DNA of 54,398 bases, the filler included, from Stramenopiles sp. TOSAG23-3 (taxonomy: Eukaryota), in assembly GCA_900128585.1 (NCBI GenBank). It is 4 parts of 4 records of this genome, joined end to end, with 100 filler letters (N's around TTAATTAATTAA, not from the genome) between each part and the next. Parts side by side here need not be neighbours in the genome. Positions count along the whole stretch, not along the records: positions 25,118 to 50,117 come from LT642295.1; 3 more parts are not named here. One strand, given 5' to 3'. This document shows positions 1 through 54,398 of the stretch, piece after piece; the first letter of the stretch is position 1, and each line of letters begins with the position of its first letter. A model generated the notes under the pieces. It searched no databases and was not told the origin of the DNA. It worked only from the letters and a program-made list of their open reading frames with translations. The translations under genes were made by a program, and so were the position numbers.

Positions 1-851
1 AAATGGGCCCCTGCCAGGCGTCCCGAAGGGTCATTTTATGGGATAAGTAATAATAAGGACAAAGTACATTATAAAAAAAGTGTCGATCAAAAAACGGTAA
101 ACTTGGTAATAGCTCTTTTCTTTTTTATATATAAATTAATCCACGAACTGTTTCTTCATCAGGACACAAAATGAGAAGAGTAGGAAGGAGTAAGGAGGAG
201 GAGAGGAACAAAATTAATTTCTTTTTTTTTTAAATAAAATTAAAAAAAAATAAAATAAAAATTTGGCTTGATACTGTATGAGGAGAGAGAAGAGAGAAGA
301 GAGAGAGAGACTACGTATACTAGTAGATAAGCCACCTAACATTAAGGATATGTGTCCATAGTGATAACGATGAGAGACCATTTGTGATCATAAGGCCATT
401 GTAGATGTAGAGTATTCTAGTCAGGGATTTATTAGATGAAATCACTTTATTGATATTTTAAAAATAACCAAATAGAATTAAAAACTATTCGCGAAGTGAC
501 AAAGTATACCTTCCGAAGGTACACAGCATATATAATACTGAAGGAATGTTTCCTTAATCGTGGAGGATGGAGGATGATCGTCACTCACTCTAACCCTCTT
601 TTCTCTTCTTCCTCCTTTCTTCACTCCTCCCCCCTTGCCCCTCGCGCTCTGATAATTTCAAATTTCTTCTTCTTCTGTTTCTTTTTTGGTTGTTAACCAG
701 TTTCAAACGAGAAGAATTAAAATACATTTAAAACGAAACATTGACATAGCGAACCCTACATGATCACAATTGAAAAAGATTGTTGTCCATGGATTACATA
801 ATCGAGTATTATATTTGTGGAAAGAAAAAAGCTTAGCTGAACAGGTAAATT

Positions 852-1856
852 ATGAGTTTGCGAACAACGGACGAATCGAACAAGCGGGGGAGAGGCGTAA
901 GCTCGGCTCCTTCCAATGCGAAAAGGCACAAAGGTGGAGGACTGCTACCTGATCAAGTTGGGAACGACACTGTTCGAAGTTGTAATTTAGACGTTGGAAA
1001 AGGTGGGAAATCAAAGTCAGGATCGCCCGATTTCCTTACCGTAGACCCAGCGAATCCAGCGGAGTTTTTGAAACGGGAAGGCTATGTGTATCTTTCGAAA
1101 CGGGTACCCGAGAGCTTATGTTCGAAGCTTAGGAAATTAGTGCATAAGGACATGGAACGATTAATGAAATTGTCAAGCCACCAAGAGCAGCCATCGGAAC
1201 TCTTGTCAGCGCCGACTAACAAAGTTATGGCAGAGGTGAAGAATTATCTCATATCTCACGTATTGAAACCATGTATAGGAGGGATCACCAAGGTGCCGCA
1301 GACGTGGGGCGAAACCATGTATGGTCGGTTAAAGAAGTACAATGCCTACACTAAACCTCACTGTGATGCCCTGAACACAATCATAGAACGCCGGCTTCTT
1401 TGTGAAGTTGAAGGGCTACCGCATCCTGCGAGTCTGATAAATTGGGCTGGCGACCGCCCACTTGATCAAGTTTTTTGCATTGCAGGAGAGTTCGCTATTG
1501 AAAGGCTGTTGCCCATCTATACCGTTTGGGTGCCCTTGCACTCGCTCGACTCTTTCAAGTTTAGCCATCTGAGAGTGCAGCCAAAGAGCCATTTAGCAAC
1601 AGACATTCAGGTGACGGAACACAAGCGCACGAAGCGCGTGCTCTCTGTTGGCTCGAAAACTTTCAAAAAACCGTTTTTGTGCCCCCAAACACCCTACCAA
1701 GTCGGTGACGTAGTCATATTTCACTGTTTGACACAGCATGATGGCACTTGCCACAAACGAAAATCCGAGGGCATTCAAAACTGCAGAGCACAAGCCACGA
1801 GCGAACTGACCAGTAGGGTATCGTTCGATATGCGAGTCTTCATGGACGGTTTTTAA
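852..1856 (+). CDS. Phytanoyl-CoA dioxygenase (PhyH)-like Fe(II)/2-oxoglutarate dioxygenase, 334 aa
   Basis: Intact ATG-TAA ORF with PhyH-type motifs: FLKREGYVYL, TKPHCD (HxD), YTVWVPL, GDVVIFHCLTQH (distal His) and RVSFDMR (2OG-binding Arg). Confidence 0.75.
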   Translation: MSLRTTDESNKRGRGVSSAPSNAKRHKGGGLLPDQVGNDTVRSCNLDVGKGGKSKSGSPDFLTVDPANPAEFLKREGYVYLSKRVPESLCSKLRKLVHKDMERLMKLSSHQEQPSELLSAPTNKVMAEVKNYLISHVLKPCIGGITKVPQTWGETMYGRLKKYNAYTKPHCDALNTIIERRLLCEVEGLPHPASLINWAGDRPLDQVFCIAGEFAIERLLPIYTVWVPLHSLDSFKFSHLRVQPKSHLATDIQVTEHKRTKRVLSVGSKTFKKPFLCPQTPYQVGDVVIFHCLTQHDGTCHKRKSEGIQNCRAQATSELTSRVSFDMRVFMDGF

Positions 1857-1864
1857 AGATTAGT

Positions 1865-1915
1865 GTAGACATCAGTTCGCAGTGCATAAAGGAATTTAAA
1901 CCTTAAATGGACAAA
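1865..1915 (+). repeat. Dispersed ~50-bp repeat, copy 1 (copy 2 at 31443-31494)
   Basis: gtagacatcagttcgcagtgcataaaggaatttaaaccttaaatggacaaa here versus gtagagatcagttcgcagtgcatgagggaatgtaaacctctaaaatggacaaa at 31443. Confidence 0.8.
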
Positions 1916-2472
1916 AGCTGAGTAGGTTCATTTGCGCGGTATATGAGGAAGCTAAATTTTAATCACTCTAAATAACAGTCAAGTTTTTGTTTTTAAAGAT
2001 TAGTGGTGTTTGAAAAGTTTATGAAGACCCGTATTAAAAATAATATTCGCACATTCTGAAGGAGAGTGAGGCTAATTATTGACTAACTTCTACTTGTGCA
2101 AACCCTTAAGAACTCTTAACTTTTTAAGATTATCATAATATAGCTTAAGTTTAAATGTCTACGATGATATGTACCATGATATGTACCATACCCATAAACT
2201 GATGGGTTTGGCGAAGAAGTGATCTACTCACATGGGTCTCCAAAGATGGATGGACTTATCACAGACTATAATCGGGAATTGGATCGATTTGTGTTGAGTA
2301 CACATCACCTATAACAAGAAAAGAAAATATTATCACCTGGCCATAAAATATTATTAACATATATAACTACACTATATATAATTTGTTTTTTAAAATAACA
2401 ACAGTCCATTATTTTGTTTTTAATTTTTAACAATCTTTTTTGGTAATCTGGCAATCATTTCTTCTCATCTTT

Positions 2473-5400
2473 TTAATCAAGGGCGCACAGCAGTGCGATA
2501 CCTGCTCGAATCCAAATGCTCTGTTTTCGATCTGATGGAATTCGAATCATCAAGACGAAATTAGTAGAATGTCCTGTTGTGGCCAGTATCCCCCACCTTT
2601 CGCTAGTCCTGTACACCGGACAATTATAGTGCTGGTACTCCGTCAGCTCAGTATTCTTTTTCGGCTCAATCCACATTACTGGGGCAGGAGAAAAGAGAAC
2701 TTTCGGCAGCGGGTCGTGCTCAAAATATTCTTTCCTTGCAATTAGTATTTCTTCTCTACGAACCTTTTCGGAGTTTTGTATCTTTGCAGATTTTGCTCGG
2801 TATTCCATAATGTTAACCGGCCAGCCCAAGGTTACCACTATGAGCGCCAAGTCATCTTTGGAGTGCTTAAAATTATTGCTCACCAAAAAGTTTATTTTTT
2901 GAACCAAGTCTTTCTCTATTTTAGAAGAAAGGATATCCAGATTGTGGACGCACCCCTCTGAGTATTCAATCAAAGCCTTCAGCTCTGCGGCATCGGAGGG
3001 CTCCTTAATTAGTTTTGTCCCTACTTGCTCATACGTAGTGCATATGTACTCCATGAATTTATAATTCTCTGCTGCAATCCTAGAAAATGCCAGTTCTTTT
3101 AACTCTTTCACCCGTTTGTCTACCATAGATTTAAACGGCTGCAAGTCCAATGCGAACAAATCGAAAAACATTATATCTTCCCCCGACAGCATTGCCGAGT
3201 TGCACAACATGTCTAGCTGTTTTGTGATCACAGAGACGTTCTTTAGGCACGCCATTTGTTTTTCCGCCATTTGTGTCCACGCGTCGCTCAGTTTTGCCGC
3301 ATCTTCGCCGGCCGCGTCCAAAAGACTACCGTATTCCGTGCGCACCTTCTGCAGAGCGTTTGTCGCAACTTCAATTCGTTTTTCGTATGTCGTAGTGAAT
3401 AGAACATTAAATCGCTCTAACCCTTTGATGTGTTGGAGGGGTTTTCCTTTGCGCCCATTGACCACACGGTTGATAGTGAACAGGGTCTCCGATACGTCTT
3501 TGTCTAAGCTATCGTCATCGATGATAAGCTCCGAAACCGCCAAATGTTGCGATAGGCGATATTTTCCATTTTGGCGGTTGTGACTTGGTCTGTGTTCGCC
3601 TTGTTTCACTGCACTGATGGAGTCCGCCCTCGGGAACTGCTTGGATGCCTGTACCACGTTGAGGACGGTTTGCTTTAACCTTTCTTCCACTTCGTCGATG
3701 TTTGGAGACACTTGCACTTTTCCTGCTTTTATGACTGCCTGTAGCACAATAACAGATTCGGGCGGTTTCAAAGCGGCAGAAATCAAACTTTCGTTAAAAT
3801 CTTTGCCGTTAGCGTAAGACAAGGCTGCAATAATTATATGACTAACTGACGCACGCCTGTATCTGTGCGTGCTCCCCCTCGGCGAAAAATCGAGCAGTCC
3901 ATCGCCAATGCCAACCCCTTCACCATGTACAATGGCGTCCGATAGTTTAGCCGATTTCACGGACATGTGCTTCCTCACCGCTCCCTGCCTCAACACTTCT
4001 GCGTAGTGGCTTTCGTGGGTGCTGTTGTCAAACTTAAAGAAAAATGCCCCAATCTCAGAAAGCGACATGCTGGCCATTTCACGCAACTGCTTTCCCATCA
4101 AAGTTGCGAATACTTTCATCAGTGTCTGTATGCTCTGCTTCCTTCCATCGTCGTTCGCGCGTTCTGCCTGGCCTTCTGTTTGGTGCTGCACCAATTGCTG
4201 GACGGTGGCATTTCTCTTTCTTGGTACACTTCCTGCAACGCCGTCATCCATCGAAGGGAGTGACGCCATCCATGTTTCGATTTCGTCTGCAGCCAAATCG
4301 TTCTTTTGGGTTTCCAGATTGCTTGTGCGCTTGATGGCTCCATTGATACTCCCCAGCATTGGACTTTTATGCTGGGATGTTTGGTTTGCCGTGGATGTTC
4401 CTGGTAGATTGCCGGGTGCATGCTGGCCAGGCCCGTTGTCAGCACCAGCAACCTCGTCCGTTTCTTCTGACGCAATGGCATGCAACAGCAACTCTTGGGA
4501 GTTCTTGATCCATTTGTCTAGTAGATGTTCTCGCACAGACGATGCCTGGCGGCTCAGATTATTTTCAAAATCGCTGAGGGACATGGGCAACAATTGCCGG
4601 AATTGATATGACGAGATCGTCGTAAATGATGGCTTCCCTTCCACCTCCGCGAACCACAAGCTCTGGGCGGAAAGCATGACCGCGTTGGCAACGTGAGAAA
4701 ACTCTTCCATGAACCTGTACGCATTGACAACATCAAAATTTGAAATCCCCGTGTTTCGGAGCACTTTCCATTCGTTCGAAGTATACCGGGTATCACACCA
4801 CACTGTCGGTGGTGGGTACAAGGCTGTCTTGTCGATGCGCGAATCGTGCGCTACGTCGCTGTCCATCAGCGAATACATGGCAGCACTGAACGCATTTGCG
4901 CTTTGGTACTCATTGCCCAGCTCTTCCACCATGCCTTTCAAAAATTCTTCGTGCGAACGAGAGCCGACCATGCTTAGTGCCTTCGAAAAGAAGCCTTGCA
5001 AGAGTGTGGACTCGGACAGGTTTTGAAGGGGTGTTTGAGACTTTAGGTTCGCTTCGAGCGTTTTACCCACCATCCGATTGAAGTTTTTTGTCGAGGACAC
5101 CACTTGGTCGTTGTAATTTTTGCGAGAGGCCCTTAGGGGCAAATCGGACGTTATCGCAGTCATGGATAGCAAGCGCGGCACGGGTTTCCACATGTCGTCC
5201 GTGGGGATTTCGTCGTCTTTCACAAACAGCCTTGGCGTCGGTTTCGGCGTTAGCAACGCCTTGGAATTCATGAACTTACCCCCCCTGCCTATGTACTTTT
5301 TGCTGCCGTTGTTACTGGGAAACATCGCTTTGTTCATTCCTCTGTTGGATATTTTCCGGTCCCTATCGGGACTTTCGTACACTGGCTTTGGTTGGGGAGT

Positions 5401-5844
5401 GGGCAGGTTGAACGGTCGTTTTTCGGTCCGGGTGGCTAATCGGTAAGCTTTCTGCTGCTCTGGTACGCCCTTTTCAAGGGCGTCGTGCACCCGTATGTTC
5501 TTGTGCAGAACCTTTTCGATGGTTCGCAACGTCAACCCCCTGGCCGACAGGGTGTAGTTTCGAGCAATGCGGTCGCTACAGGAGTAATGCCCGGCCTCAG
5601 TAATCTGAGAGTACGCGTCCCCCACAAACGATACCCTTTGAGGGTACCCCGTCGAGGCCAGCGGCAGCATCGTCGCGTCGTTCTGAAATACATTATCCGT
5701 GTCTGCCGTTTCGAAATCTTTTTCCTCAAAGGAAAGCAATGGTTTCCTGGTTTGCTCCCCACCCTTATGAAAGTTGGATAAACTGTGGCTTTTCTTGAAC
5801 GAAAACCGGCTATTTCCTTTTTGAGTTTTCGGAGACCCCTCCAT
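2473..5844 (-). CDS. Axonemal (inner-arm type) dynein heavy chain-related protein lacking the motor domain, 1123 aa
   Basis: The last ~80 aa (PKVLFSPAPVMWIEP...YNCPVYRTSERWGILATTGHSTNFV...WIRAGIALLCALD) are the hallmark C-terminus of DNAH3/7/12-type dyneins. The preceding region (FDLFALDL...ICTTY...PSDAAEL...LGWP) resembles the dynein tail. No AAA P-loops are present. Confidence 0.8.
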   Translation of the reverse strand: MEGSPKTQKGNSRFSFKKSHSLSNFHKGGEQTRKPLLSFEEKDFETADTDNVFQNDATMLPLASTGYPQRVSFVGDAYSQITEAGHYSCSDRIARNYTLSARGLTLRTIEKVLHKNIRVHDALEKGVPEQQKAYRLATRTEKRPFNLPTPQPKPVYESPDRDRKISNRGMNKAMFPSNNGSKKYIGRGGKFMNSKALLTPKPTPRLFVKDDEIPTDDMWKPVPRLLSMTAITSDLPLRASRKNYNDQVVSSTKNFNRMVGKTLEANLKSQTPLQNLSESTLLQGFFSKALSMVGSRSHEEFLKGMVEELGNEYQSANAFSAAMYSLMDSDVAHDSRIDKTALYPPPTVWCDTRYTSNEWKVLRNTGISNFDVVNAYRFMEEFSHVANAVMLSAQSLWFAEVEGKPSFTTISSYQFRQLLPMSLSDFENNLSRQASSVREHLLDKWIKNSQELLLHAIASEETDEVAGADNGPGQHAPGNLPGTSTANQTSQHKSPMLGSINGAIKRTSNLETQKNDLAADEIETWMASLPSMDDGVAGSVPRKRNATVQQLVQHQTEGQAERANDDGRKQSIQTLMKVFATLMGKQLREMASMSLSEIGAFFFKFDNSTHESHYAEVLRQGAVRKHMSVKSAKLSDAIVHGEGVGIGDGLLDFSPRGSTHRYRRASVSHIIIAALSYANGKDFNESLISAALKPPESVIVLQAVIKAGKVQVSPNIDEVEERLKQTVLNVVQASKQFPRADSISAVKQGEHRPSHNRQNGKYRLSQHLAVSELIIDDDSLDKDVSETLFTINRVVNGRKGKPLQHIKGLERFNVLFTTTYEKRIEVATNALQKVRTEYGSLLDAAGEDAAKLSDAWTQMAEKQMACLKNVSVITKQLDMLCNSAMLSGEDIMFFDLFALDLQPFKSMVDKRVKELKELAFSRIAAENYKFMEYICTTYEQVGTKLIKEPSDAAELKALIEYSEGCVHNLDILSSKIEKDLVQKINFLVSNNFKHSKDDLALIVVTLGWPVNIMEYRAKSAKIQNSEKVRREEILIARKEYFEHDPLPKVLFSPAPVMWIEPKKNTELTEYQHYNCPVYRTSERWGILATTGHSTNFVLMIRIPSDRKQSIWIRAGIALLCALD

Positions 5845-6601
5845 ATTTCAGTCACCAATAGTTTGAATGTAACACGAAACAAAAAACAATGGCAAAACGA
5901 GAGAGAGGAAAAATATAAAGAAAGAACTGTTATGTGTCGGAATAATATTCAACAAAATAATTCATTTGAATGTTTATCATTGCCATACAAAAATGAAATG
6001 CATTGCAATAATTATTAATTACATAAAAAAAAATCGATCGATCGATCTCTCTACACTATGATGACTTTTTAAATTATAATAAATTTTCTTTCTCTTCTTC
6101 TTTTTTTAATATAATAATAATAATATTCCCTCTTTCTTTCTTCTCCTTCCTTCCTTCCTTCCTTACTATGTCAATGTATTTCGTAGTTACACATTTCTTT
6201 TAAGTTGGTGATTTATTTTATTAATTATTCGTTTGATTCTTTCTCTCATAAATTTGTAATGAGATTGCTATGTTGCTATGTACTTGTTATTATAAATTAT
6301 TACCGTTGATGCGATGATGAAATATTTATTTATTTAGAAAGTGATGAAGAAGAAGAAGAGAAGAAAAAAAAGAAGAAGATAAAAAGGAATTTTAATTGAT
6401 AATCCCTAATTACAATATGTAGTCTAATACATTAAATAATAAGTATAAATAATGAATATTTTATTTTTAAGGGTATTTGTTTTATTTATTGGAATATAAA
6501 ATAATATAAGAAAAAAAGGAAAGAGTTTTTTGTTCTTCTTATATAAAATATCTTCCACAATAATTATTTGGATTATAATAGTCTACATTATTACGCTCTT
6601 T

Positions 6602-7702
6602 TTAATTGGAAGAAAAGCTCGGGTTGGACGGTTGCCAAAATGTAAGGTTTACACTTGCACTTATCACACTATTGTACACTTTGTTCCATGCCACCGGGCC
6701 GATGGGAAGTCTCTCATGGATAGCGTCCCATTTCCCTACCTGGTTGCAAAAGGCAGGGCTATTGTCTTCCATGGACCACACCCGCAGGCTATAATCAAGT
6801 GCACCCCCAACGACGTATTTTGAATCTGGGCTGAAAGACGTGTACATTGCCCCCTCGTACCACTGTGGGCCGGACACCGCGCCCTGGACCCCTACGTGCT
6901 CGTTCAATGTTCCCAGCAGCTTTCCAGTGAACGAATGTAAAACCCAGTGCGGAACGTCTGTATTCAGCACCCCACCCACGGTTTGCAGCGCTGCGGGGGT
7001 AAGGAGCACTTTGCTGCCGTCTGGGCTAAATTGAATATCGTGCCAACCCTGGGTTTCTCCCGGGAGTTCCCACTTGTCGAACGCCCCATCCCCGACTTTC
7101 CTCAAATCAAAAAGGTTTACAAAACTTTCTTTGCCGCAGCAATGCGCTGCCGCAAAGACGACCCCTTTAGGGTCAAAATCTACGCACGGAGATACTGCAC
7201 CCTTCAGGATGATTGTCTTTACCGGCCGGTTCGCAGAATCGCGAACGTCCCACACGTGTATCCGTCTATCCGTCCCGGCCGTCATGACCATGTCTACGGC
7301 CGGGTGAACCTTCAAGGAGGTAATTTTTCCCTTGTGCGCGTGGAAATGGCGCAAGTCCTTGTTCCCGTTGAAGTTGTAGATCATGAGGTGCTTTTTTCCG
7401 CTCCCCAAGCTTCGCTTTGCCGTCATCGCTACCAACGTTTCGGAGTGCAGGAAGCGTACGTGGGAGACGCCATACTTCGCCCGACACATAATCCCAACCT
7501 CTTCCCCATTCAGCGCGTTGTACAGGCCGACGGTATCGTTCACGTCTTTCCACGCACTAACGCAAGCTCGCCCCTCGCTGTTGATCGCCATAGCATTTAC
7601 GGAGCAGCCTAGAGTGTTCTTTGGGTTTGCCACCACTTTGCCCGGAACATATTTTCGGACCACCACGTCAGCAAGCTCATCTTCTGGTACCTGGTTTTCC
7701 AT
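6602..7702 (-). CDS. WDR82: WD40-repeat protein WDR82/Swd2 (COMPASS / PNUTS-PP1 subunit)
   Basis: KYGVSHVRFLH, LRHFHAHKGKITSL..HP..D...TAGTDRRIHVWDVR, FDPKGVVFA, LFDLR..GDGAF and FSPDSKYVVGG follow the WDR82/Swd2 pattern. Confidence 0.8.
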   Translation of the reverse strand: MENQVPEDELADVVVRKYVPGKVVANPKNTLGCSVNAMAINSEGRACVSAWKDVNDTVGLYNALNGEEVGIMCRAKYGVSHVRFLHSETLVAMTAKRSLGSGKKHLMIYNFNGNKDLRHFHAHKGKITSLKVHPAVDMVMTAGTDRRIHVWDVRDSANRPVKTIILKGAVSPCVDFDPKGVVFAAAHCCGKESFVNLFDLRKVGDGAFDKWELPGETQGWHDIQFSPDGSKVLLTPAALQTVGGVLNTDVPHWVLHSFTGKLLGTLNEHVGVQGAVSGPQWYEGAMYTSFSPDSKYVVGGALDYSLRVWSMEDNSPAFCNQVGKWDAIHERLPIGPVAWNKVYNSVISASVNLTFWQPSNPSFSSN

Positions 7703-8779
7703 CCTCGCGAAGGCTGGCTGGCTGCGTGAAATTCTTCGTTTTGCTGTTCAATATGCAAGCCAAATATGAAAATCCTTCCCGTCTCTTTCTCCCTCTGTGT
7801 GTTTGTTTTCTTAAATATCTACTTCAATTAAAAAACACGAGGAAATAAATAAAAAATGGTAGAAGGTACAATGTGTTCATAAATCATAACTATTATGAAC
7901 CCATCATCTTTCTTGCGACCCCCATCCATCGATGTGATCGATCATATCATATAGAAGATATCTATCAAAATCATCTAAAAAAACCTCCGTCCGTCCTCCC
8001 AATAAATAAATCAATCATCAATCAATCATCATCAAAAAATATTTTTATTTACTGCCTATTATAACTATACTGAGTACTGAGTATTTAATAATATTATATT
8101 ATTAGTAATAATATGAAGAAAGAAGAAAGAAGAAAGAAGAATCAAAGAATCAAAGAAGATATCTCAAATCAAATCAAATCAATCTCATCCTCATCTCTAC
8201 TTATTACTATCTCATCGAGGGATGTTTTGTTCTTCTTTTTTTCATAATGCTGTGTATATAGATTATAGATGTTATAATAAAAATGTGAATTGGCCTCCTT
8301 GCCTCTTCTTTCTTCTTCTTCTTTCTTCTCCTCCTTCTTCTTTTCGTCGTCGGTCGACTTAATTATTTTACTACTTGCGTGCCCAGCCCACTGCTCGCTT
8401 CGTTTTAATTAATGTGTTGGTTGGAGACCGCCATGCGGCCATGCGGCCATCAGGTTGTATAGAAAATAAAACAAGTTTGTCGCCAACAATGACCACACCA
8501 ACTCCTTCAATCATTTCATCTCGACCTTGAGTTATTGTTGGGTTTGTCGTCTCCATTACCCTATTACTTTTCGTGTTGTGAAAAATTCCCAGTTCAAAAA
8601 AAGTACACCTTCCTGTTCGTGCTATTCGTTCGGGGGGCACCCAGTGTATTTGGAGTTCTGTTCTGTTCCGCCGTATTCATATTTTTGTGTAGCACAGAGA
8701 CAGAATATTTCGTATATAGTTGCCACCTTACCACCCCTGATTTGTCGCTGGGTTGATCCATCTGTTCCGCTCCGTCGCA

Positions 8780-11269
8780 ATGGCTTCATTGGGGAAATCC
8801 GAGTCCATTGTCGACAGCGTCTTTCATTACAAGTCTGGGTCGTTCAAGAGCACGGAGCTCCAGCTAGTAAAAAATCCGAGATGGGGTGCGGGTGAGTCCG
8901 TCTTCCCCTCGTGCTATGGCGCTGAGAGTGTGGATGCGGTGCAAATGCGCTACGAAGCGTTTACGAAGTGTTTTTTGGCCGTTCAGCACAGAGTCTCCAT
9001 GCTGTCCACGGACCTTAACGAGAGCGCCTTCCACAGCATCTCGGACTTTTTTAGGGAAGCATACGGGTACTACGGGTGTGCGAATGCCGCCGGGATAGAC
9101 GAACGCGGCGGTGACGAGACCAACGACAACCGACCGCTTGGCGCCGTGCTGAAACGGGACAGGTTCTTGCCGGCATGCATCGTCTGTGCCGGCCTGAACC
9201 TGTCCGATCACGGGACGACGCACAGGCACTTGCGCAAACACCTTCGCTCCACTTGTACCCCCCATGTGGTCTCCCTGTTCGCCAGGAACTGTGAAACCAC
9301 GGCCGCTAGCTTGAAACACTTGTCAAAGATTCTTGTGGAGAGCTTGCGCTCTGAATCTGTACACGAGGACAACGATCTACGCAAGGACGGTGACGACCTG
9401 GACCCTTCGGCCGTGCAACGTAGCACACGGGGTACCACCCAGGCCTTGACGACGGCTACCGACGCGGCCTTTGATGCGCGAAACCGGGCCAGGCGAGAAA
9501 CCAAGTTCAAGAACAAAGTGAAGCATCTCTCCGACCTCTCGCCCCTCGGAGACGTGGAAGAGTGGTACAAATATTTTTACGGGGGCGCCAGTGAGTCTGC
9601 GGGCGCGCAGGACGAAGACGCCGAAAAGAAAGAGGCGGCGAAACGGGTGGTGCTTGTAGTTTGCCTTGAAGATTTTGAATTTTTTAAGCCAGGCGTCATA
9701 CAAGACTTGCTGGTCGTAATGTCGAAGGCGCACCGGAGGGGGTTGCCCTTGGCGGTACTGTTGGGGGTGGCGAGTGTGACGGGCGCCGACGCGGTCCATT
9801 CTCGCATCCCAAGGCCCGTCACGAACCTTCTTTGGCTGCGTACCGTCCGCTTGGAGAAGTCGTTGAAAACGATGGACCAAGTCATCAGCGCCCTCTTTAT
9901 CTCTCGCAAATCCGATTTTCCGCTCCGCCTTAGCCACAGACTCTTGCGCTGGGTCTCGGACAGATTCTTGGAATACACGTTCAGCGTGTCCAGCTTTATC
10001 CGTTGCCTCCACTTTGCCGTCATGGAGTATCATTTTTCGACACGGCTCGCGTATTTGTCCAGGGACCTTGGTGACCTTCGCGACAGGGACTCCATCCTGC
10101 CGCAAGCAAAGCTTCTAGTCAACAAGATGGGGCTAAAAGACTGCAAGCATATCTTTGGGCTCTCCTCGGTTATGGCGACGCAGATGGGCGAGGCGGGCCT
10201 GGACCTCAAGAATGCCAATGCCGCCGTGATGAAAGACATGATTGCGAACTGGCTTGTGGAAATACACGTTTACAAAAAGCTGTATGGGCAAGTTTTTATG
10301 GGCATGTACGAGGCCCACAGACTATGTGTCGCCGCTGCCCGTTCGAACTCTGATCAAAGCCGCATGGGGTCCGACAAAAGAAACTCCCACCTTCATGGGA
10401 TTAGACGAGCGTACATCGATTCCATTGAAAACCCGGAGTATTGGAAGGCTATGGTTGGGAAAATTGCTGGCGCGATCAGAAGGGGCAACCTGGGGCTGAT
10501 CGAAAAGATTGCCAAACTCTGGGAGCAGACCTTGAGTGGGCACGAGACGTCCGGGGACGAGGGCGATGGCCAGAACCAGAATGTGCAGTTCGCAACATAC
10601 TTTGGCGAAGAGAAGCAAACCATTCGGGGTGTTCTCGATAGCATTGCTTCAGACAACACGTTTGATGCGAGCCGGCTGGTCGGTAGCAGCGTTCGCACGG
10701 AAACCTCGAAAATTTCGTCAAAGCGTCGCCGGCTGAACACAGAGAACATGGCCAATGGGAAATTTCCAGATTGCACGTCCATGCTTGAAGACCTGCTAAG
10801 CACAATGAATACACTGGCATCAAAATATTTGAAATCGATCGCAACATTTCCCATGCACGAATTGTTTGTGCTGAAAAAGAAAACCGACATTCAAAAGTTG
10901 TTCGGCGCCCAACCCAGAAAACAAGTCATCGACTCGCTCTCGCGCCCTTGGCATTATCTGTCCTCGTTAGAGGACCATTCGCAGTCCATCAACAAGCACA
11001 TGCCGGACTCTTCGATCCTCTTCGCCCTGATGGGGGAGCGAGGGAAAAACGTAAACCTTTATGATTGGTTCCAGTCCTTTTGCACCATCATTCACGATTC
11101 TGCGTCCACTGGGACCCGGAAAGGTTCAAGCTTGGTCCAGGACATGCTGACGAGGTCGGACATACAGTCAAGGTTTATTCGTGGAATTGCTGATCTTCAG
11201 TACATTGGTTGTTTTCTGCCAGAGGGTCGTAAGGGGGATCACGTTTCAAGAATTGTGTACGGTATTTAA
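8780..11269 (+). CDS. ORC3: Origin recognition complex subunit 3
   Basis: First in-frame ATG at 8780. Motifs GLNLSDH, VCLEDFEFFKPGVIQDLL, winged-helix NVNLYDWFQSF and IQSRFIRGIADLQYIGCF...RKGDHVSRIVYG match ORC3. Confidence 0.88.
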   Translation: MASLGKSESIVDSVFHYKSGSFKSTELQLVKNPRWGAGESVFPSCYGAESVDAVQMRYEAFTKCFLAVQHRVSMLSTDLNESAFHSISDFFREAYGYYGCANAAGIDERGGDETNDNRPLGAVLKRDRFLPACIVCAGLNLSDHGTTHRHLRKHLRSTCTPHVVSLFARNCETTAASLKHLSKILVESLRSESVHEDNDLRKDGDDLDPSAVQRSTRGTTQALTTATDAAFDARNRARRETKFKNKVKHLSDLSPLGDVEEWYKYFYGGASESAGAQDEDAEKKEAAKRVVLVVCLEDFEFFKPGVIQDLLVVMSKAHRRGLPLAVLLGVASVTGADAVHSRIPRPVTNLLWLRTVRLEKSLKTMDQVISALFISRKSDFPLRLSHRLLRWVSDRFLEYTFSVSSFIRCLHFAVMEYHFSTRLAYLSRDLGDLRDRDSILPQAKLLVNKMGLKDCKHIFGLSSVMATQMGEAGLDLKNANAAVMKDMIANWLVEIHVYKKLYGQVFMGMYEAHRLCVAAARSNSDQSRMGSDKRNSHLHGIRRAYIDSIENPEYWKAMVGKIAGAIRRGNLGLIEKIAKLWEQTLSGHETSGDEGDGQNQNVQFATYFGEEKQTIRGVLDSIASDNTFDASRLVGSSVRTETSKISSKRRRLNTENMANGKFPDCTSMLEDLLSTMNTLASKYLKSIATFPMHELFVLKKKTDIQKLFGAQPRKQVIDSLSRPWHYLSSLEDHSQSINKHMPDSSILFALMGERGKNVNLYDWFQSFCTIIHDSASTGTRKGSSLVQDMLTRSDIQSRFIRGIADLQYIGCFLPEGRKGDHVSRIVYGI

Positions 11270-11538
11270 GTTCGTGTTGTGCAGGGTGGGGGCAAAATTG
11301 AGGCGGCGAGGAAGCCGTAACAAACAAGAAGGGACTTCTGTCCTTAGCACGTAGTACATTGTTGTACGCACGTACGTACTATTTTTCGTTTTAGTCTGTG
11401 TGTGTGCGATGTGTGTTTTTGAAAATTCTATGTTACGTTTCAGGAGATAGTCATACAATGTTGGATAATACCAAAATAACAGCACACACATTTATTTCGG
11501 CTTTTTAAAAAAAAGACAAATTATTTCGGCTTTTAAAT

Positions 11539-12462
11539 TTATAATTTTTCACCGGGCCATTCTGGCGGACGCTTTGACAAAAACGCGTCGATCCCCTCTT
11601 CTGCCTCTGGCAAGCCTAAGTTTTCGGCCATCGTTGTTGAAGCAGCTGCGTACGCCTCTTCTAGTGGCAGGTTCAGCTGCTTGCGGAACAAGCCTTTGCC
11701 TACACCAATTGCAACTGCTGACTTTTTCGAAAGCTTCGTTGCCAACATGCTCACCGTTTCATCCAATTCTTCCTCCGCCACTACTTTACTTACAAGACCA
11801 ATTCGCTCTGCCTCGTCCGCTGGGATCATATCCCCCGTCAAGAGCATGTACATCGCATGCCGTGGGCCAACGGCGCGCGACAAGGCCACCGCGGGGGTCG
11901 AACAAAACAACCCAATGTCAACTCCTGGTGTTGCGAATTTGGACCGCGCCGAGGCCACAACTATGTCACACGATGCCGTCAGTTGACACCCTGCCGCGGT
12001 CGCCACCCCGTCCACCTTCGCAATCACCGGGGCCGCGCTGCTCGATATAAGTGTCATAACGTCACTGCAAAGCTGGAACAGGTGCAGTCGCGATTCATTG
12101 TCCGTCAAATCGTTCGTCATCTCCTTTAAGTCGTGCCCGGAACAGAACACGTTTCCTTCTGCCTCTATGACCACGACATTGACGTCTTTCCTGCCTTTGA
12201 TGTTTTGAAAGCTACTCAGCAGGGAGTTTAAAAGCTCCGTCGACAAAGCATTTCTAGCGTGCGGCCGGTTCAGCTTCAGTGTAAGTATTTTATTCTCAAC
12301 ATCGTGCGATTCTTTCAAAATGTCAACCTCATCGGCATTGAGCTTACGTTGAAACTCTGCCGAAAGCGACAGGGGCCTGCGCCTGGTCAGCACAACGGAA
12401 GGCGTTCGACCGAAGGCGCCTTTGCTGAAGACCCCACGGCGAAGAAAACGAAGCCTATTCAT
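11539..12462 (-). CDS. ECHDC3: Enoyl-CoA hydratase domain-containing protein 3-like, probably mitochondrial
   Basis: FCSGHDLKEM, ATAAGCQLTASCDIVVAS and FATPGVDIGLFCSTPAVALSRAV. The ATG at 12462 opens an Arg-rich, acid-poor presequence. Confidence 0.85.
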   Translation of the reverse strand: MNRLRFLRRGVFSKGAFGRTPSVVLTRRRPLSLSAEFQRKLNADEVDILKESHDVENKILTLKLNRPHARNALSTELLNSLLSSFQNIKGRKDVNVVVIEAEGNVFCSGHDLKEMTNDLTDNESRLHLFQLCSDVMTLISSSAAPVIAKVDGVATAAGCQLTASCDIVVASARSKFATPGVDIGLFCSTPAVALSRAVGPRHAMYMLLTGDMIPADEAERIGLVSKVVAEEELDETVSMLATKLSKKSAVAIGVGKGLFRKQLNLPLEEAYAAASTTMAENLGLPEAEEGIDAFLSKRPPEWPGEKL

Positions 12463-12767
12463 TGAAGAACAAATGAAGCGAGCACTCGAACTAAAGTGAT
12501 TTAAAATATTCAAAAAGCATAAACCCGATTAAACAAGTTTACATATACCTGAAAAATGTACAGTTTCTTTGAACACTTTGTTGTATTTGTGGCGGTTTCG
12601 TATGCACTTTTTTGTTCCATACTGAAAGAAGTAGAATCAGTGTGAAGAGGATGATGATGATGGAGGAGGAGGAGAAGAGAGAAGAGAGAAGAAAAAATAT
12701 GATGATTTTGCATCTTACCTGTTGTTTAAAGTATTTTGGTAAAGAGTAGAGTGTATTCATTCTTAAT

Positions 12768-14267
12768 TTACATTTTTTTATTTCTCGTTAAGACCATAAG
12801 CTGACCAGATACACCTTCCCGGTTTTGCAAACGCAGCTGAACGGTCTCATTAGATAAAACGACAAAGCCGATCGATCGTAAGTATTCTTGGAGATATTCG
12901 GCGCAATGTTTGAACCGACCACTGAGTTTATCGATTAAGTACTTTTCAGGCCTACAGTTTGTGTCCATGGCCTCGATGGTAAATGCGACGAGGCCGTCTG
13001 GCTTTAAAAGAGACATAACGGACTGGAAAAGTTGTCGAAGGTCGCCGATGTAGCAGAGAACGTCGCTCAGGATCACAACATCAAAATCACTCTCGGGAAC
13101 TAACGTAACGAATTTCAGCACATCGGCCACAATCAGTTTTGAATAAACCTTTCTACTCGCTGCCCGCTTTATCATGTTCGACGATAAGTCCACCCCAACT
13201 ATCACATCCATGTGGCTAGAAAACAAGGAACCTGCCAGCCCCGTTCCACAGCCCAAATCCAGCAACGACTTTTTCTCTTTCGCCGGTCCATGTAATTCCA
13301 GCGAGCCACCGACGCCCGCCTCCGTTACCTTTTGCAGGGTTTCAAAAATCAGATGATGGGCTTTGTAGTCCAAGGTCCCGATCATGTGCGTATCGTAGTT
13401 CGGGGCGTAGTAATCAAAGAGGTCAGTCACGTAATTGCGCCCGGCCCTGTCCAGGCTCGGCTCCCTCAATGCTTGCAGCATGTGCTTCGCGGATGGGTGG
13501 CTGGGGTTCAACGCCAAAGCATTGTTGTAATGCTCGATCGCGGACTCGTAAAAACCTTCCCTGTGCAGCATATGTCCTAGCTGAAAATGGCCTTCCGCGT
13601 TCTTCTCGGCGGGGGTACCAGCCGTTTTCTGCTGCAGGAGGAGAACGTGCTTCTCCCTCTCCGTCAGGGCCATGGTGGCGTCGTCGTCTAGCACACGAAC
13701 ATCAGACTCCGTTGAGGTTTTCGCTTTGTTTACACGCTCCAAAATGATGGAGTTTAATTTCTGGGGCGTCTTGACAATGCCTTGAAAGTCCTGAACAGTC
13801 AATGAGTGCAGATCGATTCCAACCGCGTCGCCTATCTCCTTCAGGTCTTTCAAATCGTTCAAATCGGCCAAGTACGAATCCAAGTTTTCTTCCGTCTGCA
13901 CGGCCGCTTGCAAATCATCGATGGCAGAGTTAGCAAGGTCGACTCCTTGGGATTCCCCCAAAGCAATAAGGTTCTCTATGGAAGATTTCACCTCGGCAGT
14001 ATCGGTGTTCCCTTCTGCTCGTTTCAAAACGCCGAGCAGTTTTGAGAATGGCATCTGGAACAGTTTCGTGGTAAGAAGCTCCTGTACGTGTTTTAATGTG
14101 TTGGGCAGCTCTGGAGGGGTGCCCTTGCTTGGCAGGGACGCTGACGGTGGCTTGAGGCTTGCACCGCCCGTTTCCGCCATTATATACATTTGCCCTGCAC
14201 TTAGGATACACACGAACAAGAACAATCCACATCGGCGGGGGGGCGAGCACCCCAGAAACACCACCAT
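12768..14267 (-). CDS. TPR-containing class I SAM-dependent methyltransferase (COG4976-like) with hydrophobic N-terminus
   Basis: TPR (AEGHFQLGHMLHREGFYESAIEHYNNALALNP), YVTDLFDYYAPNYD, motif I LLDLGCGTG, GVDLSSNM, DVLCYIGDL and SGRFKH. Confidence 0.82.
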   Translation of the reverse strand: MVVFLGCSPPRRCGLFLFVCILSAGQMYIMAETGGASLKPPSASLPSKGTPPELPNTLKHVQELLTTKLFQMPFSKLLGVLKRAEGNTDTAEVKSSIENLIALGESQGVDLANSAIDDLQAAVQTEENLDSYLADLNDLKDLKEIGDAVGIDLHSLTVQDFQGIVKTPQKLNSIILERVNKAKTSTESDVRVLDDDATMALTEREKHVLLLQQKTAGTPAEKNAEGHFQLGHMLHREGFYESAIEHYNNALALNPSHPSAKHMLQALREPSLDRAGRNYVTDLFDYYAPNYDTHMIGTLDYKAHHLIFETLQKVTEAGVGGSLELHGPAKEKKSLLDLGCGTGLAGSLFSSHMDVIVGVDLSSNMIKRAASRKVYSKLIVADVLKFVTLVPESDFDVVILSDVLCYIGDLRQLFQSVMSLLKPDGLVAFTIEAMDTNCRPEKYLIDKLSGRFKHCAEYLQEYLRSIGFVVLSNETVQLRLQNREGVSGQLMVLTRNKKM

Positions 14268-14520
14268 TATATCGATTTACGGGCGGACACGCGCAACAGT
14301 GCTCGTTTGGCCGGTTCTCTGCTCTCTCATGTAGGACCCGTTTACAAAACCTTTCCACTATCTATCTATTTGATGTTGTCCAACGAACTCCTAAACAATG
14401 CGGTGGCAAATATTCTCTTGTGTTATGTCATAAATCAGACGAGGTGTGATAAAATGGAAATGCTTTTATGATAATGCAAAGGGTGGTAGATACTTACATA
14501 TTTGAAGAATTATTTTGTCC

Positions 14521-14765
14521 AAGAAAGAAAGAGAAGAAGAAGAAGAAGAAGAAGAAAGAGAGAAAAAAGAGAACAAAGAGAAAGAAGAAGAAGAAGGAAG
14601 AAAAGGAGGTAATAAATATTATTATTATTATTTTATTTCTCTTATATATTCAACACAACAACAACAACCGCGTAGTAGGGAGGACGCCGATCAGAGGAAG
14701 AAAGAAGAAGAAGAAAGAAGAAGAAGAAAGAGAGAAAGAAGAAGAACAACAACAACAACAAAACA
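14521..14765 (+). repeat. (GAA)n/(CAA)n low-complexity purine tracts in a divergent intergenic region
   Basis: Visible imperfect GAA and CAA trinucleotide runs. Confidence 0.85.
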
Positions 14766-15200
14766 AAAAACAAAACGCGATTATTATTACATACAACTAC
14801 CGTATTAATACTGGTACGACACGGACCGACGGACCCACAACAACACGCGGGAAGAAGAAGAAAAGAAGAAGAACGAGGCGGGGCTCTCCTCTCTTCTCTC
14901 TTCTCTTCTCTCTCTCTCTCTTCTTCTTCTTCCACCGATATTAATATCCAACGAGACGACATGACGACCTATTGTTGTGGGTGGTGGTGTTTTCTTTCTT
15001 CAGCAGTGGCACTGCGGTATGTATAATAGAAAGAAGAGGTCTACATCCATACACGTAATAATTATATTTTTAGAGACAGAGAGAGAAAAATAGATGTCGA
15101 ATCAATACATCATTTTGAACAGTGCACGTGTGTATTATATATAGATATACATGTAGGTAGAAGGCGAGTTTCTGTTAGTGCCTTTCAAATGTAGAGAGAG

Positions 15201-15725
15201 ATGAGTTTTTTTGAACAGTTTGTTCAGTATGTCCGGAAGCAAAAGCCTTCGGACGAGTTGCTCTCCAACTGCAATGACACCCGGGCGTTGGCGATAGTGG
15301 TAGATATCCAGGGTGTTATTGTATTAATAGAGGTACAGATCGATAAATGGCATGGGTTGGTCCGAGAGGGCCATATCTTGGAGTCAGCCTGGGATACGAT
15401 CAGTGATAGTGGGCAAAGCGAGTGTTTTTCGCTGCTGCCTTCTCTCGCTGAAAACCGCGCAAGCTACAACAAACGGTTTCAAGGAGCCTGTGACGATCTA
15501 GAAAGCTCAATTGAACGTTTGCATATGTCCATAAAGGATTTAAAAGGCCGGTTGGCCGAGTTAAGGCAGTCATTGAAAGATGAATGTTTGGTCCGCGACA
15601 AAGGCGGCGTGGTAGCGATCGACAGCGTCAAGAACACGATGCTTGTCAGCGAATATTTAGAGAGTTGGGGTACGTTTCCGGGCATCGGTAGTAGTAACGG
15701 GCGAAACATGTACTCGGTGGAATGA
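15201..15725 (+). CDS. Hypothetical helical/coiled-coil protein, 174 aa
   Basis: ATG-initiated ORF filling a higher-GC island between AT-rich spacers, with a heptad-like stretch (LESSIERLHMSIKDLKGRLAELRQSL). No family confidently recognised. Confidence 0.55.
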   Translation: MSFFEQFVQYVRKQKPSDELLSNCNDTRALAIVVDIQGVIVLIEVQIDKWHGLVREGHILESAWDTISDSGQSECFSLLPSLAENRASYNKRFQGACDDLESSIERLHMSIKDLKGRLAELRQSLKDECLVRDKGGVVAIDSVKNTMLVSEYLESWGTFPGIGSSNGRNMYSVE

Positions 15726-16127
15726 CAGCCGCCGTGGCTCTTTCTTTTGAAAAAACGTCATTTATTTTGTACGAAATACGTGTGAAATTCTGTGCGGGGT
15801 TGCATTTTATTAAGAGAGTGTCTTGTATGATTAAGTACTTCGTACGAAGTTGTTTTTATTATATTTTACCTATAGACGAGTCATTTAAAAAGAAATTATA
15901 TAGTATGTTTGGACGACTATCATTTATGTCACATCGATCTTAGATTTCGAAGATTCAATGACTGGTATTAAGTGAGAGTCTTAATGCATACTAACACAAA
16001 ATACTTTGTTTTTTTTTATAAAAATATTTACTTACACATCATTTTATGTGTTTTTACACATGATTACTAAAAAAATAAGAAAAACTTTAATTTTACCGCT
16101 CTCTCTGTGGCAACACCCCGGTCGTCA

Positions 16128-16801
16128 TCAGTTCGTCTGCTCCACGAAACCTTGCCGTACCAAATGCTCAATGTCCGAGCGCTTCAGATAATGGGTAGAA
16201 TTCTGCTCTAACTTTACAGCTGCCCCATCGTCGGTAAAAATTTCTCCACAGCTCTCTAACACTCGTATTTCAACGTATGGATCCTTCGGCGGCGTAAAGT
16301 TCGATGCAAGGTCTACGCCACAGTCCTTCATGTACTGTTCCAGTGCTACGCTATACCGATTGAAATGCTCTTGCTCCAGCCCGCTAAGGTTCGGCTTCAG
16401 GTTCGCGGGAATCATTCTTCCAGCCTCCCAGCGTAAATCTTCGATTTTTTGCATTCGGAACCGCAAATAAGCCAGAAGGCAACGCTTGTTGTGCTCCAGG
16501 CCCCCGTGGTTCACGATCAAGCTGGCGCATAGCGTGGGATCGTCTTGGTCGAAACCTTCTGCCTGCAGGGAATTGTAAAGCTCCCGGATTATTTCTTTCA
16601 TTTCTCTGACCGTCTGGCGTACTCCTTCACTCTGTTAGTGTTAAACAAAAAAAATGTTAGTTGAAAATTCAGACGGGCAAACCGCCCAGGATACTGTGAT
16701 CGCTTAATAGAGATACTTACATTATAAGGGGGTAACATGTCGCTACGTTTGACTTCCCTGAGAAGTTCTCGCCCGCACTTTCCCCAACAAAACCCACTCA
16801 T
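16128..16801 (-). CDS. GINS1: GINS complex subunit 1 (Psf1); exons 16801-16721 and 16631-16128
   Basis: 89-nt intron 16720-16632 (GTAAGT...CTAAC...CAG) joins ...LPPYN to SEGVRQTVREM... in frame. Motifs NKRCLLAYL, PPKDPYVEIRVL..CGEI and HLVRQG. Confidence 0.93.
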
Positions 16802-17485
16802 GCTTTAGTTTCCGTGGTTTAGAATATTCGTGTTTCGTTTCCTGTCTTAGATTCGCCCCTGCTCTTCGAAACAAAACGAAATGATATCTTCCTGTTGCGT
16901 GTTTTAGTTCGTTCTTCTTTCAATTCATTGTACATTTTTAAATGTATGACACAATCCATTTCTTTCGTTTAAAACAAGAGAAGAAGTCTTCTTTATTATA
17001 TTAATATTATTATAATAACACTTCTCCACCACCAAAAAAACAAATAATAATTATTATTAATAATAATAATAATAATTTTTTTTTTGAATTTATTTTGAAT
17101 TACCTATTTTTTTCAACATCATCATCACCACATATAATACATACATACAAACAACAACAAATACCAATATAATTAAAATAGATGCTATGTCTATATTAAT
17201 ACTATAATAATAAGGATATATAATTATAGCAAATAAAATAATATATAAATAAGAAGGATTTTTCCCTCTTTCTTCTTCTTTTTAAAACAAGAAGAAAATT
17301 GGCTGTTATTTTTATTATGATTGAAGTTTATATAGTTATGATATCATAGTAAAATATTGATGTGTGTGTATGATATAAAAAATAACAAGAAATTCCCCGG
17401 TACATTTTTAATATTAAATACTCTGTGAGTATCTGAATAAATGAAAACTCTGATATATATTAATGAATATATTCTGTATATATTG

Positions 17486-20400
17486 TTAGTGCAGGGATTG
17501 CAAATCTTCTACCATCTTTGTCAGCGCGTCAAGATCTAAGCTGGTGCTTGTATTGTACTCGCTGCTTACACGATTTGACAATATGTGTTGCAGCACTTTT
17601 TCCGCTTCAGACTTTTCTAAATCGAGAAACCGTTCGACCAAGTCGCCGTCAATAAAGTTTTTCGAAGTACTATTTTTCCCGGGGATGTTCCTTTCGTTGC
17701 AAAACGCGCGCCATTGGCTGTGGGAAAATCCACCTATGCCACCTATGCAACGGTCGATTCCGTTCTGCAGGCGCAGCAGCAAGTCATACTGGGCCTTGTT
17801 CAGGGTGGTCAGCGTTCCTATGGAGCCCAACACTGTGCCGAGCAGCATGCTGGACCTCAGGTTGGCCATGGACTGGATAACACTGAGGTCGCCCCCACTT
17901 TCAGGCTTTGCCCCGGCGTCCAGGGCCGGCGCGCTGGCGCTCGGAAGCGACGGCGCAGTTTCGGTGGGTTGCATGACCAAGGAGCCACTGCGAAAGCAGT
18001 TGACGAACTCGCCAAGGTGAAACTCGCCAGTGATTTCCAGGCGACTCCGCTCTTCTTCGGTTTTCGCGGTAATGTTCCTTCTTGCCATGAACAAATTGTA
18101 CGCGTGCTCCGCGCCGATGAAAGCTTCGTCGTCCACGAAAGCAACGGCGGTCATCCAGTTGGCATTGAAATCCCGGGCAACTTCCTCGATGACGCCCTCG
18201 AGCGGCTTGTACACGCAAAGGCTGACGGACTTCATCAGGTCACCGACTACGATATAATCTCCCCGGGTAGTCACATGGAGGGCAAGGATGTGGCCGTGCA
18301 AGCCACACTTGCTTTTGAGCTCCCTGGTTCCGATGTTTGTGCTCCCTGTTACACTCCACTCGTAGAGTTGAATTTTGCTGTTTACGCCAGCCAAAAGCAG
18401 TCCATTGAAGCAGTTCAACGAGTAGACTGCCCCTGGGGTGTCGACTTGCGCGATGAGTTCCAGCCGGCCAGGCCGGGATTCCCCCCCGGGGCCTGTCTGC
18501 GCCGCCACGTTGAACACCAGGATGCGCCCCCGCGACGGCTCGGGTTCGTCTTCCAAGGCGTACGCAGTCCCAACAACGAAGTAATCGATGGATTCATCCG
18601 ATTTGAACCCCGCGGTAATGGCAGATATTCCCTGCTCAAAGTCATCGAGGACAAAACTATCGAGGACAGTGAACTCCTGGTCGTCAACGAGGCGCAGGTA
18701 GTTCGTCTCAATCTCTTCCCCGTTCGTGTTTTCATCTAGTTGGAACCTGCACGTCACCACGGCGAACATGCCGTGCCGCTTGCTGTGGCAGATCCTGCGC
18801 GGCTGTTCCCCCAGGGGAATTTTACGAATGTGCAACTTCTGGATCTCGTCCATCGCCCCAATTGACATGTCGGAATCGGACGCCACGGCCAGGCAATCCT
18901 CGAAGCCTTCCGATGAGAACGGGCAGACGACGTTGATGTTGCTTCGGTTGACGCTGCTGTAGTGTATCTTGCCATTGTTGGAGTATATGACCACGGGGCG
19001 GTCGGACGCAGCAAACACGTGCTTCTTGTCGCCGGACGAGAATGCCCTGAGGCCTATCGGCTGCGTCCCAATGGCGACCTTTTTTCGAGCAGACAGGGTC
19101 CCGTTGCCCTCGTCGCACAAAAATCGGACCAGGGTACCGTCCCCAAGCCCCACGAGCAGGTGAAGCGTGCCGTCAAAATTTCCAAGGAGCACACTCCGGG
19201 GGATCGTCTCACTCTCAAGGCTGCACTGGTGCAGCTGCTCCAGCGTTGGCAGCCGCAAGGTCCTCACCGTCATGTCCTTCCACATGCCCACCGCGGCAAG
19301 TTTGGAGGTTTGCCCAGCGCTGTCCCCGTCCATTGCGCCGACGTCAATACACGCTACTTCGTTGTCCAGCGTGGAGGTCGCCATCTCCTTCAAGGCGCCG
19401 CCCTGCATTTCCAGAAGGACCAGGCGCCCCCCCCCCCATCGTCAACAGAATCCTAGTATCGTTCAACGCGGCGACCGTCACAGTGTCGGAGCTGTTCTGC
19501 GGCGACCACTTGGTAACCGCCTTTAGCGTTTTGCCATCGGCCACGTTTACCGCTACCGGGGTGACTTGCACCACGTTCGAACCGGCCATGTTTCCGCATG
19601 CCAACGTCTGGTGGTCGCCGCTGAAGGCTTCTACTACCACTTCCTCCATCGTTTCGTCCTCCAGGCCGAGCACCCGGGTTTCGGACCTGAACGACATGAC
19701 CAGGTACTTGTCGTACGCTGCATCCATGGAGGGCCGCAGCGCCCACAGCCCCTTGATGCCGCTGATCCCGATTGCAGCCTGCTCGTTTATCCCTATCCCG
19801 TTCCGAATCACACGGAGCGATCCATCCTTGAAGGCGCCGCTGCAAGTGACCACCTGGCCCCGCCCTTGGTTCTCCAGGTCCACGACGCAGAAATCTACGA
19901 TAGGGCCAATGTTGATGTACGTGTCCAAGACGTCCAAATAAGATTTCGTTTCCTGGCTCTTTTCTGGGAGCAACAGCAGCAGCTGCGAGTCCCCAAACGA
20001 GCTTCCGACGTAGGACATACCGTTGCCAAGGTAGCAGATCGCAGACGCGCAGCTGGTTTCCCCCAGCTTGTCAATGTCCATCCCCTTCAAGACCCCGTTC
20101 TCCGACGCCAGCACCAGCACCCAGAGCCCTCCCAGGTGGTCCCCGAGCAGGATCCGCGAGCCGTCTGGGTCTATGCGCCCGGACGCCCGCCAAACGACGG
20201 AGGTGGTCGACAGGGACAAGGACGTCTGCCCATCGTGGTACGTGATCGTCTGCTGGCCCAGAATGAGGACCCCGCCGCCGATCGGAGAAGGGAGTGGGAT
20301 CAGCATGGACGCCCCGCTCTCCACGTTCGGCTGCTTCCACGGCCCATCCACGATCTCCTTCTTCGGGAGCAGAATTTTGTACGTTCGCACGTGCCGCCGT

Positions 20401-20966
20401 TGCTTGGTGTCCTCGTAGAGGATGCATATCGTAGGCTCCGCCGCGTTGTTCAAGAACACCATGTCGATCACTTGGAGTTCTTCCAGTCGAACGTTGAAGG
20501 CCTCAGTGAACTTACCCGAAGCGTCCATGGGAACGATTTTCAGCAGCCCGTCGTACAGGTGCAGCGCGATCAGGCCCGACTTTGGGTCCACGATGCCAAT
20601 CTGGCCGCACTCGGTCGGGCGGCCTATGAAATCCCGCACGTTGCTGGAGGCATGGGTTTGGATAGTATTCGACGCCTCGTCGAACTGGAGGACGCATATG
20701 TCGTATCGCTCCGTCATGAGCAGAAGAAGCTGCTTCCCCGAACCGCCCCCCGGCGAAAAAAGCTGCATGAACGCAACTCGGCCGTACAAAGGAACGCTCA
20801 ACGTTTGGGCAACATGGTCCTCCGCGGCCGTAAATATTTCCAAATGGCAGCCCTTTGAGACAATCAAGTTCAAATCCGTGGCGGAAGTAAATGCCCCACT
20901 GACCGCGTGGGTCACGGAGGTAGACTTTTGGGCCGTGACAAAATACGTGTAATTCTCGTCCGCCAT
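17486..20966 (-). CDS. DDB1: DNA damage-binding protein 1 (CUL4 adaptor), with an apparent 1-nt frameshift at 19427-19437
   Basis: YFVTAQK, NIGPIVDF, QVVTCSGAFKDGSLRVIRNGIGINEQA, DEIQKLHIR, GDLMKS and NFIDGDLVERFLDL. The two ORFs (19344-21005, 17486-19408) fuse if the G11 run is G10 (...TMGGGRLVLLEMQGG...). Confidence 0.95.
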
Positions 20967-21326
20967 TTCCGTCTCTGCACCACCGCTTCGTTGGTTCCTC
21001 GGCAACTAAGTATGCTAAACCGCGCCCGTCCTTTCTCGGCCGTGCTCAATATAGACGTAGACGTGGGGGAACGTAAATGTGTCCGTGTGCGTCAAGTATC
21101 GATAAAATAAAGAGAAATGCAAAGAACGGGGCACTTGTTTTATTCTTTTAATTCGGTATAAAAACGATGTCCCCATGTGTCATTGTTAATTGTTATTTAA
21201 TATCTTGTACCCCTCCCCCTCCCATTATGTATAATATGTATACATATATATTTTGAGCTTTGATTGATTATTGAACAAATCAAAAAAAAAATGATAATAA
21301 TAATAATAATATAAAAATATGATGAT

Positions 21327-21615
21327 GAAGAAGAAGAAGAAGAAGAAGAAGAAGAGAAAAGAAGAAGAAGTATGTTCTCTTCTTCTTCTTTCTTCTTCTT
21401 TCATTCTTTCTTTCTTTCATTCTTTCTTTCATTCTTTCTTTCTATCTTTCTATCTTTCTTTCTTTCTTCTTCTTCTTCTTTCGTGGTGGTGTCATCCTTT
21501 AATAATAATAGATATTTTACATTAATTATCTCCCTCTTCTCTCTCTCCATTGAATTTTATTATTATAAAATATTTATTGAATCAATAAAAAAGAAGAAGA
21601 AGAAGAAGAAGAAAA
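21327..21615 (+). repeat. GAA / CTT / TCTT microsatellite-rich spacer
   Basis: Visible (GAA)n, (TTC)n and (TCTT)n runs. Confidence 0.85.
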
Positions 21616-22064
21616 GATATTTTGTTGCATTGTATTTTATTATTAATATTAATAATAGCTCCAATTTAAGGTACATTATGTTATTATATAGTTTTAAATG
21701 TTTATATCATTATATTTTACACATCATCATCATCTCTTCTTTTTTTATCACTCTTCTTCATCAATAATAATAATTAAAATATCTTTTTTTTTATATAGTA
21801 AAGCCTTAATTACATAATAGGGAGGGATGTCGAGCGAGAAGATAAAATGCCAAGTGGTGTTAGAAGATGCTCGCTCCGTCGCTCTGTTAGTTGAGACTTG
21901 TGGTGGAAGTTGTTAAGAAAAAAGGAGTGCAATATTATTAATAAATTAATTAAACATTTTTCATTAAAGTTGATTTTAAATGCAGTTACTTAATGCGCGC
22001 AGGAGTTAATATCTCTTCCAAGGTGAAGATCGGAAACAAATAATAGCACAATACATGCAAAATT

Positions 22065-22493
22065 CTAATGCGCTTCGCTGACGCTGGTCACCGACACCAT
22101 TTTGACCATGCAACGCAAAAATTTGTTTAACGACAATCCGCAAAATCGTTTGGGTTCTAAAAGGACTTCGCACAGACGCTGCAAGGTGAATGGTGGGCCG
22201 TGAAAAGACAACAATGCCGTTTGAAGTCTGTACAAGTTTTGTTCAACGGTGTCGCCATTGTACGTTTTGACCGAACTGTCACGCTCGTAATATTCTTTGG
22301 CCACCGCCACTACTTTCCCGGACAATAGGATTTTAAGACTATCCCACTCGTATTTCGAGGAGCCCGTTTTTGCGACGGTGCCAATCAGCGAGTTTAGTTT
22401 CGGAGGAAAAAATACCAAAGTCACGTTGCTGCAGTCATAGTTTTCACAATACTCCCTCACGGATTTCGCTTCTTCTGGGTCAGGCGCGCTCAT
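22065..22493 (-). CDS. PPP4R2: Protein phosphatase 4 regulatory subunit 2 core domain protein, 142 aa
   Basis: VAKTG...W..LK and FHGPPFTLQRLCEVLLEPKR...KFLRCMVKMVSVTS match the PPP4R2/Psy4 signature. Confidence 0.8.
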   Translation of the reverse strand: MSAPDPEEAKSVREYCENYDCSNVTLVFFPPKLNSLIGTVAKTGSSKYEWDSLKILLSGKVVAVAKEYYERDSSVKTYNGDTVEQNLYRLQTALLSFHGPPFTLQRLCEVLLEPKRFCGLSLNKFLRCMVKMVSVTSVSEAH

Positions 22494-23034
22494 AAAAATG
22501 ACGACGAACCAACACTACGACAGGGACCTCTACAATAGTATACGATCTATTCCGAACACTTTACAAAGTTGGCATACTATATACCCACGTTCAAAGACAA
22601 GGCTCCTAAAGAAAATAATGTATGGGATAGTAAATATGAATGCTTTCTTTTCCCGAACAGATTTATATCCTCGAATTTGTAAAGGAGAGAATAACGGATA
22701 GAAAAGACATACACATACAAACGAACAAACAAACAAACAGAGTTTGATCAATAGAGAGAGATAGAGATTCCACCATCAATCATCATCATCATCATCAAAC
22801 CAAACAAGAACGAAATGTAATGTAATACGGATCGGATGATCAATTATATTAAAAAAAGTCATTCTTTTTTTTATTAGTAGTAACAGAGCATCAGAGAGTT
22901 TCTCTACCTCGTATATCCTGTGCTGTGGTTATGCTGGACAATTGTTATAGTCTTGTAGTAGTAGAGGCCATAGGCAAGGAAATGCACTTGTTACAGCACA
23001 TTTTATAACCCAAAACATAATATTAATAGTAGAA

Positions 23035-23167
<133 letters not shown>

Positions 23168-23762
23168 ATAAAAACCAACAGCAACACCGATCAACAATTT
23201 TTGAATTTAAAAAAGCAAATCATTTTTTCTTGTTATTTGATCCCAAGGAGAGTATTAATATACAAATAGCATAGAAATATTATTTTATCCAATCACAACA
23301 ACACGTCACCACGATAAGATGCATGTGCTATGCTATTTGAGCCTTTTAATGCCTCCCTCCATCCCATCCCGTTGCAGTATTTTTAAAATAAACCTGGAAT
23401 TGTTAATAGTTATATAATATCTATATTAAAACAATTTATAAGTATTAAATATAAATCATATAGGTAATATTTTAGTGAACAATAGAATAGAAACGATAGT
23501 TAAATATTGCATACTTTTTATTATCAAAGATTTTTTGTTTGTTTGTTGTTGATGTTGAGAATCAATCTTGAGCGTTTGTTTTGCTATGATGTACTCGCAA
23601 GGTACCACCCATGCATTGTTTGTTGTTCCTTGGCATCTTCCGTAAAAACTTTTCAAAGATGTCGATAATAGGGAACGTTGCTTCTCATTCAACACTAACC
23701 ACGGCTTTATTTTAAAGTGTTGAGTACTTTCAGTAGTTAAAACCAAAGTTTGATACCTGAAA

Positions 23763-24455
23763 ATGGAGCTCTCGAAACTCATCACACTCCCTGCCCTGTG
23801 TTTGCTCTTTCTGACTTGCGTACAAGCAGGTTGCGAAAAAAAAATCCAGAAACACTTGTGCAATTCCATCTGTGGACAGTACCGACGACAACGGCCCATG
23901 CCGCTGATATTCCAGTCGTGCAAACTCGGCTGTGACTCTGCGCATCACCAAAAGCTGAACGCGAATTGCCACTCTGTGTGCTCCAGAACACAGACCCCAA
24001 GGCCAACGACCACGAACGCTTGCCACGCCGGCTGCTACGCGATGAGAGATAAGTTCCAAAGCTGCCAAGCGACAAAAGCGGCCGAATCCGTTGTGCAACA
24101 GGCGCCAGAGCCGGTTGTGACTGAAGAGGTGGCAGACGATGCGGCGGCGACGAATGCAGGAGACGATGCGGCGGCGAAAACAGCCGCAGAAGCGGCGGAA
24201 AAAGCAGCGAAAGAGGCAGCAGCAGCAGCTGCAGGGGAAGAACAGAAAGAGAAAAAGGCAGTTGCAGAGGCACAAGCTGCTGCGCAGGCAGCAGCAGAAC
24301 AGAAAATTATTTCAGACGCAGAAGCACTTGCGGCAGAGCAGAAAGCGATGGAAGAAGCCAACGCCCTCGCAGCAGAACATGCTGCAAACGTCGAGGCAGA
24401 AGCCCTTGCCGCAGCGGCAGCTGCTGCGAAACAAGAAGGCGCCGACGAAGTGTAA
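23763..24455 (+). CDS. Secreted Cys-rich protein with Ala/Glu-rich helical tail, 230 aa
   Basis: Signal-peptide-like N-terminus (LITLPALCLLFLTCVQAG), two C-x3-C...PxP-x5-C-x2-GC modules and an A/E/K-rich C-terminal half. Confidence 0.75.
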   Translation: MELSKLITLPALCLLFLTCVQAGCEKKIQKHLCNSICGQYRRQRPMPLIFQSCKLGCDSAHHQKLNANCHSVCSRTQTPRPTTTNACHAGCYAMRDKFQSCQATKAAESVVQQAPEPVVTEEVADDAAATNAGDDAAAKTAAEAAEKAAKEAAAAAAGEEQKEKKAVAEAQAAAQAAAEQKIISDAEALAAEQKAMEEANALAAEHAANVEAEALAAAAAAAKQEGADEV

Positions 24456-24825
24456 GCAACTCCCCAATCGCTCGATTTGAACGTTGTCGGGGTGGAACGG
24501 GTGTCACAATGGACAATGCGAAGGACAATAAATTTCTAAATTGAATCCTGCACATCACAATAACGCGGTTTAACATAAGGCTGTATGAGTTGTTCGTTCG
24601 AATCTCGGCCCCCACCCACAAAGCCTAGACCTTCCTTATAATTCTTACGGAGTAACACAAATACGATTATATTATAGATGTCAGGAATATTAACAAAGAT
24701 GTGATATTAAAGTGCACTGGTATCTTGATTTTGTACTCTTCGTGTATGTATACTTCGTACATTGTGTAAGAATTGCGAAAGTGTGATCGATGTAAACCGT
24801 ATATACGTATTATAAGACCAACACA

Positions 24826-24957
24826 GGCAAGTTCATGCGCTGCCCCATGCAGTGCTACGTCCCTTGGCGCGAAAAACCGTCGTGGGACCCATGTTATGGC
24901 GGCACTCTTTTCAAAAGGTACCGCCGTGTGTATCTTGTTGCGCCACTTAACCCTGCC
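24826..24957 (-). ncRNA. Candidate structured RNA element (unassigned)
   Basis: Nested complementary segments on the minus strand: GGCAGG/CUUGCC, UGGCGC/GCGCCA, GGCGGUAC/GUGCCGCC capped by CUUUUGAAAAG, and CUGC/GCAG. G-U wobbles favour the minus strand. Confidence 0.3.
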
Positions 24958-25017
24958 AAACCAAATCGGGACACGTAGCATGGTTCAGTTGTTGCTTGAA
25001 AGTTTGCTTACTCGTCG

Positions 25018-25117
25018 NNNNNNNNNNNNNNNNNNNNNNNNNNNNNNNNNNNNNNNNNNNNTTAATTAATTAANNNNNNNNNNNNNNNNNNNNNNNNNNN
25101 NNNNNNNNNNNNNNNNN
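25018..25117. other. Artificial contig linker (N44-TTAATTAATTAA-N44)
   Basis: Six-frame stop linker flanked by Ns, identical to 50118-50217 and 52259-52358. Confidence 0.97.
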
Positions 25118-25118
25118 C

Positions 25119-26645
25119 GACGACAATGATGCAAAAATAACGCTTTCGAGTATTAAGTTGAAGATCGCAGAATTCAGTAAAAAACTAAAAACGTTAAAAG
25201 GGCCGGAAAACAAAAAAGCTAGACTGACGCTAAACCGTGCAATTAAAAACATGAAGAAGCATGTGAAGAGAAGAAGACAGCTAAGATCGGGTCGTAAAAT
25301 AATCAGAAGACTAGGATATGATATACGGATACAGAGGAAGATTGCGAAACTAACGGAACAGCTGGAATTGTTGAAAAGGCAGGGCAAGACGAAGAGAGCT
25401 GGAGAAGTAGAGAGCAAACTGAGACAGCTAAAACAGATAGAGCTGAGAAACCCTTGGGAGGAAACGGAAATTTCGATACTGGTTCGAAAAAAAAAATATG
25501 CGAAATTTCGATATAAGGTTCGAAAACAAAAAGTTAAAAAGGACCTCAAGGACTTCCGAGCAAACGTGCAAAAGCAAGAGAAAGTCGTGAAAGTAAGGAA
25601 TGAGGGGATCAAAACCGAATTACAGAAAATGATTCAGAAAAAGATCCAGGGAAAGGGACAGAAAAAAAGGTTTTTATCTAAAAAAAAAAAAAAAGAACAG
25701 CCAATTTTCTTGTTTTTATCTAAGATATGCAAGGAGGGCCATTACTGCAACGACAAGGTGGAAAGACTCAGAAACTCTGAAAATGCAACTGAATTAGAAG
25801 AAGCCACCACTATTGTTGAGGGATTAATGATGAAAGCGGTGGACGCCGCGACCAGTGTGTCACAGGAGGTCAAATTTAAACAACTAATTAAGGGGAAATT
25901 AGTCTTCAAAGAGTCATTGCATAATTTACCCAAACACGTCTTTAAGTGTCAGGCGAAGTGGGAAGCGTTCGAGAAGAAACACTGCAAAGACGTGCTTGAC
26001 AAATGGGCAGGTCACGATACCTACGCAAAGAAGTTTTTTCGCCACGAAGTGAAAAAAACAAAGTTCAATAACAAAATCAGGGGGTGGGGACTTGCTGGAA
26101 GTGGACGGAAGCTGCTGCAAGCAACAGCGGAACATTCTCTTCTCGATGCTTGTTTGTCCATGTATGACGAACTTGACCAGAAACACCCGTCTTGCGTGTG
26201 CCCAGTTTTTCCCAGTGCAGGGACTTGCGGCGCACCACTCTCTTTGGACCTGTATAACAGCCAGGTCGTAAACGGGTTGGAGTTTAAAGGGACAACGGGG
26301 CACGGGAATGGCGACGACGCGGAGGTGGTCATATCAGAGAAGGAAAGGACGGGAAAGCGTTTTAAAGACTTCCACAGATGGGCAACGAAGACCCTTCAAA
26401 GCCAGGTCACCCTTGGTACGGACGGCATGATTCATTGGGAAGGGACCATTCCCAGCAAGATCGCGAAAACGCTTCGAGCCAGCTGCGACAATTTTGAATG
26501 GACAGCCAGGAAGTTCGGTGTCACTGTAAAATTTACTGGAATGACATTCGAGGTCGTCAGCGACGGTGACAGCGTGCAGAATCGACCAGGCGGCCGAAGA
26601 AGTTTGCTAACCACCCGTAACGGTGGCAAGCGATTAGCCTGTTGA
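25119..26645 (+). CDS. 5'-truncated hypothetical protein: Lys/Arg-rich coiled coil followed by a Cys-containing domain
   Basis: The frame is open from the contig edge (DDNDAKITLSSIKLKIAEF...) to TGA at 26645. Contains GRKLLQ and a terminal GGRRSLL...C motif. Confidence 0.65.
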   Translation, partial: DDNDAKITLSSIKLKIAEFSKKLKTLKGPENKKARLTLNRAIKNMKKHVKRRRQLRSGRKIIRRLGYDIRIQRKIAKLTEQLELLKRQGKTKRAGEVESKLRQLKQIELRNPWEETEISILVRKKKYAKFRYKVRKQKVKKDLKDFRANVQKQEKVVKVRNEGIKTELQKMIQKKIQGKGQKKRFLSKKKKKEQPIFLFLSKICKEGHYCNDKVERLRNSENATELEEATTIVEGLMMKAVDAATSVSQEVKFKQLIKGKLVFKESLHNLPKHVFKCQAKWEAFEKKHCKDVLDKWAGHDTYAKKFFRHEVKKTKFNNKIRGWGLAGSGRKLLQATAEHSLLDACLSMYDELDQKHPSCVCPVFPSAGTCGAPLSLDLYNSQVVNGLEFKGTTGHGNGDDAEVVISEKERTGKRFKDFHRWATKTLQSQVTLGTDGMIHWEGTIPSKIAKTLRASCDNFEWTARKFGVTVKFTGMTFEVVSDGDSVQNRPGGRRSLLTTRNGGKRLAC

Positions 26646-26925
26646 ACGGTGTGTGCAAAGTTGAAGCAACGTATACCAGATACACCGCGCCGAATTTGAT
26701 AGGGATATAAATTTATTTAATATACGATACACATTAATACAAGTACAATTATATTATTGAATAAAATCCGTTTTTTCCCTTTGCTGTAACACTGTAATTA
26801 TATATATAATAATACCATTGATTCAAAAAGCAGCAGAGGTTTAATAAAAAAGTGCAATAGAAGGTTCAGTGTCTGCGGACGTAAAGATTCGTTTACATAC
26901 ACATTTGAGAGAAAGACTGTCTAGA

Positions 26926-29205
26926 ATGCAAAGTGTAGGAATGGAAAAGTTGGCGGAAGCATGTTATACAAGACACCAAAGTCCCGCTTCTTTCCCCATA
27001 TTGTGCACTAACTACTGTTGGACGGCCTCTGGGATGTTTGAGCAGTTCCCCTTTTTGGAAGGCAAATACCTCGGGTACGCGTCTTACTTTGCCCTGATAT
27101 TTACTTTTGGGAGTTTGCTTCAGGCCTTGCTGGCGTCATGCTTTTGGTGCTGGGCGAGCAAACTGGGATACCGTCGCAAGGCGGACGCGAAAGAAATCGT
27201 GTTCGAGGAACTTTTAGGTCCCCCAGGTGCGGCCCTTTCTGGCGGGGAACGGAAGCGCCCGTCCGTCCTGGCAAGGGTTTGCGCGTACGACACAAACCCG
27301 AAAGTGCACGTAGGGCTGAACGCGATCATTGTGCTTCAATCGCTGGTCATGTTCATAATTGTTTCGCTACTGTCCTTTGGCGGCAGCGGCGACACGATGC
27401 TGTACTCGTTCCTGGCAACCGTGTCATGGTTGCTCATCGCCTGCACCGTGTACTACTTTGACGTGAAACGGGGGGTCCTGCTCTACCAAGCCTGCCAGTC
27501 CGTGGCGCTGGTCTTGGTAGTGTTTTGGGGGGTTGTTGCGCTGCTCCAGCTGCCCGCGTGGGACCACGTCGGGGCGGTCCTTTCGACGCTGTTGGTGTCT
27601 ACGCCCATGGTGGCATACGGTTTGTGCAGGTCCAAGGGCTCGACCGACGGCCTTGGGGAGATTGCAAAGAACCTAAGGGCCGGAAAATTTCGAAACCTTT
27701 GCTCGCGGCAGCAAGCGGCCGTTTGGAAAACTGCTGCTGCGAGCTTGACGGTCGCCCTATTCTCCGTGCTCCTCGTGGACAATTCGTGCATTGCATTTTT
27801 CAACCCAGGCATGCATGGAGTCCACGTCAGTGTTCTGAGCTGGAACTCTTGGTTCACGCGACTGTTTGACGGGGCGGCCTGCCCCAAAGGGTCCGACAAG
27901 CCCTGCCACCTGTACTTAACGCTCCCAGAGGACGGAAGCAGGAGCATGTTCATCAACATGCACACTGCGTGGGGCGAAGGCCCGGGTGCTTTAAGGGTCG
28001 AGTATTGGGTGAAAGGGAACAAACCGTCGCCACCGCTCAGCCAGGATTTCGTTCCGTACCAAATCGATTGGTTGGAAGCAAACGGGAAGCGGACGGTCCA
28101 TTCGACCCTGCTAACTAATTTAATGCCCGGGACAACGTACCAGTTCACCATCCCCTCGTACAAAGGGTCGTTCTCCTTCCGGACCCTGCACGACTCCACG
28201 GAGCCGGTCTCTTTCATGACAGGCGGGGATTCTGGCACTACGAAGGCGTTCCAGGACTTGCTTGAGGTCAGCGCACAGCCGCGGGGACGCCAGAAGAAAA
28301 CGATAGATTTCGTGCTGATCGGCGGCGACGTAAGCTACGGGAACAATCTCCCCGCGTGCTACAAATGCTGGGACGAATGGATTTCGTTGTACGAACGAAC
28401 GATGGTCCGCGGGGACGGGACCATGGTCCCGGTCAGTATGGCCGTCGGCAACCATGATGTGGGCTCCAACTCAGGGAGCAATGCCTTTTCGGGGATCTTT
28501 GTCCCGGAGAAAAAACTATTTTGGAAGGGGACCTTTGTTCCAATGTTTTTTGCGTTTTTTCCACAGCATGCTGCGGCTGACGACCCAAAATCCCCTCCGC
28601 CCATGCAGGAACGGCTTCCATACCACTACCACAAAGTAGGACAGTCGATGGCCATTTTTGTGCTGGACTCTGGCCATGTTGTGACGTACCACGAGCAGAG
28701 AACATGGGCCGAAGCGATATTGAAAAGCTTGCCTTCGGGCACTCTGAAATTCGCTTCGTACCACGTTCCAATCTACCCAAGCACTAGGGCTTGGGATTCC
28801 CCATACGACGACCGGCGTCAGCTTCGCCATGCACCAACAACGAGGCGAGTGGGAGCTGCCGCGGTGGGCCCTGTTCAGATTGGTCTGGAGTCATGGGTTC
28901 GCCCATTGTTCGACACGTACCACTTTGCCGCGGCCTTTGAAAACCACCAGCATACCTTTAAACGCACCCAGCCAATGACCGATTCGAAATTTAGTGACAC
29001 GGGAACGATCTACTTGGGTGATGGCAATTTGGGGATTCCTGGGGACCACCATCGGGTGCCAAACCCGTTGATAGCCAAAATGGCGGGCGTGAACCATGCA
29101 TGGCTCGTGGATACAGATTCAAAAACCTCCAATTTCACCGCAGTCTTGCCAGATGGCTCCGTCTTTGACTTCGTCTCCCGGCCCAGGCTGGTGGTGGGCA
29201 AATAA
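26926..29205 (+). CDS. Membrane-bound purple acid phosphatase-like metallophosphoesterase (multi-TM + FN3-like + calcineurin-like domain)
   Basis: Metal motifs GGDSG, GGDVSY, VGNHD, YHVPIYP and ENHQH; FN3-like HSTLLTNLMPGTTYQF; several hydrophobic segments in the first ~300 aa. The start ATG is uncertain. Confidence 0.82.
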   Translation: MQSVGMEKLAEACYTRHQSPASFPILCTNYCWTASGMFEQFPFLEGKYLGYASYFALIFTFGSLLQALLASCFWCWASKLGYRRKADAKEIVFEELLGPPGAALSGGERKRPSVLARVCAYDTNPKVHVGLNAIIVLQSLVMFIIVSLLSFGGSGDTMLYSFLATVSWLLIACTVYYFDVKRGVLLYQACQSVALVLVVFWGVVALLQLPAWDHVGAVLSTLLVSTPMVAYGLCRSKGSTDGLGEIAKNLRAGKFRNLCSRQQAAVWKTAAASLTVALFSVLLVDNSCIAFFNPGMHGVHVSVLSWNSWFTRLFDGAACPKGSDKPCHLYLTLPEDGSRSMFINMHTAWGEGPGALRVEYWVKGNKPSPPLSQDFVPYQIDWLEANGKRTVHSTLLTNLMPGTTYQFTIPSYKGSFSFRTLHDSTEPVSFMTGGDSGTTKAFQDLLEVSAQPRGRQKKTIDFVLIGGDVSYGNNLPACYKCWDEWISLYERTMVRGDGTMVPVSMAVGNHDVGSNSGSNAFSGIFVPEKKLFWKGTFVPMFFAFFPQHAAADDPKSPPPMQERLPYHYHKVGQSMAIFVLDSGHVVTYHEQRTWAEAILKSLPSGTLKFASYHVPIYPSTRAWDSPYDDRRQLRHAPTTRRVGAAAVGPVQIGLESWVRPLFDTYHFAAAFENHQHTFKRTQPMTDSKFSDTGTIYLGDGNLGIPGDHHRVPNPLIAKMAGVNHAWLVDTDSKTSNFTAVLPDGSVFDFVSRPRLVVGK

Positions 29206-29725
29206 ATAAAAACAGTTTCAGAAAAAATCCATGTATTATTATATTGCCTATTTAATAACTACAAAATAAAAGTACGTATTATTTTTTCGTGATTTTAGCA
29301 GATAGTTGAAGACATAGGTATTCAACAGACAGACAATACAAACAATTTGTACTCGTTTAAAGTTAAAAAATAATTCAAAATATATAAAACTTTCGTTAGT
29401 ATTTGATAAAACGTTGCGGACTTAGCTAATACAATAAATTAAAAATTAGTTGTCAACATATGAAGCCTGACAAAGAATCAATTTTATTAAGTTTACTCTA
29501 TGTTTCGTACGTTTTAAACGTCCGTCCGGAATTTTTTTGGAAGATCATCAAAACTAAGCGAAAGTTCAAGTAAGACTAAGAATGGAAATGCATTTGCTTT
29601 CACATTGTAAAAAGAGAAACGAATTCAATCCAATTCAGGTAATTCAAATAAAAGAATGTTTGGAAACGGAGTGCTCGTTACATTTGAACACCTACAACTG
29701 ATTATATTGGCATTGCAACGCTTTA

Positions 29726-31380
29726 ATGGCACAAACATACAAACCAACATTAAACATGATCACTCTTAAGATTACATTTGGGGCCGAGACCAGGCGGGCG
29801 TCGATTGACGTAAATACGGCATCCTACGAAGTCTTTCTGGCGTTGCTGACTCGTTTGTTCCAGACCTTGCCAGCGAAAAACCAGTACACCGTAGTGTACG
29901 AAGACGACGACCACGACATGGTGACCGTATCGAGCAACTCGGAACTGCAAGATGCACTGCGGTTGGCCCAGACGGCGGGGTGGACGTCGCTGCGTATGAG
30001 CATTCGCCCGGTATCGGGAGGGGTGGCAGCGAGCGCTCGCCGGCCGGCCGGCGACAACGAGTCCAAAACCAACGGCGCGGACGATGGCGCCCTCCCCCCC
30101 AGGAACAAGGTGCCGCAGGCCTCGAACGGGATGCTCCAGATTATTTTGAACATTTGTGCGACACGCCCCGAGCTGCAAATTCTTCTCCAAAAGCCAAACA
30201 TTCAGGCGGCACTCCAACGGGCCTTTTCGAATCCCGACGTTCTCTCGAACCCCGAGGTAATGGAGACAACGATGAAATCGCTGTGCGAGGCGGACCCCGA
30301 GTTCGCAACCTTCCACGCAAAAGTGACGGACGCCATGAGCGCACAGAACGGCCCGCCGGCAGTGCACGAGGGCATCACCTGCGACCGGTCGGGGATGTCG
30401 CCGATCATTGGGAATCGCTACAAGAAGCAAGGGGCCAACTACGACCTGTGCGAGGCCGAGTTCGCGAAACTTTCCGATTCGGAAAAGAAAGATTACGTAA
30501 AGATTGAACGGCCCGCCAACGGCAGCTCGAGCATGCCATTTCCACCGTTTGGGATGGGCGGCATGCCAATGCCCCCTGGGGGCATGTCGATGGGGGGGCA
30601 CCCAGAGCCAATGCCAAGCGATTTGCGCGTTGTCATCGAAAAAATCTGCGAGAGGCACCCAGATCTAAAGGCCGAATCCCAGAAAGAAAAGATTAAAAAC
30701 TCCTTGGCCACTATTTTTTCTATCGAAAACCCAGACGAGCGGGACGAAGTCATGGAAACCATGCTGCTTGATACGGAGTTCAAAGCCTTCTTTGATAAGG
30801 TGAACGCTAAGATTCAACAGTTCATGAACATGAATGGCCCAGGAGGCGCGATGGGGTTTCCACCAGGCGCGAGCGCGGCGTCTAACCCGATGGGGTTCCC
30901 CCCTGCAGGAATGATGGGGCGGGGGCTTCAAGGAATGAACCCGCAGCAAATGATGCAAATGATGATGCAGGGCGGGGGCGGCCCGCCGTCGGGGGCCATG
31001 GGGTTTCNNNNNNNNNNNNNNNNNNNNNNNNNNNNNNNNNNNNNNNNNNNNNNNNNNNNNNNNNNNAAATGATGCAAATGATGATGCAGGGCGGGGGCGG
31101 CCCGCCGTCGGGGGCCATGGGGTTTCCTCCCGCAGGAATGATGGGCGGGGGACCGCAAGGGATGAACCCACAGCAAATGATGCAAATGATGAGGATGATG
31201 CAGGGTGGGGGCGGCCCGCCGCCATCGGGACCTCCTGCAGGGCCGATGGGAATGGGACCAGGCCAACCTCCCATGGGTGGCATGCCAAACCCAGAAATGA
31301 TGGAGCAAATGATGAGAATGATGCAGCGCGGAAACCAACCCACCGAACAATCTGACGACAGCGATTGGATGTACATGTAA
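29726..31380 (+). CDS. PB1 + degenerate ZZ domain protein (p62/NBR1-like) with a Met/Gly/Pro-rich repeat tail; spans an internal N gap
   Basis: PB1: LKITFGAETRR...YEDDDHDMVTVSSNSELQDAL (OPCA motif). ZZ-like: HEGITCDRSGMSPIIGNRYKKQGANYDLCEAEF. The same repeat continues across gap 31008-31066 to the stop at 31380. Confidence 0.8.
30889..31230 (+). repeat. Coding tandem repeat (~108-bp unit, MGFPPAGMMG...MNPQQMMQMMMQGGGGPPSGA) containing an assembly gap
   Basis: The unit recurs on both sides of Ns 31008-31066; 30948-31007 is identical to 31067-31126. Confidence 0.85.
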
Positions 31381-31442
31381 GCACACGCACGCACCGTATC
31401 CATTTGTTTTGCCACGAGGGGCACCGGGCCAAAATGACAACA

Positions 31443-31494
31443 GTAGAGATCAGTTCGCAGTGCATGAGGGAATGTAAACCTCTAAAATGGACAA
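31443..31494 (+). repeat. Dispersed ~50-bp repeat, copy 2 (copy 1 at 1865-1915)
   Basis: Shares the atcagttcgcagtgcat core and taaacct...aaatggacaaa with 1865-1915. Confidence 0.8.
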
Positions 31495-31764
31495 ATTTTA
31501 ATTACTTCAAATAAAAACAAATTATATTGTCCATTTTCTTGTTTTAATTTAGGAAAAAACTGAAGAAGGAAGTATCAATAAAATATTACCAAGGTATGAT
31601 GATATGATATTATCCTTCTTCCTCATATATAATATTATTTTTAGAAAAAAAACAAGATGATAAAGATTCTTTTGGATTTATATTTATTATATCACATGAT
31701 ATATATATGTTGATAAGATGTTATATTTTAATTTACAGGCACTCTCACAGACACGATTTTTGTA

Positions 31765-32766
31765 TCAAGCGCGAATTGAGGAATTTATCGATAGACGAAA
31801 CTCACCGGTCATGTCTACTTTGCTCAACGAGGTAGCCCGGTGTTGTTTGATCAAGTTTTTCGATAGTGGCATGTGGAGTGTACGACCGTCTCCCTCCCCG
31901 TTACAACGGCAGCATAAGATGTTTTTTAGCGCTTGCGTGATCTTTGTATTCAGAATCAGCAACATGACTGAGAACAGAAACCCCTCTAATCGCTCAGAAT
32001 GGTTTTGGAACTCGCCCGGGAAACGAAGAACCTCGATGCGGTTTACTACCATGGGGAGCCATAGCACCAGAACGCCTACGGTAAGAAGCATAAACTTACT
32101 TGCCGCTGCTCGTTTTTTCCTTGCTGCACTCGCCGACGAGGACGGGACCCGGCAAATATAGTAGCAATTGTAAATTTGCACAATAAGGACGACGATGAAG
32201 AGCACGTACTGCATCAGATAAAATGTCAATAGTTCGAGAACCGTCGGTTTTCCGTCGGGTCGCATCACCATGAACGAGCACCCATGGGCGTTTCTACCAA
32301 ACCCACCACCGTACACCCCAATGCAGAACATTTCAATTGCGGTCCCAACCGTTGCAATACAGGCGTACAACCGAAACCTGTGTTCGGAATTCGAAACGAG
32401 GAACTGTTCAACGTATTGTGCGCCCGTAACAAGTAGGTGCATCTCAAAGGCCAAGCACGCCGTAAACCACTGCCGCATGATCATGTCTAAAAATTTAATA
32501 AAGCTTTGCACGGAACACCCCAACGTCTGTTCGTCATGGTGCGTGTCCCACAACCCCTGAAAAGTCAAGCGGTAAAAGGTCGTCAGTGCGTACAAAAGAA
32601 TAATCGCCCCGATGAGGTTAATGTACACACCGACTCTGCTGTTTTCGCAGAACGCTTTGTCTTCGCGCTTCAACTTGTAAATCACGATGAACAAGAGAAA
32701 AGTCGAAAAAAACGACAAGGCAAGCTCCATATACCCGACGGGGCTTAGATCGCTTGCAACGGCCAT
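31765..32766 (-). CDS. 7-transmembrane GPCR, cAMP-receptor (CAR/GCR1)-like
   Basis: About seven hydrophobic helices. TM3 pattern GCSVQSF...WFTACLAFEMHLLV, ECL2 Cys (GRNAHGC) and TM6 LVLWLP. ATG at 32766. Confidence 0.7.
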   Translation of the reverse strand: MAVASDLSPVGYMELALSFFSTFLLFIVIYKLKREDKAFCENSRVGVYINLIGAIILLYALTTFYRLTFQGLWDTHHDEQTLGCSVQSFIKFLDMIMRQWFTACLAFEMHLLVTGAQYVEQFLVSNSEHRFRLYACIATVGTAIEMFCIGVYGGGFGRNAHGCSFMVMRPDGKPTVLELLTFYLMQYVLFIVVLIVQIYNCYYICRVPSSSASAARKKRAAASKFMLLTVGVLVLWLPMVVNRIEVLRFPGEFQNHSERLEGFLFSVMLLILNTKITQALKNILCCRCNGEGDGRTLHMPLSKNLIKQHRATSLSKVDMTGEFRLSINSSIRA

Positions 32767-33528
32767 TATTATATAAAGTGCTCGGGAGGGTGGCTGCTGC
32801 TGTGAAGAAATGGCTCTAACTCTAAAAATACTATCCGCGCCGAGCGGGTTTAAAACAATTGAACGAGTGGTCAAAATTCAAACAACCTACAGTTGGTGTT
32901 CTTGAAGCCAACAACATGGGATGAGATTCAATAGATTTTCCATGAACATTCCTCCCATAATGTAATGCAATTTACGCTTCTTCAACGAAACGAAACGAAA
33001 TAATTATTATTAAAAAATGAAATAATAAAATCCAGAGGGAGTACAAAAATATCGTACTTGTAATTAAAATCAACCTATATAAATGCGTAGAGTGAAAAGA
33101 AAAAGAAAAAAACTTCTTTTTTAGTTCTATTTTTATAGTTTATAATATGATTTTTATGATGAATTGAAGAAATAAAAAAATACGTCAATGCTACTTCTAT
33201 ATAATACACAAGTATAATATAGGAATAATAGGGGAGGGGTTGCTTTTGAACTTTGAAACTTCTTTCTTCTTTGTTGATGATTTTTTCTTCCTTCTCTTCT
33301 TTGCAAATAATATATTTTTGATGGATTACCTTGGTAATAAATTATAATTATATAAATATGTTGTGTCTTTTAGATTTAGTATTCATTCGTCCCATGGGAA
33401 GTACACACAGTATCACTTTATCTGTGTATAAAATTGATATTCATGGAAGAAGGGACAAAAGTATTTATTCCCTACAGAAACATACCCTTAATACCAAAGG
33501 AACAGGACCGATTCTTTTCTCTCTTTTC

Positions 33529-34818
33529 TCACATGGACGGCGCCGTGGTCTCATGAACCTTTGCATCCACTTTTGCCCCCACCGCGCCGCCATACAAAAG
33601 GGCATTCTCCAGCCTTGCAAGGGCGGCCTCCGCGTCTGCAAGGGCGTCCTGGATCGCCAAGCACTTCAAAATCGTCCCTCCGTACGGCTCGCGAACGTCG
33701 CGATGGATGGCGCTCATCTTTATTTTCATCGCCTTCCCCTTCTCTGCCATCAAGCGATCGAGGGCTTTGCTCCGGGAAATGTGCTTGCTCTTTATCATGG
33801 ATTGGACGGTCTCTTCCTGGACTGCTGCCTCCAATGTATCGCATTCGCTCTTTCGCGCGCGCAGCCCAGAAACGAGGTCGTACAGTTCGGCTGTAGTTTT
33901 GATCGACGCCATCTTCCTGTTCGGTAGTAGTTGATACCGCGACCGAATGCTGTCGACGACATCATCGTCTTGCGCCCCGGCGGCCTCCCCAAAGTGGTCC
34001 TTCCCCATCACCCGCTCGAGGAAGACTTTCAAAAGGCTGACGTGTCGAAAGTGGATCATGCAGTCGTTTTCGTCGTGGCATTTGGACGATTTCAAAACAT
34101 TGTGGTGCTTGTTGTAGTCTGCTGTCAGGAACGAGCTCCCTTTCCGCACAATGTTCGTCAAAAGGCTGACATACAGTTGCTTCGTCGATTCAAACCGCGG
34201 GGAGATGGCCGCCGTCATCGCTTCAAACTCCTTCAAGATTTTTCCGGCCTCCCCCTTGTCGTCCATGGCGTCCGCAAACCGGCCAAGAATATCGTTCCAC
34301 TCTTCATGGGTCGCGCTCATATCGGACTGCAAGTTTTGCACGAATGAGATCAAGGATTTGCCAATTTTGTGAGGGCCACGCCCCTCCCTGTTGGCAATGT
34401 CGCGCAGCAGTCCTATATCAACGACGACCTTCAGCTTGTCGTAGGACGGAAGAAAGACGCGCAGTTCGAACGGCGAGCTTACCTGAAACTTTGAAGAAGT
34501 CTTCTTCTCCTTCGTCGCGTCGACACTGCAAACGTACACGTCCTTGAAATGTTCGTTGAGAAAATTCTTTGCTTCATCAAACTCTTCCCTGTACTGTTCG
34601 TACAGCGAGGACTCCGGGTAATAGAACAGAGCAATGGTCAGCTTGGCGTCGATGTTTGCGTACAGTTTGAAGGGCGATACATTGTCAAAGTTCGACACCC
34701 CTCCCACCCCGACTGCCACGCCGCACGAACGACCGCCCACGCCGCACCTTTTTTCACCAGCAGCAAAGAGGAAGAGAAATGTTATGAGAGTGCACGAAAG
34801 AAGGCTCGAATGAGTCAT
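33529..34818 (-). CDS. ERp29/PDI-D-like non-catalytic thioredoxin-fold protein with C-terminal coiled-coil extension
   Basis: Signal peptide; Trx-like fold (ALFYYP...VCSVDAT...FQVSSPFELRVF) without CxxC; ERp29_C-like helical domain (EWNDILGRF...YVSLLTNIVRKG...LLKVF). Confidence 0.6.
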   Translation of the reverse strand: MTHSSLLSCTLITFLFLFAAGEKRCGVGGRSCGVAVGVGGVSNFDNVSPFKLYANIDAKLTIALFYYPESSLYEQYREEFDEAKNFLNEHFKDVYVCSVDATKEKKTSSKFQVSSPFELRVFLPSYDKLKVVVDIGLLRDIANREGRGPHKIGKSLISFVQNLQSDMSATHEEWNDILGRFADAMDDKGEAGKILKEFEAMTAAISPRFESTKQLYVSLLTNIVRKGSSFLTADYNKHHNVLKSSKCHDENDCMIHFRHVSLLKVFLERVMGKDHFGEAAGAQDDDVVDSIRSRYQLLPNRKMASIKTTAELYDLVSGLRARKSECDTLEAAVQEETVQSMIKSKHISRSKALDRLMAEKGKAMKIKMSAIHRDVREPYGGTILKCLAIQDALADAEAALARLENALLYGGAVGAKVDAKVHETTAPSM

Positions 34819-35180
34819 GGCTTTGGAATTTTAAACGGGGATTGGGACGATGGTATGGAGGTGGATCATTTAAAAAATACATGAACTTCGTTTCACACTT
34901 TTGTTTCATTTCCCCTTTGATTGGTTGAAGAATATAATCAACCGTATTTTTTCAAAATTCAATTTGTCGTTAGTTATCTCAACAAAAAATATTTAAAAAA
35001 AAAAAACATTTTTTATTTTAATTTTTGGTATTTCCATATTAAAAATATATAAAAGATAAAATATAAGAAAACAAAACAAAAAAGATATAAAAAAAAAGAA
35101 AAAGAAAGGAAAGTCCAAGAATTGTTGAACACATTGTATCCTATGCTGTGACAATGTTGTAACCAAACCCTGTCAGTGAG

Positions 35181-35272
35181 GTAAATATCAGACGAACACC
35201 ATGCTATTCTTATGTATTTATTACACGTAAATATCAGGCGAACACGATGCTATTCTTATGTATTTATTGCAC
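35181..35272 (+). repeat. 46-bp tandem duplication (2 copies)
   Basis: gtaaatatcagacgaacaccatgctattcttatgtatttattacac followed by a near-identical copy at 35227. Confidence 0.9.
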
Positions 35273-35401
35273 TCCATTTTCTTTGAAAACGACAATACAT
35301 ATACACACCATAGGCATAACAACACAAATTCGATTAATATATATACTTCTTCCATATATTATAAATTACACCCTCCTTCGCTCTTTCACACTTTGTAAGA
35401 G

Positions 35402-37607
35402 TTACAACTTTGAGGAGGGGTGGGTCGAAAGCTTAGCGCCGTCTTTTAAAAACTCGTAATCGATGAATTTTTCTACCGCTTGGAACATTGGCGGGCTCTC
35501 CACCCACTTTCCATCCTTGTCCACGTTGAGCGCAGATTCCTTGGCTGCCTTGTAGAGAGCCTCGTACACTCGTCCATCCGACCGCCCAAGGGCAGAGTTC
35601 AACACGGTATCGGAAAAATCAAACGAGTCCGTCAGCCCGATGACTTCGTTGCGCAACGAACTGCAGAGCTCGGAGACGGCAGCGTCGACCAGGGTCATCT
35701 CACGGGCGGACAGAAGGCCCACCCAGCCTTCTCCCGAGAGAATGTCTTGAAGGGCAAACATGATTGTCAGCTTGTGCAGCACAAGCTTGCACCCTTCGCT
35801 GTCGGTGTCTGGGATGTCGTTCACACTCTCCACAAACTTGGAAAGCATAAAATACTTTACGTGCGACACAGCTGTTGTGTACAGCAGTCGGGCGTTCCGA
35901 TTCCTCCCCTCGTCCACGCTCAGCTTTTGAACGTTCACACTGTGGTGAAGGGCCTGGTGGGCTTTGTAGCAGCTCACCAAGGTCCGGTACTGAAAGAGTC
36001 GCAAAAAATATTCTCGCGATTCCGCACCACGCCAAAGCAAATCTTCTAAATTTCGAGGCGACGGAGACGGTTTTCCGTCAACGACAGGGTCGAACGACCG
36101 CGAGGAGAGGGGGGCCAAGCACTGGGTCAACCCGGGCAAGGAATCCACGTCTCCCGCAATGGCTTTCTCCACCGAGCGAACAAGAAACCGGGCCGTTTGC
36201 AGGGACAAAATTACATAGTCCCCTTCTGCTGTTGTGTTTGGACCTTTAAAGTCCGCTTCTAACGGTGCTATCCCAGAGCTCATGAGGTACCCGTGCCCGC
36301 CACACGCCCTCCTCAAATCCTCTATCCCATCCGCGGCAAGGACGCAGCCATACGCCTTGAGCCCCGCGGCACTGGCGTGTATCTCAGGCAAGTCCTTGTC
36401 GCCTTCGCTGCTCGATTCTGCAGCCTTACGGCGTTGAAGGAGCCACCTGGCCACAAACTTTATCGCGTACGCGCACGATGTCCACTTCAACACCCGGTAC
36501 AGCTGCACTTGGTAGTCAAGAATTTGGTTCTCCGCCGAGTTAAACCGTGTGGAGTGGGCCGTATTCTTGAACCCTTGGTGACGAAGGGCGCTGTACCTTG
36601 CCGCAATGACGCACGCCTTGGCCAACGAAGCCCCGGCGGTGTTGGTCAGGGCAACTCTTGTTTTCAGCATGGTGATGTAGTGGCTTTTGCCCCCCCCCCC
36701 CGCCTTGCTTCTTCTTCTTCTTGGCCGGCTTTGCATCCATGGAGCCAGGCGGAGGGGATTTTATGTACCGCCCGTCTGGGCTTACGTGCTGCCGACGCTC
36801 CATCAAGTGCCGCCTTGGAATACGCACGTTTCGCATACGCAAGTACCCGATGGTCGCATCGTTGTCGCCAAGCTTCGCTCCGATGTCCCCGACTTCGATG
36901 CCAGGGAGGGCTTTGAAATCTGGGCCTCGCATTTGAACAAGGAAGACGTGGACGCCCATTGGCTTCCCGTTCAGCACCATTTGGGCATACACAGCCGCGT
37001 GGGTAGATGAGTACATCCCTGTGCTCCACCACTTCATCGATTGCAACGTGGGCGTGTTCATCACCCATTCGCCGTCCTGACGTGGGCCAGCGTGCGGGAC
37101 AAACGTTGCCGTGGTCTGCAAACCTCGAACGTTGGAGCCATGGCCCAGCTCGGTCTGCGCATAGCAGCCGATAAACCCGAGCTTCTGTGCCCTTCCCAGC
37201 CACCAGCGCTTCTGCTCGTCGCTGGTCTGACTGCGGAGGGTCGACATGAAGACCCCATAATGCAAACTCAACGGCCCAGTTCTTCCAAACTTCGCAGCGC
37301 TCATGAACGTCATGTCTTGGCCTTTTGGCCTGTACCCAGACTCCAAATGTTTCCAGTGGACGTCCATAAAATGTTTGAGGGCATTTTTTATGCTCTCCTC
37401 GCGCGACACCTCCGCGTGAACTTCGACCTCTGGGTGGTTCTTTCCGTCCAGCACATCATCGTGCGCCCCCTGAATCCACTGTCGCTGGAACGTTGCTTTT
37501 TTCCCACCGTCCAAAATGCCCATCATTTTCGCCACCGAAAACGTCGCCCGCTTCCGCTCCTCGGGAAGCACGTGCGATGTACCACCATTATCCCATGTCT
37601 GTTCCAT
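35402..37607 (-). CDS. ACOX1: Peroxisomal acyl-CoA oxidase (ACOX1-like), with an apparent 1-nt frameshift at 36690-36701
   Basis: IGCYAQTELGHGSNVRGLQTTAT, KWW, GIEVGDIGAK, RRACGGHGY, TAEGD, SALGRSDGRVYE and a C-terminal PTS1 (SKL). The two ORFs fuse if the G12 run is G11. Confidence 0.92.
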
Positions 37608-38342
37608 GGCCTTGTGCGTTTTAATTAACAAACTTGTATACACGGACAACACTCAACAGTATTATATGTTTATATTATACACATAACCAATCTTTAATTG
37701 GTGCAGCAACAACTCTTATTATTAAAGACGGTCGATATTAAAAGATAAGAAAAATTATTTGTTTATTCGAGACGACTGTGTGTGTGTGTGTGTGTTGTTC
37801 TTTGTTTCAATTGTTGTTAGAAAGAAAAAACAATAATAAAAAATAAATAATAATAATTGAAAAAATATTAGTCTAATAAATAAAAAAAAAAAAACTTTTC
37901 TTCTTTCTTCTCTTTTTCTCTCTTCTTCTTTCTTCTCTTCTTCTCTCTTCTTCTTCTTTCTTCTTCTTCTATTTTCGGCGGCGGGGGACACACCACCTCT
38001 TAAAAAAACAACAAAAAAAGATATAGAAGAAGAAAAAAAAGAAGAAAAAAGGAAGAAGAAAGAAGAGGAGATAGAAGAAGAAGATTTTTTTATTAATAAA
38101 TAATAATTATTATTTTTTTCGAAATTCAAAATTGTTTTTTTGCAATAAAATATTATATATATTTTCATTGATGATTTATTATTATTATACACGAAAAGAA
38201 GAAGCGAAGAAGAGAAGAAAGTTCTTTTAGTTGAAATAATTTTTATCCAGGAACATAATGCCAAACGTTAAAGAGTAAATTTGAACTCGAACGCTTTGAA
38301 CCTTTTTTGTTGTCGCTGTATATACGTTTGGTGTAGAAGAAC

Positions 38343-39386
38343 ATGGGCCGTGCCTTTGGAGTTAAGTTCTGGGCGGCGGTGGTAATGGTGGTGACGGGCG
38401 TGCACATACTTCCAGCGAACAGTTATAATCATAATTTAAAATACTTTTCGATATGGAACACGGGGGCAGGAGCAGTGGAATATCCGGGGGATGAGATGAA
38501 CTCCAGCTTCATTAACTTCTTTTTTGACATTGATCGGCCAGAGCTCTTCCAGGCTTTGGCGGACCAGGGGTACGGCCCTTCGCTTCTGCACGTTCGGACG
38601 GTTCTGTTTTACCCACGCCACGACACACGGAAAGGGTTACGGCCAGATTACGCCCAGCGGTGGAATGCAACGCTCGAGGCGCTTCTCCCACTGATCAAGA
38701 AGAGACTGGCGATGGGGGTATTTCTTGGGGACGAGTTGTGCTGGGACTGTGTTGGCTGGAACGATTTGAAAGCTGCGGCGGATCTGGTGCGGGGCACACT
38801 CCCGAAGTCTGCAGTGATTTACTACAACGAAGCGTTTCCGCCTCTGGACGACGTGGGAATGTGGAACGCTTCGTGCGGGCCGAAGATTGCCCTTGAACAG
38901 GGGTACCCGCACGTCCCAAAGTCCATCGATTGGGTGTCCATAGACTACTACCCAAACGAAGGTACCTTCGAAGGAGCCCAACGCATCTACAGAGAGAAGA
39001 TTTTCCCGAAAATGAACCAAGAACAGAGAGTTTTGTTTGTACCCCCAGCCTTTTCCTGCAGCAAAGGCTCCTCCGCTGGATTCGTCGATCGATTCTGCTG
39101 CAGCAAAAACAACAGGGATGGCGCCAACCCAGACTGCAAGGGAAGCTGCGAGAATGCGATGAAAGACTGGGCTATTAAATCGTACAATTGGGCGAGAACC
39201 GACGATCGATTCGTGGGGTTGAACCCATGGTATTGGCAGCAGAAGAATACCAAAGTTCAACCAACGTACCCGAAAAACCATTCGGACGTTCCAGGGTTGC
39301 GCTGGATGAATGAAACAAGGGTTTTGTACGAAAAGATTGGAATGGAAATTGTCACCGGGAATCTACGAGAATTAAGTTTAGATTGA
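38343..39386 (+). CDS. Secreted protein, possible glycoside-hydrolase-like TIM barrel, 347 aa
   Basis: Signal-peptide-like N-terminus and strand-end acidic motifs (GVFLGDEL, IYYNEA, IDWVSIDYY, FVGLNPW) reminiscent of GH barrels. Family not recognised. Confidence 0.6.
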   Translation: MGRAFGVKFWAAVVMVVTGVHILPANSYNHNLKYFSIWNTGAGAVEYPGDEMNSSFINFFFDIDRPELFQALADQGYGPSLLHVRTVLFYPRHDTRKGLRPDYAQRWNATLEALLPLIKKRLAMGVFLGDELCWDCVGWNDLKAAADLVRGTLPKSAVIYYNEAFPPLDDVGMWNASCGPKIALEQGYPHVPKSIDWVSIDYYPNEGTFEGAQRIYREKIFPKMNQEQRVLFVPPAFSCSKGSSAGFVDRFCCSKNNRDGANPDCKGSCENAMKDWAIKSYNWARTDDRFVGLNPWYWQQKNTKVQPTYPKNHSDVPGLRWMNETRVLYEKIGMEIVTGNLRELSLD

Positions 39387-39643
39387 TAATTAGTATACGA
39401 TTAAATGTAGTTATAATTATTACGAGTGTCTATATAGAAAGGAAAGAAAAAACAACAATTCAACCGAGGAAGTATTCTTCATGCCAGATTGTAATAATGA
39501 TCATTCAATGATCACAATGCAATGCCTTTTACCTGAATTGAATTCAACTCACGTCGTCCTTGATTGTCAACACGTTCTTTTCGTTTCGTTTATCTCAGAG
39601 TTCGCATTTTCTCTCCTTCATTCCTCATCACAGAGTGTGAAGG

Positions 39644-40740
39644 ATGACGAACTCCTCCTCGACGACCACCGCGGCGCCCGGCGCGCAACCGCCGCCGGCA
39701 TTGAACATTCTGGTCACCGTCTCGACGTATATTTTGCTGGCGCTCGTTATGTTTGGAATGGCGTGCACCGTTACGCTCGAAGCGATGAAAGAGACGTTTC
39801 GGAACAAAAAGCCATTTTTGATAGCAATTAGCTGTCAGACCATTCTTATGCCTGCCCTGGCGTTTCTCGTCGGCCGAGCCCTGCAGTTGAACGACCTTCA
39901 CAGCATTTGCCTCTTGCTTTTGGGCTGCTGTCCGGGAGGGTCCTTCTCCAACGTTTTGTGCTATTTTGCCAACGGGAACCAGGCGCTGAGCATCGGGCTC
40001 ACGTGCTTTACAAATTTGTGCTGCGTCTTTACGCTCCCACTCTTGCTATGGGTGTGGGGGTCCTCTTTCACGTCCGTCACGATACCGTAGTAAGTTGAAG
40101 TTTCTCTTTTTCTCCCCCCCCTTGCGCCGACTAACCCACTGCTATATTATGTTTTTCCAATGCCGACAGCGGCGACATTTTGGTCAGCTTTTCGCTCGTG
40201 ATTTTCCCCGCCCTATTTGGCATTTGGGTTCGCCACAAAAGCGCAAAGCACGCAAAGTATGGGGAAAGGGTGGGCTCGATCGGCGGGGCCTCCATGGTCC
40301 TTGGCGCCGCAATCAGCGGATTCGTCGCGAACGGCGAGACGTTGGCGGACCGGGACCTCTTGCCAGCGACCACTTTGGTGTCGGTCCTGATCGTTGGGCC
40401 GATGGGTATGCTTTGTTCATTTTTGATTGCGTACTTTTTTCCCATCGGGCCGCGAATGGCGACTCAGGACATCGTCACCATCAGCCTAGAGACCGGGGTC
40501 CAGAACACCGTCCTGGCCCTTGCCATCGTCAACATTAGTTTCTCGGACGTGCTGAGCCCCTTTGAACTCTTCCAGGCGCAGTTCTTTCCCATCTGCTGGG
40601 GGCTCTTTGTTTTGCTGGAAGGGTCCCTCCTCGTCCTTGGGTACAGGCTGTACTTGCGCAAGACGAAAAAGGAGCCGGCCGAGATCGTTCTGGCGGAGAC
40701 GGAGGGGGGATTAGGGGAGACCCAAAACGATAAGTCTTAA
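39644..40740 (+). CDS. Bile acid:sodium symporter (BASS/SLC10) family transporter; exons 39644-40089 and 40170-40740
   Basis: MFGMAC, CQTILMP, GCCPGGSFSN and TISLETGVQN. An 80-nt intron 40090-40169 (GTAAGT...CTAAC...CAG) removes the apparent stop and gives ...VTIPYGDILVS... Confidence 0.92.
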
Positions 40741-40959
40741 ATTTATAAAAAAGTGGAATTCTTTTGATATCTTATCATATGAAATGATAAGAATATAATT
40801 TTTGTGTATCTCATAAAAATTATTATTATTATACCTTTTGTTGGTAAAAAAAACAAAAAATAAATTGATGATAAAAAATTGCACTTAAAAATAACAGCCT
40901 GCCAGTGTTTTGTTTTTAATTAATAAAAATTTAAAAGCATTTTTCATCTTCTGACTTTC

Positions 40960-43900
40960 TCATTCATCTCTCATCGTCTCTCGTCCCCCCCACTTCCCTA
41001 CGTTGACATCGCTGCTTGAATCTGAGGAGTCGTCCTCAACATCACTAAACAATCCGTAACCATGTTCCACGAGCTTCTGAATATCCGGTTTTGTTTTCTT
41101 TTTGTCCCGGTCGCAGTCGAACGTATCCTCGAACGTCGAGAAAGCGGAAGTCGACGCACCATTGCGCGTTGCTTCGGACCACCTTGGCAAGAGCGCCGCT
41201 CTCGGCACTTCGGATTTTACGCCAGCTTCTTTCCGTACAATAGTTTCGTGACGAAAATTGGCGTTAATTGGCTTTTGCTTTCGTTTTCGCTTACTTCTTC
41301 GTAATATTTGGGGCGTTTCGTCATGCATGCTGCTAGCTGCGGGACTCGAGGCATTTATCTTGTACATCGTTTCAACGTCGTCGAACGTTGCAGTATGGTC
41401 TGAACTTGGCCCAGCGACTTGCCCGCCACGTGCATTTCTTTGCAGCAGTTCTGCTTTAGCAACGTGGTATAAAGGCGAGTCTGCAAAACGAAAGTCCGTC
41501 CAACGTTCATTTTCTCTTTCTTCGACAATTTTTACTGCATGGTTACTGGGGTTCTGGGACAATTGGGAAATTAAATCCTTGTAATTTTTTTTTTCCGTGC
41601 TACTCTGCAAACACTCTTTGATTGACCTGAAGCACGAGATCTGCCGTTCAGTGGCCCGTACTTGTCTACCCAAAATAAATGCACATTTGTGAATCAAAGG
41701 GTTCGATTCGCTATTTCCGCCAATAGCGATAGAAGGGTACATATCTGCGAGGAAATCCAACTCCTTCTTCGACCAACTGTCTCTGGCGCCGTAACGCAAG
41801 AGCCCCTTTCGCATTTTTTTGTGTTTCTGTATAATCTCTCTTTTCTCCGGTTCTTTGTCCCGTGTCGTCGGCAGCCTGTTCCCATACACAAACGCTAATT
41901 TTTTCCAGATTGTGCCAGCTAGAGGAAAGTGGTTTCTTAGAAATTCTTCTAACACCTGTTTTTCCCTGTCTAAACTTTCTTTTTCTCTTTGCATACGCAT
42001 ATTGCTTTGGAGTGCGGCCCCTTTTAAATCTGCGTACGCGCCTCTCTTTGTAAGCAACGTCGACGGCTTGTGCCTTGGTGTAGTCAGTAAATGCTGCACA
42101 CACGTTTCCCGCTTCTTGACCGCATCGTTGTCCAGTGTTTTCCTGGTTCTTTTTACAAAGACTGGTTCTGACGTTTTTTTATTTATAGATAGGATTACGT
42201 TACTTGTCTTTGTCAACGCACTGCTGTACAAACCTTCGGCTGCCGTTGTTCGCATGTCGTCCCTTTGCAGCCGCAGCCAATCTTCATGCAATTCGTGCAC
42301 GGCCTTGTTCGCCCACAGCGTTATACGTGGGCAGTGCAACCCTTCAGACACCAAAGTATTCAAGCGTCCAAATATTTGCATCCACATCTCCCCGTGCACC
42401 GTGATGTCTTTATTTTCTGGAATGTCGAAGGCAACGAACATATCCGTTAAGATTCGAGAGTGATCTTCTGTGTGATATGACTGCCCTCTTCCACCCATGG
42501 ACCCTGATATTACCACAACATTTTTTACACGTGCGTTTTTGAGAGCAGTCAAGGTCGCTTTTATATTTTGCCTTTTGCTCAGTTTGTAACCCACAGGGTC
42601 TAGTATCTGTTCGTCCGATGAGGCAATATTAATGAGACTATTTAGAACCTTATCCTTATGCCTGTCGTTGCATACTACGATTTTTTGTCCCTTGTGATTG
42701 AGAGTTACAATTACAAGGTCCTCTCCCCTGTACCTCTCTCTTATTGCTTCTTGCAATTTTTCTTGATTAATGATGGGACTAATTGTTTTGTTTGTTATGA
42801 TCAGCGCTTGTCTGTACTGATCGATGCCGTTGCCCGTTGTACCACGAAGCATGTCGTCCACCATCTCGCATATACCATCGAAATCGATTCGCCATCCCCT
42901 TTTCTCCCGGTTTCCATTTTTTATTTTCGTATTTATGCTTCTTACTCTATCAAGTAAATTGCATTGGTCTGAATAGTGTTCCAGAGTGCGTTTGGATGGC
43001 GATTTGATGGAAATGACCCCCTTACTACTTCGCTGTACTTTGAACCCGTATAAAATGGGCTGGCCTATTGTTTCGCCCACGTCTAGCCGATTTCCATGCT
43101 CTTGCACACGTGCGATCATATTGTCCCAGACATGCGGACTGCACCATTCGGTCTCCAAAATTACTCTCCTGTACGTTTCAGTAATCGTTTCATTCTCCGT
43201 GTTTTCGCGAAATGTTACTATGCTTCGTATTATAAACGGTTGAGAGGGGTGAGCGGACGAGCTATCAATTTGAGCTTTGTAAGCGGCATAGTTCGAAGGC
43301 ACGTCCATAACAATTATGTGAGGCTGTACTCCTTCAATACTGTTCACGCAGAGCGCTCCTGGCGTAGCTGTTATAAACATTACTGCGAAAACGTGGGCCC
43401 CAATCCCGCTTTTTCTGATTGTTTCGACGCTGATCTCCTCCGATTCAGAACTGCTGCGATCCTCTTCGCTACTGGACGATTCTTCTAGCCGTCCATGCCA
43501 GGTTAGGCGCTCCCCTTTGTTCGCATTACGCCCAGGAGATGCGGCAGACATGTCCGCTTCATCCATGATTAAAATAAATCTTTTTTTCTGTTCGATTCCG
43601 TCGTATTTGTGTCCCCTTCCATTCAACTGGTGGAGTATAGGATCTTTTCGTTCTTTGTCTTTGATATAGAATTTGGCGTTTTGGCCGGCTGCGAATCTTG
43701 CCCCTCTCGGGCGTATATCAGATTTAGTAAGTTCATACTCCGTCAAATCCCTGCACCGAAATTTGCATGTGTTGTCGGAAGTGGAAATTATACGCCCTGG
43801 GAAAACTTTCTGAGAGGTCCTAATATGACTGTGAAACATCCTTTTAATATGTGAAGCATTGTTCAGAGCAACAATTGCAAAACGAATGGGCCCTTTCGTC

Positions 43901-46878
43901 GCAAGGTTTATTTTTTTTTCGTCTGTTTTAGTTTTTAACTGATATTTTTTAATATCTTTCTCATCCGGAAACTTAGCTTTCAGCAGTTTTTCTATGTCTC
44001 CATTAAGGACTTCTATTGCTTCGATCATGTCTTTTTTTCCAGCATAGAGCCCTCCCGAGTTCCGCACAAACAGCACTGGAAGGCACCCCAAAACAAAAAT
44101 GGAATCCCATGCGCACTTTGCAGCTTCCGATGATTTCCCTGATTGTGTGAGACCAAACACAATGTTTTCGATGGTGCTGTTCCCTTCGTCCTTTTTTCGT
44201 CGCACTTTCATATTTCGGGAGGCGTATTTGGCATCTTTGATGTGCTTCGCTTTATCCTTTTCGATAGATAATTGCCCCCAGAGCCATTTCACGATCTTGA
44301 TTTCTAGTGGGCTTTTCAGCTGCGACAAGGTATAATCCACTTCTTCTCGGGACAGAGAGAACTGTGACGCAGTCCCAGGGTGCAAGCAGCCTGTAGGGCT
44401 GATGGACGGGAGCGGGTCCGAGACGTGGGCCGGTGGTGGATATATTAACCTCCACTGATCGTCCTCAAATTCCTCCATGTTGACCTCTGTTAACGCATCG
44501 AAGTGATTTTCATCATACATCACATAGCTGCATTCTTGCCGTTCGTCATACAGCCATTCGGAAAACAAGCGCCAACGTTCATTTTCATTTGTTGGATTTT
44601 TATGGTAAAGTGCAATAGGGATATTAAAAAGCACAGAAAGCATTTCTATTTCTGTGTGCTGTGCCCAACCGTCTCTTTTGTTTTTGCCGATCGAAGCGCG
44701 TGCAATAGCAGCATCGACTTCTTGCTGCCCTATCCTATTTACAAGCTGCCAGTAGTCGTTGTTCGATTCGTTCAAATTAGCCAATACTTTCCGCAGGGAA
44801 CATCCTGTGAACTCCGGGTTGCACGTTTTTATGCTCGTTCCCAGCTTGGAAATGGCGCTTTGTCGACGGTCTTTAGATTGATTCATGATATGGTGTGCTA
44901 CTGAAGTGTACCCACAGTCGCCATCGGTTCGGACCAGGAGGCGTAATGCAGAATTTTTCCGCTGCCAACATTTTGAGTCGTCAATGCCAATCTTTAAAAT
45001 TACCCTTATCCTCCTTCCACCGATGCCCCTAGTGACTAAATGCAATGTGTCACCTGCCCCCAAACCCAACTCTGCGGCTGTTGTAGTTTTATCCAAATCT
45101 TTTCCTTGAAAGAGGACGCGGAACTCTCTGTGCAGTTCAGTTTGCTTTCGGGGGGGGATCTGTATTGCATCCATCCATTTACTTCGGATGATGTGGGCAT
45201 TGTCGCTCGGTTCGCATTTTATTATAATGATCGGTTTGTTCATGTACTTTATGCATATGTCAAAAGTGACGTCCCCAGTTAGGTCTATAGTTTCTGGCAC
45301 GTTTTTTTCGGTACAATTGCCTGGTTCATCTTTGGCGGAAACAGTTCGCAAATCGTTATTTGGCTGTGTTTTCCCGACCGCTCGTCGGCTTCGTTGCCGG
45401 GATCGGCGATGACGACGGTTGTGTTTTACAGTGTCTTCCCTGCGGGCGTTTGCCGGAGGGGAAGCGGCCGAGGGTTGTTCTTCTTGGTCAACTGGGCGTT
45501 TGGGAATTTTACGACAAATAATGTACAGAAAAAACACTGCCAAGGTCACTTCCCGGGGCGCAGCAACCTGCAAACCGCGCCATGACAATCGACCACGTAA
45601 CCATGCCCACCCGCTTTCGCTCGGCATGCGGCGAAAAAACTCGAGCGGCCTGCTGGTGCTACGGATCTCGTTCGCCAAGGTGCGAAGCGGGTGCAACACG
45701 TACGTTTCGTAACGAGTCGCCATGTATTTGGTGGCGCCCGGGATGCCCTCATTCAAAAGTGAGTGAAACTGTTCCAACACGTACGTTCGATAAAGCGCTC
45801 CTCCGCGGGATAAGAGAATTCCTACGCTGGATAAGTCTTCCTGGCCCGGGGCATGAGCACTGTGGTTTTGACCACCAATACCCTTTTCCCCGACGTACGT
45901 TTTTCCACCGGCAGCACAAGTTCCCTGGGCGTGCCCTAACTTCCGACATTTAGGGGTTTCTTCTTTTGTGGCTTCAGCTTCAGGCGTAGGGAAAATTTCG
46001 CCAAACTCAAAGTTCTTTAAAGCCCCGTTCGCAGCAGCGTCGTATGACACCTTTGCTCCAGTGGAATCAAGACTCGATGACACGAGGAGCACGAGGAGTG
46101 CACGCCCAATCAGAGACGACACCTTCCCTTTTCGACCGGTCACTCTAGCAGTCTTAATTGCTTTTGTGCTTGTGAAAATTGACCAGGCGGGCTTTGCGCT
46201 AATATGTTGCGCAGGCAAGGCAACTCCCAAGTTCGAACATTTCTTTCGCGAGCCACGTAGAAAATTACATAGCGAGAACCATAGTGTTTTCACCGCACTC
46301 TTCCAAAACCGGAAGGAGGGTGGTTCCTTTCGTTCAAGTTCGCGCCTTTCTGTAGCAACGCGGCCGATTGCCCGCACCCGGAATTCGATGGCAGGGGGAA
46401 GTGGCTCTGCAAGTAGCTCCTGTTCGATCGCAGAGGCATCCTCTGACACAAACTTCGTGCAAATGGCCTCAACCTCTTTCAAGGGGAGGGCGTCCGGGTG
46501 GCCGGCCTTTTCCCCTTTCGTGCGTTCTACGCCGTTGCCATTGGAGTGGCCAACCTTCCGTTCGACCGGGAGAGAGGCAGGCACCTGGGTTAAAACCTTT
46601 ACATGGTTGTCGGCATGACCTGAGATGTAGTAACTCAATGTTTTAACTGTGCCGCTTCGATCTTGTGGGATACGAACAACTCCCGGTGTTGACGGACAGT
46701 GCTGGTCGATGGAAGTGAAGCGGTTGTTTGGATCCGAATAAAGACGAAGTTGCTTCTTCGTCATTATCCTCATCGTCGTTTCTAGGACTCCTTTGTATTT
46801 ACCTGTATGTTGGGATTTACAGCGGGATACCACCAGGGCCCAGGGTTGGGTGGCGCATTGGCGGATGTCGGACGGCAT
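40960..46878 (-). CDS. 1972-aa multidomain protein: hydrophobic segments - ubiquitin-like (GG) - OTU protease - Z1-type SF2 helicase/ATPase - Myb-like repeat
   Basis: Uninterrupted 5.9-kb ORF. Ubl: RVLFQGKDL...GAGDTLHLVTRGIGG. OTU: DGDC...WAQHTEI...HFD. Helicase motifs: GLTQSGKS, IMDEAD, ITATP, SGSMGGRG, MQIFGRL. Myb-like: WSKKELDFL...LGRQVRATERQ. Confidence 0.78.
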   Translation of the reverse strand: MPSDIRQCATQPWALVVSRCKSQHTGKYKGVLETTMRIMTKKQLRLYSDPNNRFTSIDQHCPSTPGVVRIPQDRSGTVKTLSYYISGHADNHVKVLTQVPASLPVERKVGHSNGNGVERTKGEKAGHPDALPLKEVEAICTKFVSEDASAIEQELLAEPLPPAIEFRVRAIGRVATERRELERKEPPSFRFWKSAVKTLWFSLCNFLRGSRKKCSNLGVALPAQHISAKPAWSIFTSTKAIKTARVTGRKGKVSSLIGRALLVLLVSSSLDSTGAKVSYDAAANGALKNFEFGEIFPTPEAEATKEETPKCRKLGHAQGTCAAGGKTYVGEKGIGGQNHSAHAPGQEDLSSVGILLSRGGALYRTYVLEQFHSLLNEGIPGATKYMATRYETYVLHPLRTLANEIRSTSRPLEFFRRMPSESGWAWLRGRLSWRGLQVAAPREVTLAVFFLYIICRKIPKRPVDQEEQPSAASPPANARREDTVKHNRRHRRSRQRSRRAVGKTQPNNDLRTVSAKDEPGNCTEKNVPETIDLTGDVTFDICIKYMNKPIIIIKCEPSDNAHIIRSKWMDAIQIPPRKQTELHREFRVLFQGKDLDKTTTAAELGLGAGDTLHLVTRGIGGRRIRVILKIGIDDSKCWQRKNSALRLLVRTDGDCGYTSVAHHIMNQSKDRRQSAISKLGTSIKTCNPEFTGCSLRKVLANLNESNNDYWQLVNRIGQQEVDAAIARASIGKNKRDGWAQHTEIEMLSVLFNIPIALYHKNPTNENERWRLFSEWLYDERQECSYVMYDENHFDALTEVNMEEFEDDQWRLIYPPPAHVSDPLPSISPTGCLHPGTASQFSLSREEVDYTLSQLKSPLEIKIVKWLWGQLSIEKDKAKHIKDAKYASRNMKVRRKKDEGNSTIENIVFGLTQSGKSSEAAKCAWDSIFVLGCLPVLFVRNSGGLYAGKKDMIEAIEVLNGDIEKLLKAKFPDEKDIKKYQLKTKTDEKKINLATKGPIRFAIVALNNASHIKRMFHSHIRTSQKVFPGRIISTSDNTCKFRCRDLTEYELTKSDIRPRGARFAAGQNAKFYIKDKERKDPILHQLNGRGHKYDGIEQKKRFILIMDEADMSAASPGRNANKGERLTWHGRLEESSSSEEDRSSSESEEISVETIRKSGIGAHVFAVMFITATPGALCVNSIEGVQPHIIVMDVPSNYAAYKAQIDSSSAHPSQPFIIRSIVTFRENTENETITETYRRVILETEWCSPHVWDNMIARVQEHGNRLDVGETIGQPILYGFKVQRSSKGVISIKSPSKRTLEHYSDQCNLLDRVRSINTKIKNGNREKRGWRIDFDGICEMVDDMLRGTTGNGIDQYRQALIITNKTISPIINQEKLQEAIRERYRGEDLVIVTLNHKGQKIVVCNDRHKDKVLNSLINIASSDEQILDPVGYKLSKRQNIKATLTALKNARVKNVVVISGSMGGRGQSYHTEDHSRILTDMFVAFDIPENKDITVHGEMWMQIFGRLNTLVSEGLHCPRITLWANKAVHELHEDWLRLQRDDMRTTAAEGLYSSALTKTSNVILSINKKTSEPVFVKRTRKTLDNDAVKKRETCVQHLLTTPRHKPSTLLTKRGAYADLKGAALQSNMRMQREKESLDREKQVLEEFLRNHFPLAGTIWKKLAFVYGNRLPTTRDKEPEKREIIQKHKKMRKGLLRYGARDSWSKKELDFLADMYPSIAIGGNSESNPLIHKCAFILGRQVRATERQISCFRSIKECLQSSTEKKNYKDLISQLSQNPSNHAVKIVEERENERWTDFRFADSPLYHVAKAELLQRNARGGQVAGPSSDHTATFDDVETMYKINASSPAASSMHDETPQILRRSKRKRKQKPINANFRHETIVRKEAGVKSEVPRAALLPRWSEATRNGASTSAFSTFEDTFDCDRDKKKTKPDIQKLVEHGYGLFSDVEDDSSDSSSDVNVGKWGGRETMRDE

Positions 46879-47199
46879 GGTGTTCGTAGCGCGCGTGGGT
46901 TTTGCGTGATTAAAAATTGTTTGAATGTTTGAATATAACTTTTAAAACTGATTATGTTTGTGTATGTCTATTTTTTTCTTTCTTTCATTTATAACATTTT
47001 TCTTTCTTTCAACTGTCGGTGTGGAGATGGACCAACACTTGGATTGGTGAGATTGTTGTACGATAATAAAAGGCTGACAGAGGAGGGATGAAGTAATTGA
47101 GATTTTGAAGAAATTCAGAATGAGATGTGTTCAGATCTCTTATTCTATGCTGTGTTAGTGTTAAGTGCTATTGTTGAAGATAAAAAACATAAAACATTA

Positions 47200-47385
47200 A
47201 TGCTATTGGGTGTATTTATGAAAACTGTAACAAAAACTTTTTGTAAAATTTACAAACATTTTTGTAAATAACCCTATTTCTATCAAGATGTTTATGCTAT
47301 TGGGTGTATTTATGAAAACTGTAACAAAAACTTTTTTTGTAAAATTTACAAACAATTTTGTAAATAACCCTAATTCTATCTAGAC
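47200..47385 (+). repeat. ~94-bp tandem duplication (2 copies) with imperfect internal inverted repeat
   Basis: atgctattgggtgtatttatgaaaactgtaacaaaaac...gtaaataacccta starts at both 47200 and 47294. Confidence 0.9.
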
Positions 47386-47830
47386 TTTATTAAATTAATG
47401 TTCCAAAAGAAATAAGAAACCAAAAGAAGACTCGTCGCATTAATTAATTATATTTACCGTACGAGGTAAAAAATACCGCAAGAAGAAGGAGAAGAAGATG
47501 AAGAAGAAGTAGAAGAAAGAAGAAAAGAAGAAGAAGTAGAAGAAAGAAGAAGAAGAAGAAGAAGAAGAAAAGGAAGAAGAAAGAAGAAGAAAAATATTAT
47601 CATCATCATCATCCACCATGTTGTCGTCGTCGAGAAAAAAGGAAGAAGTGTTGTTGCATGTTTATAGTAGTATATATATACCCTTGTTGAACCCATTCAT
47701 ATGTATGGAAGAAGATGTGTATCCATTTGAAGAGAAGCTAGAGTGATTTATAGTAGAAATTTGAAGCAACAGGATACGGCAGATTTTGCGCAAACTGTAA
47801 CCACGATCCTCTCTAAAGCAAAACTTGGAT

Positions 47831-50117
47831 ATGATGGATGATGGATGGATGGACAACTATCTAAGTGACCAGTCTGATGACGACTCGGAACCAAACTTTG
47901 CGAGTTCTCAATTCGATGGGACGCACTCTCCTGCGACCTTGCAACTGAAAAGACCACCCCTTAATGCCTCTGTACTAGAAGACCCATCAGGTAAATGCTT
48001 AAAAATCATTCTCACCGCACCGTCAAATAACTCTGTTAGTTTTGAGTATTTGCCACTTGACGTTGAGGGGAAGGGAAAGAAGTGTTCATGGGCTTTCAGG
48101 AAATCTACTGGTGAACAAAGTGCTTCGTGCAACAGTAACCAGAAGTTTTTTCGTACTGCCGGGTTCTACTATTTGCTGTGCCAAGATTCGCTTGGAACCC
48201 CTACAGAGCAGAAAAAATTTCTGTACGAAGGGCATGAGTATACTCACGTAAGAGTGAGTAGAGACGCTGAAGCCAAGAAAAGGAAAGGGGGCCCAAAGCT
48301 GGGGAAGAACACGGGACCCAAGCGCCAGCGCTCCACGGCCAGCCCTGAAGGACGGATTGGAAACCCAGGTCAAAGTTCGAGCAGTGGCGCTGGGCTGGAG
48401 AGAGCGGTTGACGTGTTGGCCACTGATAGTGACACCACTGCAATCGATGGCGAAGGAACGAATTTACCAACGGAATTTTCAATGGGCGGTTATGCTGTTG
48501 AGCTAAAGCTGGTTATGCAACATGAACAGAGGGGTTTTGCAAGCATACCAGATCCAGAAAAATGGAAATCTCTTTACCATAAAAATGATGGTCAGGCAAC
48601 CTCCCTCGTGACAGTCTTTTCAGGACAGACGTTTCAGGATATCAGTGATTTGGAGAAGAAGATATCCTACAAAGATTTAATATCCGATGAAATAACTGAT
48701 TCGATATGCAGAGTACTTCAAGAAGGTAAGGACATTTGCGATCAAATAAGGCGCAGATCATATGACTTCAACATCTGGAATTATAAGCGACATTACAGGA
48801 CACCAAAATACGAACGTTTGTCTGTAAGCTCAATCGAACCGGTATATGATTGGTTCAATATCATATGGCATGACAATAGACGGACAGGGTTCTTGGGCCT
48901 TGCCCCGAAGGGTCCCGGAAAGAAATCCAAAGAAGGGACTTCTTTAAAAACTACTGCCTCTGAATCTACGACTCCAGGTTCGCCACCTTCTGGTACCCCG
49001 TCACGTACTGCTTCCTCACCAGAACGTGAAGGCAGTAAGAGTTTACCTTCTGCTAGTTCTAGTCCAACCGACATGATGGATTCCCTAGCGAATTATGCCT
49101 ACGACGCCTTTCCCCGAAAATCTCTCGTTGAAAAATTTATATACAAGGTATGCAACCAAGATTTTCTTACCCGTCAAAAACTTATTCTTCAGCTTGCGCA
49201 TATGAGGAACAAGCATAGCAACCTAAACGATTCATATGTTGGTTTGGGCGAACTGCAAGATCTAAAGAAGGATGGACCGAAAATATTTTCATACGGACAC
49301 TCCCTGCGGGACTCAAAGTTCCAGTCCTCCTTGCTAATCTTGGCCGCGAAACTTCACGACAGCTACGCCGTTGGAGTCCTATTGAGCCTGGGCTTTGACC
49401 CCATGGTGCAGGATATAAATGGTGACACATTTTTGCATCATGCCATCCGTGATAATTTTGAAGACGTTGTCATGGAGGCGCTTAAACATGGGTCTGCAGA
49501 GAATTTGAAGTGCATTGAAAACAACAAGGGGGAGACATCCCTGTCTTTGTCCCAGTTTTGTTCGTTAAAAATATTCGCGCTACAAGAGGGGGTGTCAGAA
49601 GGTCATGATTGGCATTATGTAGTGCCGAAAACTGCACCCAAAGAGTTCAAGAATGTCCGTGAAATTGTGCTCGAAGCGGCGAAAAGACTTTCGGGGATGT
49701 TAAACTTTGCATCCATAGCGTTTAAGAATGACCATGAAATTGTGCTCGAAGCTGTGAAAAAGTATGGGTTGGCGTTACAATATGTACCCCAGGCGTTGAA
49801 AAAGGACCGAAAATTTGTGCTCGAAGCGGTGAAAAGTGATGGGTTGGCGTTAGAAATTGTTTTCGAAGCGGTGAAACCGTATGGGTTCGCGTTAAAATAT
49901 ACATCCGAAAAATTTCAGAAAGACCGTAAAATTGTGTTCGAAGCGGTGAAACGTTATGCGGTGGCGTTACAATATGCATCCGAAGAGTTGAAGAAAGACC
50001 GTGAAATTGTGTTCAAAGCGGTGAAACAGTATGGGTTGGCGTTACAATATGCATCCGAAGAGTTGAAGAAAGACCGTGAAATTGTGTTCGAAGCGGTGCA
50101 ACGTGATGGGCGTGCGT
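47831..50117 (+). CDS. Ankyrin-repeat + DUF4116-repeat protein, 3'-truncated at contig end
   Basis: Ankyrin-like LLILAAK...QDINGDTFLHHAI...NNKGETSL (~49330-49550). Tandem ~25-aa ALQYASEELKKDREIVFEAVK units typical of DUF4116 (~49630-50117). Confidence 0.8.
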
Positions 50118-50217
50118 NNNNNNNNNNNNNNNNNNNNNNNNNNNNNNNNNNNNNNNNNNNNTTAATTAATTAANNNNNNNNNNNNNNNNNNNNNNNNNNN
50201 NNNNNNNNNNNNNNNNN
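50118..50217. other. Artificial contig linker
   Basis: N44-TTAATTAATTAA-N44. Confidence 0.97.
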
Positions 50218-50367
50218 GGGGGGGGGGGGATTGTTGTTCTCTCAGTTCTTTTTTTTCTTTCTTCTGTTGTTGGTTTGTCGTATCCTTAATATTAAACATC
50301 ATGAAACATTTGTAAACAGTTGTTTCTATATATATAATTATTATAATATTTATCACATAAGGATTAA

Positions 50368-51519
50368 TCAATCCTTCCCTTCTTCTTCTTCCGCAATAAT
50401 AATGGGAGGAATTGTTATGTGTTCAATAAATCGTGGAACAACAGACTTTCTGTCCTCCATTCTTGAATTCCGTTTCGGTTTGACCAGTTTGGCATTTTCC
50501 CATATATTTGAGTTTCTAATTGATGTCATTTTTTCTACTTTGGTTGTTGAAGGCGGGGTTCCTTTACTCGAACTCCCCGCTTCTTTCTTAGCTTTTGTTG
50601 GGGGTGGAGTGTCCGATTTCAACATTCTAGAGTACTGGGTGCAGGTTTTGTTGACAGAGGACGCGTCGGACGGGACACCGCTGCAGGCCTTGACCATCAT
50701 GTTCACGGCAAGATTGGATGGCTTTAATGCGGACAAAAACAAGTCCGATGATTTTGCCCAGAGAATAAAGTCGTCATAGCTAATTTGCGTCCCTGCTAAG
50801 GACTTTTTATTGGCCGTGGCGAGCAACGCGACCACTGCTTTCGCGTTCTCCGCTTGCCTAGCTTTTAGTTCACGAAGAGCCAGGCCTATTTTTTCCCCAA
50901 CAATCAGTTTTAGCCTTTCGTCCATGTTGGCATCAACGGTCCGCCCTAAGCTTGTTATCATCGCCTGCGCGCTGAGGTAGGAACGGTTTACCACGAACTG
51001 CTGGCACTCAGCGGACGTAAGCAGTCTCATGTTCCGCTTCATAAAGTTCAAAATAGTATCCTCGGTGACGTAAGGTTTGCCACTCCTGTGTGTTATTTCG
51101 TTAAACGTGTACCGCAACAAATCCCTCGTTTCTCCTTTGAAATACGTTGCAATACCGACTATAAACTCGTCAAATAGCATCCTTCCATTCCGGTCAAAGT
51201 TCATACTTTGGAATAAGACCGATGCCAAAACCTCCTTCATCTCCTTATCGTCAGTCGGAACGTTCGGGAAAACGTTAAACTGAGTCCCGTGCAAACCTAC
51301 CATAGCACTGACAAAACTATCTTTGTCCAAATAAGAGTACTTTCTGTCGTGATCGTTTAATGCATGGGCACCGAACAGATCACGAAGATGCAACAACTCC
51401 GCCTCCAACAAGTGCAATTCAACACCTTCATGCTTTCTCGAATCGACCACGAACTGTTCGACCGTCTGCTCAGGCGTCGGCAAAAATCGCGCACTTCTCC
51501 GCGAACCTTTATTTCCCAT
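50368..51519 (-). CDS. N-myristoylated EF-hand protein (calcineurin B / NCS-like)
   Basis: The ATG at 51519 gives MGNKGS (MGxxxS myristoylation consensus). EF-hand LFQSMNFDRNGRMLFDEF; degenerate hands YLDKDSF, YVTEDTI and QISYDDFILW. Confidence 0.72.
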   Translation of the reverse strand: MGNKGSRRSARFLPTPEQTVEQFVVDSRKHEGVELHLLEAELLHLRDLFGAHALNDHDRKYSYLDKDSFVSAMVGLHGTQFNVFPNVPTDDKEMKEVLASVLFQSMNFDRNGRMLFDEFIVGIATYFKGETRDLLRYTFNEITHRSGKPYVTEDTILNFMKRNMRLLTSAECQQFVVNRSYLSAQAMITSLGRTVDANMDERLKLIVGEKIGLALRELKARQAENAKAVVALLATANKKSLAGTQISYDDFILWAKSSDLFLSALKPSNLAVNMMVKACSGVPSDASSVNKTCTQYSRMLKSDTPPPTKAKKEAGSSSKGTPPSTTKVEKMTSIRNSNIWENAKLVKPKRNSRMEDRKSVVPRFIEHITIPPIIIAEEEEGKD

Positions 51520-51802
51520 GGCCAAAAACTATAATCTCATCAATACATCCCCGTACCGATACGTTATGCCTTTTCACTTCGTTGGTGTGTAATTTATTTC
51601 GTCTGGTTTTTTTAGTAATACACTTTTTGGAGATATGTTGCTTTCCGGGGTCGAAGTGGAGGTCGAGAATATTAATATTTTAGGTGCCTTCGGTCTTCTT
51701 CGGTGGGGTGGTTGTTTTTTTTTTTTTTATTAATTAATATTATTTGTCGTCGTGAATTTTGAAGAAGAAAGAAGTTGTTTATATAAATAATAAAAATCAT
51801 CT

Positions 51803-51947
51803 TAGGCATTTTTTAGGCACCTGAAAAAAATGTTGTACTTATTATAATAGGTATAAAATATTTTCATTGGTATTATATTTTATACTTGTATTTCAGTGTC
51901 ATATCTTTGTGTTTCTGGTGCCTAAAAAAATGCCTAAAAAAATGCCT
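51803..51947. repeat. Inverted repeat built from TAGGCATTTTTT units (MITE-like or hairpin)
   Basis: taggcattttttaggcacc (51803-51821) versus ggtgcctaaaaaaatgcctaaaaaaatgccta (51917-51948). Confidence 0.7.
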
Positions 51948-52258
51948 AGTAGTTTTTTGCAAAACTTTTTTTTCTGATATATTTTTTTTTGTAAAAAATA
52001 ATATATATTATTTTTTTTCTTCGTCACATAAAAAAGTTTATACTGATATATCAAGTATTCACGGTACAATATTCCCAGACAATTAGTTGCATTTTAAATT
52101 TAACTTTAAATATTATTTATACCAAGTTTTGAATCTTAATACTTGTAGATTGCGCACGGAAGCAACCTGTCCGTCCGTATTCTAAATTAAAATATTTTTT
52201 TAAACGTAACTGCTCTTTTCCAAATATTCACCCGGTGGAATCTCCGCAGAATGGCAGT

Positions 52259-52358
52259 NNNNNNNNNNNNNNNNNNNNNNNNNNNNNNNNNNNNNNNNNN
52301 NNTTAATTAATTAANNNNNNNNNNNNNNNNNNNNNNNNNNNNNNNNNNNNNNNNNNNN
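52259..52358. other. Artificial contig linker
   Basis: N44-TTAATTAATTAA-N44. Confidence 0.97.
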
Positions 52359-52437
52359 ATAGATATAGCAAGGGTATCCTTTATAACAACAATGTAAGGG
52401 TCATATTTTGATAAGAAGAGATGTATTCATATTAAAC
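52359..52437 (+). repeat. Left arm of a perfect 79-bp inverted repeat bounding the last contig
   Basis: atagatatagcaagggtatcc...gtattcatattaaac is the exact reverse complement of 54320-54398. Confidence 0.95.
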
Positions 52438-52754
52438 GCATGACTTCAAGAACTAAACTAAATAAACTAAAGAAGGAAGGAAGGGAGTTTGTGCGTGATG
52501 AAAGTGATTGTATTTCTATGTTTTATAATTTAAAGTTGTTCGTTTAAGATAGAAAGAGAAACCGAAACCTATAAATGTAATATACATATTAAATTATATT
52601 ATATATATATATCAATTATAAATAAACATAATCATATTAATGTAATTAACATTATTATCTTAAACGTCCTTGTTTTGCAGATAGGTAGGTATAATAAGTA
52701 AAGAGCAAGCAATATCATTCATACTACACGCACAGTGTTGTTAACTCTAAAACC

Positions 52755-53090
52755 CTTTCTTTCTTTCTTCTTCTTCTTCTTCTTCTTCTCTCTTCCCTCT
52801 TCTTTCTTCTCTCTTCTTTCTTCTCTCTTCTCTCTTCTCTCTTCTCTCTTCTCTCTTCTCTCTTCCTTCTCTTCCTTCTCTTCTCTTCCCTCTTCCCTCT
52901 TCTTTCTTCTCTCTTCTCTCTTCTTTCTTCTCTCTTCCCTCTTCTCTCTTCTCTCTTCTCTCTTCTCTCTTCTCTCTTCCTTCTCTTCTCTTCTCTTCTC
53001 TTCTCTTCCCTCTTCTCTCTTCTCTCTTCCCTCTTCTCTCTTCTCTCTTCCCTCTTCTCTTCCTTCTCTTCCTTCTCTTCCTTCTTCCTC
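52755..53090 (+). repeat. Polypyrimidine (CTT/TTCTCTC)n low-complexity tract, ~335 bp
   Basis: Almost exclusively C/T. Confidence 0.95.
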
Positions 53091-53448
53091 GAGGAGTCCG
53101 TTCAAGTCAATTCACCGAATGAATCACACAGCATCGACTACGTACTCGTATAGTCGTCTATATAATTATGAAGAATTTTTAGGGAAAATAAATAAACATA
53201 CACATGTGGATGGTGCATGATGATGAATTGAGAATAATACAGAAGAAATATATATTATTATTATTAAATAACAACTACTAAATGTAGAGATAGAAGAAGA
53301 AGAATAGAGAGAGAAAGAAGAGAAAGACAATATCTTGATGCAAACGCAAGATCAGGACGTTGCACGTGCGTCCACACACACCTCATTCAATAAGTCGACG
53401 TCGAAGAAATTTCGGTGAAAAGACGATACGACTGCAAAGCTCAAAAGT

Positions 53449-54264
53449 ATGACTAGTGCATATGAGCGTGCACGCCTGGCCAACATTGCTAGGAATGAGG
53501 CCAAGCTGCGTGAGCTTAAGGTTGGAGATTTCAAAAGGCACGTTGCAGAACAACGGGAAAACGAAAGGCAGCAACGTAGAAGGAGAAAGAGAAAGGCTAG
53601 CACATTGCCACCGAGGCCATTGCGACGTAGTAGAAGGGCCAAGAGGCAGCCACCGCCGGCTCTTTATACGCCACTTGATGCAGACGAGGAACGGAAGCAA
53701 GAAGAGAGTCAACGTCAAGAGGAAATATCAAAAGGTTGGCGAAACAGTTTAGGTGTATGGAGAGGCGAAATGTTTGGGGAGGTCCCTGGCGTTCCTGTTG
53801 GGGCCGTTTTTGGCCCTGGTGACTACCAGCGACTAGGTCGTTTCGAAATGTCGCGCACAGGATTCTTCAAACCTTTTGTCACCCCAGAATGGATTGATAA
53901 TGCCACCAAGGAGGTTTACGCTGTGGTAGTCAATAACGACAACGGTTTGTCTGTGGACAGAGGTGATGTGATTGAATACGCAGGCTCTGGTGGTCGACTG
54001 CGAGGGCAAAATAGAACAGCCGAGCAATCTTTCCATCAAAATTGGAAGAGTGCAACAAATGCCGCTTTGCGTAAAAACTTCGAATCAGGTCGCCCTGTTC
54101 GAGTCATTCGCGGACCTAAGTGTAGGGGAAAATATGGCACCAACGATAGTGGCGGGGGCTACAGGTATGATGGACTCTTCAGGGTTGAAAAGGCTGAAAT
54201 GCGCGAAACAGGTCGGCGTAAACTCCAAACAGCAATGTTTACACTCAGGCTTATTCCATCTTAA
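53449..54264 (+). CDS. Stand-alone SRA/YDG-domain protein, 271 aa
   Basis: FGEVPGVPVGAVF, DRGDVIEYAGSGGR, NAALRKN...PVRVIRG and YRYDGLFRVE. N-terminal SAYERARLANIARN helix and a basic NLS-like run. Confidence 0.88.
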   Translation: MTSAYERARLANIARNEAKLRELKVGDFKRHVAEQRENERQQRRRRKRKASTLPPRPLRRSRRAKRQPPPALYTPLDADEERKQEESQRQEEISKGWRNSLGVWRGEMFGEVPGVPVGAVFGPGDYQRLGRFEMSRTGFFKPFVTPEWIDNATKEVYAVVVNNDNGLSVDRGDVIEYAGSGGRLRGQNRTAEQSFHQNWKSATNAALRKNFESGRPVRVIRGPKCRGKYGTNDSGGGYRYDGLFRVEKAEMRETGRRKLQTAMFTLRLIPS

Positions 54265-54319
54265 CTTATGCGAGGTGACACTTTTTTGTAACACTATATA
54301 TAAATTTGATTTTTTCAAG

Positions 54320-54398
54320 GTTTAATATGAATACATCTCTTCTTATCAAAATATGACCCTTACATTGTTGTTATAAAGGATACCCTTGCTATATCTAT
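54320..54398 (-). repeat. Right arm of the perfect 79-bp inverted repeat
   Basis: Exact reverse complement of 52359-52437. Confidence 0.95.

Follow-up and report, generated by a model that had tools for sequence, protein, structure and literature searches.

A single-exon gene of a marine protist appears to encode a large ATP-driven nucleic-acid translocase, probably nuclear, to which a ubiquitin-handling module is joined; we hold this reading with middling confidence. The gene is a single open frame (ORF P0001, positions 40960..46878, minus strand) in the window, by which we mean the whole stretch of 54,398 nucleotides that was analysed. The window consists of four contigs of a fragmented draft assembly with N-linkers between them, and the ORF sits on the contig at 25118-50117. 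The frame is intronless and runs over 1972 codons, stop included. When the coordinates were recomputed, the 1972-aa ORF and all of its motifs were found at the sites given in a preliminary description of this DNA. The domain order proposed there, namely a ubiquitin-like domain (Ubl) ending in Gly-Gly, an OTU domain and an SF2 ATPase, was borne out, with the OTU as a probable assignment. The parts are of known kinds: a ubiquitin fold, an OTU and an SF2 motor. What is new, within our searches, is a eukaryotic family that has no model in Pfam, PADLOC or PHROGs and whose nearest detectable kin by profile comparison are the motors of restriction enzymes, the apparent repeated fusion of this motor family to deubiquitinases of two folds, and a Gly-Gly-ended Ubl that forms a built-in putative substrate directly before a probable protease. 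The literature searches turned up no description of a Ubl(GG)-OTU-SF2 motor architecture, in agreement with the preliminary description, to which no described protein of this layout was known. The analysis provides a name and a model for about 77 orphan protein clusters of marine protists.

Continuity and conservation of the ORF

The frame is conserved in relatives. A metagenome contig (L001) carries a 1711-aa ORF that, starting near aa 240, is collinear with the window ORF through to its stop, with stops in every frame upstream of the L001 ORF, and the frame of P0002 (78% identity) is collinear over aa 266-1972. Comparison with an 84%-identical copy gave a dN/dS of 0.35 over the whole. The Ubl, OTU and helicase parts had values of 0.18-0.35, and the RecA cores lay at 0.18-0.23. 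The N-terminal values were 0.52 for aa 266-440 and 1.03 for aa 441-530. With dN/dS below 1 in each folded segment, the folded parts of the protein are, as estimated from these aligned copies, under purifying selection.

The region 39400-46309 is covered collinearly by contigs of an independent sample (X3), which bridge the Ubl, OTU and helicase at 44019-45472. The downstream flank is the same in both samples, and no X3 contig covers the interval between 46310 and 47657. Exact matches to RNA-library contigs lie at 43677-43854, 44035-44270 and 45954-46115, and a further match, at 44461-44699, has one mismatch; these matches are not proof of transcription of the ORF. A polyA-library contig of a relative covers 44199-44680 unspliced, across a predicted acceptor at 44490, and no splice joints were reported.

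These data bear on the alternative that the ORF is not one protein, its architecture being an artefact of separate genes fused by assembly or by chance read-through, or of a decaying pseudogene. Such an origin would agree with the EukProt gene model P0007, which takes only aa 1-16, 95-428 and 797-968 and splices out the Ubl-OTU part, with the lack of conservation of aa 1-240 in L001, and with the fragmented state of the source assembly. However, the same open and collinear frame in L001 and P0002, the constraint on each folded segment, the bridging and polyA-library contigs and the absence of reported splice joints all argue against it, and we regard it as very improbable. A chimeric join, named in the preliminary description as a possible flaw, is made improbable by the X3 contigs and by the frames of the two relatives.

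The ATPase core has an SF2 fold

The motor occupies aa 880-1600 (42079..44241, minus strand) and was characterised using an AlphaFold2 model, Foldseek and VIA-align searches, 77 homologues and hhalign. SF2 motifs I, II, III, V and VI are present in order and are conserved in the 77-sequence alignment. On the minus strand they are the Walker A sequence GLTQSGKS (motif I, aa 909, 44131-44154), DEAD (motif II, aa 1106, 43552-43563), TATP (motif III, aa 1170, 43360-43371, with TAT at 43363-43371), GGRG (motif V, aa 1462, 42484-42495, with GRG at 42484-42492) and QIFGR (motif VI, aa 1501, 42364-42378). The N-core also contains a beta-rich insertion (aa 1018-1078, 43645..43827, minus strand; strands at model residues 139-199) that is poorly represented in homologues, the alignment coverage falling there to 11-20 of 76 sequences.

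AlphaFold2 with the 77-sequence alignment modelled the core at a pLDDT of 88.2 and a pTM of 0.87; the pLDDT from the single sequence was 32.5. Foldseek matched the model to 164 PDB chains at E<=0.001 (best E 1.7e-7), which among the matches listed were SF2 enzymes and included RIG-I-like proteins, FANCM and Hef. VIA-align to SF2 helicases gave Z scores of up to 16.5 over 275-415 aligned residues. Together, the model and its structural matches show aa 880-1600 to be a two-RecA SF2 ATPase; the preliminary description had proposed an SF2 ATPase from the motifs. The best matches among solved structures, RIG-I-like proteins, FANCM/Hef and flavivirus NS3 (Foldseek E 1.7e-7; VIA Z 15.7-16.5), are only 8-15% identical to the core, and many unrelated SF2 groups lie within 1 Z unit of them. 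This likeness is one of general SF2 fold only, and the window protein is without the CARD, CTD or nuclease domain. Searches of the core against Pfam, PADLOC and PHROGs gave no meaningful match, and a PDB sequence search with the family profile gave 0 matches at E<=10. A test for a eukaryotic DEAD-box protein found no Pfam DEAD or Helicase_C match and a Prob of 0.1% in hhalign to 12 DEAD-family proteins.

The motor family is distantly related to DEAD-Z1 translocases

The motor had been described at first as Z1-type and not DEAD-box. We compared the family by hhalign with 12 Z1 proteins, using SNF2, ResIII and DEAD proteins as controls (34 control proteins). The family matched Z1 at a Prob of 85.9% (E 5.3e-6), compared to 0.1% for SNF2, 0.7% for ResIII and 0.1% for DEAD; DEAD-Z1 was the only significant profile-profile match among the four SF2 groups tested. 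At a low MAC threshold all motifs were in register with Z1, and 7 of the 12 single Z1 proteins outscored the best of the 34 controls. In a ranking by the family HMM, too, 9 Z1 proteins came before every one of the 34 controls. When the two halves were aligned separately, the N-core alone matched Z1 at a Prob of 90.5% (E 1.3e-6; reversed-Z1 control 0.2%), and the C-core, which is the Z1 domain proper, gave a Prob of 1% (E 0.054). The Walker A form GxxQSGK(S/T) is common to the family and Z1 (GxxQSGKT in 12/12 Z1 proteins fetched), as are the TATPxA and PxxYxG motifs. The Pfam Z1 model (PF10593) did not match aa 880-1600 at E<=10, nor did it match family members at E<=0.01 or 0.1 in sets of 8, 34, 8, 6 and 6 proteins. 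The family profile retrieved nothing at E<=1 from 5 Z1-bearing genomes.

In CglI, according to PMC5861437, dsDNA translocation is driven by a DEAD-Z1 motor, and the hallmarks given there for such motors are a Gln for the usual Gly in Walker A, a QxxR motif VI and an H/H motif in the C-core. The CglI-type motors resemble the present one in being SF2 two-RecA motors with GxxQSGK[ST], DExD, TATPxA and PxxYxG in the same order. In contrast to them, the present motor is eukaryotic, its single gene has neither a methylase nor a nuclease partner, and the protein includes Ubl-OTU and further long regions besides. Its neighbours on the contig, surveyed as a restriction-operon test, are an SBF transporter, ACOX, PB1-ZZ and DUF4116, with no partner nuclease or methylase among them. 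Its motif VI is QxxGR, with the Arg at +4, and not QxxR (the Z1 consensus is QMGR, with the Arg at +3). Nor are the H/H histidines conserved where the two align: the Z1 'MLxH' block stands opposite 'LIITNKT', which has no His; the placement of H/H at this block is our own reading. The C-core shows no significant similarity, and Pfam Z1 is silent on it. The Z1-type designation thus holds at the profile level, in the N-core and in the Walker A Gln, but not in the C-core, the Pfam Z1 match or the QxxR motif. Because several Z1-defining features fail, we consider the family to be a distant sister of Z1. These profile comparisons show that, of the relatives it can be seen to have, the DEAD-Z1 dsDNA translocases found in CglI/NgoAVII-type restriction enzymes stand closest to it.

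A ubiquitin-like domain precedes a probable OTU protease

The ubiquitin-like domain spans aa 538-621 (45016..45267, minus strand) and ends in LHLVTRGIGG, with RR directly after. A phmmer search against the PDB aligned aa 541-621 to residues 3-76 of ubiquitin at an E of ~2e-4 (single ubiquitin chains), that is, across the full length of ubiquitin, which supports the earlier assignment of a Ubl with a terminal Gly-Gly. The Pfam ubiquitin match had an E of 8.5e-4 and 19.5 bits, below the cut-off of 25.4, and in P0002/P0083 its E was 2e-4. The Gly-Gly is kept in 3/3 relatives, LVTRGIGG falls in register with the C-terminus of ubiquitin, and the dN/dS of the domain is 0.35. A Crinkler-type header had been suggested by the layout. 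In Crinkler-type effectors the Ubl header is N-terminal and is followed by the effector NTPase or nuclease, whereas the present Ubl lies within the chain and resembles ubiquitin itself; no Crinkler family appeared in a Pfam scan at E<=1, and we do not retain the suggestion.

The probable OTU cysteine-protease domain (aa 650-793, 44500..44931, minus strand) was recognised by a sub-threshold Pfam match together with Cys and His motifs. PF02338 aligned over its whole length (model 1-128/128) at an E of 4.9e-4, its 21.0 bits falling short of the 23.3 cut-off. OTU proteases carry the catalytic Cys in DGxC and the catalytic His in H[FY]D. On the minus strand, Cys655 lies in DGDC (aa 652-655; DGDC 44914-44925, Cys 44914-44916) and His792 in HFD (aa 792-794; HFD 44497-44505, His 44503-44505). 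The dN/dS of the domain is 0.29. A PDB sequence search with the OTU part gave matches at chance level only, and a search of 401 bacterial genomes found 0 OTU sequences. In P0002, P0083 and P0081, which are 3/3 relatives and all of one lineage, Cys655 is replaced by Ser (TGT vs AGC), and Pfam OTU did not match P0002 or P0083 at E<=0.1. The earlier claim of an OTU with intact motifs is therefore correct for the DGDC and HFD of this protein, but the Pfam match is below threshold and the Cys is lost in the relatives. Since these relatives have Ser for Cys and lose the Pfam match, catalysis and self-cleavage by the OTU are possibly dispensable. We conclude from motifs and profile that aa 650-793 are probably, though not provenly, an OTU protease. 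A predicted complex between the Ubl (aa 531-621) and the OTU (aa 626-810) had a score of 0.21 and a mark of 0.34, and we draw on it neither for nor against an interaction.

Apart from one polyubiquitin-like protein, a search for the Ubl-OTU module returned nothing but the cluster and the gene model of this protein. In the ESM Atlas, the feature clusters closest to the OTU were UBX-like + OTU deubiquitinases (0.86, 0.77 and 0.75), the first of them annotated OTU + OTU1_UBXL; a score at this level is a lead only. Deubiquitinases of the OTU1/YOD1 and VCPIP1 types combine a UBX-like domain with an OTU and, as here, have the ubiquitin-fold domain directly N-terminal to the OTU. The window protein differs from them in that this fold is ubiquitin-like, with a C-terminal Gly-Gly as a possible cleavable junction, and in that a 720-residue motor follows the OTU. 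The viral OTU proteases (tymovirus PRO, arterivirus PLP2 and the vOTU of pPolB) also lie inside large multidomain proteins of replication type. PRO and PLP2 process polyproteins and deubiquitinate, self-cleavage has been either demonstrated or proposed within this group, and the tymovirus OTU adjoins a helicase. In contrast to the window protein, the viral enzymes accompany SF1 helicases or viral polymerases and have no in-chain Ubl-GG substrate; the likeness is one of architecture only. An internal (v)OTU has been proposed to self-process protein-primed polymerases (PMC11071308). The term polyprotein, used for the 1972-aa ORF in the preliminary description, is purely hypothetical.

Related motors carry different accessory domains

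Among 1.84 billion, 77 homologous cluster representatives reached E<=1e-3, and 10 of these also reached <=1e-30. They include a Bigelowiella natans nuclear gene model, MMETSP transcripts of cultured protists and marine metagenome sequences. A metagenome scan located relatives at 3 loci, and a scan of genome contigs found no homologue. The accessory domains differ from clade to clade. Two members that form a separate, distant clade of the core tree have a UCH domain above the Pfam cut-off: P0070 (45.6 bits, aa 183-509, Walker A at 676) and P0039 (28.5 bits, aa 210-464, Walker A at 642). In both, the USP/UCH deubiquitinase takes the same N-terminal position as the OTU in the window protein. Elsewhere in the family we found a bromodomain (L003, 65.8 bits), a DnaJ domain (P0065), RAMA in other members, and a weak, sub-cut-off RING in P0012/P0101. 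The USP/UCH of the distant clade and the RING and bromodomain elsewhere therefore suggest that the pairing of this motor with ubiquitin or chromatin domains is a recurring theme and no accident of one ORF, and we take the pairing to be functional. The motor family has apparently been joined repeatedly and independently to deubiquitinases of two unrelated folds.

Such partners would also suit a factor for chromatin or DNA repair that is restricted to a lineage, inherited vertically and without a conflict role, its translocase deubiquitinating chromatin or stalled complexes by a logic like that of other pairings of remodeller and ubiquitin enzyme. In addition to the bromodomain and weak RING, this reading accommodates the purifying selection in all folded parts, the conserved NLS-like run, the ordinary chromosomal neighbours and the MMETSP transcripts of members in cultured protists. 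However, the family is small and patchy, with 77 representatives in 1.84 billion, the accessory domains vary by clade, close relatives do not retain the catalytic Cys, codon usage is atypical, and a dN/dS of 0.35, rising to ~1.0 at aa 441-530, is high for a core factor. We consider such a factor unlikely.

Codon usage and genomic context

The relative synonymous codon usage (RSCU) of five segments of the ORF correlated with that of pooled host ORFs at 0.20-0.36, compared to 0.61-0.90 for 12/14 host ORFs, and GC3 was 0.46-0.55 in the ORF compared to 0.56-0.76 in host ORFs. This atypical codon usage favours a non-core origin, as would suit the laterally acquired effector or selfish-element core that the preliminary description raised as a possibility. 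It is one of several observations consistent with the gene belonging, as cargo or core, to an element of selfish or viral descent that the host does not use, for example a giant-virus gene that has become endogenous or a transposon not yet described; the motor would then serve replication or mobility of the element, and the Ubl-OTU would process a polyprotein or blunt host ubiquitin signalling. The ORF is also intronless next to ACOX and SBF genes that are split over several ORFs. Its blastn homology to L001 (window 46159-41005) is confined to the ORF, with unalignable flanks. Among ESM Atlas clusters, Nucleocytoviricota hypotheticals come closest (0.95), and in BFVD the fold is matched best by a protein of a Heterosigma akashiwo virus (E 2.2e-10, TM 0.40). 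Against an element of this kind, the 25-kb contig contains no integrase, transposase or capsid gene and the neighbours are ordinary host genes, terminal repeats at the ORF amount to nothing beyond low-complexity matches, and the window holds no second copy. Furthermore, the gene occurs with the same downstream flank in the independent sample, three scans of IMG/VR found no relative, and the family has a member in a B. natans nuclear gene model. We judge this origin to be unlikely. A Helitron, to which the preliminary description had drawn an analogy, does not fit: the motor is SF2 and no Rep domain was found.

Two candidate features were rejected. Inverted repeats around the ORF, considered as element termini, were AAG/CTT low-complexity matches, and a metagenome contig joint (39456->47106), considered as an empty site, rested on 21 letters of low-complexity sequence.

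Proposed function

We return to the translocase with a ubiquitin-handling module as the preferred reading. The motor would travel along dsDNA or chromatin, using ATP. Its substrate would be DNA and not RNA, although the best solved-structure matches include the RNA helicases NS3 and RIG-I. The OTU, or a host deubiquitinase, may cleave after the Gly-Gly of the Ubl, and this cleavage would separate the fast-evolving N-terminal part from the rest, setting OTU, motor and NLS free as one piece. The OTU could then bind or strip ubiquitin on proteins met by the motor on DNA. As to role, our guess is that genome defence or conflict, for example against viral or transposon DNA, is the most likely, with chromatin or DNA-repair maintenance second. 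If the motor acts on DNA, the protein would be a concrete and testable example in which prokaryotic defence machinery has found new use together with the ubiquitin signalling of eukaryotes.

A bolder version, which we think quite doubtful, is that a hitherto unrecognised eukaryotic family of nuclear motors derived from, or sister to, DEAD-Z1 has swapped its nuclease partner for ubiquitin modules (OTU, USP, possibly RING) independently by clade. These motors would patrol DNA and, instead of cutting, use ubiquitin to mark or unmark complexes of foreign DNA with protein, for example the chromatin of giant viruses or transposons, and the Ubl-GG would be a self-cleaved switch or a donated tag. If true, restriction-like immunity would have been recast as eukaryotic ubiquitin signalling.

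Regions outside the conserved domains

The in-frame N-terminal extension (aa 1-240, 46159..46878, minus strand) has no equivalent in L001, and its start codon is uncertain. It is followed by a fast-evolving yet conserved region (aa 241-530, 45289..46158, minus strand) with an Arg-rich stretch and two short hydrophobic runs of 11-15 residues each (46069-46113 and 45505-45549, minus strand). The suggestion that these runs are transmembrane segments was not upheld, as no 19-residue window in aa 1-530 reaches a Kyte-Doolittle value of 1.6. No nuclease or DNA-recognition domain was identified in the ORF protein. The putative Myb/SANT-like stretch of the preliminary description (aa 1702-1748, 41635..41775, minus strand) is conserved in relatives, with a dN/dS of 0.34, but its assignment found no support: Pfam at E<=10 gave two unrelated weak matches only, and phmmer against the PDB gave a KH protein at an E of 0.27. 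The basic NLS-like run RRSKRKRKQK, read from the sequence at aa 1860-1869 (41272..41301, minus strand), is present as described and has the form YRRKRKRKQK in relatives.

A single constrained open frame

The minus strand of the window is open without interruption at 40960-46878 (1972 codons), and on recomputation all motifs of the preliminary description were recovered within a few bases of where it had placed them. A 1711-codon ORF on a 6168 bp metagenome contig (L001) shares 84% DNA identity over window 46159-41005; outside this interval nothing in L001 aligns with the window. Against this copy dN/dS was 0.35 overall, with 0.18 and 0.23 in the RecA cores, 0.29 in the OTU domain, 0.35 in the ubiquitin-like domain (Ubl), 0.50 in the tail and about 1.0 at aa 441-530. 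The ORF is under constraint. Its first 240 codons have no counterpart in L001, where no frame is open upstream of the relative's ORF; this leaves the true start uncertain.

Contigs from an independent sample (X3), which differ from the window by a few percent, cover 39400-46309 in collinear order, across the TM-Ubl-OTU-helicase junctions and into the downstream flank. That the long ORF is an artefact is highly improbable, since these contigs bridge the domain junctions and the same frame is open and constrained in L001. In P0007, the EukProt gene model of the locus, aa 17-94 and aa 429-796 are removed as introns (window 46597-46830 and 44491-45594), the latter covering the Ubl-OTU region. RNA-library contigs match exactly or nearly at 43677-43854, 44035-44270, 44461-44699 and 45954-46115, and a polyA-library contig of a relative reads through the predicted acceptor at 44490 without splicing. 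Of the contigs matching the locus, none was reported to contain a splice joint. Because contigs from RNA libraries pass through one predicted splice site, the splicing in P0007 is probably wrong. Assembled contigs demonstrate presence and continuity; they are not proof of transcription.

A ubiquitin-like domain followed by a probable OTU domain

In a phmmer search of the PDB, aa 541-621 aligned to ubiquitin residues 3-76 with E ~2e-4 against single ubiquitin chains; the far lower E-values against poly-ubiquitin chains reflect repeated matches only. The Pfam ubiquitin model matched the C-terminal half of the domain with a score under the cut-off, and did so again, under cut-off, in the close relatives P0002 and P0083. 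The last residues of the domain, LHLVTRGIGG, align in register with the C-terminus of ubiquitin and are followed by RR; all three relatives retain the Gly-Gly. The PDB match and the conserved Gly-Gly end uphold the Ubl that had been proposed here.

Pfam PF02338 (OTU) matched aa 650-793 over its full length (model 1-128/128; E 4.9e-4), at 21.0 bits against a cut-off of 23.3. DGDC (Cys655) and HFD (His792) lie at opposite ends of the match, in the arrangement typical of OTU proteases. The closest clusters in the ESM Atlas, which serve as leads only, were of the OTU1/YOD1 and VCPIP1 types (UBX-like domain plus OTU; scores 0.86 to 0.75), and no sequence match to this part was found in the PDB. The relatives P0002, P0083 and P0081, a single lineage ~85% identical in the OTU part, have Ser (AGC) at the position of the window's Cys (TGT), and the Pfam match is lost in them. 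The claim of an OTU domain with intact motifs therefore stands as to the motifs and the full-model match, but is tempered by the sub-threshold score, the lack of a PDB match and the Ser in relatives. From sequence, the OTU assignment is probable and catalysis by the predicted domain uncertain; the Cys-to-Ser change in the sister lineage suggests that catalysis may not be essential. Apart from the window itself, the Ubl-OTU module turned up only in the window's own gene model and in the P0002 cluster.

Other parts of the preliminary description fared less well. The proposed Myb/SANT repeat (aa 1702-1748) found no backing in Pfam at E<=10 or in the PDB and stays a pattern-level guess, and the two hydrophobic runs are 11-15 residues long, under the threshold for a membrane span. 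The basic run RRSKRKRKQK is conserved in relatives.

The ATPase core is a distant sister of DEAD-Z1 motors

No model in Pfam, PADLOC or PHROGs matched the core (aa 880-1600). When 1.84 billion representatives were scanned in full with HMMER, 77 relatives emerged (10 at E<=1e-30), and their alignment has the conserved blocks Q..K(S/T), DExD, TATP, IGGRG, LTDM, HGE..Q..GRL and LW; the profile of this family found nothing by sequence in the PDB. AlphaFold2 run with the family alignment gave a model with pLDDT 88.2 and pTM 0.87. Foldseek matched it to SF2 enzymes (LGP2/MDA5/RIG-I, FANCM, Hef, DHX36, UvrB and SNF2h; best E 1.7e-7, TM ~0.3), and VIA-align gave tied Z scores of 15-16.5 for flavivirus NS3, RIG-I-like proteins, Cas-associated DinG, FANCM and Mfd. 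These matches to the model demonstrate an SF2 fold, in agreement with the ATPase proposed earlier, and in the structural comparisons no solved SF2 subfamily stands out as closest. Within BFVD, an uncharacterised protein of Heterosigma akashiwo virus matched best (E 2.2e-10, TM 0.40), ahead of many giant-virus helicases, and ESM Atlas features pointed to Nucleocytoviricota hypotheticals (0.95).

The motor had also been called Z1-type, after the Z1-domain helicase-like proteins of prokaryotic restriction systems. The paper on the restriction enzyme CglI gives four hallmarks of such DEAD-Z1 motors: a Walker A Gln replacing Gly, a motif VI of the short form QxxR, a loop that follows motif II and an H/H motif (PMC5861437). 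Our Z1 reference set comprised 12 bacterial proteins. An initial search of 5 genomes supplied one of them; the other 11 came from 9 genomes among 301 searched in a single phylum. The same genomes also supplied the controls, which were 10 SNF2, 12 ResIII and 12 DEAD-family proteins. One bacterial genome (G300) holds three Z1-domain genes, two of them ~10 kb apart on contig C9 (L127 and L135). The consensus of the set reads G.VQSGKT ... IDDEAD ... YTATPxAN ... PxxYxG ... RGLTLEGL..SY ... LLQMGRWFGYR. With hhalign, the family alignment matched the Z1 set at a probability of 85.9% (E 5.3e-6), compared to 0.1% for SNF2, 0.7% for ResIII, 0.1% for DEAD and 0.2% for the reversed Z1 alignment. The Z1 set itself scored 3.2%, 0.6% and 0.1% against ResIII, DEAD and SNF2, and ResIII scored 98% and 97% against SNF2 and DEAD. 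At a permissive threshold every motif was collinear between family and Z1 set, over 502 columns. Seven of the 12 single Z1 proteins scored above the best of the 34 controls, and with the family HMM nine ranked above every control, at only 1-12 bits.

Only the N-core gave a significant signal (90.5%, E 1.3e-6). For the C-core, the part that is the Z1 domain proper, the probability was just 1% (E 0.054), although Z1 still ranked best of the four groups. Pfam Z1 never matched, and the family profile found no Z1 gene in five genomes that hold one. The Walker A peculiarity is common to the family and DEAD-Z1, whereas motif VI is QxxGR in the family and QxxR in DEAD-Z1, and the H/H positions carry no histidines in the hhalign alignment. 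Of the Z1 claim, the Walker A Gln and the N-core profile match hold; the C-core, Pfam Z1, motif VI and H/H do not. At the sequence level, DEAD-Z1 is the closest of the groups tested to this family, which is a distant sister and not a member.

Family members are recurrently fused to ubiquitin-system domains

The relatives come from JGI, ENA and Logan metagenome assemblies and include a TARA sequence. Among them are P0006 and P0016 from MMETSP transcriptomes and a Bigelowiella natans gene model (P0102), indicating that the family is eukaryotic and transcribed in cultured protists. UCH/USP domains scored above the Pfam cut-off in P0070 (aa 183-509, 45.6 bits; Walker A at 676) and P0039 (aa 210-464, 28.5 bits; Walker A at 642), and weak RING matches below cut-off occurred in P0012 and P0101. 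The UCH-bearing members fall in a clade far from that of the window (FastTree, 41 cores, midpoint-rooted, support values not inspected). That a distant clade has a deubiquitinase of another fold in the same position is the strongest argument that the pairing is functional. Further Pfam matches were DnaJ in P0065 (above cut-off), RAMA in P0003 and P0087 (weak) and a bromodomain (65.8 bits) inside the helicase region of the metagenome member L003:18-2597. The helicase match of L003 extends into the following ORF, suggesting either a frameshift or an intron. In L002, another metagenome locus, a 1289-aa family member (416-4285) lies 30 bp downstream of a same-strand ORF (2-385) with an ephrin-receptor-like Cys-rich repeat.

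Atypical codon usage of the ORF

RSCU of the five segments of the ORF correlated with pooled host ORFs at 0.20-0.36, compared to 0.61-0.90 in 12 of 14 other long ORFs, and GC3 was 0.46-0.55 compared to 0.56-0.76 in the same 12. The two exceptions were the adjacent DUF4116-ankyrin ORF (window 47831-50117; RSCU r 0.06, GC3 0.46) and ORF 25251-26645 (r 0.16, GC3 0.51). With the neighbour also atypical, the sequence from ~40.9 kb up to the end of the contig may form one block of foreign composition. This composition would suit a selfish or virus-derived passenger, which we nevertheless consider unlikely: terminal repeats were not convincing, no integrase, transposase or capsid gene was found, the window holds no second copy, and three IMG/VR scans found no relative. 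A metagenome contig (X4) joins window 39456 to 47106 and skips the ORF; the join is probably spurious, being a 21-letter match in A/T-rich sequence. A real empty site there would indicate mobility.

Possible function

The ORF joins a Gly-Gly-ended Ubl to an SF2 motor with intact ATPase motifs. By analogy with CglI, the motor would translocate along dsDNA, and the conserved basic run would place the protein in the nucleus. The chain may be cut after the Gly-Gly, with deubiquitination or ubiquitin binding taking place where the motor acts. We see an even chance that the protein is a DNA motor with a ubiquitin module, used by the host and probably conflict-related; a housekeeping chromatin or repair factor seems quite unlikely. 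The parts (ubiquitin fold, OTU, SF2 motor) are of known kinds. A literature search, with most subscription journals outside its coverage, found neither a eukaryotic Z1-like helicase nor a Ubl-OTU-helicase protein described, in line with the earlier remark that no described protein with such an architecture was known; the family, its Z1 kinship and the architecture appear undescribed.

Contigs and neighbouring genes

N44-TTAATTAATTAA-N44 linkers at 25018-25117, 50118-50217 and 52259-52358 (a gap was also noted at 31008-31066) reveal four artificially joined contigs, not one molecule; gene order across these points is meaningless. The ORF's own contig is 25118-50117. The genes found on it and on the other contigs are ordinary eukaryotic ones: dynein heavy chain, ORC3, a DDB1/CPSF-A-like protein, acyl-CoA oxidase, a purple acid phosphatase-like protein, a PB1-ZZ protein, a 7TM receptor, an SBF transporter spread over several ORFs and the DUF4116-ankyrin protein. 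No tRNA genes or Rfam matches were found in the window. Acyl-CoA oxidase occupies two overlapping ORFs in different frames (window 35402-36736 and 36540-37607, minus strand), indicating an intron or frameshift. The 950 bp upstream of the large ORF contain a 96-bp tandem repeat of ~2 copies, 94% alike (window 47200-47425), and a long AAG microsatellite (47480-47591).

Follow-up and report, generated by a model that had tools for sequence, protein, structure and literature searches.

Ubiquitin-fusion processing is textbook knowledge for ribosomal proteins, and in pestiviruses NS2 is a membrane protein while NS3 is a protease joined to an SF2 helicase. FUBI is 36% identical to ubiquitin and is cut by USP36 (PMC8354635), and the existence of such divergent members means that a canonical tail is not an absolute criterion for ubiquitin-fusion precursors. 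Internal ubiquitin and fusions of ubiquitin to membrane proteins have been described from protists, fungi, and algae (PMC6332867), and the ubiquitin that precedes NS3 in pestiviruses is cut by cellular hydrolases (PMC8310069). According to the account of viral enzymes given in PMC3968130, arterivirus PLP2 and tymovirus PRO combine an OTU fold and a helicase in one polypeptide, and the fold is capable of cleavage in cis; the same account has linear ubiquitin fusions left uncut by most OTUs. Crinkler (CR) proteins carry modular Ubl-containing N-terminal headers before swapped enzymatic C-termini, often NTPases; their headers are N-terminal SSK1/Mcs4-like ubiquitin-like domains (Ubls), and GG cleavage is not described for them in the relevant portion of PMC5289972.

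The gene analysed here lies in a window (the whole stretch of DNA that was analysed) of 54,398 nucleotides, and it encodes, in this order, a hydrophobic leader region, a Ubl ending in GG, an Arg, an OTU domain, and an SF2 ATPase. Its features are as follows:

40960..46878, minus strand: single open reading frame of 1972 aa, a marine protist gene
46066..46122, minus strand: first hydrophobic segment, aa 253-271, 19-mer hydropathy 1.54, with a basic run before it
45739..45942, minus strand: leader motif, aa 313-380, common to two other genes of the genome, with a glycosylation sequon at Asn338
45667..45787, minus strand: short in-frame repeat at the leader's end, two copies 81 nt apart
45514..45549, minus strand: second hydrophobic segment, VTLAVFFLYIIC, aa 444-455, a 12-residue core with a basic stretch after it
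45265..45513, minus strand: linker, aa 456-538, containing an Arg-rich run (aa 488-500)
45016..45264, minus strand: ubiquitin-like domain, aa 539-621, with an in-register GG end and a 7-residue insertion
45013..45018, minus strand: putative scissile bond Gly621/Arg622
44488..44958, minus strand: OTU-like domain, aa 641-797, with Asp652, Cys655 (nt 44914-44916), His792 (nt 44503-44505), and Asp794
42244..44376, minus strand: unnamed SF2 helicase/translocase, aa 835-1545, with Walker A at aa 909-916, DEAD at 1106-1109, and two RecA lobes
41278..41301, minus strand: basic run resembling an NLS, aa 1860-1867, present in the sister protein too, with a putative function in nuclear import

As in Ub-eL40, Ub-eS31, FUBI-eS30, and the algal fusions (PMC6332867), a GG-ending Ubl is in frame with a cargo. 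In contrast to these precursors, ~540 aa of leader with hydrophobic segments precede an internal Ubl, an OTU-SF2 ATPase of 1351 aa forms the cargo, positions 73/74 are Gly/Ile, and the leader is reused with another cargo. Cytopathogenic pestiviruses likewise use ubiquitin as a processing signal, placed ahead of a protease-helicase and behind another protein (PMC8310069), but what they carry is near-canonical ubiquitin that an RNA virus captured recently, whereas the Ubl described here is diverged and belongs to a single-copy gene of a cell, maintained by purifying selection. PLP2 and PRO share the OTU fold and helicase, but there the protease is essential, while the sister lineage of the window's gene has lost the nucleophile and the cut would fall in the tail of a folded Ubl that precedes the OTU. 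Otu1/YOD1 also has a Ubl fold (UBX-like) directly before the OTU; it has no SF2 ATPase and no leader. Membership of the Crinkler/CR class was rejected, since the Ubl is internal (aa 539-621), no REase was found, and no LXLFLAK-type motif was seen by eye.

The interpretation I favour, at a little short of an even chance, is that the gene encodes a ubiquitin-fusion-type precursor with a swappable front cassette that is cut in trans by host deubiquitinases (DUBs). At the front, the leader, the hydrophobic segments (one or two), and the Ubl-GG would together form a cassette that the lineage has placed before different cargoes, and a host DUB, probably of the USP type, would cut after Gly621 in trans. 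The OTU-SF2 ATPase thus freed would act on nucleic acid, most likely within the nucleus, and the front part would remain behind, the chances that it does so on a membrane being about even. The protein's own OTU would not be needed for the cut and would more likely edit, or merely bind, ubiquitin near the target of the ATPase. The divergent tail, with Gly at the Leu73 position, may slow the cut or tie it to one dedicated protease.

The Ubl is 33-36% identical to ubiquitin and aligned along aa ~541-621 to single-ubiquitin entries, its GG falling in register (E ~2e-5 to 1e-4), while its match to PF00240 (E 8.5e-4) was under the curated cut-off. An in-register GG-ending ubiquitin fold fused in frame to a cargo, which is what marks a ubiquitin-fusion precursor, was found. 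The preliminary description had placed the end of the Ubl at HLVTRGIGG, followed by Arg and ~1350 aa, with the OTU catalytic region ~25-35 aa downstream, and these positions were reproduced: the motif spans aa 613-621 (last Gly codon nt 45018-45016), Arg622 comes directly after it as the first of the 1351 aa beyond the GG, and Asp652 and Cys655 lie at +31 and +34 residues. The claimed mimicry of the ubiquitin tail held for the GG, R72, H68, and V70 (I36, R42, and K48 are retained as well) but not for the canonical L71/R72/L73/R74, which reads T/R/G/I, so that L, L, and R at 71, 73, and 74 have been replaced. Leu73 of ubiquitin occupies a pocket of USPs (PMC10637973) and the L73P change is described as a block to many DUB families (PMC7056813); in a tail without Leu73/Arg74, cleavage is consequently uncertain. 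A cut at the GG by some DUB is nevertheless plausible judging from the sequence, with GG, R72, R42, H68, V70, and I36 kept at this low identity, a constrained domain, and ATPase relatives that are free of the cassette.

Comparison with the other Ubls of the genome supports retention of the GG. Among 26 divergent (<50% identical) Ubl domains, G75 and G76 were both kept in five, G75 without G76 in none, and G76 without G75 in 2-3 (Fisher p 3e-4 to 9e-4), and this joint retention indicates that the in-register GG is kept as a unit, beyond chance. R72 was retained in 4/5 GG-ending Ubls versus 2/21 of the others, and the residue after the GG was Arg in one of the five and Met, Gly, Gly, and Gly in the rest. 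The region codes for protein and has evolved under purifying selection (dN/dS 0.3), with values of 0.31 for the Ubl (p 0.004) and 0.30 for the OTU versus 1.28 for the adjoining linker, which is unconstrained over aa 461-535; none of 84 differences between two sister sequences falls in the Ubl. The conservation of GG/R that the preliminary description looked for among homologues was seen in part: it is kept in all three sister sequences (P0002, P0004, and P0006), but these represent one lineage at 78-86% identity in which 85% of the adjoining residues are identical too. Further Ubl-OTU orthologues amounted to one protein among 1710 candidates and one locus among 65 metagenome pattern matches.

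The leader is shared with a second gene (G000:C761), as found in reciprocal genome searches (E 2.9e-5 and 1.1e-5), whose product shows a signal-peptide-like start, the leader, a TM segment (19-mer 2.39), a Ubl-GG, and a Dam-like cargo unrelated to that of the window's protein. It also occurs behind a signal-peptide-like start in G000:C3635, a gene cut by the contig end, and a Ubl is present in only 2/3 of the genome's leader genes. P0084 and P0085 contain the leader without a Ubl match, the leader motif (aa 313-380) matches no Pfam family, and none of 111 viral contigs carried the leader. Another gene (G000:C668) encodes two hydrophobic segments, a Ubl-GG, and a P-loop NTPase. None of the other cassette-type genes has an OTU, and either Met or Gly follows their GG. 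The Ubls of the window and of G000:C761 did not group in a poorly resolved Ubl tree, too weak to demonstrate that the cassette Ubls share an origin, and the cassette may thus have been assembled twice. The genome further has a gene in which ubiquitin runs straight into the Cys at the start of a glutamine amidotransferase domain, a fusion that needs the GG to be cut because of established Ntn-hydrolase chemistry, as well as one for a UBR-box protein (G000:C1403); Arg622 has lysines at +8, +15, and +20, and as an N-degron it would become exposed only through the putative cut.

The OTU, cut out as a segment, scored 27.1 bits against PF02338 (cut-off 23.3), and Cys655, His792, and Asp794 of its predicted site aligned with the genome's canonical OTUs, so that both the fold and a Cys-His-Asp/Asn triad were found. 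The nucleophile is not conserved in orthologues: Cys (TGT) stands here versus Ser (AGC) in L004, and Ser is also found in P0002, P0004, and P0006, i.e. in 3/3 sister sequences covering the site. Searching PDB with the OTU by phmmer gave no match, the single-sequence AlphaFold model of aa 530-830 was unusable (pLDDT 35), and predictions of a complex between the Ubl and its own OTU, run without alignments or folded controls, gave 0.16 and 0.22 (mark 0.34), which is evidence neither way.

The ATPase was modelled well (pLDDT 88, pTM 0.85), and its two RecA lobes, together with conserved Walker A and DExD sequences and motifs III and VI, identify it as an SF2 helicase/translocase. Its best structural matches in PDB were LGP2/MDA5, SNF2h, and FANCM (E 7e-8 to 3e-6, TM ~0.3), with approximately equal matches across SF2 families (RLR, SNF2, Z1-type, and ResIII named) at 8-12% identity; profile A1 gave two chance-level matches in PDB, and no Pfam, PHROG, or NCBIfam helicase was among the matches listed for 39 members (25 of 45 families in one search). 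This unnamed SF2 family, now exposed, has at least 76 representatives and is acquiring ubiquitin-system domains (USP in three, RING in 1-2). The cassette was found in 0/75 other relatives and a Ubl in none of the 76 representatives, the best hit (iE 0.044) being within an ATPase core, and 0/14 viral contigs carried the ATPase. An OTU-like insert noticed by eye in one relative (P0009) was unsupported (hhalign probability 2.9, iE 4-6). An NLS on the cargo, as previously proposed, agrees with the basic run at aa 1860-1867, at least at the level of sequence, and neither a nuclease family nor a toxic effector domain was found in the C-terminal 427 aa.

The open reading frame is single copy in the assembly, with one match each for the OTU part and the ATPase part, and is surrounded by housekeeping genes; the paralogue search used single-protein queries, and more distant paralogues of the ATPase or leader may therefore be missed. 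A transposon-borne gene was rejected on the basis of the single copy and of there being no convincing terminal inverted repeat within 40000-48000. The sister locus has no counterpart of the first ~240 codons.

Several other readings of the locus were weighed. The public gene model P0011 uses GT...AG ends to link aa 428 with aa 798 and would turn aa 429-797 into an intron, which is barely credible and was rejected: the frame stays open throughout this stretch, which contains two recognisable domains and shows purifying selection (dN/dS 0.42, p 2.5e-5), the predicted acceptor is crossed unspliced by a contig of a poly(A) run (44199-44680, DNA carry-over being possible), and none of the joints listed for 4/4 runs, taken from a set of 22, skips 44487-45594. 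The Ubl could instead be an integral, uncleaved domain, either a p97/proteasome adaptor or an intramolecular OTU plug of the Otu1/YOD1 type, its GG being left over from an insertion that derived from ubiquitin and Gly73/Ile74 making it DUB-resistant. I regard this as unlikely, even though the tail is changed at positions 71, 73, and 74, 21/26 divergent Ubls of the genome are integral domains without GG, and chance would retain two given residues at ~35% identity in perhaps 1/10 of cases; retention of G75/G76 is joint rather than independent, and the residues read by DUBs (Ile44-patch, R72) are retained. Among Atlas clusters, Otu1 (UBX-like + OTU) also comes closest to aa 530-810 (score 0.86), which is no more than a lead, and orthology to it was rejected; the genome's Otu1-like gene is elsewhere (L008), with a Ubl that lacks the GG by eye. 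The preliminary description had the protein's own OTU or a host DUB cut the GG and so release a short-lived, Arg-N-degron-bearing OTU-helicase from a membrane anchor. Self-arming, with the cut made in cis by the protein's own OTU, is quite improbable: sister sequences keep GG/R despite their Ser nucleophile (one lineage, and one event), linear ubiquitin is beyond most OTUs in the account of PMC3968130, and the cassette-type genes that lack an OTU have Met or Gly after the GG. With Arg in 1/5 of the divergent GG-ending Ubls, a self-limiting N-degron is not a shared property either, and neither a regulated switch in place of constitutive maturation nor conjugation of the freed GG found support.

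It has also to be considered that the tail resists host DUBs and acts as a decoy or tripwire, whereby a promiscuous ubiquitin protease of an invader, e.g. a giant DNA virus, cuts it and unleashes a nucleic-acid enzyme. A host-type recognition surface combined with a diverged P4/P3 tail would fit, as would the patchy distribution of cargoes that are nucleic-acid or P-loop enzymes and the fact that the proteins closest to the ATPase in Atlas and BFVD are uncharacterised ones from Nucleocytoviricota. The Ubl is conserved rather than fast-evolving, the gene is single copy amid housekeeping genes, and its C-terminus has no toxic effector domain, which makes this reading improbable. A broader proposal, and a distinctly unlikely one, is tether-and-release: a reusable cassette of secretory leader, membrane segment, and divergent Ubl-GG would hold unrelated nucleic-acid/NTPase enzymes at a membrane, to be freed when the non-canonical tail is cut by a single specific ubiquitin protease, whether the host's own in response to a signal or one brought in by an invading virus. 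This would be a natural counterpart of split-ubiquitin release and possibly a protease-tripwire immunity of unicellular eukaryotes. What is new is that one genome has a common leader and Ubl-GG before unrelated enzymes, for which cassette-free relatives provide a natural control. If both cut and tether were true, cells would be using DUB cleavage to control where enzymes are located, and the unusual tail would suggest a protease that is either dedicated or foreign, whereas an uncut Ubl would make this merely another lineage-specific domain fusion.

The TM-like segment previously proposed upstream of the Ubl stood up in part. Its core VTLAVFFLYIIC has a 12-mer mean hydropathy of 2.74, higher than every 12-mer in a set of 15 proteins from the same genome that are presumed to be soluble (9,499 residues), and the segment is kept in the sister lineage. 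The best 19-mer around it reached only 1.52, a level also attained by four segments of the soluble set and by 37/75 ATPase relatives, while true TM controls were mostly at 1.7-3.2, and a full TM helix is thus marginal on these grounds. The membrane anchor, likewise marginal, gains indirect support from the leader-sharing gene with its signal-peptide-like start and clear TM before the Ubl-GG. No N-terminal signal peptide was seen by eye in the window's protein, and the Arg-rich run (aa 488-500) lies on the supposedly tethered side of the putative cut. The repeat at the leader's end probably forms an amphipathic helix. The hydrophobic segment at aa 253-271, which had been overlooked in the preliminary description, reaches a 19-mer hydropathy of 1.82 in the sister locus and is possibly a signal anchor or a remnant signal peptide.

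The gene lies among eukaryotic genes with few introns (ORC3, an RSE1/CPSF-type gene, acyl-CoA oxidase, PSF1 and similar genes) in an assembly of 28.4 Mb and 7088 contigs, and the sequencing runs containing parts of it are marine among those with a recorded habitat. Its extent and the end of its ubiquitin-like domain (Ubl) are as follows:

46878-40960, minus strand: ORF of 1972 aa
45018-45016, minus strand: codon of Gly621, the terminal Gly of the Ubl, followed by Arg, with 1351 residues downstream

The preliminary description had put GG at residue 621 with Arg next and ~1350 aa behind it, which the ORF count bears out, and had the OTU catalytic region shortly afterwards, where indeed Cys655 lies 34 residues downstream and the excised OTU scores 27.1 bits, above the Pfam cut-off.

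The earlier observation is borne out in part and its interpretation has partial support: gene anatomy and selection are shown, and each processing step is inferred. P0011, the public gene model of this locus, removes aa 429-797 as an intron, a reading that is highly improbable given a dN/dS of 0.42 over this stretch, an RNA-run contig that crosses the predicted acceptor unspliced (a contig-level result, with DNA carry-over possible), and the lack of any joint skipping the stretch among the joints listed for 4/4 RNA runs (contigs only). By part, dN/dS was 0.31 for the Ubl, 0.30 for the OTU and 1.28 for the linker, all values coming from one pairwise comparison with the sister locus L004. The Ubl-OTU stretch is real coding sequence.

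Modelled from a 79-sequence alignment (pLDDT 88), the downstream domain is a two-lobe SF2 ATPase. Among solved structures its best matches, LGP2/MDA5, SNF2h and FANCM, were roughly equally distant (TM about 0.3), and among its best viral matches are uncharacterised algal giant-virus proteins. The family comprises 76 representatives at E<=0.001, P0011 included; the matches listed from Pfam, PHROGs and NCBIfam give it no family name, and a Ubl was absent from the relatives searched (the 76 representatives, 60 of them additionally scanned against Pfam). Pairing of this unnamed family with ubiquitin-system domains is recurrent: P0043, P0073 (Pfam match) and P0074 (by eye) carry an N-terminal USP-type peptidase, and P0016 a RING finger. 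No description of this Ubl-OTU-SF2 fusion was found in the open-licence literature searched.

Aligned with ubiquitin, the Ubl has its GG in register at 33-36% identity. It retains I36, R42, K48, H68, V70 and R72, has Leu at position 44, and departs from ubiquitin in its tail at T71, G73 and I74 (ubiquitin numbering). The genome has 41 PF00240 matches, of which 40 were examined, yielding 33 distinct Ubl domains; 11 end in GG, including 5 of the 26 that are less than 50% identical. Among these 26 the two glycines were retained together rather than independently (p 3e-4 to 9e-4), and R72 accompanied GG (4/5 GG-ending domains versus 2/21 others). Cleavage by generic enzymes is not assured for this Ubl because Leu73 of ubiquitin occupies a USP pocket (PMC10637973) and L73P stops many DUBs (PMC7056813); FUBI, whose 36% identity to ubiquitin is close to that of this Ubl, needs USP36 (PMC8354635). 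Elsewhere in the genome, a GG-less Ubl sits within a loop of an apparent four-domain voltage-gated cation channel (L041:285-6074, minus strand, G000:C683), and a near-canonical ubiquitin (87%) is internal to an open frame (L015:1-1893, plus strand, G000:C229) whose downstream part resembles by eye, without Pfam support, the region preceding a retroelement reverse transcriptase.

The transmembrane segment proposed upstream of the Ubl was only partly upheld. Its 12-residue core scores above all 12-mers from a set of 15 presumed soluble proteins (9,499 residues in total), and 4/75 ATPase relatives reach the same level, but as a 19-mer the segment scores an ordinary 1.52, a value reached by four segments of the soluble set and 37/75 relatives and outscored by two segments within the protein's own ATPase. 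Another segment, aa 253-271, is marginal to the same degree. Basic residues precede this segment and directly follow the 12-residue-core segment, which would fit an N-in, loop-out, C-in topology, with a net charge of only +1 in the 15 residues after the latter. A membrane anchor gains indirect support from the leader between the two segments (aa 313-380), which recurs in other genes.

This leader matches two other loci of the same genome, with signal peptides assessed by eye and hydropathy alone. G000:C761 (L043:582-3572, plus strand) begins like a signal peptide and continues with the leader, a clear transmembrane segment (19-mer 2.39) and a Ubl whose terminal GG is followed by Met, ahead of cargo with a weak Dam methylase match below cut-off (E 1.8e-5); a sequence repeated internally and an NLS-like basic run are also present. 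In G000:C3635 the leader follows a start resembling a signal peptide, after which the contig ends. Searched against 5.8 billion proteins, the leader profile retained five proteins among 5031 candidates: versions of the three leader genes of this genome, and P0085, where the leader stands ahead of a weak match to GHKL-ATPase and no Ubl was matched; no ATPase relative was among the matches of this search. The leader, seen in L060:1354-1989 (plus strand), P0084 and P0085, in a probably secreted protein or before the weak GHKL-ATPase match, appears to be a small mobile module without a name. G000:C668, which combines hydrophobic segments with a Ubl-GG and a P-loop NTPase, and G000:C3270, which has the latter two parts but no hydrophobic segment, follow the same logic, both lacking this leader. 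Two large genes, at L039:2265-6857 (minus strand) and L040:845-5242 (plus strand), carry a Ubl-GG in their interior, ahead of a divergent P-loop NTPase, and share, by eye, a short upstream motif. A leader, transmembrane segment and Ubl-GG with exchangeable cargo was not found described in the open-licence literature searched. That these parts form a reusable tether-and-release cassette opened by one particular host or viral ubiquitin protease, comparable to split-ubiquitin release, is doubtful.

In G000:C6558 (L054:2443-4695, plus strand) canonical ubiquitin is followed immediately by the N-terminal Cys of a GFAT/GlmS-type glutamine amidotransferase/SIS enzyme, a fusion not found described in the open-licence literature searched. 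In Ntn hydrolases a first-residue Cys is the catalytic nucleophile; a DUB cut would uncover it here, and the junction is a sign that host fusion processing is exploited in this genome. For the gene itself, I tentatively favour, at slightly below an even chance, a single precursor that a host DUB would cut in trans after Gly621, releasing the OTU-SF2 ATPase and leaving the front part behind, with roughly balanced chances of its being on a membrane. An integral, uncleaved Ubl is unlikely, and a Ubl tail serving as decoy for a foreign protease distinctly more so. In mammals, UCHL3, USP9X, USP7, USP5 and OTULIN are the chief precursor-processing enzymes (PMC4522658).

Cleavage by the protein's own OTU, coupled to an N-degron timer, is improbable. 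The OTU Cys (TGT) is intact and viral OTU-fold enzymes cut polyproteins; most OTUs leave linear ubiquitin uncut (PMC3968130), and the sister-lineage sequences P0002, P0004 and P0006 have Ser (AGC) at the nucleophile position yet keep GG followed by Arg, so the site is retained where self-cleavage is impossible. P0002 and P0006 differ at 0/84 positions in the Ubl and 8/176 in the OTU with linker. The junction of GG and Arg is present in all three sequences, but they are a single lineage, 78-86% identical, and its retention is weak evidence alone. L045:1109-3679 (minus strand, G000:C1322) encodes a protein that combines OTU, RING and PHD domains and whose OTU has an atypical Cys loop.

The N-end rule ranks Arg as a degradation signal, and a UBR-box protein in the genome and lysines near the would-be new N-terminus make degradation of the released fragment possible, as had been proposed. 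Arg nevertheless follows GG in only one of the five divergent GG Ubls, this gene's, the other four having Met, Gly, Gly and Gly; an N-degron is thus not built into the cassette as such.

The gene lies entirely within contig C6562; the window joins several contigs and has N runs at 25018-25117, 31008-31066, 50118-50217 and 52259-52358. The RSE1/DDB1/CPSF1-type (17486-21005) and acyl-CoA oxidase (35402-37652) genes each appear as two ORFs, reflecting an intron or a frameshift. Upstream of the 1972-aa gene, an intergenic ~95-nt duplication at 47197-47384 has a palindromic core in each copy and adjoins a GAA-rich tract.
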